The translations under genes were made by a program, and so were the position numbers. A stretch of DNA of 64,000 nt, from contig NC_135818.1 of assembly GCF_964213995.1 (NCBI RefSeq), positions 69,564,001 to 69,628,000 on the forward strand, written 5' to 3'. This DNA is from Mustelus asterias (Eukaryota). Below the pieces are notes generated by a model. That model did no database searches, was not told the DNA's origin, and saw nothing but the letters and a program-made list of their open reading frames with translations. Shown here piece after piece: positions 1-64,000 of the stretch (position 1 is its first letter; each line of letters begins with the position of its first letter).

Positions 1-248
1 CATGATTTTATTGAATGGCAGAGCAAACTTGAGGGTTCAAATGTTTTACTTCTCTTATTTTGTATATTCATATGATAGTGTTCTCAGAACAGTAATGCTC
101 TTGTCCTTTTTAGTGGTACAGGTCACAGAGTATGAGGTGCTGAGTCACTTTGTTATGTTGCCACAGTTTATGAGGGGAACAGACAGGGTAGATAGTTACA
201 GATCACTCATGGACTCCAAGCTGCTGTGGTGACATAGACCTTTGAAAG

Positions 249-598
249 TGCCTCACAGCGCCAAAGACCCGGATTCAATTCTGGCCTTGGTGACTCTCTG
301 TGTAGAGATTGCATCTTCTTTCCGTGTCTACGTGGCTGGATGTGTCAGCAGGCTGGATAACTGAGCAAATCCCTTCCTGGGTGCTCCGGTTTCTTCCCAC
401 AGCCCAAAGATGTGCAGGTTATGTGGATTGGTCATGCTAAATTGCTCCTTAGTGTTCCAAATTATGTAGGTTAAGGGGATTAGCGGGATAAATGTGTGGA
501 GTTACAGGAAAGGGCCTGGTTGGAATCTCTCTGTCGGGCAGTCGGTGCAGATTTGATTGGCCGAATGACCTTTTTCTGCACTGTAGGGATTCTATGAT
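249..598 (+). mobile_element. HE1/V-SINE-type tRNA-derived SINE with CR1-like tail, carrying a foreign insert at 336-377
   Basis: GGTGCTCCGGTTTC.TCCCACAG.CCAAAGATGTG core and TCTGCACTGTAGGGATTCTATGA tail shared with other copies in the window. Confidence 0.85.
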
Positions 599-950
599 CC
601 CATAGCTAATACATATTGTAGTCGAAGTGCATCGATCAAGGAGGAGATTGATACAGCCCAGTGGTCAGGGCACCAATCTAGTGCACTGCTTTGACCTGGA
701 GGTATAGAGCTTCCTAAGTGTTGTGATATCCAAAATCATTCCGATGTGTTGAGTATTCCTTTGCATTCCAGAAGGAGACAAAGTAGTTTTGACCTGTACC
801 GTGAATTCGCTGTTTGCAACAATTACTCAGAGACTAATTGTTAGACATTATTTCAAACCAATATCAAAAGAGCTTATCATTTAATAAATGTAGTGATTTG
901 ATTTATGCAGTTGCTAACATTTTTAACATTTGCTACTTTTATTTTAATAG

Positions 951-1030
951 AAACGAAGAATAATGCAGAGCAAAATTTTAATTGCCAACAACTCCCTGCC
1001 ACATTGAAACTAATACATACAATATTGCAG
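951..1030 (+). CDS. UNC79: UNC79 internal exon (first in window)
   Basis: AG acceptor at 949-950, GTAATC donor at 1031; encodes TKNNAEQNFNCQQLPATLKLIHTILQ, similar to recalled vertebrate UNC79 (QQLPVTLRLIYTIFQ). Confidence 0.88.
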
Positions 1031-1116
1031 GTAATCATTATTTGACTTGTTCAGTTATATTTTAACGGCTTAGTCTTTTAATTTCTTGACCTTGCTTCGT
1101 TTGTTCGTATCAACAG

Positions 1117-1265
1117 GAAATGCCAAATTGTGAGGAACCAGACATTCTTTTCAACATGCTCAATTGTTTAAAAATACTGTGTCTACACGGGGAGTGTTTA
1201 TACCTTGCAAGAAAAGATTATCCAAACTTTCTTGCTTATATTCAAGACACAATGTTGATTTCAAG
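1117..1265 (+). CDS. UNC79: UNC79 exon
   Basis: CAG acceptor, GTAAAG donor; EMPNCEEPDILFNMLNCLKILCLHGECLYLARKDYPNFLAYIQDTMLIS; phase 0 to 2. Confidence 0.95.
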
Positions 1266-1959
1266 GTAAAGTTAACATAGTATGAAAAACTGATGAATTA
1301 TCATTCAATGTTAGAATGTGTAATTTGTAAATGTGTTTTTCCCCATTAATTGTTTGGTTTCCAATACAAGGTTGTAGTTTTCTTTGCAGTATTTAGTACT
1401 TCTTTACAGACTTTCTGATTGCTTTAACTTTGATTCATTTAAGCTGTATGATTTATTTTGGGTACGGATGTTGCAAAGCGTCAGTAACACATCGTGACCT
1501 AGGTATAAACATCAAGTGTGTTATCTACAATAGGCAAAAGACAAACACAGTACAGAATAAAACAACTTCAACAATATGACTCATGCACTGTATTGTGCAT
1601 CTAAAAAAAATGATATGGCAACTAGAGAGTCAAGACCCTGTGTATCTTCATGTGAAGCGGGGCTAAATTGTAGGAGTATAATTTGACCAAAATGTGCGGA
1701 AGTAATTCAGTCCCTATTTTCAAATCATAAAATCAGCCCTCACTTTTGTGCCATTCTTTGATGCTATTCATAACTAAGCGGCAAACTATAAGCAATTTTC
1801 AAAGCAGAGAGTTGGAGTTGCCTAAGGCACAGGTGTCTGAAGAATTGATTGAGCAGCTGGAGCTCTAAATCTTGGGCTACAGCATCACCATTGGAAGTGG
1901 GCATAATTACCCCATGATCAGTGCAAGGTGCTCATGGAATTCTTTGTCATTAAGATTGA

Positions 1960-3230
1960 AATAACCCAATCAGCTATCTCTGCTGCTTTTCCACACTCTA
2001 CAGGCTTACTTGCTAAAGCTTCCTCTAATGTTACCCGTCCCCACCCTAGCCTTGAACTTGCATTTCTCTCTGATCTCCCTTCACATCACCTCTGAGCTCA
2101 TCTCGTTCATGAGATGCACCCGCCGCTCTCTCGACCTTGTTTTCACTAAACAGCTGACCAGCTAATTTTCTCTTTACACTCCAGTGTTAGCTGATATAAT
2201 TGTCCTCTCCTTAAAAACTGTCTGTCCCTCTCCTTTCATCACTCACTCCACAAAATAAGCCAACACCTGGCCTGTCTGTCCTTGCACCTCAAACTCCCCT
2301 TCTCCCTCCAAAGTCCTTGAACATGTTGTCGCATCATAAATCTGTCCCCGTCTTTCCCACAATCTCATGTTCGACTCTCTAAATAGGTGCCTGCCCCTGC
2401 CAGAATATTGGAATTGCTCCGATCAAAGACACAGATAGCACCCTGTGTGACTGTGACAAAGGTAAATTATCCCTCCTTGTCAAAAGCAAATTACTGCGGA
2501 TGCTGGAATCTGAAACCAAAAGAGAAAATGCTGGAAAATCTTAGCAGGTCTGACAGCATCTGTAAGGAGAGAAAAGAGCTGATCTCGAAGAGCTTTGACA
2601 AAGGGTTACCTGGACTCGAAACGTCAGCTTTTTTCTCTCCTTACAGATGTTGCCAGACCTGCTGAGATTTTCCAGCAGTTTCTCTTTTGGCATCCCTCCT
2701 TGTATTTCTTTATCTGTTTGCAACCTTTGACACAGTTGACCACACCGTCCTCCTCTAATGCTTCTTCACTGTTGTCCAGCATGATGGACTGCAATCACCT
2801 GGTTGCATTTTTACTTGTCTAATCATAGCCAGAGATGCAATGGCTTCTCTTCTTATTCCAGCATTTACCTCTGGTATCCCCAACGATATACCTAGCCCTC
2901 TCCTATTTCTCATCTATGTGCTATCCATTGGTGACACCATTTGGAAACTCAGTATCTGATTGCACCTCAGTGCTGAGGACACCCAGCTCTACCTCACAAC
3001 CATATGGTCCCTTCTACAAGCTCCGTTCCCCAGCAGGCAACTCCCTTGGAAACTGTTTGGGACTGAAACAAACTCTTCACAACCTTGGTCCATATTTGAA
3101 CCCAAGATCAGCTTCTGAGCTTCTGACCATATCTACGTATCATCACGAGAACTACCTATTTCCACTTGGGTAGAATTGCCTGACTCTATCCTTACCTCTT
3201 CTCATCTGCTACTGAAAACCCAATTATGTC
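1960..3230 (+). mobile_element. Degraded L2-type LINE fragment
   Basis: RT-like remnant (ACCTTTGACACAGTTGACCAC = TFDTVDH), pyrimidine-rich L2-like flanks, many stops; boundaries approximate. Confidence 0.6.
2481..2691. mobile_element. Penelope-derived fold-back element nested in L2
   Basis: ~66-bp inverted arms (2516-2583 / 2624-2690); 12-bp TSD ATCCCTCCTTGT at 2469-2480 and 2692-2703; degenerate hammerhead-like core at 2591-2629. Confidence 0.75.
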
Positions 3231-4196
3231 TTTCCTATTGGAAGTCGGAAGTGGGGAACATAGCCCCTTGAATGAGTGCAGAGGCTGCTGGGTGTGGAAG
3301 TGGACCGGGCAGAGGGTCCACTTTTGTGCTTCGGCACTGTGTTGATTTGCATGAAAAGAAAACAAAAAAACCCCTCAGCCCTCAGCTCTCACCCTCAGAC
3401 GTCCCCCTTGCCCCATCCTTGTTAACCTATGACAGCTCCTTCCAACAACCCAACCTCTCAGTCCCTCATATTTCCAAAACTGTGCCCCTCTACCCATCGC
3501 CTACGACCCCTCATACACTATCATCCCACCCCACCTCCCCATGGCCCTTTATAGCTACTATGCCAACTTAGTGCTGTCCTATTCCAACCCATAACCCCTA
3601 CCCACCACATTTTGCACTTCCCTCTCCATGTCAACTCACCTGGTATCATTTGACAGTTATTTGACAGCTTGACAGTTGTCTGACTGGTCCATTATGGTTT
3701 GACACTTCCTAACATCGTCATAGTTTGATATCAGCATGATTGTTCTTTCACAGCATGATGGTTCCCTGACAGCATGACAGTGATTTGACTGCTTTACATT
3801 TCCTTAGCAGCATGACAGTTCCTAAAATGCTCTAGATAGTTTCTTGATAGCTTGACAATTTTTGACAGCTTGATAAGTCTTTGAAAGCTTGATAGTTCAT
3901 TGACAGCATCACATTTCCATGAATGTCTGATGGAACCTTGACAGTTTGACTGTTCCTTGACATCATGATGGTTCCTTCAACATCTTTGACAGCTTCTTGA
4001 CATCTTGATTGTTCTTTGACAGCTTGATATTTCTCTGATAGATTAATACATCTTTGAAAGCTTGACAGTTCCTTGACAGCTTGACAGTTCCTTGAAAGCC
4101 TGACAGCGCCTTAAACATTTGAAAGCTCCTTGATAGATTGATAGTTCCTTGACACCTTTATTTTTACTCGACTGACCGACAGTTCCTTGACATCAT

Positions 4197-4323
4197 GGGA
4201 TGAAATTTACCGTCCTGCCTGCCATGGGAATCGGAGTGGGTGAGGGGTGGATCATGGAAAAGTTTGTTGATCTTGGGTAGGATTTTCCAGCTTTGGGGCG
4301 AGTGAGGCTAGAAAATCCCATCA
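4197..4323 (+). mobile_element. ~125-bp MITE (GGG...CCC TIR family) inserted in satellite
   Basis: GGGATGAAATTT...AAAATCCCATCA ends; CAT duplicated at 4194-4196 and 4324-4326; homologous copies at 21565, 35030, 56389, 57593. Confidence 0.75.
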
Positions 4324-7300
4324 CATGACTGTTCTCTTAGAGCTTTTGACAGTTCCTTGACAGCTTGACAGTACTTTGAGCTTAACAATACATTTACAGC
4401 TTGACAATAACTTGACAGCTTGGCAGTTCCTTGTCAGCTTGATATCTCATTGACAGCTTGATATTTCTTGGCAGTTTTAACACCGTGAAAGTTCCTTGAA
4501 AGCTCTTCAACAGCATGACAGCTCTTTGACAACTCCATATTTTTTTGACAGTCTGACCGGTCTTTGACATCTTGACATTTCCTTGACAGTTCTCTAATAA
4601 CTTAACAATTCTTTTACAGCATAACTGTTCTTTGACAACATGACAGTGATTTGACAGCTTGATAGTTCCATGACAACACAACAACCCCTTTAACACTTTT
4701 GACAATTCCTTGACAGCTTGACAGTTGTTTGGCAGCTTTATATTTTGATGACAGTCTGACAGTTCCTTGACAGCATGCCTGTGATTTGACTGCTTGACAG
4801 TTCCTTGACAGAATGACTGTTTCTTGAATGCTTTTAACAGTGCAAGACAGCTTGACAGCTCCTTGATAGCTTGACAGTTCCCTGGCAAGAGATAGTTCCT
4901 TGACATTCACAGTTCCTTGATAGCATGATAGTTCATTCTTGGTTGGACAGTTCTTTGACAGCTTCGCAGTTTTTGACAGCTTCATAGCTCTTTGACAGAT
5001 TTGTATTTCCTTTGCTGTCTGACAGTGCTTTGACAGCTTGATAGATGTTTGACAATTTGACAATTTAACAATATGAAGGCCCCTTAAAATTTGATAGTTC
5101 CTTGACAGATTGACTACTTTGACAACTTCATATTTCATTGACAGTATGACAGTTATTTGAGATCTTGACTGTTACTTGACAGTTCCTTGACAGCTTTGAT
5201 CTCTATTACCGTCTGACAGTTTCTTGGCAGCTAGATATTTCTTTGATAGCTTGATATTTCTTTGACAGCTTAACAGTTCTGTGACAGCGTCATTTTTCCT
5301 TGGCAGTCTGACAGTGCTTTGACGGCTTGACAGTTTCTTGGTAGCTCGTTGACATTCTTAACAGTGTGAAAGTTTCTTGAAAACTTGACAGTTCCTTGAC
5401 AGCCCTTTGAGATCTTCATATTTTCTTGACTGTTCTTTGAGATTCTGACAGGTCCTTGACATTTCTTCGACAGTGTCACAGCTATTTGACAGCTTGACAG
5501 TTCCTTAAAAGTTCTTTGACAGCTTCAGAGTTCCTTGAAGGTATGGCTGTTCCTTGACAGTTCCTTGAGAGCTTCAGAGCTCTTTGACAGAGTTGACAGC
5601 TGTTTGGCAGCTTCATATTTTCCTGACAGCTTGATAATTCTTTGACAGCTTCGTATTTCCCTTGCAGTTTCATATTTCCCTGGCAGCTTCATATTTCCCT
5701 GGCAGCTTCATATTCCCTTAGTAGTTTGACCCTTTGACAGCTAGACAGTCCTGTGACAGCTTCATATTTCCTTGGCTGTCTGACAAGAGCTTTGACTACT
5801 TGACAGTTCCTTAGCAGTTAGACTGTTTCGATGTGAAAAATGTGAAAGTTTGTTCCTTGAAAGTTTGTCAGTTGCTTGACAGATTGACAGCTCCTTGTCA
5901 GCTTCATATTTTCTTGATAGTTCTTTGAGATCTTTACAGTTCTTTGACAGCTTGACAGTTCCTTGACAGATTGACGGTTTTAACAGTCTGAAAGTTCATT
6001 GAAAGCTTGACAGTTCTTTGACATCTTGACAGCTCTTTGACAGCTTAAAACTTTCTTGGCAGTCTGACTGTATTTTGACAGTTTGACAGTTCTTTGACAG
6101 CTTAATTTTTTCTTGACAGTTTGACATTGAGAATTTGAGATCTTGAAAGGTCTTTGTCAGTTCTTTGACAGCATCACACGTCCTTGACAGCATGGCTGTT
6201 CCTTGACAGCTTGACAGTTCTTTGACACATTGTCAGCTCTTTGACAGCCTGACAGTTGTTTGAGCGCTTCATATTTCCTTGGTGGTCTGACAGTTTTTTG
6301 ACAGATTGATGGTTCTTTGACAGCTTGACAGTTTCTTGCCAGTTTTGATTTCTTTGACGGTATGACAGTTCTTTGACAGCCTTACAGGCGTGTGCCAACT
6401 TCATATTTCCTGGTCAGGTTTTTGAAAGTTTGACTATTTTTACAATGCGAAGGTTCCTTAAAGGTTGACAGCTCTTTGACAGCTTCATTTTTCTTGGCAA
6501 TCTGTCAGTGCTTTGACAGTTTGACAGTTTTACCAGTGTAAAAGCTCATTGAAAACTAGACTGTTCTTTGACAGCTTGCCAGCACTTTCACAGCTTCATA
6601 TTTCCTTGACAGTGTGACAGTTCTTTGACAACTTGACAGTTCCTTGACAACTCTTCGACAACTTGAGAGGTCTTTGACGGCATCATATTTTCTTGTCAGC
6701 TTCACAGTTCTTTGAGATCTTGACAGTTCTTTGACAGTTTTATAGCTTCTTGACAGCATCACAGTGCTTTGATTGATTGACAGTTCTGTGACAGTTTCAC
6801 TTTTCTTTGGCAGTCTGACAATGCTTTGACCACTTAACAGTTCCTTGTGAGCTTTCCTTTTAATGTGAAAAGCATGTTTCTTGAAATCATGTCAGTTCTT
6901 GACAGATTGACAGCTTCATATTTTCCTGATAGTTCTTTGAGATCTTTACAGTTCTTTGACAGCTTGACAGCTTCATGTTTTCTTGACAGTATGACAGTTC
7001 TTTGAGATCTTGAAAGCTCTGTGGCAGTTCTTTTACAGATTCACAGTTCTTTGATGCCATGGCGGTTGCATGACAGCTTGACAGTTCTTTGACAACATGA
7101 CAGCTCTTTGAGAGGTTCCTATTTTCTTGGCAGACTGGCAGTTCTTTGACAGCTTGATAACTCTTTGACAGCTTAATTTTTGTTGACTGTATGATAGTTC
7201 TTTAAGATCTTGACAGTTCTTTGAGGGCTTCATATTTCCCTGACAGCACCACAATTCTTTGACAGCTTGACAGCTCTTCGACAGCTTCATATTTTCTTGG

Positions 7301-9680
7301 CAGTCTGACATTTCTTTGACAGCTTGATAGTTCTGTGACAGCTTCATGTTTCCTTAGCAATCTGACAAGTGCTTTGACTATTTGGCACTCCTTGGCAGTT
7401 TGACAGTTTTGACTGTGGAAGTTTGTTTCTTGAAAGTTTCTCAGTTTCTTGACAGATTGACAGCTCTTTGATAGCTTCATATTTCTTTGACAGTTCTTTG
7501 AGATCCTGACAGTTACTTGACAGTTCTTTGATAGCTTGACAGTTCCTTGGCAATTTGACTGTTTTAGCAGTGTGGAAGTTAATTGAAAGCTTCAGAGTTC
7601 TTTGACAGCTCTTTGACAACTTCATATTTCCTTGACAGTATGACAGTTCTTTGACAGCTTAACAGTTCCTTGACAGCTCTTTGACAACTTGACAACTCTT
7701 TGACATCTTCATATTTTTTTGACAGCTCGATTGTTTTTACTATTTGCATGTGATTAGACTGCTTGACAGTTTCCTGAGAACATGACAGTTCCTTGAACGG
7801 TTTTAACATTTGCTTGACACCTTCACAGCTCCTTGACAGCTCGACTGTTCCCTGGTAGTTTCCTAGTAGCTTGACAATTCCTGATAGCATGACAGTTCTT
7901 TGTTGCTTGACATTTCTTAGGCAACTTGACAGTTCATTGAGAGCTTCATATTTCCTTGGCAGTCTGACAGTTCTTTGACAGCTTGATAGTTTTAACAGAG
8001 TAAAAGTTCCTTGAAAGCTTGACAGTGTTTTGAGAATTTGACAGTCCCGTGACAGTTTGACAGTTCTTAGACAGCTTAACAGTTTTTTGACTACTTCATA
8101 TTTCCTTGGCAGTCTGACAGTTCTTTGACAGCTTGACAGTTTCTCGTCAGCTAGATATTTCATTGATAGCATGATTTTCCTTTGACAGATTGACAGTTCC
8201 TTGGACAGTTTTAACATTGTGAAATCTCCTTGGAAGCTTGACAGTTCTCAACAGCTTTTTGACAGTTTGACAGCTCGTGACAGTTTAATATTTTCTTGAC
8301 AGTTGAGATCACTCCTTTGAGATCACTTTCTTTGATTTTTTGATAGCTTGATAGCTCTTTGACAGCTTCAAGTTCCTTGGTGGCATAGTTGTTCTTTGAC
8401 AGCATGACAGTGATTTGACAACTTGATATATCCTTTACAGTTCTTCAACAGTTTGACAGTTTTCAACAGCTTGACACTTCTTTGAAAGCTTGACAGTTGC
8501 TTGCCAGCTTGACCATTGTTTGACAGCTACATATTTCAATGACTGTCTGATGGTTCCTTGCCAGGTTGACAAGGAACACAAGTTCTTATTTCCATGACAA
8601 CATGACGGTTTCTTGACAGCATTCCCATTATTTTCCTGCCTAATAGTTCTTTGACTATTTGACAGTTCCTTGACAGTTCTTTGACTACTTGGCAGTTATT
8701 TGACTGACAGTTCTTTTACAGCTTGAACATTCTCTGACAGCTTGATCGTTCCCTGACAGCATGACAGTTCCCTGACAGCAACACAGTTCTCTGATAGCGT
8801 AACAGTTCCCTGACATGACAGTGCCTTGACAGCTCAACAGTTTCCTGGCAGCTCGACAGTTACCTGGCAGCTTGATGGATCTTTAACAGCTTGACAGTTC
8901 TTTGGCAGTTTCATATTGCCTTGACAGGTTGACAGTTCCTTGTCAGCTTGATATTTCTTTTTCAGCTTGACAGTTCTTTGGCGGCATGACAATTCCTTGA
9001 ACACTTTTAACAGCTAATTGACCGTGCATTGGTTCCTTGACAGCTCGATTATTCCTTTATTGCTTTTGACAGCTCCTTGACAACTTGACAGTGCTTTGAC
9101 AGTTTGATAGTTTTTAACAGTGTGACAATCCTTTGCCAACTTTGCAGTTCCTTGCCAGCATGACAATTCTTTGACAGCTTCAGATCTCCATGACAGATTG
9201 ACATTTCCTTGACTGCCTGCTCGTGATTTTACTCCTTGACAGTTCCTTGACAACTTGGTAGTTCTTCAAAAGGTTGACAATTTGAACAGTGTGAAAGTTC
9301 CTTATAGGTTGACAGTTCCATGACAGTTCTTTGTCAGCTTGGCAACACTTCGACATTTTCATATTTCCTTGTTGGTATGAGAGCTCTTTGACTTCTTGAC
9401 AGTTTCATGATAACTTCATATTTTCTTGACAGCTTGACAGGTGCGTTGACATCTTGACAGTTCTTTGATAACTTGGCAGCTCTTTGACAGCCTCATGTCT
9501 TCTTGACAGCTTGACAGTTCTTTGACAGCTTGATGGTTCCTTGTCAGCTAGATATTTCTTTGATGGCTTGACAGTTCTTTGACAGCTTGATAGTTTTTTG
9601 ACATATTAACAGTTTGACGGTTTTAATAGTGTGAATGGCAAGCTTGACAGTTCCTTGACAGTTCTTTGACAACAGGAGAT

Positions 9681-10025
9681 GGTGGCACGGTAGCATAGTG
9701 GTTAGCACTGCTGCTTCACAGCTCCAGGGACCTAGGTTCGATTCCTGACTTGGGTCACTGTTTGTGTGGAGTTTGCACATTCTCCCCGTGCCTGCGTGGG
9801 TTTCCTCCGGGTGCTCCGGTTTCCTCCCACAGTCCAAAGATGTGTGGGTTAGGTTGATTGGCCATGCTAAAATTGCCCCTTAGTATCCTGAGATGCGTAG
9901 GTTAGAGGGATTAGCGGGTGAATATGTCGGGATAAGGGGGTAAGGCCTGGGTGGGATTGTGATCGGTGCAGACTCGATGGGCCAAATGGCCTCTTTCTGC
10001 ACTGTAGGGTTTCTATGATTCTATA
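9681..10025 (+). mobile_element. HE1/V-SINE-type SINE (CR1-like tail) inserted in satellite
   Basis: A box TAGCATAGTGG, B box GGTTCGATTCC, V-domain, CTATGATTCTA tail. Confidence 0.92.
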
Positions 10026-10956
10026 ATGACAGCTCTTTGGCAGCTTTATAATTTTTCTGATAGCTTGGCAGTTCTCTGACATTTTGTTACTTCTTTGACA
10101 GCTTCATATTCCCTTGGCAATCAGACAGTACTTTGACAATTTGATAGTTCTTTGACAGTTTGACAGTTTTAACAGTGTGAAAGTTCCTTGAAAGCTTTAG
10201 TTATTTGACAGTTCTTACACATTTTTACAGCTCTTCGACAGCTTAATATTTTCATGACAGTATGAGAATTCTTTGAGATTTTGACTGTTCTTTGTCAGTT
10301 GCTTAACAGTTTTAACAGTGTGAGAGTTCCTTGAAAGCGTCAGAGTTCCTTGACAATTCTTTGACAATTTGTCAGCTGTTTGACAGCTTAATATTTTCTT
10401 GACAGTGTGACAATTTAATCTTCACAGTTTTTTGGCAGTTATTTGACAGCTTCACAGTTCCTTGACAATGATTTCACAGCTTGATATTTCTTTTACAGTT
10501 CTTTGACAGGCTTTAATAGTGTGACAGTTCCTTGAATGCTTTCAACAGTTCCGTGACAGCACGATGGTTCCAAACAGCTCAGTGATTTCTTCAATGCTTT
10601 TGACAGCAGTTTGACAACTTGACAGTTATTTAACAGCTTGATATCTTTTTGACAGCTTTGGATTTCCATGACAGACTGATATTTCCTTGACAGCATGTCC
10701 ATGATTTGACTGCTTGACAGTTCCTTATCTACTTGACAGTTCCTTATCTACTTGACAGTTCCTTATCTACTTGACAGTTCCTTGATTACAAGACTGTTCC
10801 TTGACAGCATGACAGTTCCTTGAATGCTTTTAACAGTTCCCTGACAGTATGATAGTTTCCTGACAGCTCGACAATACCCTAATAGCTTGATGGTTCCTTG
10901 ACAGCTCTTTGACAGTGTGACGGTTCTTTAACAGCTCGCTATTTCTTTGACAGCTT

Positions 10957-11262
10957 AAAGTTTATTTATTTATTACTCACTATTAGGCTTACATTGACAC
11001 TGCAATGAAGTTACTGTGAAAATTCTCTAGTCGCCACATTCTGGCACCTGTTCGGGTACACTGAGGGAGAATTTAGCATTATGAATCCACCTAATGTGCA
11101 CATCTTTGGACTGTGGGAGGAAACTGGAGCACCTGGAGGAAACCCATGCAGACACAGGGAGAATGTGTAGACTTCACACAGACAGTGACCCAAGCCAGGA
11201 ATCAAACCCCAGTCCCTGGCACTGTGAGGGAGCAGTGCTACCCACTGTGCCACTGTACCGCC
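10957..11262 (-). mobile_element. V-SINE, second tail type (AATAAATAAACTT end)
   Basis: Reverse-strand tRNA-like head and V-domain; tail TCACAGTAACTTCATTGCAGTG...AATAAATAAACTT. Confidence 0.9.
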
Positions 11263-11284
11263 GTTGTTGGTTATTTGACATCAT

Positions 11285-11815
11285 CATGTCCACAAAGTTG
11301 CCCATAGTAAAGTTTAAAAGACCAGTGTTAGACCCACTCTTCTCCCTTTCAAACTGGATGTAGAATTCAATCATATCATAGTAACTACTACGTAAGGGTG
11401 CCTTTACTCTGAGGTCATTAATTAATCCTGTCACATTACTCATTATCAAGTCATGCTCTCTGCTGGATTCGAAAATGTGCTACTTCAAGATACTATCTTA
11501 AAACCATTCTGTGAACTTCTTGTTTACTATTGAGAATCTGATTAAAGTCACCCAAATTATTGCCATCCATTTTTCACAAACACCGAATATTTCTTCTTGT
11601 AGACTTTGTCATACAATTGTGGTTATTCTTCGGGCGCCAATAGAACACTCCCATGGGTGACTTCTTTCCCTACTATTCCTCATCTCTACCCAAACTGATT
11701 CTACATCCTGACCTTCAGAACCAAGGTCATTTCTAACTATTGCACAAATGCTGTTCTTGATTAACAGTGTTACTTCTCCACCTTTACCTAGCTTCCTATT
11801 CTTCTTGGATGTTAT
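11285..11815 (-). mobile_element. CR1-type LINE endonuclease-region fragment
   Basis: Minus-strand translations KGGEVTLLIKNSI..VRNDLGSEGQDVESVWVEMRN and LINDLRVKAPLRSSYYDMIEF resemble CR1 ORF2 APE domain. Confidence 0.75.
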
Positions 11816-12333
11816 CATATACAGTTCTTTAACAGCTTGACAGTGCTTTGACATTGAACTTTAATGCATTCGTGCATTTATGTACAATCATGTTTACTTT
11901 TAATAAATCTAACTGGTTCTTTGCCTCCCACAAAGTTGTCCCAGGACCAGATCTCAAGGGGTACCTTACCTGCTGAAAGGAGTAACCTAGCTATCTAATC
12001 AAAATCACCAAGATCAGAACTCCTCTTACCTGGTCCGATGTGCAAACTCAGGATTTCACACACATGATCTACTAAAATGCCACTTTGTGGGAATCAGTTG
12101 GCAATTTAAATGGTCAGCTGCTTCAGTGAATCACACATGTGCGAATCCAGGCCCAAACCCACTTGCGCCCATGTGAAAATGGACCATTGCATTTTTGGGG
12201 AAAGGTTCCAAAGTAACCAAATGAGTAAATTACCTGTGATGTGAAGGGAAAAATATATGCAAATATATCTCATTTGGGTAGATTATCAAAATTGAATGTA
12301 GTCTCCAATTTGCACTTCTTGTGTTTGTTGCAG

Positions 12334-12491
12334 CCTGTGGAAAGTGCTAAAGTCTGAATTCTCACAGCTTGCCTCTGTGGCAATACCACTGTTTCTCCAC
12401 GCTCTTTCTCTTTCACATGGCGCTGATATATTCTGGAACATTATTGACAGCAACTTTAACAGCAAAGACTGGAAGATGCGGTTTGAAGCTG
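12334..12491 (+). CDS. UNC79: UNC79 exon
   Basis: TTGCAG acceptor, GTAAG donor; LWKVLKSEFSQLASVAIPLFLHALSLSHGADIFWNIIDSNFNSKDWKMRFEA; phase 2 to 1. Confidence 0.96.
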
Positions 12492-13207
12492 GTAAGATGG
12501 AAAACAAAATGCACAATGGAAAGAATGAAAACGTATCAAAATTCTTGGAGAGAGTGTAAACTTTTAAAACTTAATAGCATGGGGAAAAAAAAGAACAATG
12601 TTACGATGAAGTATATTTCTATTTTAAAATCGTATTAAGGAAACAAGATGTCGCAATTAAAATTAATGCTGTTACGGGAGTTGGAAATCTCAGAGATCTT
12701 TTAAACCTGATGTTGTGGTGTGTTGGGGCAACTGCAACAAGAAAATGTATTTTACTTTCCTGTACATTATCCTGAAATCAATCAAAGGACAGCCAGGAGA
12801 GACACATTAACCGTGCAATGAATTGACTGATATGAAGGCTGCTGGCGCCAACATAAGTCATTGTACAATCTCCACAGCTTCAACATGATCTAGTGCAACT
12901 GCTGCTAATAGGAAGAACTCAGACTTACCTCTAAGTTAATTTGGGATTGACACCACTGAGATTTTTACTTAACAGTGCAATCAATTTCATAACTCCCGTT
13001 TTGCTTTACACTCTTGTCTGCATTGCCAGAATGTCATTTTCTAAATCATAATGTGCTGCGCAGAGTCTACTTCTCCGATAAGATTCACTTTGTTTACAAA
13101 TACAAACAAAAATTTAGAAATGCAATGTAGGCAGAAATGTGTGTGCAGCCTGAAGTGATATACTGGATTGCCTGAATTATATCTAGTCGTTTGAGAGTAC
13201 AACATTT

Positions 13208-14125
13208 GAGTATTGCTGAAAACATGGACATGCTGTCGAAACTTTTCATCTTGCAGTCATCAGGACAGTTTGCAAGAATACTAGTACTAAAGGGAACAAC
13301 ACTTTATCCTGCATGAGAAGAGAGTGCTAATTGGTTGGCAAAATGGACTCTGATTGGTAGAGGCGTTGCCATGTAGAAGGCACCAGGAACAGTAAACTGC
13401 CAAGCTTTTGTTCAAATTCAAATCGGACAGGTGAATTCTGATTGATCAAGGCGTTGCCATGGGGAATGAACCAGGGAATGGCTATCCCCCAAGCTTTTGT
13501 TTCGTTGAAAAAGATGCAATGTGTAGACATGCTCTTTCTGTCTGCAAAAGAGAAGCTCCTATGTGTGAATGTATGTGACTTTCGGTCCAGAAATGTGACC
13601 AGTCTACCTCAGATTACGCTGAAGGGTAAGATGTCTCAAAGGTTTGAGCAACACGTGCATGTACAGTCTTTATCTGGCATGACACCAGCACTGAAAATTC
13701 ATGTACCATATTACTCATTTGTATGATAGGCAGGACATCTTGATGGCAGGATCCTGTTAGTGGAGAATACTACTAGTGTTGCTGTTGCATATTAACAACT
13801 TTAACCGACTAGTTTAACCTGTTGCTTAGTGTTTTGTGCATTCCATCTTTTTCACTTGAAGCTTGGGAGACAGCCATACCTTGGTTCATTCCCCAAGGCA
13901 ATGGCTTGACCAATCAGTCGACCTGCCTGGTTTGAACTTGAATGAAAGCTTGGCAGTTAACTGTTCCCTGGTGCAGTTTCTATGGCAATGCCTCTACCAA
14001 TCAGACTTGCCGACCAATCAACACTCCCTTCTCATGCAGTTTCAATTGTTGTTTCCTTTATTATTGCCATTCTTGTAAATCGTCCTGATAAAGCTTCAAC
14101 AGCATGCATCTCTTTTCAGCAATGC
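13208..14125. mobile_element. Penelope-like element remnant with ~300-bp inverted arms
   Basis: 13211-13520 is the reverse complement of 13838-14125; repeated TGATTGG (CCAAT) boxes; hammerhead motif at 13234-13267 on minus strand. Confidence 0.7.
13234..13267 (-). ncRNA. Minimal hammerhead ribozyme motif (Penelope-type)
   Basis: Minus strand TGTC-CTGATGA-CTGCAAGAT-GAAA-AGTTTC-GACA: stem I TGTC/GACA, conserved CUGAUGA and GAAA boxes; stem II weak. Confidence 0.55.
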
Positions 14126-14499
14126 ATTATGTCTCTTTTTCTTCTTGAGTACTCTACTCAAAGGCAGGCCTGACCCTCAGCACTGCACTCTCCTCCACAG
14201 GTAAGGCAAGGACGCAAGTCTTGAATCTGCCCCAGCTGAAATGGGGATTGGATTCTGTGTTGTTGGCACCAAGCTCATCCATACTGGCCATCCAGCCAAA
14301 CGGCATCCCAAGAAGTAATGTTGCTGTGGTATGCATGTTATAGTCTAGAGCTATCGATAGTGATGATGGTGCCTCCAATATTTTTCCATCGCATGGCTGA
14401 CCAGGAGTGTCTCCCACTCTTAATACCTGCCATTGGCAAATGTTGGAAGGATTTACAAGTCGATCATGTTGCGTCCTACACCTCCCTTGGTCCTCAAGT

Positions 14500-14679
14500 C
14501 CTCGGGATTTACCCCCCAACCCACAGCGTGTTTTGAGGCTAGCGGCGGGATCTTCTATTCCTGCTGTTGTCAATGGAGTTTCCCATTGAAAGCACCGCCC
14601 ATTGCCACCGTGCAAGCTGCGGCACTGGAGATGAGATTGGAAGATCCTGCTGGCATGAACGGCTGGAACATTCCGGCCC
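14500..14679. mobile_element. MITE with internal palindrome
   Basis: GGGATTT start, ATTCCGGCCC end; internal GGATCTTC / GAAGATCC and CAATGG / CCATTG inverted pairs. Confidence 0.55.
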
Positions 14680-14745
14680 TGGAGTGGGACTTGAATTGCA
14701 TTATATTTAAGGGTGCAATTTGTATATGTAAGGGTGCAAAGGGTA

Positions 14746-14833
14746 CTACCAAATAAACCTGTTGGGCTTTAACCTGGTGTTGTGAGACTTCTTACTGTGT
14801 CCACCCCAGTCCAACGCCGGCATCTCCACATCA
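14746..14833 (+). mobile_element. Penelope-like element 3' terminal fragment
   Basis: AATAAACCTGTTGGGCTTTAACCTGGTGTTGTGAGACTTCTTACTGTG...CATCTCCACATCA; reverse complement of the ends at 29644 and 63778. Confidence 0.8.
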
Positions 14834-14889
14834 GTTTAATCCTAGTAATATTCTATAATAATTTTAAAGATGTCTGACAACTTTAGTTA

Positions 14890-15200
14890 TTACTAAAAAA
14901 ATTACTGAGGCAATCGCTGGCCCAGTCATCTGGCAAATGGAGGCTGACCCTTCTTCGGCACCGGACCGCAGACATGCTGAGGTAACTGGAGCTCTGTCTG
15001 TATATTCTGACTGTGGGGTAGAACCATCTTTTGTGGGCCCTTCTGCCTTTGCACTCCCTGCTGGCCCTGCAACTCTTGTACCTCTCCACCCACAGCTCAT
15101 TCCCTGGGATGCTGCCTGCGGATACCTGACCTCGTCTCCCTTCGGCTCCTCTTTTTCTATTCTGAGGAGGTCCCACCAGCAGCGTATACAATGCTTGTGC
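14890..15200 (-). mobile_element. Harbinger/HARBI1-like transposase N-terminal relic
   Basis: Minus strand YPTVRIYRQSSSYLSMSAVRCRRR then (frameshift) ICQMTGPAIAS resembles the recalled N-terminus of vertebrate Harbinger transposases. Confidence 0.45.
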
Positions 15201-15265
15201 AGGAATGCAGGTGGCACTATCTCATGCACTCTAAAGGGTGCACTCAGCAGAAATCCAGTGCCAGT

Positions 15266-15541
15266 GGGTGGCATGGTGGCACAGTAGTTAGTACTGCTGT
15301 CTCACAGCGATAGGGACTCGGGTTCAATTCTGTCCTCAGGTCATTGTCTGTGTGGAGCTTGCACATTCTCCCCATGTCTGCGTGGGTTTCCTCTGGGTGC
15401 TCCGGTGTCCTCCCACATGCCAAAGATGTGCGAGTTAGGTTGATTGGCCATGATAAATTGCCCCTTAGTGTCAGGGGGATTAGTAGGGTAAATACATAGG
15501 GTTACGGGGATAGGGCCTGGGTGGAATTGTTGTCGGTGCAG
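15266..15541 (+). mobile_element. HE1/V-SINE-type SINE, 3'-truncated
   Basis: Head GGGTGGCATGGTGGCACAGTAG, V-domain, ends at GTCGGTGCAG. Confidence 0.9.
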
Positions 15542-15900
15542 TCAGGTGGACCTTAATTTATCTTAATGCCCTCTGAATGATGTTGTCATCTGACCTTTAA
15601 ATCACATTGTCTGACTCTGAGAGTAACTAATGTCCTTAACTATGTTGTTCTTAGTAGAATTGGTAAAGAAGAAATGTAATTTATTGGTAAAGAAACGGGA
15701 AGAATTTATCATTCAGAGGATTAGGAGTGATTTTGATTCAAATAGATAGAAACTTTCCCTAAATTATGCAATGTGGAAAGTTAAATCCAGACGGTTAGAA
15801 GCATGTTGTAACATTTTTTTTGTATTCAGTAATCCAGGTCATGACATGCAAACCTTTGCTTTTGGTACCAAGTCAGTTTTGTGTTTTATTTGTTATGCAG

Positions 15901-16082
15901 TAGAGAAAGTGGTGGTTCTGTGCAGATTTTTGGACATCCAATCTGTGACAAAGAATCACGTGCTGAAGTACTCTCTAGCCCATGCCTTCTGCTGTTTCCT
16001 GGCTGCAGTCGAAGATGTTAATCCAGCAGTGGCCACAAGAGCCAGACTTCTGCTCGATTCCATCAAAAGACCTGCTTTACAA
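15901..16082 (+). CDS. UNC79: UNC79 exon
   Basis: CAG acceptor, GTAAG donor; VEKVVVLCRFLDIQSVTKNHVLKYSLAHAFCCFLAAVEDVNPAVATRARLLLDSIKRPALQ; phase 1 to 0. Confidence 0.96.
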
Positions 16083-17289
16083 GTAAGTTATGAGCACAGG
16101 CACTTGATGTCGTTAGTATCTTATTAAAAGCCAGTAGGGCATTTGTATTCTTCCATTTCTATTCAATACATTGGTCAAAGAGAATAATTTGGAAGTAAGA
16201 TACTGCATTCTGGTTCCACTAAGATAAGCTTTTTTTTGTTTCGAAAGTAAATCTCAAAATAAACAATTTTAGAGGCAGCATTTAACAGTTAATTAAAAAA
16301 GGGGCAACCTATCCATCTTCCCTACCCTCTAAAAGATCGTATGCATTAGACAGTATAGGTTAGGACAGATTTGTGTGTATGATACTGGACTAATAACCTG
16401 GAGGGGTGAGTTAAAGACCAAACCATGGCAAATTCTGTCAAAAATGAACCTGGAAATTTGTGGGCCAACACCAAAGCAAAATAACATTGGAATCTTTTGG
16501 ATTGTCTCACAAACTCAACTGGCTCACTGATGTCCTTCAGAGAAAGCTTTTGGCTTTTAAAAAAATTCTTCATTTACAGATGTGGGTGTCGCCTGTAAGC
16601 CAACATTTATTGTCTATCACTGGTTTGCACAGTTGAGCATTTCAGGAGACAGGTTAAGAGTCAACACCATTGCCATGGGTCTGGAATCACATTTAGGCCT
16701 GGCCAGACAAAAATGGCACATTTCCTTCCCTAAAGGACATTATTGAACCAGATGTATTGTTTTTTGAGCGTCCAGTCGTCACCTGCTTACCATTGTCGAT
16801 ATGCCAAGTTTATTTATTAACAGATTAAAATTCTCTAGCTGCTGTGGTGGGATTTAAATTGTGACGCCAGTTACACAGTCACTGTGCTGTCTTCTAGTTT
16901 TTAGTCAGCTGACTGGCTATCTCCTTATGTGGCTTGGTGTCATAATTTGTTTTATAATGCTCCTGTGAAGCACTTCGGATGTATAATTACATTAAAGGCA
17001 TTATATGGATATAAGTTGTTATTGCATTAATTGGGACAGGGTAAGAAGAGACCTAACAACTCACACTGGGCATTCAGGAGCAGCATCAGGCATTCCTTAG
17101 AATGAGATATGGGCATAAAGAATCTATCACACGGAATTATCTGCAACTAAACAATAAAGAAGAGCTGAGTTAAGCAGTACTACAATCAATGGATGGTAGT
17201 AAAAGTTTATGGCTGGTTCGTGTTTGTCAAAAGGAAAAAGGTTCATTGGCTGGAGTCATATCTGACGCAGAAGAAAATGGTTGTGGTTT

Positions 17290-18200
17290 TCTGAGGCTAG
17301 TCAGCACAGCGCAAGAACCTCGTTACAAAAGTGTCTCAGCAAACATCCTCAGCCCAGTCATCTTCAACCTCTTCATCAATTATATTTCCTCCATCATGAG
17401 ATCAGAAATGGGACAGTTCACTAATGATTCCACACTTTTCAGCTCCTTTGAAAACTTCTCCAATGATGTGCTGGCCTACAATATCCATGCTTGGACTGAC
17501 CTGTAGCAGACAACGTTTGCGTCACTCAAGTTTCAAGTGGTGACAATCTCAGACAAAAGGGAATCCAGTCATCTATACTTGACCTGAAGTGCATCACCCT
17601 CACCGAGTCATCCACCATTAACATGTTGAGTGATCACCATTCAACAGAAACTGAACTGGATCTGCTGTTTAAAAATTATTACAAAGACAAAGGGCGGGAT
17701 TTTCTGGCCGTGGAGTATCATGAAAAATTCATCACTTGGCTGGTTGGGTACAGCAACAACATCATCCAAAAAGCTCAACACCATCCAGGAAAAAAACAGT
17801 TTTGTTGATCAGGGTCACTGGCACTGAACTCAATATCTATCCCCACCCCCCACCACTCCCATCTCCAACAGACTGTGCACCAGGTACAGAATGCAATGCA
17901 GCAACTCACCAAAGCCACTTCAGTGGTATCTCCTAGCCCATTGTCCTCTAGCATCAAGAAGGCCAAGAACAATGATTTTCTGGCAGTTCTGTCATCTCCA
18001 GGTTCTTGTTTAAAGACACATACATCCTGACTTGAAGATATAATACAGTTTGTTCATAGATGTTTAGTAAATACCCTGGAATTCCATACATAACACCGTT
18101 GTGGGAACACTTACAACAAGGGCTTCAGTGGTGTAAATAGGAGAATATACGGCCACCTCCTCAGGGCAGCTAGAAATGTGCAATAGGTGTACACCTTACC
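17290..18200 (+). mobile_element. Old CR1/L2-group LINE RT and 3' region, degraded
   Basis: ILSPVIFNLFINYISSIMRSEMGQFTNDST resembles RT motifs (LGP.LF..FIND / FADD); approximate limits. Confidence 0.6.
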
Positions 18201-18949
18201 AACATCACCCATGTCCGGCGCACAGCAATTATGCTACTGGATGAACAATCCAGAAAGCTAGGCTAATTATCCAGTGATGGAAGTTCAAACCCCATCACAG
18301 CAACTGGAGAACTTATCAAATAAAACTGGAACGAAGAGCTTGCTATGGTAACGTTGACAATAAAATACTGGATTGTTATTAAAAACCTAGCAGGTTTATT
18401 TTGGAAAGGAAATCCGCTGTCCTTATTTTGTGGAGTTTATTTGCAATCCAGACCCACGGCAATGTGGTTGACTCATAAATGCCCTCTGAAAATGGTCTAG
18501 CAAGTTGTGTTCAAGAAGGTAGCTTGGCAGGAGGACAATAAATGCTAACTTTACCATTAACACCTACATCCCATCAATTAATTAAAAAAAAGACTTTAAA
18601 AGATTGCAAAACTACCCTTTAACCAAAGAAGAAAAGGGGTACAATTTGATTTTTATAATAAATGTACAGTGACTACAAATATAATGTTGCCAAGAGTCTG
18701 ACAATTATTTGATAATATAGTTTGAATTACTTTACTTTTGCATGAAAAGAATAAAAACTGAAGGGGAAACTTTTTACATGGCATTGTTTCTGGTGGAAAA
18801 GACAAAAACAGCAGTTTGCGTTTGCAAAGATACATGTAAAATAATAAATAACAGTGAAATAACACCACGGAAAAGTAAGAAGCTTTGAAAATCTGATTAA
18901 GCATGCAACCTGAGTGATTAACTTTTAGTTTTTATTTACTTTCATGTAG

Positions 18950-19151
18950 GGCCTCTGTCTTTGCCTCGATTTTCAGTTTGACACAGTGGTGAAGGATAGA
19001 CCAACAATCCTCAGCAAATTATTTCTGCTTCATTTCTTAAAACAAGACATTCCAGCTTTAAGCTGGGAGTTTTTCGTCAATAGGTTTGATACCCTGTCTC
19101 TGGAGGCTCAACTTCATTTGGATTGCAATAAGGAGTTTCCATTTCCTACAA
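18950..19151 (+). CDS. UNC79: UNC79 exon
   Basis: TAG acceptor, GTAAG donor; GLCLCLDFQFDTVVKDRPTILSK...LHLDCNKEFPFPT; phase 0 to 1. Confidence 0.97.
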
Positions 19152-19270
19152 GTAAGTTTAGTCATTTTCTCCACAGATTTTCCAACCCATGTGGTCTCTT
19201 GCAGCAGTATAGGGTTGCCACCTTTTGCCAACTCCCCGGCTTGTGTTGTTTTGAAGGGCATGGTTCTGAT

Positions 19271-19683
19271 TTGATTCATTATTACCATATGTATTGGAAT
19301 ACAATGAAAAGTATTTTTTTTGCACGCTATACAGATAAAGCATACCATTCATAGAGTTCATAGGGGAGAAGGAAAGGAGAGGAATGTAGTGTTACAGTCA
19401 TAGCTGGCGTGTAGAGAAAGATCAGCTTAATGTAAGGTGGGTCCATTCAAAAGTCTGATGACAGCAGGGAAGAAGCTGTTCTTTAGTACGCGATTTCAGA
19501 CTTTTGTATCTTTTACCTGATGGAAGAAGGTGGAAGAGAGTATGTCCGGGATGTGTGGGATCCTTGATTATGCTGTCTACTTTTCTGAGGCAGTGGAAAG
19601 TGTAGACGGAGTCTGTGGATGGGAGGCTGGTTTGCACGATGGACTGGGCTACGTTCACAACCCTTTGTAGTTTATTGCGGTCT
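19271..19683 (-). mobile_element. Rex1/Babar LINE 3' fragment
   Basis: Minus ORF LQRVVNVAQSI...KDPTHPGHTLFHLLPSGKRYKS typical of Rex1; 10-bp TSD TGGTTCTGAT at 19261-19270 and 19684-19693. Confidence 0.85.
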
Positions 19684-19824
19684 TGGTTCTGATGGGATTT
19701 GTTTTTCCTGCTGCCTGTGCAAAAAAAAATCATTGAAATTTTTAGTAATAAAATACCTCCACATTACAGAAGAAGAAAGCAGAAAGTGAGCAGCTGTTTT
19801 ACCAAAAGCATGTTTTGGTCAATA

Positions 19825-19980
19825 TCACATTGCTGCTTTTGGGACCTTGCTGAGTGAAAATTTCCTGCTGTGTTTCCTATATTGCAACAGTAACTACACT
19901 TTAAAAAGTATTTCATTGGCTGTAAAGTGTTTTGGGATGACCTCAGGTCATGTGAGGTGCTTTGTAAATGCAAGTCCTGT
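19825..19980 (+). mobile_element. DeuSINE (SacSINE1/AmnSINE-like) 3' part
   Basis: TTGCTG..TTTGGGACCTTGCTG...CATTGGCTGTAAAGTGTTTTGGGATG...TAAATGCAAGTC resembles recalled Deu-SINE 3' region. Confidence 0.65.
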
Positions 19981-20832
19981 CTTTTAAAAAAGTTTTTAAA
20001 TGTCTGGTGTATATTTTAGAAGTTTCTGGGTAAGCCTAGACAAAAGAATGGTCCTAAATCAGAAAGCTAGCACCGCTGCCTGTGTGACTCATGCTGTGTG
20101 ATAAACCAGAAGAAAACATATTAAGGATATTATGTAGTCTTGTATAGAATGTACAGCACACAAACAAGTCATTCAATCCCAGCTGATTTGTGTCAGTGTT
20201 TATGCTCCATTTGTAGCTCTTCCCATCCTTCTTTATCTAATTCTAGCAGCTTAGCCATCTATTCCTTTCGCCCTCACGTGTTTGTCTCACTCCTCCTTAA
20301 ATCCATCCATGACTATTTACTTCAACTACTCCTCATGGTGGTGAATTCCACTTTCTAACCACTCTTCAGATAACAAAGTATCTCCTGAATTCCCTATTGA
20401 ATATATTAATGACTGCCTTATATTTAGTGTTCCCCTAAAGCGCTCTAACATGCAACAATTCATCCTCCTTTTTTCCATAGAAAAGCACTTCACCATGTTC
20501 AATCTTGCCTGACCAGTAGAGCCTCTCATTTCTGGTATCACATTTGTATGTGTTTTTTTGCCCCATCTCCAGTGCCTCTAGATACCTTTTTAGGATATAG
20601 AGATGAGAACTGTGCATGCTACTTTGAAGAGATGTCTAACTAAGATTCCATTAACCAAGTTTAACATAACTTTTCAACTCTATCGCGCTAGAAATGAACT
20701 GATTTTCTTTGTTTGCCCTTTTTGAGACATAAAATGCACACCATTGCTTTCCGACTTAGGAAAACAATTTTGTTTCAAATATTTTCTCTTGACCAGCTAT
20801 CTTTCATGTTAGAGTCTGCTTTTTTTTTTCAG

Positions 20833-21012
20833 CTATAACTGCTGTAAGGACAAATGTTGCTAACCTAAGTGATGCTGCCATGTGGAAAATCAAGCGAGCT
20901 CGCTTTGCACGAAACCGACAGAGGAGTGTGCGTTCCCTTAGGGACAGCGTGAAAGGCCCGGGAGAGTCAAAGAGGACACTTTCGCTTCCAGAGACTCTAA
21001 GCACCAAACTGC
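20833..21012 (+). CDS. UNC79: UNC79 exon
   Basis: poly-T CAG acceptor, GTAAG donor; ITAVRTNVANLSDAAMWKIKRARFARNRQRSVRSLRDSVKGPGESKRTLSLPETLSTKL; phase 1 to 1. Confidence 0.97.
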
Positions 21013-21564
21013 GTAAGTGCCTTTGGTTTACCAATTTCACTTCTGTTGGTGAATTTTGTTGGCTAGAAACAATAAGAACTGTTATTTCAGAGCAGCTGTG
21101 TTCTGTTCAGTATGATCACAACACTAATTATTTCATGTAGAGATATAAAAATGGGGCTGGAAAATTCAGCTTTGTATTTCTGGAGGTCTGAGTGCTATTG
21201 ATGCCAGTTTAGGGGAAAGATATTGCCCATGCTGCACACAAACACTTTTGGGGTAGCCCATGCATCACGTAATGTTTTTGAGGTTACTAGCACGGGTGTT
21301 ATGTGTGTGTGTGTGCGATGGAAGTTTACAGAGTAGTCAGACCATGAGTCACTCAGCATATAATGCTCATTTCACACCAAACCTGCCATTTTCCACCCTG
21401 AAGCTCCAGCTAACACCCTCTTTTTAGCAAGTACAGCTGAAGAGTGGTCATGAGGAATCTCCCCCTGCACCTCCAGCCACCAGTGCTATTCAAAGGCATC
21501 ATCATCCAACTTGCAGATTAGTTGCTCATTCATTTTTTGCTGGTTCTTTCTGAGCTATGGTACT

Positions 21565-21675
21565 GGGTGGGATTTTACGTCTTCGCTCGTCCCGAACCCG
21601 TAAAATCCCGCCTGAGATCAGTGAACCTTTCCATGTTCCGTTCCTCGCCCGCTCCGCTTCCAGGGTGGACGGGGT
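21565..21675 (-). mobile_element. ~125-bp MITE family copy (partial)
   Basis: GGGTGGGATTTTAC...AAAATCCCGCCTGAGATCA...CCTTTCCATG; reverse complement of 4197-4323. Confidence 0.65.
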
Positions 21676-22138
21676 TGTGGGTGGTATTTTTCCATGCCTG
21701 GCCAGCGGATTCAATAGTGGGTGGGAAGGGGTGACTGCAGTGGGAATCCAAAAATCAGTTTTGCGCTGGCATGAATTTCCAACGGGGTCTTCCACTGGTG
21801 TCTGGCATGCGAATCAGGAATCCTGCAGGAGGCCGGCATGGAATCAATCTGCATCCCACCCATGGGATGTTCCCTGACAGTGTATGACAATAAGAATAAT
21901 TTGTATCCAGTTTCTCAGTTGATGAACAAATACAAAAATAACCACCCAAATTCCCACCATTGCTGAGTGCCAATGACCAATAATTATAATTACAAATATA
22001 GACCTAATATTAAACCTAATTATCCTTTCAAGAATCTAACTGAGACAGGCAAATGGCAACAACCTGTTGAGAGAACTCTGTGTTCTGAAAATTACAGGAT
22101 CATATAATGTATTCTTACTTTGTTTTCAATTTTTGTAG

Positions 22139-22207
22139 CTTTGCGACTCACTAGGCATGAACAGTCAGCTCCAACTCTTGGTGCAATGATGGAGCAAGCT
22201 ATGCATG
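22139..22207 (+). CDS. UNC79: UNC79 69-nt symmetric (probably cassette) exon
   Basis: TTTTTGTAG acceptor, GTAAAT donor; PLRLTRHEQSAPTLGAMMEQAMH; phase 1 to 1 and a multiple of 3; resembles a recalled insert in some mammalian isoforms (PMRLTRHEQSAPALG). Confidence 0.85.
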
Positions 22208-22333
22208 GTAAATATGATAAATTTTTTTTGTATTTATTGTTGCTTAGAATCCAATTTCTAGGTAGCCACAGCTGTTGTTTCAGTAACACACTTTTCCAAA
22301 TGTATCATCAAATATTAAGGGCGGTGGCACAGT

Positions 22334-22640
22334 TTTTTTAAAATTCCAATTCAATCAAATCAAGTCCAATTCAGAGTCTCAACAAGTCGAGACATTCCCG
22401 ATCCAAGCTGACAAGACAGGGCTCTTACCTCCTGTTTTGGGCTTGATCTACATGATCCAAGCTGATTGGAGTAGGCATAGCTCCTCCTCCAAGGCTTGAT
22501 CTCATTTGCATCTTAGCCAAAAGGCCGAGGTGCCGCTTTTAAAAATTGCTTCAAATTAAGCTTAAATGTAACCTAATGACTTCAACCAAGCACAGCATGT
22601 TGATACTATACTTGATCTTAACCAGAAGGCCGAGAAGCAT
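22334..22640 (-). mobile_element. U2 snRNA-headed retroposed element (SINEU/Keno-like)
   Basis: Minus strand begins with U2 nt ~1-40 (22602-22640); exact U2 nt 8-27 again at 22510-22529; two hairpin units; A7 tail; AGT duplicated at junctions. Confidence 0.8.
22602..22640 (-). pseudogene. U2 snRNA 5' fragment (nt ~1-40)
   Basis: Minus strand ATGCTTCTCGGCCTTCTGGTTAAGATCAAGTATAGTATC vs vertebrate U2 ATCGCTTCTCGGCCTTTTGGCTAAGATCAAGTGTAGTATC (3 substitutions, 1 gap). Confidence 0.9.
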
Positions 22641-23264
22641 AGTGGTTAGCACTGCTGCCTCACAGGGCCATGGACATAAGTTCAATTCCGGCCTCAGGTC
22701 ACTGTCTGTGTGGAGTTTGCACGTTCTCCCCGTGTCTGCGTGAGTTTCCTCTGGGTGCTCCGGTTTCCTCCCACAGTCCAAAGATGTGCAAGTTAGGTTG
22801 ATTGGCCATGCTAAATTGACCCTAATGTCAGGGTAAATGTGTGTGGTTACAGGAATAGGGCCTGGGTGGGATTGTGGTCGGTGCAGACTCGATGGGCCAA
22901 ATGGTTTCTTTCTGTACTGTAGGGATTCAATGATATTCTATGATTAATTCAAATGCTGCTTTTAGGCAACAGGGTTGTGGGTCTCAGATTCTGACCTTCC
23001 CAGTGATTCTAATGATAAAACATTTGCTCATATTTGATTTGAAATCATTGACTTTTTTCTTTTAAATTTACACAGGGAGGCAATTTGTCCATATTGTTTA
23101 TGCTCTTACCTCTTTAATTTCCTTTTAAATAATATTCTTGTCCTGCTTCAGGCTTATGAAAAGGCATTCCATATGAAAGATTAAAAATTACATTTACTTA
23201 AAGTTACAAAGCCGGTTCTCAAAGTGGACTGAGCAAACCCAAATGCATTCCTTGCTTACTCCAA

Positions 23265-23408
23265 AAACCAAATTCAGATTTTGGTTGAATCCAATTTATG
23301 GTCCCCACAAGAGAGACAAACAAGATCCAAGCTAATCAGATAAGGCATTGCAGCCCATCTTGGGCTTGATCTGACACTTGTTCTTAGCGAAAAGACATGA
23401 AAAGCTAT
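23265..23408 (-). mobile_element. Older, shorter relative of the U2-headed element
   Basis: ACACTTGTTCTTAGCGAAAAGACATGAAAAGCTAT is a degenerate antisense U2 5' end; next to one GATCCAAGCT...GGCTTGATCT unit and a CCAATT...ACAAG.GAGAC tail. Confidence 0.6.
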
Positions 23409-23910
23409 TCTGTCAAATTCTTTCTAGCGACAATCCTGAGATTATGGCCGTTTTTGGAGGGAGAGTCAGCCTTAAAGTGAGGCTATCTGTTTGCCAGTGC
23501 ATGATTGAGCATTTGGTGATGAGTAATGGGGAATCGGTTTTAAATTACTAGACCATAGAAGTGGCTGCTACATCGTAAGTTATTCTTTCTTTACACTGAT
23601 CACAATTGTCTGGCACACAGCTCATGTGGAAACTCTTGAGACTTGGATGATAGCTGCTGGAAGGCTGCTGGCAAATGCACCAGCTGAACAAACCCTATAT
23701 CTCCAAATGGTTGAACCACTGTTTGAGATAGGGTATGACGTGTGGTCATGCTTTGGTCAGAGAATGGTGGAACTGCAGTCATATTGTATTGGTCAACATG
23801 ATGGCCTTAAGAAGCTTATAGTATTGCTGTCTACCTATCGACAAATTAAATCTGTGTCTCCCAGTGTCCCATGCCCAACTGCTGGTTAAGCCTTTTTGGG
23901 AGAGAGTTAT

Positions 23911-24915
23911 GGGGCGGTATTTTACAACTGCATTGCGCCTGTTCTCGCCACGATGCGGTCGTAAAGTGGGGCGTAAAGTGAGCAGCACAATTGGCGCTGG
24001 CTTTCGTGACCGGCGCCATTTTACGACTTCAGGATTTCAGGTGCGCTCAGCCACTCGCTGGAAATGGGCGAGAGGCTGAATAATTTATGTAAAATTATGG
24101 AAATGCTAATCGGATGTTTTACATCTGATTAGTGAGCCCGGCGCTCAATCGTCCGGGCTCGTCTGCCTTTATGGCCTTGCCGGGAGAGGTTCTCTGCGGC
24201 GAGGAGTAGACATGCTCCCCATGAATGGAGAGCAGTGGTGTTGGCCTTACCGGTAGAACCCCGGAGTCCATTAAGGCCCCAGGGAGGCCGAGGGCAAGAC
24301 GGGGGTGCCCCTTGGACACTGCCACCCTGGCATCTTGGCACTGCCATGGGGCAGTGGCAGGGGATGGGTCCAGTGCCAGGGCATGCGGCCAGTGCCAGGG
24401 GGCGGGGATATTAGAGGGGTGGGGGGAGGGGGCCCGCTGCCACTCTGCACAGTTGGTGGGGAAGGGAGGGAGGGGGGGCCTGCTGCCACTCTGCAGCAAT
24501 CAGTGGGGGGGAGGGCAGCGGGGCTGCGATTGCTGGGGGATTGCTGGCAATCGGTCTGGGCAGCAGGGCGGCGGAGGGGGGCTGCATCTCGGTCCAAGGG
24601 CTTACATGAGTTAGGAGGTCCCATATGGGAAAATAGTGGGAAGTTAAGAGCAGGATTTCCTGACCCTCTCACTTCCTCACCCCTACCTCCCCCTCCTCCC
24701 ACGGCATGTTTTCTGGTGGCAGAAGTGGCTCACCATTGGCCACGAGCGGGCTCTTCCGCCAATGTCTATGGTGTGTTTTGCATCGCTCACCCGTCCCATC
24801 TTTAGGAAACCCACCGCGGAGGGTGGGAGTAGGGGGACGAAGGATGGGGGGCAGGTGGTTGGGTGGGTGGGCCACCTTCAGCGCGACCAGTGGAAAGGGC
24901 CAGAAAATCCCACCC
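23911..24915. mobile_element. ~1-kb GC-rich non-autonomous DNA transposon (GGG...CCC TIRs)
   Basis: GGGGCGGTATTTT start, AAAATCCCACCC end; internal G-rich repeats; CpG-rich relative to flanks. Confidence 0.65.
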
Positions 24916-25306
24916 AAAGTTTCGGTTGTTGCCAAGCTGTGCCTCAGTTCCATAGATTTAGGTAAGTAGATCATTCAGGCTGCTGGCTTTAGTAAATCCT
25001 GGAAGATATAAACTGGAGGTGCTGCCAGCTATGGGAGACCAAATTATGGAACATATTTTGTATGAATAAGACTAACCATCCAGCTTCATGCAATGTAAAG
25101 CAGCTAAAATTAAATACCTATTTTGTGATATTATTGTATTAATATATCATTCGTTAACATCTTGTTTAAACTAAACTTAAACTAAATGTTCCCTTTAAGT
25201 GTCCTGACTATTTATATTATTTTACTTCTGGATGAATTAGCAGAGAGAGAATGTAAAACAAAAAGCCAGGCGAACTACTGAACATTTGATCTTGTGCTGC
25301 ATTCAG

Positions 25307-25593
25307 GTCAACATTCTTCAGACGATGATGCAATTATTAAGGATCCTTTACCAGAGGATGCTGGGATTGATCATCAAACAGTCCATCAACTAATCACAGT
25401 TCTAATGAAATTCATGGCAAAGGATAAAAGCAGCGCTGAAGCTGATATCAGCAGTGCCAAAGCCTTCAACACAGTAAAACGCCATCTGTATGTATTACTT
25501 GGCTATGACCAGCAGGAGGGGTGTTTCATGATTGCCCCTCAGAAAATGCGAACGTCCACTTGTTTCAATGCCTTTATTGCTGGGATAGCGCAG
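25307..25593 (+). CDS. UNC79: UNC79 exon
   Basis: TTCAG acceptor, GTAAAG donor; QHSSDDDAIIKDPLPEDAGIDHQTVHQLITVLMKFMAKD...FNAFIAGIAQ; phase 1 to 0. Confidence 0.97.
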
Positions 25594-25720
25594 GTAAAGT
25601 ATGCCGTTATTAAGGTTTTTATAATTGGAGTACAAAAGTTCAAGCTGCTTTAGGCCTTTACATTAAGTTGTTCCATACGCATGTCAAACTGATGCGACCC
25701 ATTCTGGAATCTATAAAACT

Positions 25721-25833
25721 GCGGCACAGTGACACAGTGAAAACAGTGCTGCCTCACAACGCCAGGGTGGGATTGTTGTTGGTGCAGCTCAAAGGGCCAA
25801 ATGGCCTCTTTCTGGACTGTCGGGATTTCTGAT
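25721..25833 (+). mobile_element. Internally deleted HE1-type SINE (head fused to tail)
   Basis: GCGGCACAGTGACACAGTG...GCCTCACAACGCCAGG joined directly to GTGGGATTGTTGTTGGTGCAG tail. Confidence 0.75.
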
Positions 25834-26762
25834 ATTGTAAAATTTGGCTATTTTTTCCTCCTTTAATTGCACCACAAATGACAAAAACAGGAAATGAGAC
25901 AACAGGCAAAGCAATTGCCCTCAGGCCTCTGGCAATGCCACACTTCCTGTCGACCCACTTGCTGCCAAAACTGGGAATTTATTGCCAAAGGAACCGTGAC
26001 AGGCCGCCAGAGAACCTGCTGACTGATCTCTCAATGGGAAAATTCCCAATCAGCGACACCCCAAAGGCCCGAGAACTCAACCTAGTTACTTAAATCAGGC
26101 TGGCCTCAGCTCCAATGCAGGGTAAGCCCAGTGCACATCAAGCGGCAGGCATTTGCAAGCAGTCCAGCTTCCACTCTGAATTTACCCAGGTGGGCAAACA
26201 AGGCTGGTGTTTTGAAAGTGCAGTTGTGTGGATTTACACAATTGCTGCTTTTAGAGGAGCTACGTTACTGAACTAGCTTAACTTGTCTTTATATGGTACG
26301 TGCTTATGTAACTCTAGCTGGTTGCTAAATATTTAATGGATTGGAACATTTGACCAGAAAAGCATTTCTTCCTCTGATGGTTCAAGTGCTTCAATATTGC
26401 AGCTGGCTGGTGAACTGAACTGTCCACCAGATGGCACTCTTCAACAAAGCAAGAAATAGACTTTTGACAATCACTCCCTGATTTGTTTCTCTCAAGGCAT
26501 TAACTCAATTTTAAACTTAACAGAAATAATTGTCTTATCAATATTTATTAAACTTGTAGTAATTATTTTTGCTTAAAGTTAAATTAAAGTTAAAATTATC
26601 TTAGTAATGAGCCTTTCTCCTGCTTTGATAGAGGATGCTGTATGACAGTATCTCTAAAATGTTTACGTTTTTTACCTAAATACATGCAGGTAGACACATC
26701 ATTGTGATAAAGAATATAATTTTCCGCTATTCCTGTATTCCCAAAACTATCTATAAAGAATT

Positions 26763-27064
26763 AATCATAGAAGCCCTACAGTGCAGAAGGAGGCTAAGCG
26801 GCCCATCGAGCCTGCACCGACAACAATCCCACCCAGGGCCTATCCCCCTTAACCCCACGTAGTTATCCTGACACTGCAGGGCAATTTACCATGGCTAATC
26901 AACCTAACTCGCACATCTTTGGACTGTGGGAGGAAACCGGAGTTCCCGGACGAAACCCACGCAGACACGGGGAGAATGTGCAAACTCCACACAGGCAGTC
27001 ACCTGAGGCCGGAATTGAACCTGGGTTCCTGGTGCTGTGAAGCAACAGTGCCACTGTGCTGCCC
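26763..27064 (-). mobile_element. HE1/V-SINE-type SINE (CR1-like tail)
   Basis: Reverse complement of head, V-domain and tail. Confidence 0.9.
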
Positions 27065-27810
27065 CTGTTTGACGAATCTCCTTTTAAAAAAACTATGAAG
27101 TACCAATTTGGTTAGCTGTGCATATCTTTCTCAAGCTTCACAATTTCCCAGTCTGCAATTTAAATAGAATTTAAACATGTTCGGAGTGAAATATGGACGA
27201 GGTGGGAATGCATGGGCAGGGTTAGCAATGCATTGGTCGCACAGTATTTGGTTTCACTGACTTGAATGGAGCTGCAGGTTGGGCATGCACTATAACAGAC
27301 AGCAAAGTGATGCTGGCTCTTCTATGTTCCCGGCTATGTTCCCAGTTTCATACGAATTTTATTGAACTAATTCAAGCTTACACATTGTTCTGGTAGCAAC
27401 GCATTGTTGACATAAAGAAAGCCATTAGTTTCATTTTCCCCAATTCTCCCTGGTTGCTTGTCATGCCTGTTGCAAATTATGTTTTGACTTCTAGTACCCT
27501 GTGATCAGACAATAGCTCCTAGAAGCACTGCCCACTCGTCATGAGATTATTTGCTGCTCTGGTGATTCCAAAGCTATTTTAATTTTATATTTAAATAATA
27601 CAGCAATGTATATTTATTCCAAATCCAATTATATTTCTAATAAACAGAACTTTGAAACCAGTTTTTATCCTGAAGCTCCTAAGGGTTAAAGATTTGACTT
27701 TTAGTGATGCTCATTTTCACTGAAAAAGGGCAAGATTATATTTTATGTTATATTTCAGTTGCCACCCTAGGTTTTCCTCTAATACGGGACCCATGAAGCT
27801 AATAATTGGT

Positions 27811-28100
27811 GTGGAATAATGGTGATTAGCACCGTTGCCTCACATGGCCACGGACCCGGGTTCGATTCCTGGCTTGGGTGACTGTGCGGAGTCTGTGTGT
27901 TCTCCCCATGTCTGTGTGGGTTTCTTTCAGGTGCTCTGGTTTTCTCCCACAGTCCGAAAGATGTGCAGGTTAGGTACATTGGCCATGCTAAATTCTCTCT
28001 CAGTGTACCCGAGCAGGAGCCAGAGTGTGGCGACAAGGGGATTTCACAGTAACTTCATTGCAGTGTTAATGTAAGCTACTTGTGACACTAATAAATATAA
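27811..28100 (+). mobile_element. V-SINE, second tail type
   Basis: B box GGGTTCGATTCC, V-domain, tail ...TGTGACACTAATAAA. Confidence 0.88.
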
Positions 28101-28231
28101 TAATTTTCTGATGTGGCACATGTGATAATTTACAGGAGGTGAACTACTTCACTGGCTTAACCGACTTGTTCAGAGTTTTGTAAAATAAGACATTACTGAA
28201 CGTTTGATACTTAATGTCATATTTCTTGTAG

Positions 28232-28414
28232 GTTATGGATTACAACATTAGTCTGGGCAAACAACTCCTTCCTCTGGTGGTGCAAGTGCTTAAGTATTGC
28301 ACTTGTCCACAGCTACGTCATTATTTCCAGCAACCTCCACGCTGTTCTCTTTGGACTCTGAAACCTCATATCCGACAGATGTGGCTGAAAGCTTTGCTAG
28401 TGATTCTGTACAAG
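28232..28414 (+). CDS. UNC79: UNC79 exon
   Basis: TAG acceptor, GT donor; VMDYNISLGKQLLPLVVQVLKYCTCPQLRHYFQQPPRCSLWTLKPHIRQMWLKALLVILYK; phase 0 to 0. Confidence 0.97.
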
Positions 28415-29643
28415 GTACAACTATATTTTCAACCATAATGTACATTGCAGCCTTGACCAGGTGACAGCTTGTCCACAATACTGCATGGAGATTTTGTTAT
28501 GGAAGTTGGGAAAGGCAAACGCTACTTCATTGTCAACCTTCAGTGATGGACAAATATAGTTGAAACATTCTGAGTATGTTTTTCTGCACTAAATTAAGTG
28601 TCACCTGCTAGGCAATTATTGATTAAGTTAAAGTGGCGTGTAATAGTATCTTATATTAGTATCATGTTAGCACGATCAGATTTAGCAAATTATCACACCT
28701 CTGGTTTTCAAAACACTAGCTATTGATTTTTCAATGATTTATTACTCTTTGAGTGGCGTTAAATCTCCGTGGATAGGATGATATTTCAGACCTTTTGTGA
28801 ACAATTAAGTTAAGGACATGTCTTTGATATAGCTGTCAGGAGGAATGTAGGTAGCCTTTTGTAAATATGACCACCAACTACTATTGGCGTGTTATTCTCT
28901 CATTTCTTCAGTAATTCAGAGAAGCCCTTGGCAGAATTCCAAATCTACAACTGGAAGTCAGATGGGAGTTTGTTCAGCCTTTTTTGACCGACCCTTTTTG
29001 TGGGACGTGATCTTTTCCTGGCGCTTAAGCAATTCTGATCATCGCTGTGCAGTCAAGACATTGCTTTCACAAGGACTGTGTGCAAGTCATTCCTCCCAGT
29101 GCTATTGTGGACAGATGTGCCTGGCAGATAGATTCATGTGGCTCAGACCAAATAGATCACTTCCACAATTTTGTTAATGCCCTCATCACCTGATGCAGGT
29201 GCAGTCTGGTAGCTGTGTCCCTCAGGACTTGATTAAATTGTCAGCGGTATAACTTGCAGGTCACCTTTGGTGGTGGTCTGTGTGCTTACTTCCTTCAGAG
29301 ATTTTTTCAAGTGATGTCCAACATGGTGGAGTACTGATTCATCGTTTGAAGGGGTGGAGGTAGCTTGTAATCAATAAGAAGTTTACTTAGAAGTGTTAGA
29401 CCTGAAGCTATGAAACTTCAGATGGTCTAAAGTCAATATTGAGACCCAATCCCACTTAACTGTATCCTACACCTGGACCCACTTTTGGTCCGTCTATGCT
29501 GCCAATGGAATCTGGACTGACAATCAGTATCAGGAAGACCAAATGTATGGACCAGGACGTGGAGACTCCATCTTCCATCAGTGCCGACAATCTCACTTTG
29601 GAGGTCATCCTGCACTTCACATACCTTGGGTTAACAATCACCA

Positions 29644-30224
29644 TGATATGGAGATGCTGGTGTTGGACTGGGATAGGCACAGTAAGAAGTCTCACAACAT
29701 CAGGTTAAAGCCCAACAGGTTTATTGGAATCATGAGCTTTCGGAGCGCTGCTCCTTCATCAGGTGAGTGGAGAGGTAGGTTTCACAAACTTGGCATATAT
29801 AGACAAAGGCACAATTGCAAGATAATGGTTGGAATGCGAGTCTTTACAGATAATCAAACCTTTACAGGTACAGACAGTCCGAGTGGAGAGAGGGATAATG
29901 ACAGGTTAAAGAGGTGTGAATTGTCTCAAGCCAAGACAGTTAGTAAGATTTTGCAACCCCCAGGCCAAATGGTGGGGGTTACACATAGTGTGACATGAAC
30001 TCAAGATTTCGGTTAAGGCTGTTTTCATGCGTGTGGAACTTGGCTATCAGTTTCTGCGCAGCAATTCTGCATTGTCATGTGTCTTGAAGGCCGCCTTGGA
30101 GAACACTTACCCGAAGATCGGAGGCTGAATGCCTTTGAGTGCTGAAGTGTTCCCCGACTGGAAGGGAACACTCCTGCCTGGCGACTGTCATGTGGTGCCC
30201 GTTCATCCGTTGTTGTAGTGTCTG
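29644..30224 (-). mobile_element. Penelope-like element 3' fragment (GIY-YIG C-terminus plus terminal repeat)
   Basis: Minus translation QTLQQRMNGH...PVGEHFS..HSASDLRVSVLQGG...QKLIAKF.TH...LNRNLEF; 9-bp TSD CAATCACCA at 29635-29643 and 30225-30233. Confidence 0.88.
29730..29766 (-). ncRNA. Minimal hammerhead ribozyme motif (Penelope-type)
   Basis: Minus strand TCAC-CTGATGA-AGGAGC-AGC-GCTCC-GAAA-GCTC-ATGA: intact CUGAUGA/GAAA core, 5-bp stem II. Confidence 0.75.
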
Positions 30225-30675
30225 CAATCACCAGCAACCTTTCGCCTGATGCAAACCCCAGGATTGTCAAGACCACAGCTGTCATGTCAAAGTTGAGAAG
30301 GCGAGTGTGGACCAAAAATACAAAGCTCCAGCTGTACCAGGCTTGTATTTTCAGCACCCTCCTTTAGAGTGGCGATGCATGGATAACTTATGCAAGCCAA
30401 GAAAAGCAGCTGCACAGCTTCCACCTCTGCTTCCTCTGACCTTCCTCTGTCCTCCTGGCAGGACAGAGTGTTGAATATGAAAGTGCACCAGTGGATCTTG
30501 GGTCATGTGTACTAAATGGATGACGTCTGCATTCCCAAAGACATGCTCTATGGCAAGCTTGGCATCAGCAAGAGACCAACAGGTTCCGGGGAAAGCAGAG
30601 GACAAAAGAAATGACCAGAAGGTGGAAAATGGAACCCGGCAGAAGGTTGACCTCAGGTCAACCCTATTCATCTGT

Positions 30676-30838
30676 TTAAAAAAAGCAAAATACTGCGGAT
30701 GCTGGAAATCTGAAAGAAAAACAGAAAACGTTGGATCAAAGTCAGCAGATCTGGCAGCATCTGTGGAGTGCAAAAACAGATTCTGCAGAAGGGTCATATA
30801 GACTCGAAACGTTAACTGTGTTTTTCTCTCCACAGATG
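30676..30838. mobile_element. Penelope-derived short insertion (same family as 2481-2691)
   Basis: AAAAGCAAAATACTGCGGATGCTGGAAATCTGAAA start; 12-bp TSD CTATTCATCTGT at 30664-30675 and 30839-30850; mutated hammerhead core at 30783-30816. Confidence 0.75.
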
Positions 30839-31816
30839 CTATTCATCTGTACCAGCTGTGGAAGGGACTGCCACTCATGAGTCAGCCTCTAAAACGACAA
30901 CAGATGTTGGTCAGTTCAGAAGTAACATGCACCCGGGTGCAGTCCACTCACTGTCTGTCGAGATAGACGAATGCCTGCTACTGTCCTGTTAATGGGACTT
31001 TATAGACCCACAGCTAAGGGATATTAGGTGTCAGGGTGATGGGTATGATTTTGTGCGTGTGTCGGGTTTTTGCTCGAGTAGCTTGATTAGCATTTTGGAC
31101 AATGCTTACCACGTGAACACCCGTTCCTGGATATTGGTGAGGAACCTTTTGCAAAACAGACTGGGCTGGGACTAACTGAGTATTTACTAATCTGACTTTT
31201 GGGACGGATTTCAGATTTGTAATAGTTTTATAACTGAGTGGCTTTCTAGGCCAACTCAAAAAATCAACAACATATTGTGGGACTGACATCATATTAAGAC
31301 CAAACTTGATAGCTTTGGCATGCTTCATTTTGTCAAGGATATTAGTGAATCAGTGCTTTTTAATGAGAATAATGTAGCATTGATGAAAAGCTCTAAATCA
31401 TTGAGGAAGAATGCAGAAGACCATTTACCCCATAATATATGTGCTGGTGCTAAATCCTCACTAATCTATCGAATATATTTTCTACTGTTTAATATTTCTC
31501 CTTTCAATGTATTTATCCAAATACCTTTTTCAATTTATATTCACGACACTGCCTCACATTATTGTTAGTAAATTGCTCCATGTTATAAAAGGATTTGAAT
31601 GAAAATGATTCTTCATGGTTTTCTTACATTCTTCTTGTGGTCCATGCTTTCATATTAATGTTTCATAAACTGTAGGAGCAAGCTTTCACTCTTAAAGTCT
31701 TTCATAATTCTGAAAATCTCTATTTGACCCAATTAGCCTGCTCAGTTCTGGTGAAAAGGTGTCATTTTGAACTTTTCTTCATAACTATTCTTCATTCCTC
31801 TTATGCCTGGGATCTC

Positions 31817-33075
31817 TGGGTTTGGATTTTAAACCTCAAGATGGGAGTCATGAGTTGGGTCATTACCCACTATTGCGATGCTGCCTGGTAGTGTCTACCC
31901 ACGCTAATTTCCTGGCAGAATGGTGGGGCCAACCTGGAGTTGGAACCCTGCCTCTGGAAGCAGGACTGGGTTGGAAATAGAGACAAGTGAGACAGGTAGG
32001 TTAGAAGGCCTGCCTCCATTCGCTGGGACAGAGGCTCAGTTCCATAAATCAGTATTAGGAAACCTAGCCTTCACAATTCTCGCCCCTTCCGCTCGCACCC
32101 AACTCTTCCATAAGGTCTCCATACCCCATGCCCACTCACCCAGTGTTTACTATAGACAGAACTCATGCGCTCCATCATAACATTGGGAAGACTCTCAGAT
32201 GCTCATGAAACTGTAAAAAAATAAACAACCATTCAAAAACCTCTTCAAAACACCTTTAAGCTTATAAAACTGTCAGTCAAATACAACCATTCAAACTCCA
32301 CTTGAAAAAAATTAATCTAGTCATATGCTTGTAAAACTATCACAATAAACAAAGCCATTTAAAAACCTCTTCAAAATATTCAATCCTATTGCTTATAAAA
32401 CTGGCAATCTGTATCAGCAACCCCTGCTGTACTAAATCTATTAGTGGGCTTGGAGCCCAGCCAAGTGTTCATGATGGGATTCCAAAGTACAGTATCAACA
32501 AAGCCTATAGAGCTGAATACATTAAAGCTTTTGAAGTCTTGGAGCAGTTTGCCAACTGATGGGGGAATTGAGATATTAAAATCTTAATCTCAGTACAATT
32601 GAATGTCGTACTTTATCCACTGGATAATGCATCTGAATACTTTCATAATGCTAGTCAATTTAATGACCACTTAACTTCTAAGAACAAATCCCGTTCATTA
32701 ATCATAGTGTTAAAAACATATTTAACTGGGCATACACCATTGCATTATGATATGAGAAGTTGTCAACACCTTTTAAAACTTAGCTGCCAAAACGTTCCTG
32801 ACTCCAGATGCAGCTTTCCCCATGGTTCATCGCTTTGCTGTGAATCATGTCTTCTAACAAAATGGGCCCAAGTAGTGGGGTGTCTAAAATGCCCACCATT
32901 GCAACGGAGTAGTCAAAGGTGGCATTGCTGCACGTGAACTCTTTATCTGCAACCTTATCCCAGGGACATTAAAATCATTACAGGAGTAGGTTTTGGAATC
33001 CCAGAATCAGGTCCTGATCACCATTTTTAAATTTCCTCGACCACTGTTTTGAAATGGACGTGAAAATCCAACCCA
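31817..33075. mobile_element. ~1.25-kb old non-autonomous DNA transposon
   Basis: TGGGTTTGGATTTT start and AAAATCCAACCCA end; internal segments resemble 54116-55110. Confidence 0.5.
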
Positions 33076-33237
33076 TTGGTGTTCAAACAGATTAAACAGC
33101 TAATCACGAGAAAGAATTCTCACTGAAAGCAAACCAGGAAGTAACAAGCAGGTTTTAACATTCATTTTCTTTGGCAATTTTACAGAAAGCAGAATAGAGG
33201 TTTGGACATACACATGGGATTAAGGTTTATGATAATG

Positions 33238-33606
33238 TGATTTGATTTGATTTTTATTGTCAAGCGTATTAGTATACAGTGAAAAGTATTGTTTCTTGCA
33301 AGCTTTACAGACAAAGCATACCATTCATCGAGAAGGAAAGGCTAGAGTGCAGCAGAAGGGTAGTGATCCAGTCATAGCTAGGGTATAGAGAAAGATCAAC
33401 TTAGTGCGAGGTAGGTCCATTCAAAAGTCTGATGGCAGCAGGGAAGAGGCCGTTCTTGAGTCGGTTGGTACGTGATATCAGACTTTTGTATCTTTTTCCC
33501 GACGGAAGAAGGTGGAAGAGAGCATGTCTGGGATGCGTGTGGTCCTTAATTATGCTAGCTGCTTTTCGGAGGCAATGGGAAGTGTAGACGGAGTCAATAG
33601 ATGGGA
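33238..33606 (-). mobile_element. Rex1/Babar LINE 3' fragment
   Basis: Highly similar to 19271-19683; (GATTT)n tail on + strand. Confidence 0.85.
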
Positions 33607-33883
33607 CAGCTTTTACAAATTAAAAATTTGATTTTCCACAACCTGAAAGTTAGCTTTTTAGAGCCAGAGAGATTGTTCAGAAGTGCTTATGAATTAGTAT
33701 GCAGTTTAGAATCTCATTACTCCTCATAAGACAAAAATTTTTCAAGGTTTTTATAATAACTGTAGTGCTTTCTAGATGACTTTCATTTGTGAGGACTTTA
33801 ACAGCATGTCCTGTGAAGGAATGAGGAAGCATTGACAGAAGCTTCTGGATTATAACTTTTAACTACACATGTGCAGACACCAC

Positions 33884-35024
33884 ATAGAACATAGAACAGT
33901 ACAGCACAGTACAGGCCCTTTGGCCCACGATGTTTTGCCGAACCTTTTCCGAAACCAAGATCAAGCTATCCCACTCCCTATCATTCTAGTGTGCTCCATG
34001 TGCCTATCCAATAACCGCTTGAAAGTTCCTAAAGTGTCCAACTCCACTATCACAGCAGGCAGTCCATTCCACACCCCAACCACTCTGAGTAAAGAACCTA
34101 CCTCGTACATCCCTCCTATATCTTCCACCACGAACCTTATAGTTATGCCCCTAGTAACAGCTACATCCACCCGAGGGAATAGTCTCTGAACATCCACTCT
34201 ATCTATCCCCCTCATCATCTTATAAACCTCTATTAAGTCGCTTCTCAATCTCCTCCGCTCTAAAGAGAAAAGCCCTAGCTCCCTCAACCTTTCCTCATAA
34301 GACCTACCCTCCAAACCAGGCAGCATCCTGGTAAATCTCCTTTGCACTCTTTCCAGCGCTTCCACATCCTCCTTATAGTGAGGTGACCAGAACTGCACAC
34401 ACTATTCCAAATGTGGTCTCACCAAGGTCCTGTACAGTTGCAGCATAACCCCACAGCTCTTAAACTCAAACCCCCTGTTCATAAACGCTAACACACGATA
34501 GGCCTTCTTCACGGCTCTATCCACTTGAGTGGCAACCTTCAGAGATCTGTGGATATGAACCCCAAGATCCCTCTGTTCCTCCACATTCCTCAGAACCCTA
34601 CCTTTGACCCTATAATCCGCATTCAAATTTGTCCTACCAAAGTGAATCACCTCGCACTTATCAGGGTTAAACGCCATCTGCCATTTTTCGGCCCAGCTCT
34701 GCATCCTATCTATGTCTCTTTGCAGCCTACAACAGTCCTCCACCTCATCCACTACTCCACCAATCTTGGTGTCATCCGCAAATTTACTGACCCACCCTTC
34801 AACCCCCTCCTCCAAGCCATTTATAAAAATCACAAATAGCAGAGGACCCAGCACTGATCCTTGTGGTACACCGTTGGTAACTGGTCTCCAGTCTGAAAAT
34901 TTTCCATCCACCACCACCCTCTGTCTTCTATGAGATAGCCAGTTACTTATCCAATCGGCCAAATTTCCCTCTATCCCACACCTCCTTACTTTCTTCATGA
35001 GCCGACCATGGGGGACCTTATCAA
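33884..35024 (-). mobile_element. Young 5'-truncated CR1 (HER1-like) LINE
   Basis: RT motifs FDKVPH, GVPQGSVLGPLLF, SKFADDTK, LVRPHLE*.QFWSP; (ATAGAAC)2 tail; ACCAC duplicated at 33879-33883 and 35025-35029. Confidence 0.95.
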
Positions 35025-35029
35025 ACCAC

Positions 35030-35150
35030 GGGTGGGAGTTTACAGCCTCGCTCATCCCACAAACGCCACCCCAGGTCAACGGACCTTTCCATTGTCCGCC
35101 CCTCGCCTGCTCCAATTCCCGTGGCGGGCAGGATGGTAAAATTCCAGCCC
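35030..35150 (-). mobile_element. ~125-bp MITE family copy
   Basis: GGGTGGGAGTTTAC...GGTAAAATTCCAGCCC; homologous to 4197-4323. Confidence 0.75.
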
Positions 35151-36040
35151 AGAAATTGTTGTTGTTTTCACAGAGTAATGATGGTGGACCCTAAAAATTT
35201 TGCCATCATCTTAACCACAAAATCTGGGCCTGTGATTCTCACTTTTCAGTCTTCGTATGTTCTTTATTATGAGAGTTAATTCTTCTCCTAGGTTTCTCAA
35301 TTTGAAGAAAGAACTCATCTGCAAGGCACCAGTCAATTTTCAAAACGCTCTAGAATGTTTAAATAAATAACTGAGGAAATTAGATGTCAATAATTTCAGG
35401 ATTGCCACAAATTAAGGGATTGCATCAGTAGCATTGACCAGCATCTTGCATAATCCCAGTGTTTAAAAATGATGAGCAGACGTGAAGTATAAACTTGTAG
35501 TGGAGAGAAGGCAAAGAGTGCTCTATGCAATGCTAACTCATGAAAATGATACTGGTTATAAGGGCACCTATTATGGTTTTAGAAGTAGATTTTGCCTCAC
35601 AAATCTAGGCAGTTTTTGGAAGAAATGGCAAAATCAAAGGACATCTGCTAATATCTAATACAGTTGGATTTTCAGAAAGCTGTCAAGTTGATGGTTCTTC
35701 TAAGGCGTTACGTGGGCTTACTGGCCAACTTGTCACTTTGGTAGAAAATTAGTTTGACAACAAAGGAGAAATTTATAAATGCATACATTACTATGGGAAG
35801 AGGAAGTTGCGGAGTCGAGTTTCTCAAACATTTGAGCTGACCATTCTTTTCACACAGCATAAATAACATGGAGAGGAAGGACCTTCCGTCATCCTATACT
35901 CTTCTTTCAAGTTTACAATGTGAGCAAGTAGTTTCTGCAATGAAAAAGAAAAGGGAAAAAAAATACGTTTATTTTAAAATATAGGCATTATATCACTTAT
36001 TAGATAAATATTGCACTAACATTCTTTATTTTACTTCTAG

Positions 36041-36203
36041 TATCCCTACAGAGACTCTGAAACCAGTAAGATTGTACTGCATCTGATCTATATCACAATT
36101 AATACGCTTAATGCACAATACCACAGCTGTAAGCCCCATCCGACTGCTGGACCCCTTTACAGTGATAATAGTAATATAAGCAAATACAGTGAGAAAGAAA
36201 AAG
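36041..36203 (+). CDS. UNC79: UNC79 exon
   Basis: CTAAC branch-like motif, TTCTAG acceptor, GTAAG donor; YPYRDSETSKIVLHLIYITINTLNAQYHSCKPHPTAGPLYSDNSNISKYSEKEK; phase 0 to 1. Confidence 0.97.
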
Positions 36204-36974
36204 GTAAGATAAACTATAATTAATATTTGTTGACTTTTACAAAGGATAAAGCAAACATGAACTCATATTTTTTGATTTGTGTTGAAGTTTTTTTAATATT
36301 GATAGACCTTGGGGTTTAAGGCCTGAATGTATTACAGTTGGTATAATAAAACTGTGATTGTCATGCTTTAGAACACTACAGCTTTCAACATATGCTTTTG
36401 ATTATTTTCCTCCTGCCAAATTGTTGTTCTAATCTCTTCATGCCTTCCTACTCATGCACCTTCTCAGGTTGCGATCACAGGCTGGTGATCTGTTTCAAGA
36501 CTTCCGCCAATGCCAGTACTCCCTGTTCCAACCTGATAGTTGCATGATACAAAGATAATGGAGTTGGTGGTTAATCACAGTAGTCAGACTGTTCAGTTAA
36601 CCTACAGCTGGCCCAAAAATGACATGAAAGTGGAGAATTATGAGGGCCAAGGGCCCAAAGTCAACTTTTTCCTGGCAAACATGTACAAACCACATGTCCT
36701 GTAACAAATGACTCATCGACTGCAACACGAAATTTATTTTCTGAAAAAAATCTATCTAATTTGTCTTCAGCATGATTTAATTCTCCCCTTGAAGAAAAAT
36801 ACCCACACCCTCGATCATTATTAGGGAGTTTACCAATAGAAAACATGGGCACTGTACATTTTACTACTCCATAACACGTTATATTGGTACATATGTGGAG
36901 ACTGATGGCATAAAGCCATCTGGCATTTTAAACAAGAAAGCACTTTTTCGCTATTTCTTCGGCTCTTCGATATT

Positions 36975-38989
36975 GTGAGCCTAGTCAAAGAGAAAAAGGA
37001 AGCATTTGTCAAAGCTAGGAAGCTGGGAACACACGAAGCAAGTGTGGAATACAAGGAAAGTAGAAAGGAACTTGAGCAAGGAGTAAGGAGGGCTAAAAGG
37101 GGTCATGAAAAAGCAATGGCCAGCAGGATTAAGGAAAATCCCAAGGCTTTTTATACATATATAAAGAGCAAGAGGGTAGCCAGGAGAGGGTTGGCCCACT
37201 CAAGGACAAGGGAGGGGAAATCTATGCGTGGAGCCAGAGGAAATGGGCAAGGTATTAAATGAGTATTTTGCGTCAGTATTCACCAAAGAGAAGGACTTGG
37301 TGGATGATGAGTCTGGGAAAGGGTGTGTAGATAGTTTGAGATCATGTTGAGGTCAAAAAGGAGGAGGTATTAGGGTTCTTGAGAAACATTAAGGTAGACA
37401 AGTCCCCAGGGTCTGATGGGATATACCCCAGAATACTGAGAGAGGCAAGGGAGGGAATTGCTGCGGCCTGAGAGAAATCTTTGTATTCTCACTGGCTGCA
37501 GGGGAGATCCCAGAGGATTGGAGAATATCCAATGTTGCTCCTTTGTTTAAGGAGGGTAGCAAAAATAATCCAGGTAATTACAGGCCAGTGAGCCTTACAT
37601 CAGTGGTAGGGAAATTATTGGAGAGGATTCTTCGAGACAGGATTTATTCCCACTTGGAAATAAGTGGACGTATTAGTGAGAAGCAACATGGTTTTGTGAA
37701 GGGAAGGTCGTGTCTCACGAACTTGATCAAGTTTTTCGAGGAAGTGACGAAGATGATTGATGAGGGTAGGGCAGTGGATGTTGTCTACATGGACTTCAGG
37801 CCTTTGACAAGGTCCCTCACGGCAGACTGGTGCAGAAGGTGAAGTTGCATGGGATCAGAGGTGAGCTGGCAAGGTGGATACAAAACTGGCTCGGTCATAG
37901 AAGACAGAGGGTAGCAGTGGAAGGGTGCGTTTCTGAATGGAGGGCTGTGATAAGTGGCGTTCCTCATGGATCAATGCTGGGACCTTTGCTGTTTGTAATA
38001 TACATATAAATGACTTGGAGGAAAATGTAACTGGTTTGATTAGTAAGTTTGCGGACGACACAAAGGTTGGTGGATTTGCGGATAGCGATGAGGACCATCA
38101 GAGGATATAGCAGGATATAGATCGGTTGGAGACTTGGGTGGAGAGATGGCAGATGGAGTTTAATCCAGACAAATGTAAGGTGATGCATTTTGGAAGGCTT
38201 AATACAGATAGGAAATATACAGTAAATGGCAGAATCCTTAAGAATATTGATAGGCAAAGGGATCTGGGTGGACAGGTACAAAGGTCACTGAAAGTGGCAA
38301 TGCAGGTGGAGAAGGTAGTCAAGAAGGCATATGGCATGCTTGCCTTCATCGGCCGGGGCATTGAGTTTAAAAATTGGCAAGTCATGTTGCAGCTTTATAG
38401 AACCTTAGTTAGGCCGCACTTGGAATATAGTGTTCAATTCTGGTCGCCACATTACCAGAAGGAGATGGAGGCTTTGGAGAGCGTACAGAAAAGATTTACC
38501 AGGATGTTGCCTGGTATGGAGGGTATTAGCTATGAGGAGAGGTTGGAGAAACTTGGTTTGTTCTCACTGGAATGACAGAGGTTGAGGGGCGACCTGATAG
38601 AAGCCTACAAGATTATGAGAGGCATGGACAGAGTGGATAGTCAGAAGCTTTTTCCCAGGGTGGAAGAGTCAATTAGTAGGGGACACAGGTTTAAGGTGCG
38701 AGGGGCAAGGTTTAAAGGAGATGTACGAGGCAGATTTTTTACACAGAGTGTAGTGGGTGCCTGGAACTCGTTGCCGGGGGAGGTAGTGGAAGCGGATATG
38801 GTAGTGACTTTTAAGGGGCGTCTTGACAAATACATGAATAGGATGGGAATAGAGGGATATGGTCCCCGGAAGGGTAAGGGGTTTTAGTTAAGTCGGGCAG
38901 CATGGTCGGTGCAGGCTTGGAGGGCCGAAGGGCCTGTTCCTGTGCTGTAATTTTCTTCGTTCTTTGTTCTTTTGTTCTTTGTTCTTTGA
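36975..38989 (+). mobile_element. 5'-truncated CR1 (HER1-like) LINE, frameshifted
   Basis: PGNYRPVSLTSVVGKLLE, QHGFVKGRSCLTNL, KFADDTK, RPHLEYSVQFWSP; (TTCTTTG)n tail. Confidence 0.95.
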
Positions 38990-39097
38990 TTTCTACGTAA
39001 GCAGTATCTGCAACTGCACACAGTTACTGAAGTGTTTTTAATATTTAGAATTGCCTGCAGAGGATGTTGATGCTTCTTCTTTTCTCCCCTTGGCCAG

Positions 39098-39247
39098 AAG
39101 AAGATAGCGTATTCGATGAATCAGATGTACACGACACCCCAACTGGAGCTTGCAACAAGGAACCACAAACCTTCTTTGCAAGGCTGAAGAGGATAGGGGG
39201 GAGTAAATCGGTAAAATATCAACCAGTCGAGATGAATGCACAGAAGA
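39098..39247 (+). CDS. UNC79: UNC79 exon
   Basis: CCAG acceptor, GTAAG donor; EEDSVFDESDVHDTPTGACNKEPQTFFARLKRIGGSKSVKYQPVEMNAQK; phase 1 to 1. Confidence 0.96.
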
Positions 39248-39784
39248 GTAAGTTTCTAATACTCTTTCACGGGAAAAGCATATGGCTGTCAGAGGTAATT
39301 AATCATTACATGCCAACAGTGTAGGAAGCCTGTGATTTTGTGAGCATCTCACCCTGTGCCCACCTGTCAGGAAATCACTGTAGCACCTTTGACCTTGCTG
39401 TGCTCCTATTTCCCGCATGTGCAAGTAGGTAAGTATAGTTAAAACATGACCAGTGTAATTTTCAGCCAGAATGGGGTGACTTGTCAAATTGTTTGATATT
39501 AAAAATCTGCTCGTCCGTGCCATTGTTGTCCACATTCCCAAAAAAATGTTTTAGAAAATCATCAGGGTAATAACCCCATCTGCTTATGCACTGAACAGCA
39601 ACAGCCCCTGCATGATGGAGCTGACCAACTCCAAAGGACCACTGGATTTCCAAAAATAAACAGAGAGGTTAATGTCACTCCCAGCACAATGGCCTATATC
39701 AGGATGTCCAACCAATGGTCAGGGCCCAAAACCCCACATCTCAAAAAACTTAACATTTCTTATTTGCTTGGCATGTCCTGTTTT

Positions 39785-40088
39785 AAGTTTATTTATTATT
39801 GTCACAAGTAGGCTTACGCTAACATTGCAATGAAGTTACTGTGAAAATCCCCTAGTCGCCACACTCTGGCGCCTGTTCGGGTACACCGAGGGAGAATTTA
39901 GCATGGCCAATGCACCTAACCAGGACGTTTTCCAGACTGGGAGGAAACTGGAGCACCCCAGAGGAAACCCATGCAGGCATGGGGAGAATGTGCAGATTGC
40001 ACATAGACAGTGACCCAAGCCAGGAGTTGAACCCAGGTTCCTGATGCTGTGAGGCAGCAGTGCTAACTACTGTGCCACCGTGCCGCCC
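39785..40088 (-). mobile_element. V-SINE, second tail type
   Basis: Reverse complement of full head, V-domain and AATAAATAAACTT tail. Confidence 0.9.
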
Positions 40089-40441
40089 TATGTTTCTGTT
40101 TAAATTCTAAAGCTTGGAATGGTAATTCTTAATATTGTTGCTTCACTGGTGGATAAAGAATGAATCAGTTCATGCATATCTATTTGTACCTTCAATTGGG
40201 ATGAATGCAAATTCATAAGTAAATGAAATTAAATTTTAAATACCCGTGGATAGCACCCACAATATTTTAGTTTAGCACCCAACAGCTCTGTCAATGTTAT
40301 TTAATGTGGTTAAAATGTTGGTATGATTTGTACATTTCATCATTTTTTAAATTAATGATGTATAATTGTAAATTTTATTGGATTTAATTGAAATTGCATG
40401 TGTGAATTCCTTTTGTAACCTTATTGCTTTTTTTCCTTTAG

Positions 40442-41647
40442 GCTCAGAGATAGAGCTGTCAGAATACAGAGATTCCAGCCTTTTGCCAGACAGTATAATG
40501 CGCTGTGGTACATCTCCACAATTGCAGGAGAGTGTTGCTCAAAAGAAAAGAATGTACACAAATAAGCAGCAGTCACTTGACATCGGAAATGCAGATTCTG
40601 TTCTATACTCTTTAGATGAGCATCGCAGAAAGTCGTGTCAGGATAGATGTGAATCTGCAAGACACCCAAGCTTTCCTTCCTGCTATCCTCAGATGGAAAG
40701 CATGTATAGAAGACCAGAGCTGGATTTGTCTGTCAGTGCAGAAATTGGAGAACTTCAGGAAAGGTCCTCATCTGCGGAAAACTCTCAAGAAGGGAAGCGT
40801 CCGGTAATACCAGAAGTCAGACTCAGTTGCACAGAAACATTTGAGACTAAACTTGAATCTCCTGAGAAACATCTTTCCTTCCATAAAGGAGAAAGCAATC
40901 TGATTGACTTATCTTCTGACTCATCATCTGCCCATGAGAAGCAGTCAATTCTGTCAAGTTCTGATAGTGATTCACTGGTTTTTGTGCCTCTCCCTCCTCT
41001 CAGAATCGTAGAGAGTGATGAGGAATGCGAAATGCAGAATACCCCTAACAACAAGCCAAATGGGAAAGCTAACTCAATTACTCACAATACTGCATCACTT
41101 AGCTTGAATGTCACACCAGTTGTAAAAGTCAATGTTGAGGATTGCTCAAAATGTCTGGATTTTGGTAATACATCTTTGCTAGATACTGAGAACATTTTGT
41201 CAATAGCTCTCGCAGATGGAAAAGACTTTGAAAATCTCACGCCACAGAAAAATTCCAAGTGTTCTGGTTGTGAGAGCCCACTAACTCTTAAACAGAAACG
41301 GGAAAACCTCAAGAAGTCATCTGCTGTCCTGGACATATCGCAGGATGACACCGATGAGTTTCATAGAGATGACATTAAATTGGAAAGCCCATTACCAAGC
41401 CCCATGGTTAAAACGGTATATCTCAAACTTCCTACGGAAATTGAACAGAATGAAAAGTCAAACACAGAGCTGTCTACAGATAAGGATACTGACCAAAAAG
41501 ATGAAAGTGGTGAAGAAACAGAATTCAAAATCCAGATTGTTCCACGGCAGAAGAAGCAAAGGAAGATTGCTGTTAGTGCTATTCAGAGGGAATACCTTGA
41601 CATCTCCTTCAATATTTTGGACAGAATTGGAGATCAGAGAGACACTG
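40442..41647 (+). CDS. UNC79: UNC79 large (1206-nt) exon, low-complexity/disordered region
   Basis: TTTAG acceptor, GTAAG donor; inside 428-aa ORF 40378-41664; motifs SLDIGNADS, RPVIPEVRL, SDSDSLVF.PLPPLRIVESDEE, EFKIQIVPRQKKQRKIAVSAIQREYLDISFNIL. Confidence 0.96.
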
Positions 41648-41762
41648 GTAAGGATTTGAAATGAGTTCATCTTTGTGTCACAACCAAGTTTGTTTCAGCA
41701 TGTGGTGATTCCATGTGTTTTCTAGTTAGGCGAAGTAACTTTGATAAGGCACAACAGTTGAA

Positions 41763-42070
41763 GGGTGGCATGGTGGCACAGTGGTTAGCACTGCTGCCTC
41801 ACAGCACCAGGGACCCGGGTTTGATTCTTGGCTTGGGTCACTGTCTGTGCGGCGTCTGCATGTTCTCCCCGTGTCTGCGTGGGTTTCCTCCAGGTGCTCC
41901 AGTTTCCTCCTGCAGTCTGAAAGACATGCTGGTTAGGTGCATTGGCCATGCTAAATTCTCCCTCTGTGCACCCAAACAGATGCCGGAGTATGGCGACTAG
42001 CGGATTTTCACAGTAACTTCATTGCAGTGTTGATATAAGTCTACCTGTGACATTAACAAATAAACTTTAA
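41763..42070 (+). mobile_element. V-SINE, second tail type
   Basis: GGGTGGCATGGTGGCACAGTGGTTAGCACTG head; tail ends AAATAAACTTTAA. Confidence 0.9.
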
Positions 42071-42577
42071 TCTGAAAGTTGACCGATTCCAAGTTGTTTG
42101 CATTTTAAAACCAGTAAATAATTTTCACTTGCGTAAATGTACCTAACTGAAACAAAACAGAACGAGTTGGGCTTTTTTAAAAAGATATTTGATGTGTGGG
42201 TTAATAGGTGCAGAAATGGCATGCATTATATTGGTCTTGCATTGAAATGGCACCTTTATATTTCTTATACTTATGATATTCTGAGCTTTCATCATTATGA
42301 TATTGAATTGATTACATGCTTGTTTTGAAGTAACTATTTGAAAACAGCACTAGTTATCAATAACTAAGGATTTTGTTATTAACAATTTAGAAAATCAGAC
42401 ATTGCATTCTGATCTATTGATGATCATTTCAAAATATATTATTTTAGATAATTTGTACAGTTTGGGATTGACAGTGTAATGTAGTTTTAATATTATGCCT
42501 TTAAATATGCAGATCAGATGGAAGGGAAAAATATTACTTTATATCGTTTTAAAAAAAATAAAATCCCTCTTCCTTTC

Positions 42578-42847
42578 TAAAGTAAAGTACATTTATTAGT
42601 CATAAGTAAGGCTTACATTAACACTGTAATGAGGTTACTGTGAAATTCCCCTAGTTGCCATACTGTGGCGCCTGTTCAGGTCAATGCACCTAACCAGCAC
42701 GTCTTTCGGACTGTGGGAGGAAACCGGAGCACCTGGAGGAAACTCACACAGACATGGGGAGAACGTGCAAACTCCACACAGACAGTGACCCAAGCCGGGA
42801 ATTGAACCCGGGTCCCTAGCACTGTGAGGCTAACCACAGTGTCACCC
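42578..42847 (-). mobile_element. V-SINE, second tail type
   Basis: Reverse-strand head, V-domain and tail with small internal deletion. Confidence 0.88.
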
Positions 42848-42974
42848 TCTGCACTCTGTCAACTGCACCACTTGTCTTGTTCCAAGTTGAGATGAAGGGA
42901 AGTGGATAGCCTAGGAATATCACAGTTGCAGAAAATAATTAACAGTCTGATGTGCCATCGTTGGGCTATGAGGT

Positions 42975-42998
42975 GGGGGGGGGGGGGGGGGGGGGGGG
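42975..42998 (+). repeat. G24 homopolymer
   Basis: 24 consecutive G. Confidence 0.9.
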
Positions 42999-43589
42999 TT
43001 GTTAGTTCTTAATAAGGGGAAATCTGCCCACAACCCACCATGAATGCACCTACTTCCAGCTTAACCAAATAATTTGTAAAACAGGTCGTTCACCTACTCT
43101 TGAGAAGCGGGTCAGCTTTTAATAATATTTAAGCAAAACTGCAGGCTGAGTTTCCCAGGGCTCAGGAAATCTGGAATCTAAATTGAGCTCAGAACTTCTG
43201 CCTCCAGGAGGTAAGTGCTATACCAGCATTGTTTGTGGGTTAGGAGGAGCAAGATTGCTTCACCTAGTTCTCACAAGCTAAGCTGCCAGGATACAAATTC
43301 TCCCCATCCTTATCTGATGCCGATCTTTCCATCATCTGGTGATCATCCCCCAATGATCTCCCCACTCCCACCCCTGTGATCTCTCCCTCCCTCCCCTATA
43401 GTTATTGGCTAGGGCCATTCACCATGCCTGAAAGCCTGATAACCAACCAGAATTCAATGTGCCCAGCTGCTGGGTGAGAAATGGAGACCAAAAGAGTCCG
43501 ACCATTTAAATAAGGAGGTCCTGTGTTTCCAGGTTCCCCACTGCTAAAGGTCTCCCCACTCCCTCCCCAGCTTCCCCTTAAATTTATTT

Positions 43590-44262
43590 TTTATTCTTTT
43601 ATGGATGTGGATGTCGCTGGCAAGATGAACATTTTTTGTCCATCCCTAATTGCCCTTGAGAAGGTTGTGGTGAGCCACCTTCTTGAACTGCTACAGTTCA
43701 CCTGGTTCAGGTACACCCATAGTGCTGCTGAGAAGGGATTCCAGAGTTCCAGGATTTTGATCCCGCAACAGTTCAGGAACAATATAGTTCCAAATCAGGA
43801 ATGTGTGTGGATTGAAGGGGAACTTGCAGATGGTGATGTTCCCATGCGTCTGCTGCCCTTGTCCTCCTGGATAGTAGAGGTCACAGGTTTGGAAGGTGCT
43901 GTCGAATTTGTCTTGGTGAGTTGCTGTAGTGCATCTTGAAGATGGTACACACTGCTGCCACTGTGCATCAGTGGTGGAAGGAGCGAATGTTTAAATTGGC
44001 AGATGGGATGTCGAACAAACAGGCTGCTTTTCCTTGAATGCTGTCAAGCTTCTTGAATGGTATTGGAGCTGCACTCATTGAGGCAATTGGAGAGCATTCC
44101 ATCACACTGTGGACTTGTGCCTTGTGGTTGGTGAACAGGTTTTGGGAGTCAGGAGGTGAGTTATTCCTGTACAGAATTCTGACCCACTGTTGCAGTCGCA
44201 GTATTCATATGGCTCGTCAAGTTCAGTTTCTGGTCAATGGTCACATGCAGCATGTTCATAGG
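43590..44262 (-). mobile_element. Old LINE 3' end (CR1/L2 group)
   Basis: GGATGTGGATGTCGCTGGCAAG...CATTTTTTGTCCATCCCTAATTGCCCTTGAGAAGG; related ends at ~16575 and ~55365. Confidence 0.6.
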
Positions 44263-46366
44263 GAGGGATTGTATAAGATTGTAGCTAGTTTTAAGAGCTC
44301 AAAACTTATTCACTTGAGGAAAATGTGTATGAGGCAATATTTTGAGTAATAGAAAAGAATCTACAAAAAAAAACTATGACACTGAAAATAGTTTGTAAAG
44401 TAATTGTTTTACATATTTTTGCACCATTGTTCTTCTGGTGTGTGCAAAGATATAATATAGTTTTACTGTTGTGTTTTTTAGCTATGTGCATTAGACAAAA
44501 GATTTATTTGGCTAGCTGCTTTCAAAACAGCTTTTAACGCCAAACTTGTGTATTAAGTCCACTAGTTTTGTTTTACTGATGTGGTTAGAGTGGGATGAGG
44601 TTTCCAAGATAGTCATTTTAACAAATAAAACTAATGGCCACCACCCCATCTCCTCTCCTCCTCTATTTAGTACAGAAAATGCAATAGGGTGTTTCAACAT
44701 TTCTATGATATTCTATTTATTCTCACATAGGATATCAAGCTATTGCTATGAAATCAGGTTTCGAAAATTCACAACATTTGAATAAAATAAAGATCGAGGT
44801 TTTGTCTTTTATAAAAATTAAGAGGGAAAATCCCAAGTTCAAAAATGTTACCTAAAAATCTCAAATAAAATCACACAATTTCTACAAAATCGCCACAGGA
44901 ATACTTAGACCCTTGCATGGACTATGCAATCAAACAATGACAGCTGAAAGCTTCCCAACTATGGAATGGAAGCTAAACAAATTTAAAAAAATAATAAATT
45001 AGTAGTAATTTCCACATATTTAACAACCAGTTTTTGTAGAAATACAATATTCTATTTTTTTTCCTCTTGGTGCCTTATTTATGTCATAATCCTGCATCTC
45101 GTTGGTATTTAGCTGAGAGGATAAGCAGATGACCTGCTTCTAGAAATCAAATGCTGATCTGTAACTTTTCTTGGAAGGAAGCAGGAGTAACAATTTAACT
45201 TTCCCCTCTATAAGGAAGGAACTCAAGTCTCTGTGCACTCTCCTGTAGGACAACCCAGAGCGAGAACTTGTCAGTGCAAATCTATCCCTGCCATTCTGAC
45301 AGCACATTGGTGTACAATGTGCCACCATACAGTTGCTAGTAATTTAACTTAAATAACGCACAGTTTTACTATGGTGGCTAAATTAATTTGGACCATCTGT
45401 CTATCAGTTGTTGTATCATACAGTCCACAATTCTCACCCGTTAGTGCACGCAAAGCAAAAAGAGCAATTAGCTGCGGTATAGTGTAATGAGCTGATCGCT
45501 TTCAGAATTTTCAGTTTACCCAAAGGTGATTCTGTACTTTGTGCAAAAGGGTGGGTTAGCAAGGAACACAGATTAGAGATTGAGCATTGCGCTCCCAGCT
45601 CTCTGACCAGTGCTCCCTGAGAGTACTGCTCCCTGCTAGCAGTGCCGGCTCGTAAAATAACTCATCCTTCTAGTAAGAGTACACAGAGCGACATTTCCTG
45701 TAGTGACAGATACCCACTGCAAACTGGTTCAGCGTTGTGTACAAGTGTGTGTTTGTGTGTCTGTCTCTTGGGGGAGGTTGCAATTCAATTGCAAGGAGTG
45801 TGCACACGGATCGGCAATTAACAGTATTGACTCCTGTGCGTTTTCCGCAAATCTGTGCGAAGTAAATATTCAGCTTGCTAAATGACACCAGCTTCTGTTG
45901 TCACAGCATTAGCACCAAAAGTGAAAAGCAGACAAAATGCAAATTAAAAACCATAAGCGATGAAAATCTGAAACAAAAACAGAAAATACTAAAAATGTGC
46001 AACAGGTCATCCAGTATCTGAAAGAGAAAGGGCAATGTTTCAGCTGGGATTCTTATTTAATATTTCTCCACAAACTTCAGTTCCAGAGATGACAAAACTA
46101 GTAAAATGTTTTAAATGGAGTAAAGGTTTTAATTTGATTGGTGGATTTTTTAAAGTGCATCAGCAGACTGCTGACTTTTGTTTTGCTTCCGACAGCTAAC
46201 GCTGAGGGAGAACTTCACACATTTTTGTTCTTCAGTATGAACTCAAGCTGCTTGCATTGAGTTTGCACAGCGTGTCGAGTCTAATGTGAGTGTCCCCATA
46301 GTTATGCTCCTGCGATTGAAAGAAGTCAGAAGTAAAATTGGACAGAATTCTTGCCCCTAATCATAT

Positions 46367-46701
46367 TCATAGAATCTCTAAAGTACAGACGGAGGTCATT
46401 CAGCCTATTGAGTCTGCACAGACACTCCGATTGAGCATCTTACCCAGACCCTAATCCTGTAACCCCACATATTTACCCTGCTAATCCCCCCAACATTTTG
46501 GGACACATAGGGGCAATTTAGCACGGCCAATCAACCTACCTTTGGACCTTGGGAGGAAACCGGAGCACCCAGAGGAGACCCACACAGACACGGGGAGAAC
46601 ATGCAAATGCCACATAGACAGTCATCCAAGAGCAGAATTGAACCCAGGATGCTAGCGCTGTGAGGCAGCAATGCTAAGCATTGTGCCTTCATGCTGTTCC
46701 C
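46367..46701 (-). mobile_element. HE1/V-SINE-type SINE, diverged
   Basis: Reverse-strand GGAGGAAACCGGAGCACCC core and TCATAGAATC tail. Confidence 0.85.
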
Positions 46702-47530
46702 TCTGTGTCGCTATGATCTAGTAACTACTGCTGGAAAATATGCATGTGTGAGCAGGATTGTGTAGCAGGGGATTGGACTTTGCAGTAATGCCTCCTGCGG
46801 GCAGACAACCTGCTGTCAGTTACTACCATAGCTCATGCATCACAAATTGTTAGTTTGGGAGAGGCACTGGATAATATTTGGCAAAACAGAGCAGCATCCA
46901 CAATCGAACATGCTGGTGCCTTTCAGATTAGAGGGAGAAAAGATAGTCGGGGTGAGAGGATTTTCTGTCTATTTTCCTCATTCATTTTGCAGGAGTTTTA
47001 TTTTAAACATAGTAAATTTAATGCTCATACAAGCAGATTATTGGAACTGTTCTCCATAAACTCCAAACACTAATTTGCTAATTGCTTATCAAACTGAATC
47101 AGGACAATGCCACTTTACTCACTAAGCAATGAAGTGTTTGACTGCTTTCTAAGTGCTTTAAGCTATTCCAAATAATCATTCAATTGAAAACTTAAGTCAG
47201 CTTTTATTTTAAAATAATGCCTTTGTATTGACCCCCTTTTAAGTGTATATGAAAATTTGTGAAAACATATTACGTATTTGGAAGGCATATCAGTTTAATC
47301 TTTTTTAATCTTTTTGAATAGAGTTTGAGTATTTTATTTTAAATGCTAACAGCATGGAGAATTCTCAAGAAACTGTAATCAAATCCCATAGTAAAATCAT
47401 TAGAATTTTATTAGTTAAGTTTAAAATATCAACCTTCAATGCTAAAATTTAGTGCAGTTTCTCATGGTAGTTTGAAGTTGTGAAGCTTAGAAAAAATGAG
47501 TTATATTCCTGGTACAAAATTGTTTTGCAG

Positions 47531-47638
47531 ATCAGTCTGTTAAAGGTCTTTCAGCTCTGGATATGCCAAGAGAATCTGCCTCTGCTCCAACACTAGAAGC
47601 AGCTGTGCCAGAGACCAGTAGCCATTCTTCCATATCAA
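47531..47638 (+). CDS. UNC79: UNC79 exon
   Basis: TTTTGCAG acceptor, GTAAAC donor; DQSVKGLSALDMPRESASAPTLEAAVPETSSHSSIS; phase 1 to 1. Confidence 0.94.
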
Positions 47639-47818
47639 GTAAACTAATTAAAATACTGTGTACAAAATGCTTGTCTAATCAGTTCCACACTTCTAATAGT
47701 TTTTTTTATATTAATACAGCAGCTCGGTGTACATAAACACAAGGCCATGACAAACAAAATAAAATCCTTGTTTCTGGTCACTGTGTGGATCATCATCAAA
47801 GCTGTGGGTCAACATTTT

Positions 47819-47954
47819 GGGTGGGATTTTCTGGTCCCAATGCCGATGGGTATCGTTGCGGGCGGGTAGGAAGGTTTGGAGAACCATTGCTCTCCAAATG
47901 TTCCTGTACCACCTGCAATAATTCCCACCAGTGTTGGGCTGGAAAATCCCACAC
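47819..47954. mobile_element. Fold-back MITE (whole-length hairpin)
   Basis: GGGTGGGATTTTC...TTTGGAGA / TCTCCAAA...GAAAATCCCACAC, arms ~63 bp. Confidence 0.75.
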
Positions 47955-48126
47955 TTTGGCCGGAACTTTAATGGCATTCTCCGTTGGCCTCGGGCGGGCG
48001 TGTTGGTAAAACTCCACCCTTTGTCTCCTTAATTAGGTTCTATCTGGTATGGTTCCACCTCAAGCTGAATTGTGTAATCATAGTAACTACAGTCAGGCCA
48101 TTTTGATTCTAATATGAGAACATTAT

Positions 48127-48740
48127 ATAAGAAATAGGAGCTGGAGTAGGCCGTTCCATTATTCAAACCTGCTCTGCCACTCAATAATATCATGGCTGAT
48201 CCAATCCTGGTTTCAATTCTGCTTTGCTGCCTACCCTGCTCTAGCCCTTGACTCCTTTAAGATCAAAAATCTGTCAAACATGGCCTTACATCTTTTCAGT
48301 GACTCATTGCCTACTGCTCTTTGGACTAGGGATTTCTAAAAATTAACAACCCTCTGAGCGAAGAAATTCCTCCTTACCTCTGTCTTAAATGGGAGACCCT
48401 TTATTCTAACACATGCCCCTTAGTTCCAGATTCCCCAAGAAGGGGAAACATCCTCCCAGCATGTACCCTGACAAGCCCCTTCGGATTCTTATGTTTCAAT
48501 AAAATCACCTCTCATTCTTCTGAACTTTGAGGAGCATAGGCTCACCCTGCTCAACCTTTACTCTTAAAACAACCATTTCCTTTCTCTCAAATCAACTTTG
48601 TAAAACTTCTCCAGACCGCCTCCTTTGCAAATATACCTTAAATCAGAAGACCAGAAACTGTGCACAAGGTCTTGTCTTACCAAAGCCCTGTAGGATTGTA
48701 ACAAAGTTTCCCTACTTTTTTACTGCAACAGTGCTTATGC
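48127..48740 (-). mobile_element. CR1-type LINE 3' end, degraded
   Basis: ATAAGAAATAGGAGC.GGAGTAGGCC start and AAGAAATTCCTCCT...TCTTAAATGGGAGACCC typical CR1 3' region on minus strand. Confidence 0.65.
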
Positions 48741-48744
48741 CCTG

Positions 48745-51700
48745 ACCCTTGACTCCAATGAAAATATTGAGGAAAGGTTCTACTCTGACCTTGATGAAGC
48801 TTGGCAACACTACCCAAGGTCATGACTCAAGAACGCAACATTCCATCAGCTGAAGATTGACGCCCAATGACAAATCTGGAAGATAAAGGATGTGTAGTAG
48901 AGGAAGAGAAAGATTTAACAATATGCTGATTATCATGACATGCAAAGATTTTTTTAAGCCATTAGGTCTTTATATAAAGGCCAAGGTCAAATGGAAAAAA
49001 TCCCCTTCATTCACGGGGTGGTATTTGTTTTAAGGGTAACAGTGCCTTCTGTCAATGCTGGAAAGTACATTTTGAACAACTCCTCAACCATGAATCCATT
49101 GTGGCAGCTGATACTCTCCAGGCTATCCCGAGTACCCAGTGGCAGAATCCATTGGTGAACTGCCATCAATGGGAGAGCTGCAAAAAGCAATCAAACAGAT
49201 GGAAAACAACAAAACCTGCTACGCTGATGGTATTCCAACTGAGGTCCTTCGAGCTAGTGGACTTTTGCCAACCTCAAGTCTCCAGGCATTATTCCTATCA
49301 ATTTGAGAGGAAGAATAACTCCCCTCACCACCCCTGCACCCCCCCAAACTCCCACGCCCTCGTCACACACACCACCCTTGGCCCCTTAAATCAGGAATGC
49401 GACAATTGTAACTGTCATTAAGAAGGGAGATAAATTGTTGCTGTGGAAACTATCAAGGCATTTCCCCATTGTACATGTCAGGAAAAATCCTGACGTGTTC
49501 TCATGATTTGCCTACTCTCTGTGGCAGAAGAAATCCTCCTAGAGACACGGTGTGGTTTTAGACTTTCTAGAGGAACCTCCAGCATAGTCTTCATTGCCAC
49601 TCAAATGTCAAGAAAAACACCAAGAACTCTTCATTGCCACCATCAACCTGACCAAAGTAGTCAACTCTGTAAATCATGAGGCTCTGAGGATTGTGCTCCA
49701 AAGATTTGGCCTATCTTGTCTGCACCAGCTTTCCAAACAAGCATTATAGGTTAGTGCCATTCCGCTGCCTTTTTCCTGTACCCCTGCATCACAATCTTGC
49801 AATTGCTTCATGGTGGTATGATTACATCTGTTTTGAGTGGGGAATCTAAAACAAGTGCCTTCATAATGGGCCTGATTTTACCATTGCATCGCGCCCGAAA
49901 ACGTGGTAAAGTCGGGTGTGAGGCGATCCGTGCCCGCGTCCACGCAGATTGCCACTTTACTGAAACCCGGGAATGGCGGCGATCTGCTTCATGCCCAAAA
50001 TGGGCGCAACGGCGATTTAAATACATTTGCATGCATTTAAATTGAATTAATGAACTGCCCGCCCAACTTTATCAGCATTTCCCCCTTTACCACCGCGTTT
50101 GCCAATCCGGAACCGTGCCGTAATGGACCTGCTAAATAAAAGTCTGAATCGGGCGCTCCAGCTGCGTTCAGAGCTTCCAACGGCTCTCTGACTCAGATCA
50201 GTGGTGGGTGGGGGGGGGAGGAGGGAGGCGGGTCAGATCATTCTCTGGTTGGGGGGGGAGGGGAGTGAGGCCAGATCGTTGTCTGGTTGAGGGGGAGGAG
50301 GAGGAGGAGGAGGAGGCAGGTCAGATGTAACTCTGGTGGGAAGGGAGGGGGGTGGAGGGCCGATCGTTGTTTGTTGGTGGGGGGGGGGGGGGGAGGGCTG
50401 ATCGTTGTCTGGGGAGTGAGGAGGAGGCGGGTCAGATGTTCCTCAGGGGGGAGGGTGAGTGAGGCCAGACCATTCTCTTCGGGGGAGGGAGGGGGTGAGT
50501 GAGACCAGATCGTTGTCGGGAGGGGGTGAGTGAGGCCAGAACACTGTCTGGTGTTGGGTGTGGGGGGGGGGGGGGTGGGGGTGGGGGGGGGGGGGGGGTC
50601 CCGATCGCTCACTGGTAGGGGGAGGAGGCAAATGGACCTCTGGTGGGGGGCAGATGGATATCTGGTGGGGGCGTGGGGGGGGGGCAGGGGGGTCTGCTGC
50701 CACTCTGGGCGATCGGTGGGGGGGGAGGGGACAGGGGTGGTAATCGGTCTGGGTAGTGGGGGGGAGTGGGTGGATAAGGGGGACAGTGATGTGTGTGGAT
50801 AGGGGGAGGGTGGATAAGGGGGAGAGTGATGTGTTTGATGGGGGGTGGATAAGGGGGGCAGTGATGTGTGTGGTGTCAGTATCAAATACCGTCTAGATGA
50901 AATACTCTTTAACCTCAGTCACCTCCATGCCAAAACTAAACTGACCACCACAGACATACAAGATCTACAGTTTGTGGCTGACTGCAATGTCATTGCCTAC
51001 GCTTCACCAGATTTTCCAGCCACTCCCAATCTTTTCAATTCTGCTACAAGAAACTCAGCCTCTCCTTGAATGTGGCCAAACAAAACTCATATATCAATCC
51101 AGACCTGGCCAGCCAAATATTCCACCTTGCATGTATGTTGAAGGAAAAACTCTGGAATATTTTGAGTACTTCCCATACCTAGGTAGCTACCACTCACAAA
51201 AGGTCACCATTGATAAGGAGATCGAACACTGGACTAGCTGCTCTAGCTAAGCCTGCTACAAGCTACAGCAGTGAGTGTTTGACACCAAAGACCGCCACAA
51301 GTCAACATAGTTCTGGAGCAGTTGTTATGACCACACTCTTGTACTGCAGTGAAACGTGTACTGTTGATCAGCAACACAAAAGTGCTAGAGATATTCCATG
51401 GCAATGCTTATGTAGCACCCTCCAGAATCAATGGGGGGGACTACTGAACAAATCCTAGTGTCTTTGTTTGAGGGTAGCTCTATATGCATTTAGGCAAAAC
51501 TCCTACATAAGCAAGTTAGATGGACTGGACACTGTGATTAGATATCTGAAAACTGTCTCCCCGGCAGATCCTATACTCTCAACTATCAAACAGCCAATGA
51601 TCCAGGGCAGGACAAAGATAACACTTCAAAGAAGTTATTATTGAAGCATAACAGCACTGACATTTATGACTGGGAGGAGCATGCTATCATTCATTTGGTA

Positions 51701-51920
51701 TGGTGCCAACTTGTCCATCAAACTGCAACATGCTTTGAGTCCCAATGTTTTATTAATGAGGCAGAGTGGTGGCTGAGAGAGAAAGAAGAGGAATAATGCT
51801 GCACTCTGGATCCCACTACGTAATGGGATGTCAAACCAAAGAGATGCAGGCTGAGAATCGGCCTGTTCAGTCACATGAAAATCCATGGCAGAAACTTCAA
51901 ACCCTGAGTAGACATCATCA
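48745..51920 (+). mobile_element. Degraded RTE-clade LINE, interrupted at ~49712-50871
   Basis: ET.CGFR.SRGT, INLTK.VNSVNHEAL, then GVSIKYRLD..LFNL.HLHAKTK, FPYLGS; many frameshifts. Confidence 0.75.
49868..50871 (+). mobile_element. GC-rich non-autonomous DNA transposon with G-rich minisatellite
   Basis: GGGCCTGATTTTACC start similar to 23911 element; repeated G-run/GAGG...CAGATCGTTGTCTGG units at ~50200-50620. Confidence 0.6.
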
Positions 51921-52975
51921 CCAAAACATTCAACATAGTTTTCAGTCAGGCTTGTATGGAGGATCTGTTGAAACTTTGGGGACAACTTGAACCCAATTGG
52001 CTGGCTAGAAACCCATTAAATCGAGTAGAATGACAATTTCACACCTTGCCAAATCTTACACTCCAATGGCTTCAGTTGGGAGTAAAATCAGGAAGTGGTG
52101 GCTGGGTGTAAAATCTGCATTATATCTGAACTCCTTGTAACCCAAAAGATTAGGTTAGGTTAGAAGTGTTCCCTTTAATTCTATATATGCATGTGTACGT
52201 CTGCAATTATGTTGGCAATAGCAGGGATATTAAGGCCTGATCATCAATTGATGAGTACTTGATATATATTTGATGCTCTGATTTGCTACGTGTGGCTTCA
52301 GTTTCGAAACCCAATCATATCTGCCAGACTTAAGGAATGAATATCAGCATAACTTTTACATTGATTTTCTGCTGAATTACTATCTTTTATTTCAGTATTG
52401 TACAACATCGCCAAATTGTGACTGTTTATGGATCAATGGATTTGGATGGCAGTAATGAGTTTGAAGTCATGCTTTGTTTCAGTTTTTTCCCATATTAGTG
52501 ATGGCCTTTCATCTATTTTGATCTATTAGTTATAAAAGTCCTGATGTGGTGAAATCCTTTGGCATATGTGGTCAGTAGTTTCTTACAGCTGCTTCCACTC
52601 TTCTGCCATCACTTCACCAACATAACAGAAATCCAGTTTCCACGTCTGGAGAGATTATGTGTGGTGGAGGGGGAGCAACTCTAAGGGAATTCCTGGCCAT
52701 ACATGTCTTCTCATTATTGGCAAATTATATATCAAATACTAAATTTGATATGGTGCTTAATCAAATTTAAGTATACATTTTAGAGAAGTGCAGTCAAAAT
52801 GAAATCTGTGCATTTTAATCATCCCATTACAGCTGGATCTGTTTGATGGCAGCATGCTCTTCCCTGAACCCAGTAACTCCAGGCCTCTCTGTAAACTGAT
52901 AACAGAACAGCATATGCACTGTTTACTTCACACCAGCTCCACCTGTTTCAGTATTTGTTTTTATGCCATGTTTAG

Positions 52976-53092
52976 TCCAATATAGACAAATGCAAAGGGA
53001 ATCTCTGGGGACCATACCATTGAACCTGTTAATGAAGGGACAACTGGAACACCAGTCCAATGTACCTCACAACTTCAGTAACTGGGACACTG
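52976..53092 (+). CDS. UNC79: UNC79 117-nt symmetric exon (weak donor, possibly alternative)
   Basis: TTTAG acceptor, GTTAAT donor; QYRQMQRESLGTIPLNLLMKGQLEHQSNVPHNFSNWDT, similar to recalled human QYRQMKRGSLG...QLEHQSSAPHNISNWDT. Confidence 0.88.
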
Positions 53093-55841
53093 GTTAATAT
53101 GTTCAACATTATGATATGCACATAGTCAAACTTTGATCTCACAAACACGTGAAGATTGCTAACTCATGCTAGTGTTCATCACGTCATTTCTGAGCCCTCC
53201 TGCTGTGTGTCTTCATGATAACCTGGAAAAAACATCCGCTATGATAGAAGGTTTCTCGTAATATAATTTGTTGTGAATGGTTTGATTATATCATTCAGCA
53301 GGATGTTAGCTGCAATGCGGAAGAATGCTTTTACCAAAGCTGGTTCACTTTGAACAACAAACAGGATATTGTAGGAATTAAAAATAATTCCATTAAAGCA
53401 GCTACATTTGCTTTCAAAAATCAAACTCCAAATCTATGTTAGCTTATTTTTCTAAAAAACAAACTCCTTGACATTTGCTGATTTTGCTTTTCACCTTTCC
53501 TCGGAAACATTCATGCCCCCAGAAGTCTTCTCCCAATTTTACAAATTAATTTGTAATTCAAGTCCAAAATCACAGTTGTTAAAAGTTGTTTCCATTCCTC
53601 CAGTTGAACTTGCCAAAATTTTAAATGCTTGAAAATCTATTTGAAACTAAACAATCAATATTCTCCTAATAGTGACATTGCCAATCATGAGTCCAAAGAT
53701 GTGTGGGTTAGATAGATTGGCCATGCTAACTTCTCCCTTAGTGCCAGGGGACTAACCAGGGTAAATGCATGGGGTTATGGGGATAGGGCCTGGGTGGGAT
53801 TGTAGTTGGCGCAGACTCGATGACCAGATGTCATGACACTTCATGGGGTCCAGAGTTGATGTTGAGGGCACCTTGGGAAACTCTCTCCTAACTGCATACC
53901 ACTGTGCCTCTGCCTCTGCTGGCTCTATTCTGCTGGTTGGACAAGAAATACCCGGGGATGGCGATGGTGATTGTCTGTAAATTATGATTCAGTGAGTATG
54001 ACAATGTCAGGCTGTTGCCCGACAAGTGTGTGAAACAGCCCTTCTAAATTTTGGCACAAGCTTGTCCTATGCCCTGAGTTTAAGTGGCCCAGTTGAGTTT
54101 GATTTTCCTTCTTTAGGGGCTGGAATTTCATCTTAGAGACAGGTAGTGCGAGGGACCAGTGGGATTAAGTGTGGGCATGGGTTGGAATGAGTTGGCATAG
54201 ATCAGGATGAGGGGCATGTGTGAGAGCTTGAGGGCCTAATATTCAACAGTATAACTGGGATGAAGTCCCATAGAAGTTTACCGGTTTGGCTTGCCGACCT
54301 TGGGTTAAAGTGGCTTGAATGGTGCAACTTACATTCCAGGGGCTTTGGGTGCGTGCTATAGATGCCGAGCGGTGAGCCAGGATATAGTTTGGAAGTTCAT
54401 ACTGGGGCTGCTGAGTGCCGAGGTGAACTGATTGAAAGGTCAATTTTTGTTCTATGGGACTTCATCCCACTTCTGCTCTTAAATATTAAGCCCTCTCGCT
54501 CTCACCTCCACCCAGTCCCACCTATGCTAACCCATGTTACTCCATTCACACCCAAGGCCCCTTATAGCCCCTTTGTCAACATAGTGCAAACTCATGCCAA
54601 ACTATGCCCAATCACGTCCCTTTGCCCTTACATTTTCCATGCAAACTCACTGGATATCCACCATGAAAAGACATCAGGAGTCAAGCTGTGATGAAATTAA
54701 ATAAAGTTGTAAGTAACCATTACAGAATTCACTATTTGAAAAAGCTCTCAACAATTAAAGACCATTCAATACATTTATATCTCCCCAAGTACTTAATCCT
54801 TTCAAAAAACAAACATTTATATTCACAACACCACACTAAAGACAACTAATACTTTAATAACCTCTTGGAACTGTGCCCCCCACTGCGATAAAGAGAGGTT
54901 GCGGAAGCAATCACGCAGTAATATGTTTTACATACCTTACCACTTTTGATGAGCATTTATACTTCCACCATAAATTCATGGGACACACACTGCAGGTTAA
55001 GTCCATTCCTGGAATAAAAGATGGGGTCTGCTGGAAATGGAGGCAGATGTTTTTAGAGTCATCCGCCATTTTAAAGGTCTCCATTGTCGCCTCATCTCAG
55101 TGAAAATCTGTGTCACGAAATTGTGGATAAGGGAACACCTCGGGGATCAGGTCTGCGTTGGAATCTGGACCCTGAAGAAAATTTTAACTTTTCACTTTAA
55201 ATGAGAATGCCCATTGAGTTCACCAATAACATCTATCTAAGGAGTGGGAAGGGCATAACACCTCACACTTATGTTGGATGTTCTATGAAATAGAATCATG
55301 AGATGTTTGCTCTGAAGATAATCATTATATTAACCAATGCATGGATGCATTTTTTTTCAATTACAGGATGTGGGCATCGCTGGGAAGGCCAGCATTTATT
55401 GCCCCTCCCTAATTGCCTTTGTGAAGGTGGTGGTGAGCTGCCTTCTTGAGTACAAACTGGGTGGCTTGCGAAGCCATCTCAGAGGGCAGTCACTTTCCAG
55501 TACAAAGAAATAGGAATGAATATGGGACTAGAGTCAATAACATAGCCATTCTGTTCCTTGCACGTTGTTGAAGTAAGTTTCCTTTCAAATAAGGACTTCA
55601 TGAATAGATGCAAAAACAACAAATGCTGTCAAAAATGTTATGGAAATAATATTTTGGGAAAGTTGCTGCAGACAAAAAGTTATTTTTAATAAAATGTTTT
55701 GAGGAATAACAAACAGACATTTTTCAGTCAATTAGCTCTTTAACCTAATGGCATTTTATTTCCAAACACATTTAATTTTAAGTGCATTTTGCCATTAGCT
55801 GTCATGTTAGTTTTTCTGCAATGTTTTGCCAAGTATAAGTT

Positions 55842-56246
55842 TGGTTTAGTTGGTATAACAGTTGTCTCTGAGTCAGAGGGTTTGGTGGTTCAAGCTCCAC
55901 TCCACCTTTTAAGTACTTATCAGTACAGTATTGAGGAAGTGCAACACTGTTGGATTTGCAGCATTTTAGAAAAGATTAGACTACTTGTCTCTCTGTTTAA
56001 CTCAATGTAAAAGATCCATGGCACCATTTGCAGAGCAGAAATTCTCCCAGTGTCCTAACAGACATTCCCCCCACAACCTAACATAATTCTAAACAGGTTG
56101 ACTGATCATTTGCTGCATGTGGGATCTTGCTACATGTAAATTAACAACTGCAGTTGCCAACATAACAACAACAAAGTCGTTATGAAGTTCTTTGGAACAT
56201 CCTGAGATCATGATACGGTGCTACATCAATAATATTTCTTTCTTTC
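55842..56246 (+). mobile_element. DeuSINE (SacSINE1-like), diverged near full length
   Basis: tRNA-like head (TCTGAGTCAGA.GG...GGTTCAAG), Deu-like GTAAAAGATCCATGGCAC...TTCTCCCAGTGTCC, GTGGGATCTTGCT, TTCTTTC tail. Confidence 0.65.
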
Positions 56247-56295
56247 TAAATATATAGTCTTTGTATATTTTTTTGTCCAAAAAGAAATACTCAGA

Positions 56296-56600
56296 CCAAA
56301 GATGTGTGGGTTAGGTTGATTGGCCATGCTAAATTGCCCCTTAGTGTCAGGGCGATTAGCAGGATAAATACGTGAGGTTATAGTGATAGGGTTGGGATTC
56401 TCTGGCCATCCTCGCCCCAAAACCACAGAATCCCACCCGAGGTCAATGGACCTTTGTGTGGACCTCCCCCCGCCCGCTACAATTCCCGTGGCAGGTGAGA
56501 TGGGAGAATTCCCCCAGGGCCTGGGTGGGATTATTGTCGGTGCAAGCTGGAAGGGCCGAATGCCCTCCTTCTGCACTGTCGGGATTCTACAATTCTATGA
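56296..56600 (+). mobile_element. HE1-type SINE 3' half with MITE inserted at ~56389-56515
   Basis: SINE GATAG|GGCCTGGGTGGGATT is split by GGGTTGGGATTCTC...GAGAATTCCCCC. Confidence 0.8.
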
Positions 56601-57592
56601 GAAGCAGACTATTTGGCCTAGCTGGCCTCTGCCCGTGGTGTTTATGCTTCACTCGAGCCTCTTCATACCCTATTTCTTGTAACCCAGTTTGGTTTATAGT
56701 TTTGGTGAAGGTGTGTTTTTTACTTTTTAACTTTCTCCATTTTTGATGTGGTTTCTTCGGCAAAAGGGTGTTTGGTGTGGAAAATAGGGAAATTCACACT
56801 GGTGCCACGGGGGTGATTTACTGAGATAAAGGTTAGTACAGAATTCTAATAAAATATATTAGATACAAAGATTATGAAAAAAAAAAGTCATCCTCGGGTA
56901 ATTATTTTATATTCTGTGCTTACCTATAGGGTCTGTTTGAATTGGATCAGATGTATGCTATGTCAGTACAAGGATGAAATGTTAGCTTCCCCCTCCCCCG
57001 CCATCCCCCCCAAGTGAAATGTGGATGTGCATCATGTTTTACGAATGATTGAGGTTATAACTTTTGTTTGTGTTATAAGATGAAGTACAGAATAGAGGTG
57101 TACGTTTTAGTGCCCAGTTTCTATTGCTCAAGGCTGTACATTGTTCAGATAATGCAGAGGATTCAAACTGTGCTTAGAAATAGAAAATTGAAAAGAAATT
57201 GACTATGGATCCTTCTATTCCATGCTGCTGTGCTTTCTTAATGTTGCAGTTGTTCAGACAATTTTTAAATTAAAATTGGTCTACAAAGTCCATGTAAAAT
57301 GCATGCAGAAAACTTGTGTGCCTAATGTTGTTAATTAGCACTGATTAAAATATGTAATCAGTTCCATAAGTAAGGGAAATAACATTTGAGCTGTTTCTCT
57401 GCGAAGCCTCATGCCATGTCAAAGCAAGTGGCTCCCAGCACATGAAGCTTTGCACAGCTGGCAGCAACAATGAAACGAACGAACAGACTTATGGAGACCA
57501 GCAGCTGGGGAGATCTAGTTGTTCATTGTTCCTTCCTGCCTACTGGTCTTATCAGAAGTGGCAGCTTTGTTTAGATGTTGCCATTTGTTACA

Positions 57593-57715
57593 CCGAACTC
57601 TACCACCTTGCCCGCCACGGAATCGGAGTGGGTGAGGGTCTGACAATGGAAATCTCCGTTGACCTCGGGTGGGAATTTCTGGTCTTGCCCAAGCGAAGTC
57701 ATAAAATCCTGCCCC
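57593..57715 (+). mobile_element. ~125-bp MITE family copy
   Basis: GCCACGGAATCGGAGTGGGTGAGGG...AAAATCCTGCCCC, similar to 4197-4323. Confidence 0.7.
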
Positions 57716-58162
57716 AAAATGGGTCAGATTGCCTCAATCTGTGCCACGTTTCTGTGTTTCCTTGGGACCCTGGGCACCACTACCATGGCACCAAGTGTGG
57801 ATATTACACCCAAATTCAAGAACTGTCCCTTGACCTAGATGCTGTTTACTGTGATTTAGTGTAGTTAATACATTTTAATTTGCTGGTGAAGGAAAGAACA
57901 AGAATACTTTTAACCTGCTAACTTGGAAATAAATTCAGGAGAAACTGGTAACCTGAATTCTTGGAGGCTGTTTTGGCATGTTATGCGTGGCTACTATCGA
58001 CACATGCATATGTAATTTATAAAAAGAAACAAACCATTGTAGAGAATAAGCACACACTCATAATGCAGCTGTTTGTCACAGACATCTCCCACCAAAAGAG
58101 CCTCTTATACAGAATTCTTACACATTTCAAAAATGTTATTTTCTTGTCCATTCAAAAGAAAT

Positions 58163-58496
58163 GGGTGGCACAGTGGTTAGCACTGCTGCCTCACAGTGCC
58201 AGGAACCCGGGTTCGATTCCCGGCTTGGTTCGCTGTCTGTGTGGAGTCTGCACATTCTCCCTGTGTCTGCGTGGGTTTCCTCCAGGTGTTCCAGTCTCCT
58301 CCCACAGTCCGAAAAACGTGCTGGTTAGGCACATTGACCATGCTAAAATTCTTCCTCAGTGTACCCGGGCAAGCGCCGGAGTGTGGCGACTTGGGTACTT
58401 TCACAGTACCTTCATCCCAGTGTTAATGTAAGCCTACTTCTAGTAGGCTTACATTAACGCTAGAAGGCTTAGTTGACGCTAATAAATAAACTTAAG
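58163..58496 (+). mobile_element. V-SINE, second tail type, with inverted duplication in tail
   Basis: Head, B box GGGTTCGATTCC, V-domain; perfect 17-bp inverted repeat at 58422-58458. Confidence 0.9.
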
Positions 58497-59014
58497 AAGA
58501 AATACAAGCCAAAAAATAATGTTGCATGCATCAACAGAGATTAGACAGCTAAATAGCTATGTAAAGATTTTGTCACTCATGTCTGACGCAAAACTTTAAA
58601 GAGTACCATCTCCCAATGAAGATGCATGTTTTGTAGCAGCAGAGCCAATTTTGTGATTCTTCACCAATACGTTTTACAACAGCAAACAGCAATGCTTTTT
58701 TGTATATCATTTTTAAACCCCATGTAATCCCATTGTTCGGCACTGAGTTAAATTCTGGCAGGAAGCCATCCCATGTTCCCCACTTACACAAAACTGATAA
58801 AAAGAATGATGCTAGGAAGCCATCTGACTCGGACTAATTTGAATGTGTTCTGTGTCTAAAATAGCCCTTTACACCTTTGCTTATTCAATTAAAAAGGATC
58901 AAAGTCTGTGAAAACTGACTGAAATAGATCTTTTTTGGACAGATTTTTTAAAGTATATCAATATCTTGCGTTTATACACATTGCAACATTTGTAAATGCC
59001 TGTTATCTTCACAG

Positions 59015-59117
59015 GTGCTACAAAATCTAGTTTGCTGTCAGCACAGAGCATAGTTAGCATGTTTGTTCCTGCACCAGAGGAATTTACAGATGACCAGCCA
59101 ACCCTAATGTCTGACAG
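59015..59117 (+). CDS. UNC79: UNC79 exon
   Basis: CACAG acceptor, GTAAG donor; GATKSSLLSAQSIVSMFVPAPEEFTDDQPTLMSD; phase 1 to 2. Confidence 0.95.
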
Positions 59118-59711
59118 GTAAGGATATTCATTTACTAACCATGACTTTTTTGCAACACTTTTAAAGATTATATACTGAAATATTCCTCAATGGAAATTCA
59201 ATCAGTTTTTCTACTGAAAATGCAGACAGTACAACACTCCGCAATGTAAATATCCATTGTCATACCTTATTTGTCGTGGAAGAAAATTGATAGTCTTCAT
59301 CATATTTGGGTTATACAGCTAAAATTGCACTGACGAGTGTGTGTGCTGGTTTTCTTGTGGGTTACACATCTGAATGATTATAAATGTGGGCAGAGGTAGG
59401 GGAAGTGTACTTTAAAGAAGTTTGCATTTTTGCAGATGTTGTTTCGTGTAGACTGCATTCTAAAGCAATTGTCACTTCAAACTTCAATGTAGAAGCAGCA
59501 ATAGGATGATGCAATGCAGGTTTTCTACAAAACAATAGGCACTATATACTTGTGAACCTTGTACTGTTAATTTTAACTGTTTCGCCTAAATTCTCTGAAT
59601 AAGCACTGATGGGAAGGAAATTTACCCACTTCCAGTGAGATTTTCTGATATTCACTGAGAAACAAGACAAGTTCTCCTCCGTCAAAGTGTAGTTGGAAAA
59701 TTACCTTCAGT

Positions 59712-60016
59712 GACACGGTGGCACAGTGGCTAGCACTGTTGCCTCACAGCTCCAGGGACCCAGATTCGATTCCTGACTTGGGTATCTGCCTGTGTGGAGT
59801 CTGCATGTTCTCCCTGTGTCTGCGTGGGTTTCCTCCGGGTGCTCCGGTTTCCTCCTACAGCCTGAAAGATGTGCTGGTTAGGTGTATTGGCCATGCTAAA
59901 TTCTCCCTCAGTGTACCCAAACAGGTGCCGGAGTATGGCGACTTGGGGCTTTTACAGTAACTTCATTGCAGTGTTAATGCAAGCCAACTTGTGACTAATA
60001 AATACATAAACTTAAA
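59712..60016 (+). mobile_element. V-SINE, second tail type
   Basis: Head, V-domain and TGTGACTAATAAAT tail. Confidence 0.9.
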
Positions 60017-60212
60017 GTTTGTAATTTTTCAAGTTGTTTTATGTGGATTCACACCGTTTACAATACCCTAATGACAGGGAACCAAATCAAAATAATTGAA
60101 GTAGCCACTGAACCTTGTACAAGCGGCAGTGAATATAAATAGAAGAGATACGTATTTAACATATTACAACTCCATCCAGATAGGCTCCACGGAAGTAATT
60201 GCACAAAACCTA

Positions 60213-60734
60213 GGGTGGAATTTTCCCTTTTTGAGGCTGAGTGTCGCAGTGGGTAGGAAAAGTGGCGTTGAAGCCGCCAGCACCAGCACTCTCCACTGTA
60301 TTGCTAGCAACTCGGGAAAACAAAATCCAATGGTGGAGTTTCCATGACATCATGCAGAGCCCACTCCACCAGCAACTTAGATTTTGTTTTAAAAGATTAG
60401 GGCACCATTTTTAAAGGCTGCCCCTGTACATGAAAGTAAAAATAAAGCTTCTCCCCCATCCCCCCATGCAACATTCCCTCCGCACTCTCCATGGGCATTG
60501 CCCTCACATCAATGTGAAAGGGTAATGTAATGGGAGGATTATTAGCTGTAGAGGCCTGATAATTAGAATTAAGTTTATTCTAATGTTGGGAATCCCATTA
60601 TGTCACTGGCAGGGAATGGAACAATTGCAGTGGCATGTCCTGCCAATGTATAACACCATTTGGGTCTCTTGTGAGATTTTGCGCTCCCGTCACCATTCAC
60701 GCCCGATGTGAACAGGAGCGCAAAATCCCCCTCC
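60213..60734. mobile_element. Old non-autonomous DNA transposon (GGG...CCC TIRs)
   Basis: GGGTGGAATTTT start, AAAATCCCCC end. Confidence 0.45.
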
Positions 60735-61209
60735 CAGTGTGGAGCAGAGTGAATCAACTGTATTTATGTGACAACCCAGAAGTTTTCATGGTAGTTTTTT
60801 TTCCTGGCATCTGGACCACATTGAAACTGGATTTGATGGGAGGATTAACATCTGGGCCTATAGGACCCATATCAAAGAGCCCCACCCAGATGTGGAGCCC
60901 CTGATAAAAATCACATAACACAAAAAAATTACATATAATGACTGTATCAAAACATTGTAGCATTTATAAATACTGTCAGAAGCAGCTGAGGCTAAGTTTG
61001 CAGATTAGTTGCATGTAAGGCTTGATACTTGCCATTGTGGATGGTGTGGTTAAGTTCCAAAAGTCCTCCATCCCCAGAGCCCTGTAAAGCCAGCTTTTGG
61101 CAGTTCTACAACTTGCTATGTGGGATTTGAATTCATAGCTTGTGGACTGCTGATTCACACCTAGGCTTAATGTTGAAGAACATGCTAACAGTTTCATTCT
61201 TTGGTACAG

Positions 61210-61350
61210 ATGCCTTGACTGTGGGGCTGTTCTTGAAGAATATGATGAAGAAACATTAGGATTGGCTATTGTTGTACTTTCAACATTCACTCATTTGAGC
61301 CCAGACCTCGCTGCTCCCTTGTTGCTTGATATTCTACAGTCAGTTGGAAG
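61210..61350 (+). CDS. UNC79: UNC79 exon
   Basis: TACAG acceptor, GTAACC donor; CLDCGAVLEEYDEETLGLAIVVLSTFTHLSPDLAAPLLLDILQSVG; phase 2 to 2. Confidence 0.96.
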
Positions 61351-61570
61351 GTAACCGGTGTAATGGTCTTTGATATCTGCCTTGTTTAAAATGCATTATA
61401 AGTATTGATGGAACTTTAAAGATTGGTTGCCTGGGGAGCATTTTTAGCAAAACAGCACTGTCAGTACTTTTTTGATATTTCATCTGAATGCATGTTTTGA
61501 AGTGAAAATAACTGTTCAACTCATGTTTTATGGATAGATAAATAACATTACTGACATTTTTTCATTTCAG

Positions 61571-61609
61571 ACTGGCATCCAGTACACTCTTCTCTGGTCA
61601 AGCAGAAAG
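61571..61609 (+). CDS. UNC79: UNC79 39-nt exon (last in window)
   Basis: CTGAC branch-like motif, TTTCAG acceptor, GTATTT donor; RLASSTLFSGQAE, similar to recalled human RLASSTTFSNQAES. Confidence 0.9.
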
Positions 61610-63777
61610 GTATTTACTTGCCTTCGTTCTTACAATAATGTATGCAAAAATAATTCAGTTATGTTTTCGCTGTTGGTTGCAAAGTATTTCTATCTTAAAG
61701 CTATCCCTTTTACTAAATTGGTTTTGCTCCTTAGCTGTTTATTCTATGCCTTTTTTCAGTCTTCAATTCCCATGGGTGAGGGACATTCCAGAGTCATTGG
61801 TCTTCATTGATCATTAGTTTTCACGAATGCTGCTGTTTCAACCAGCAGTAACAAAAATGGCAGTGATTTAGCTGACTGGCTATCTTCTACCACCAAGCCA
61901 GGAGGTCAATCCTGGTTCAATGAAGAGTGTAGGACGGCATGCCAGGCGCAACACCAGGCATACTTAAAAATGTGGTGTCAACCTGGTGAAGCCATAACAC
62001 CTGCATGCCAAACAGCATAAGCAGCAAGTAATAGATGCCAACGGATCAGATCTAAGCTCTGCAATCCTGCCACATCCAGCCGTGAATGATGATGGTCAAT
62101 TAAGCATCTCACTGGAGGCGGGGTACATCCGAATGGCAGACAGCACTGTGTCACCAACCTTGAGCTGCCTTCTTGGGTCTTCAGGGATTCTTCTGAGCAC
62201 TCTTTGATTACTAGGGCTACGCCCAAGCACACTTCACTTAAAGTCTGTTAAATACAGCCCTTTTCCCTAATTGGAACCTGTTTCTCTTGGCCACTAAATG
62301 AGCTATTAAGGGCCATTTTCTGCCTAGCCTCGATTTTAAGGCTGACTAGCACCCGATGACTGAGGGTGGGAAACTGAAAATGTTTTGGGGGGGGGGCTCA
62401 ATCCCAAGGCCCCTTCAGACTGGGGGTACCCTCCCCTTGGACCTGTTGGCTCCTGTTCATCCCTCCCAACCTACCAGGATTGCCTCCTTCCTGGCTCACT
62501 GAAATCGCCCCCTTCCTGGTCCCTTCAGGGCCCTCCCCGGGACCCCTGATTCATTTGAAGTGCGGTCCTGGTCCTTAGTCTCAGGCATAGCACTGCAGTA
62601 CCACCTCTGGCCACTGCAGCACTGTGCCTGGTAGGCTGATTGGCCAACAACTCTCCAAGGCGGGACTTCTGTCCAAGTGCAGAAAAGATTGCGCTCTTGC
62701 CATCCTAAAAATTCAGGCCATGGAGTTCCTGAAAAGACAGGTAAGGATTTGAGTGAAAATAGAAAATGCTGGCAAATCTCAGCATATGTGGAGAGAGAAT
62801 AAAGCGTCAGAGCTGAAGACAACAGAATATAGGATGATAATCATACTGTTAGGATTGGGGGGGAGGGGGGTGGGATTGACAAAGATGTCATTGACAAAAG
62901 GACAAGGGAAATGTAACTGGTGGTGGTTGTGGCTAAGAAAGGTGCTCATAGTGGCCACCCTGACAATTCAGGCCATGGAGTTTCAGGAAAGACAGGTACA
63001 GATTTGAATGGTCATATATTCAAGGACTTTAGAGAGTATTGGAGGCTGGAGATGGGGCAGTAGCTTACAACAAAGCTCGTGTCAAGAGTTGGCTTTTCTG
63101 AGGAGAAGGGAACCTGATAACAGATTTAAAGAGATGAAAAGCAACTGAAGAAAGAGAACCCTGAATAAAATCACCAAACAATGAGGACCAGCGGGGAAAT
63201 TGATTGCTCAGTAGGTTAGTGGGAATAGAGGCAAAGAAGCAGGGTGTGGGCCTTTTGTTAAGATGAGCATGGAGAGAGCATGATGGGAGACAGGAAAGAA
63301 ACAAGAGAAATATACAACTCAGATAGTCATGCAGTTAAGGATAGAACTGGAACCTACAACTTTATACACTTGCAACCTTTTATTTACAGAGATGCAAATT
63401 ACATATCTTGCACCTCCAATTGAACCACCTCAGTTTTAGCCTGCTGTTATAAATATAAGCTTGAGTGAGACCCCAGTTAATACCAATTGCACAAAGTTAA
63501 ACTCCTAATTAATATGCATTTAACACTTTGTACCTATTCTCGGTCTGCTGAGACCTTTGCACCACTTATTCTGCTGACCCAGTTGTGAATAGCTAATTTA
63601 TTACAGATGCTGGATTAAACCTAGGAAATGCATTAGCTATATGATTCATTGTAGGCGTGCGATGTTCTCTTGTGGAGAAATTAAGGTCTTTGATTTCATG
63701 TAACATGCTTTCTGTGTCAGAAATTGTGCCAGTGTGCCGAAATCTGGCACTATTATCCAATTTATTTCTAAACGATA

Positions 63778-63967
63778 GTAAGAAGTCTCACAACACCAGG
63801 TTAAAGTCCAACAGGTTTATTTGGTAGCACAAGCTTTTGGAGTGTTGCTCCTTCTTCAGGTGAGTGAAGAGTTGTGTTCACAAACAATGCATGCATAGAC
63901 ACAGACTCAATTTACAAGATAATGGTTGGAATGCGAGTCATTATCTTGTAAATTGAGTCTCCACATC
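63778..63967 (-). mobile_element. Penelope-like insertion with inverted end and 14-bp TSD
   Basis: Matches 29681-29840 terminal repeat; TSD ATTTCTAAACGATA at 63764-63777 and 63968-63981; perfect 22-bp inverted repeat 63903-63924 / 63939-63960. Confidence 0.85.
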
Positions 63968-64000
63968 ATTTCTAAACGATAACAATGCGTGGTGTGTATT

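What the first reader, a model, noticed from the sequence alone, without database searches (positions are those of the whole stretch)
22334..22640. U2 snRNA-headed retroposon: candidate new shark SINEU / Keno-derived non-autonomous family
Seen: on the minus strand the element reads U2 nt ~1-40, ~70 nt of unrelated sequence, an exact second copy of U2 nt 8-27, two ~50-nt hairpin units, a short GTCTC/GAGAC stem-loop and A7. It splits the A box of an HE1-type SINE, with AGT (or GCACAGT/GCATAGT) duplicated at the junctions, so it moved by retrotransposition into non-U2 DNA after the SINE inserted. Established: Keno (Tx1 clade) and Utopia non-LTR elements insert near U2 nt ~37-40, and snRNA-headed SINEs (SINEU) are described in crocodilians. 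Inference: this is a dispersed copy of a U2-promoter-driven U2/retroelement chimera that behaves as a SINE. I do not recall such a family being described from sharks.
Basis: partly seen in the sequence, partly recalled or inferred. Interest (0 to 1): 0.82.

Follow-up and report, generated by a model that had tools for sequence, protein, structure and literature searches.

The report
Remodelled U2 RNA-derived jumping element
Two short inserts in an intron of a probable shark gene are copies of the splicing RNA U2 that were refolded so that the part which reads introns is locked away, pointing to a mobile family, or a new small RNA, not so far reported from these fishes.

Summary
Element A (22334-22640, minus) splits a tRNA-SINE and has an A6-7 tail and a 3- or 7-nt target duplication. 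The body is mostly not foreign retroelement DNA. Behind each U2 head the sequence stays colinear with U2 nt 39-75 (A 24 of 34 aligned positions, B 22 of 35, two shared deletions), then reaches a U-run at the Sm position. The new element is a ~50-nt hairpin: U2 nt 24-31 pairs with remodelled nt 52-61 (8 bp, invariant in 3 of 3 units). It encloses a 9-bp stem with double-sided changes at 5 of 9 pairs, and a ~20-nt insert replaces the branch-site-recognition sequence. A is a dimer of two such monomers. Best reading: a non-autonomous retroposon family built from disarmed U2, working like crocodilian SINEU (nearest SINEU-3) but of separate origin (0.58). Main rival: retrocopies of a functional divergent U2-type RNA (0.22). 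A Keno-derived body is not supported. Copy number, source gene, partner LINE and Repbase/Dfam status could not be checked. Both copies lie antisense in a UNC79 intron.

The parts
22318..22333 (+). 5' stub of the host tRNA-derived SINE (A-box region); ends with the left copy of the target duplication (22331-22333, or 22327-22333)
   Evidence: alignment with 10 other window copies
22637..22945 (+). Rest of the host tRNA-SINE; begins with the right copy of the duplication (22641-22643, or 22637-22643 with one mismatch). V-SINE/HE1 type is recalled, not tested
   Evidence: 162 of 181 positions equal the majority of the other 10 copies
22334..22640 (-). Element A, whole insertion: monomer A1 followed by monomer A2
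22602..22638 (-). A1 head: U2 nt 4-40, 3 substitutions (nt 17, 21, 33)
   Evidence: Rfam; by eye
22579..22601 (-). A1 fold-back: 6-nt insert after U2 nt 40, then a U2 nt 40-47-like octamer and further bases. 22598-22584 pairs with U2 nt 25-39 (15 bp, includes the branch-site-recognition bases); 22583-22579 pairs with nt 4-8
   Evidence: z -3.82, 1 of 200 shuffles
22537..22578 (-). A1 3' part: weak stem-loop (not significant), U5 run at 22545-22541, A4 at 22540-22537; read as the end of monomer A1
   Evidence: 133 of 200 shuffles fold as well; monomer boundary inferred
22503..22536 (-). A2 head: U2 nt 8-27 exact (22529-22510); altered flanks extend stem-loop I by 3 bp
22454..22502 (-). Hairpin unit 1: U2 nt 24-31, ~20-nt insert, remodelled U2 nt 39-61
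22400..22449 (-). Hairpin unit 2, a diverged internal duplicate of unit 1; closest to U2 nt 39-61
   Evidence: (0 of 3000 shuffles, 14 of 2976 tiles)
22340..22399 (-). A2 tail: U2 nt 62-75-like stretch with the GTCTC/GAGAC stem (22393-22376, stem-loop IIb position), linker, U4 run at the Sm position (22343-22340)
   Evidence: tail matches B's tail, 0 of 5000 shuffles
22334..22339 (-). A6 tail; a seventh A overlaps the target duplication
23374..23408 (-). Element B head: decayed U2 nt 1-35; the first 12 nt may instead be target sequence
23324..23372 (-). Element B hairpin unit (third unit)
23263..23323 (-). Element B tail homologous to the A2 tail, ending in a U5 run at the Sm position (23267-23263)
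23170..23262 (-). Probable continuation of B into the U2 3' domain (stem-loop III-like to about 23222); 3' end uncertain, candidate 14-nt duplication at 23410-23397 and 23169-23156
   Evidence: Rfam alignment, weak: no U2 hit for this part alone; duplication p about 0.03-0.10
21018..25302 (+). Interval between two mapped UNC79 exons (20823-21017 and about 25303-25596) that holds both elements, antisense to the gene; a small unmapped exon in it is not excluded

Best explanation
A and B are dispersed, decaying copies of a short non-autonomous retroposon family that arose from a U2 snRNA gene and is made almost wholly of remodelled U2. SHOWN: shared architecture (head, hairpin, IIb-position stem, U-run); colinearity with U2 nt 39-75; shared derived changes; covariation in the inner stem; insertion of A into a SINE with A-tail and target duplication. 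INFERRED: (1) In the ancestor U2 nt ~24/26-36 was duplicated and the branch-site-recognition bases (nt 32-38) of the second copy were replaced by a ~20-nt insert complementary to nt 39-48. Point changes at nt 32, 53, 57 and loss of nt 58 then turned a latent complementarity between nt 25-32 and 52-61 into a stem, at the cost of stem-loop IIa. Monomer A1 reaches the same end differently, by folding back over nt 25-39. (2) Locking or removing the bases that U2 uses to pair with U6 and the branch site would keep the RNA from poisoning splicing and would destroy the Keno/Utopia target site; master elements were selected for this fold long enough for the inner stems to diverge while staying paired. 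(3) Source copies are transcribed from U2 +1, most simply from a U2-type upstream promoter. Transcripts ending at the Sm-position U-run gain a short A-tail and are inserted in trans by a poly(A)-primed non-LTR element (L1/Tx1 type). (4) Template switching or tandem insertion joined A1 to A2, and an internal duplication doubled the hairpin.
For: Second locus with the same head-hairpin-tail order: nhmmer E 1.1e-6 to 3.5e-5 between A2 and B segments; tails alone 0 of 5000 shuffles, and 1 of 2098 tiles; flanks unrelated. U2 nt 39-58 motif aligns at the same register in all 3 units: 11, 0 and 275 of 3000 shuffles. By eye against U2 nt 39-75: A 24 of 34 aligned positions (26 against an alligator U2 flank in the same figure), 7 of 10 mismatches transitions; B 22 of 35; both lack nt 58 and 71. 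Conservative upper bounds p 0.023 and 0.13, transitions p 0.02. Outer stem 8 of 8 pairs invariant; inner stem 5 of 9 pairs changed on both sides; covariation score reached by 7 of 500 shuffles, slid controls far lower; RNAalifold finds the same structure unprompted. Inner stems fold better than shuffles, combined p 0.001. Units 1 and 2 differ far more than the host SINE has decayed (about 10%), so they diverged before insertion. SINEU families show the same habits: repeated 5' addition of U2 pieces, partial duplication, dimers, poly(A), and in SINEU-3 a U2 portion that stops at nt 32 (PMC4494074).
Against: Only 2 loci and 3 units; a model of the unit finds no fourth in 64 kb, and no eukaryotic genome could be searched. 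The 2 loci are 620 nt apart, unlikely (about 3%, own arithmetic) for random dispersal and unexplained. B has no A-tail and its duplication is marginal (295 of 3000 random sites, 85 of 3000 shuffles). B's U2 3' domain is weak: whole-B Rfam E 2.2, no U2 hit for its 3' parts alone, fold not significant (61 of 200). The U2 nt 39-58 motif does not score in A1 (1701 of 3000) and is not significant in B's unit. Covariation rests on 3 related sequences, and the structure was read from them; the tool warns such alignments can beat shuffles. The U2 nt 39-75 alignment is by eye with hand-placed gaps. No promoter, master copy or partner LINE was found; the RT fragments in the window look CR1-like (recalled).
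Confidence: 0.58

Rival explanations
1. A and B are retrocopies or pseudogenes of a functional host gene family: divergent U2-type Sm-class small RNAs that keep the U2 5' stem-loop, Sm site and 3' domain but carry a hairpin module in place of the branch-site-recognition region. The copies are dead ends and the sources are real genes.
For: An invariant 8-bp stem with a bulged G beside a freely covarying stem is what a protein-bound functional RNA looks like. All three heads begin at or near U2 +1. U-runs persist at the Sm position in 3 of 3 monomers. B seems to extend into the U2 3' domain: its U2 hit disappears when that part is cut off. Precedent for a lineage-restricted Sm-class snRNA with covarying stems and a truncated pseudogene: Drosophila LU (PMC4053861, passages). 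Small-RNA retrocopies can mimic SINEs (PMC7245038, passage).
Against: Three different monomer designs, a dimer and an internal duplication in two loci suit a selfish, recombining family better than a stable gene. A1 and A2 stop at the U-run and lack the 3' stem-loops. B's stem-loop I is broken and no exact octamer lies upstream of it. No expression data.
Confidence: 0.22
2. One reading: a chimera of a U2 5' fragment with sequence from a Keno/Utopia-type element, i.e. a non-autonomous Keno derivative. In its weakest form the ~20-nt inserts are scars of Keno/Utopia activity in a U2 gene.
For: Keno and Utopia share a 3' junction at U2 nt 39 (PMC4640811; PMC6136364). The insert in each unit ends just before nt 39/40 and the 6-nt insert of A1 sits at nt 40. 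Tx1-Mar, the proposed SINEU mobiliser, clusters with Keno.
Against: Most of the body is U2 itself. Neither element's 3' end is followed by U2 nt 39 onward; the target motif has 1 two-mismatch match in the window, far away, against 0.61 expected. The inserts have no A-rich end and are explained as near-inverted copies of U2 nt 39-47. A sits in a tRNA-SINE, not in a U2 gene.
Confidence: 0.12
3. Ordinary U2 pseudogenes that were rearranged and duplicated locally and then decayed neutrally; the hairpins are by-products of U2's own self-complementarity.
For: The two loci are adjacent and no third exists in the window. U2 nt 29-36 and 40-47 are nearly complementary already, which accounts for 8 of the 15 pairs in A1. 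Truncated U2 retrocopies are common in mammals (PMC5322556, passages).
Against: Unrelated flanks; clean insertion of A with tail and duplication; 5 of 9 inner pairs changed on both sides while the outer stem never changes; heads 92-100% U2-like beside bodies about 65-70% U2-like in the same insertion, which uniform decay cannot give.
Confidence: 0.08

Closest known systems
SINEU-3 (crocodilians; PMC4494074)
   Same: Short retroposon made of U2 itself; U2 5' portion stops at nt 32, just before the branch-site-recognition bases; found in tandem; no internal promoter.
   Different: SINEU-3 deletes ~50 nt; here nt 39-75 are kept and refolded into a new covarying hairpin. No Mariner-N4 target. Host is not a crocodilian (UNC79 exon only about 50% identical to birds). 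Sequence homology to SINEU-3 beyond U2 could not be tested.
SINEU-1 / SINEU-2 (crocodilians; PMC4494074)
   Same: Repeated addition of U2-derived pieces at the 5' end, partial duplications, a dimeric subfamily, A-tail, short or variable target duplications.
   Different: SINEU-1 has a non-snRNA 3' body and both families carry U1 pieces; none is seen here (no U1 hit).
Keno (Tx1 clade) and Utopia (PMC4640811, PMC6136364)
   Same: The internal inserts end at their common target position, U2 nt 38/39.
   Different: They are autonomous, protein-coding and inserted into U2 genes with U2 nt 39 onward as 3' flank; none of this holds here.
U2 retropseudogenes, tailless or chimeric (PMC5322556; discussed in PMC4494074)
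   Same: Start at U2 +1, 3'-truncated, target duplication with junction microhomology.
   Different: They are neutral copies of normal U2; these share a derived, structure-conserving remodelling between loci.
Drosophila LU snRNA (PMC4053861)
   Same: Model for the rival reading: lineage-restricted Sm-class RNA with covarying stems and a truncated pseudogene.
   Different: LU has a shown promoter, TMG cap, Sm binding and synteny; none was testable here, and no homology is implied.

Membership tests
SINEU | 5' head derived from U1 or U2 snRNA | tested here: met
   Rfam U2 E 9.4e-6; three U2 heads
SINEU | Short (<500 bp), non-coding | tested here: met
   A is 307 nt, B about 190-240 nt; no ORF of 110 aa or more lies within either (the one frame touching A runs mostly through the host SINE and was not scanned)
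SINEU | 3' poly(A) tail | tested here: inconclusive
   A ends in A6-7 and A1 in A4; B has none
SINEU | Retrotransposition marks (target duplication or truncation) | tested here: met
   A splits a SINE head with a 3- or 7-nt duplication; B marginal
SINEU | Copies share one derived structure rather than being independent chimeras | tested here: met
   2 of 2 loci share the hairpin, tail and deletions at U2 nt 58 and 71; local evidence only
SINEU | Hundreds to thousands of dispersed copies | not testable with these tools
   No eukaryotic genome collection; 3 units in 64 kb
SINEU-3 | Internal ~50-nt deletion after U2 nt 32 | tested here: not met
   U2 nt 39-75 is retained in diverged form
SINEU-1 | Shared non-snRNA 3' body | not testable with these tools
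   Consensus sequences are in figures and Repbase; the paper's supplements could not be read
SINEU (crocodilian families) | Insertion preference for Mariner-N4_AMi, mobilisation by Tx1-Mar | tested here: inconclusive
   A sits in a tRNA-SINE; B's flanks match nothing in the window but were not compared with a repeat library; partner LINE untestable
Keno / Utopia | 3' end joined to U2 nt 39 onward inside a U2 gene | tested here: not met
   A's 3' flank is SINE; target motif absent near either 3' end. Only the internal inserts abut nt 39
Keno / Utopia | ORF with endonuclease and reverse transcriptase | tested here: not met
   No ORF; RT hits in the window lie at 34.4-37.8 kb
Keno / Utopia | Sequence shared with Keno/Utopia 5' or 3' ends | not testable with these tools
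   No chondrichthyan Keno/Utopia sequence available; only parts 1 and 8 of 8 of the Utopia junction figure were read, with no match noticed by eye
Functional U2 snRNA gene | Accessible branch-site-recognition sequence and intact stem-loop IIa | tested here: not met
   Replaced in the units, paired away in A1; Rfam scores 39.4 and 17.1 bits against a cut-off of 46
Functional Sm-class snRNA gene | Upstream PSE and DSE, 3' box | tested here: inconclusive
   A's upstream is SINE; no exact octamer upstream of B; PSE and 3' box not formally scanned; the source locus is unknown
Functional Sm-class snRNA gene | Sm site, capped transcript, Sm binding | not testable with these tools
   U4-U5 runs at the expected position; no expression data
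HE1 V-SINE (host element) | tRNA head, V domain, HER1-like tail, in sharks and rays | not tested
   tRNA-like head supported (one copy called as tRNA); family name recalled; HE1 listed for sharks and rays in PMC3747384 (table passage)

The most novel reading that the evidence does not exclude
Cartilaginous fishes carry a functional family of U2-derived small RNAs: a U2 scaffold (5' stem-loop, Sm site, 3' domain) in which the branch-site-reading region has been replaced by an exchangeable hairpin module with an invariant, probably protein-bound base. A and B are retrocopies of different members. This would be a new snRNP class evolved from U2 in vertebrates, or a selfish RNA that uses the U2 promoter and Sm pathway while hiding its splicing-active bases.
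Probability: 0.22. Interest if true: 0.86.

Novelty: new variant of a known kind. Interest (0 to 1): 0.62.

Why it matters
SINEU was reported only from crocodilians (PMC4494074: none detected outside them), and how such elements are transcribed is stated there as open. A second, independent origin in a distant vertebrate lineage would show that snRNA-to-retroposon conversion recurs. It would also suggest a rule: both SINEU-3 and this family neutralise U2's branch-site region, one by deletion and the other by refolding. The hairpin gives a specific handle for counting copies, finding the master locus and reading its promoter, which would test the transcription question directly. If the sources are conserved genes, this is a new U2-derived small RNA class. 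The two copies themselves are probably inert intronic fossils.

Tried and rejected
Rfam at gathering threshold: 0 hits in 64 kb; at E-value threshold over the window, A is the only U2 hit among 14 matches. B's 3' parts alone gave no U2 hit, nor did B without them. No ribozyme, snoRNA or miRNA family fits the hairpin at E up to 10. Search for further copies: unit model with filters off, 7 matches, of which 3 are the training units and 4 are noise at E 1.5-3.8; nhmmer found none. One scan of bacterial and archaeal genomes for the hairpin signature gave 1 match, in a 375-kb bacterial contig without U2 head or tail: chance, and no information on sharks. Pfam on 30 of 48 long frames: 2 RT hits, no endonuclease or Tx1-specific domain. 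Segmental duplication of A and B rejected. A 7-nt repeat as B's duplication rejected because it falls inside the A-homologous tail. The octamer inside A (22504-22511) rejected as meaningful: 9 in the window against 5.63 expected. The 7-mer between A1 and A2 resembles the SINE 5' end but is better read as altered U2 nt 1-7, since it extends stem-loop I. Pol III transcription ending at the U-run was considered: A1 has lost the U4 in stem-loop I but A2 keeps it, so unsupported. Tailing of snRNAs truncated at the Sm site was looked up: PMC7293007 passages point to uridylation, and PMC5322556 found no oligoadenylated intermediates in human, so the origin of the A-tail is unexplained. Unchecked: Repbase, Dfam, any eukaryotic genome, the metagenome and viral contig collections, the SINEU paper's supplements and bioRxiv supplements; a full computed alignment to a vertebrate U2.

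Full report
SETTING. The window is part of a vertebrate UNC79 gene on the plus strand. The frame at 40372-41661 matches UNC79 at 47-53% over most of its length in birds, mammals, frogs and bowfin and 40-43% in most teleosts (only proteins of 754-2150 aa were searched, so full-length shark proteins may have been missed). tblastn with 5 of the 33 hits maps exons across the window, including 20823-21017 and about 25303-25596. The finding lies between them, antisense. Roughly equal distance to all bony vertebrates fits a cartilaginous fish and excludes a crocodilian; 'shark' itself is inferred. The host SINE family has at least 11 copies here; the name HE1 is recalled.

OBSERVATION. Element A, 22640-22334, begins with U2 nt 4-40 (34 of 37 by eye against the U2 line in PMC4640811 S1 Fig; Rfam E 9.4e-6). 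It holds an exact U2 nt 8-27, two hairpin units, a small stem-loop and an A-run. It interrupts the head of a tRNA-SINE. The duplication is 3 nt if the first four bases are U2 nt 1-5 with one deletion, or 7 nt with one substitution and a 2-nt microhomology. The same substitution occurs in 1 of 7 other copies listed, which mildly favours 7 nt. The host copy equals the majority of 10 others at 162 of 181 positions, so A is younger than about 10% divergence.

A SECOND MEMBER. BLAST of A against the window gave two alignments of 72-74% at 23290-23394, and Rfam independently placed a weak U2 match at 23408-23176 (17.1 bits, E 2.2). This element B has one head, one hairpin unit and a tail that aligns with A's (tails alone 0 of 5000 shuffles, 1 of 2098 tiles). 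Flanks of A and B share nothing. The unit signature occurs 3 times against 0.10 expected, and a covariance model finds no fourth unit. B has no A-tail; a 14-nt repeat with 2 mismatches could be its duplication but is marginal.

THE BODY IS U2. The 20-nt Keno target motif printed in PMC6136364 (U2 nt 39-58) aligns at the same register in all three units: scores reached by 11, 0 and 275 of 3000 shuffles, and by 66, 14 and 257 of 2976 window tiles. It does not score in the stretch after A's first head (1701 of 3000). By eye against nt 39-75, 22420-22387 matches 24 of 34 aligned positions with 3 gaps, 7 of 10 mismatches being transitions; 23345-23311 matches 22 of 35 with 2 gaps. Conservative bounds are p 0.023 and 0.13. 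Both lack nt 58 and 71 and share changes at nt 39, 53, 56, 57 and 64. The GTCTC/GAGAC stem therefore sits where stem-loop IIb begins, and the U-run that follows is where the Rfam model places the Sm site (domain names and numbering recalled). B seems to continue into stem-loop III: the U2 hit is lost when that part is removed, but the part alone gives none and its fold is not significant. I rate this extension as probable, not shown.

THE HAIRPIN. Each unit is U2 nt 24-31, a ~20-nt insert in place of nt 32-38, and remodelled nt 39-61. The outer stem (nt 25-32 with 52-61, one bulged G) is invariant, 8 of 8 pairs in 3 units. The inner stem has double-sided changes at 5 of 9 pairs, one pair taking three different forms; 92% of cells pair; the covariation score is reached by 7 of 500 shuffles and falls to 0.12 or less when slid. 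RNAalifold returns the same structure, and inner stems beat shuffles in 53, 376 and 76 of 5000 (combined p 0.001). With three related sequences this is suggestive, not proof. Units 1 and 2 lie in one insertion yet differ far beyond 10%, so the changes accumulated in source elements.

A IS A DIMER. After the first head come a 6-nt insert and a 7-of-8 match to U2 nt 40-47. These and the next bases pair with nt 25-39 over 15 bp (0 of 5000 shuffles) and with nt 4-8 (z -3.82). U2's own near-complementarity of nt 29-36 and 40-47 supplies 8 of the 15 pairs, so the shuffle test overstates the surprise. This segment ends in U5-A4, as the whole element ends in U4-A6. I read A as monomer A1 (22640-22537) plus monomer A2 (22536-22334) with an internally doubled unit. 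A1 folds better than 299 of 300 shuffles, A2 than 279, B than 227.

MECHANISM. Best reading (0.58): a non-autonomous retroposon family built from U2, in which the bases that pair with U6 and the branch site were locked away. This would avoid interference with splicing and remove the Keno/Utopia target. Transcription from a U2-type promoter, tailing at the U-run, mobilisation by an L1/Tx1-type element and template switching are all inferred, partly by analogy with SINEU. Rivals: retrocopies of a functional U2-derived RNA (0.22), Keno chimera or Keno scar (0.12), neutral local pseudogenes (0.08). Unexplained: why the only two loci in 64 kb are 620 nt apart, and why A1 and A2 end at the U-run while B runs on.

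COMPARISON AND NOVELTY. It works like SINEU and meets the general features tested, but fails the SINEU-3 deletion and is not filed under any crocodilian family. It is not Keno or Utopia. Ten searches listed no paper whose title or abstract opening reports a U2-derived retroposon or U2 variant in cartilaginous fishes; several listings were partial (for example 30 of 2,268). PMC4494074 states that no SINEU was found outside crocodilians, and a paper on chondrichthyan SINEs has 0 occurrences of 'snRNA'. The library lacks most subscription papers and Repbase Reports, and Repbase and Dfam could not be searched, so an existing name is quite possible.

WHAT I READ. PMC4494074: parts 1-4 of 5 (all main text; supplements unavailable). 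PMC4640811: passages, section 6, S1 Fig parts 1 and 8 of 8. Passages only: PMC6136364, PMC5499810, PMC4053861, PMC5786205, PMC5322556, PMC6887750, PMC7245038, PMC3747384, PMC7293007. PMC10886601: term search with 0 occurrences (66). All others: search listings only.

VERDICT. New variant of a known kind; interest 0.62.

Noticed in passing
   Followed up: yes
window 1-64000: The window is part of UNC79 (plus strand); 13 or more exons mapped, including a large one at about 40430-41646.
   Followed up: partly
window 3732-10960: About 7 kb of degenerate satellite with 11/19/30/38-nt periods inside a UNC79 intron, interrupted by a tRNA-SINE at about 9670-10027.
   Followed up: no
window 9681, 15279, 22641, 26757, 46367 versus 10951, 27819, 39782, 41776, 58168, 59721: Two tRNA-SINE subfamilies share about 185 nt of head and body but have unrelated tails: one ends in short TCTATGA-type repeats, the other in AATAAA-rich sequence. 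This suggests different partner LINEs.
   Followed up: no
window 2480-2700; related piece at 30681-30838: Long imperfect inverted repeat, MITE-like, that draws miRNA-model hits.
   Followed up: partly
window 34081-35190 (minus) and 37417-38750 (plus): Two reverse-transcriptase fragments in opposite orientation, 69% identical over 949 nt; CR1-like by recalled motifs.
   Followed up: partly
window 22504-22511 (minus): Perfect octamer motif inside the A2 head; 9 such sites in the window against 5.63 expected, so probably chance.
   Followed up: yes
window 22637-22643 and 23397-23410: At both 5' junctions the target side resembles the U2 5' end (2-nt overlap in A, possibly 12 nt in B), as if pairing with the target completed the insertion.
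   Followed up: partly
window 58158-58233: ARAGORN's tRNA-Cys call is the head of a tRNA-SINE copy, not a separate gene.
   Followed up: yes
window 26211-26257: Short perfect-looking hairpin that matches a miRNA model weakly (25.9 bits against a cut-off of 72).
   Followed up: no
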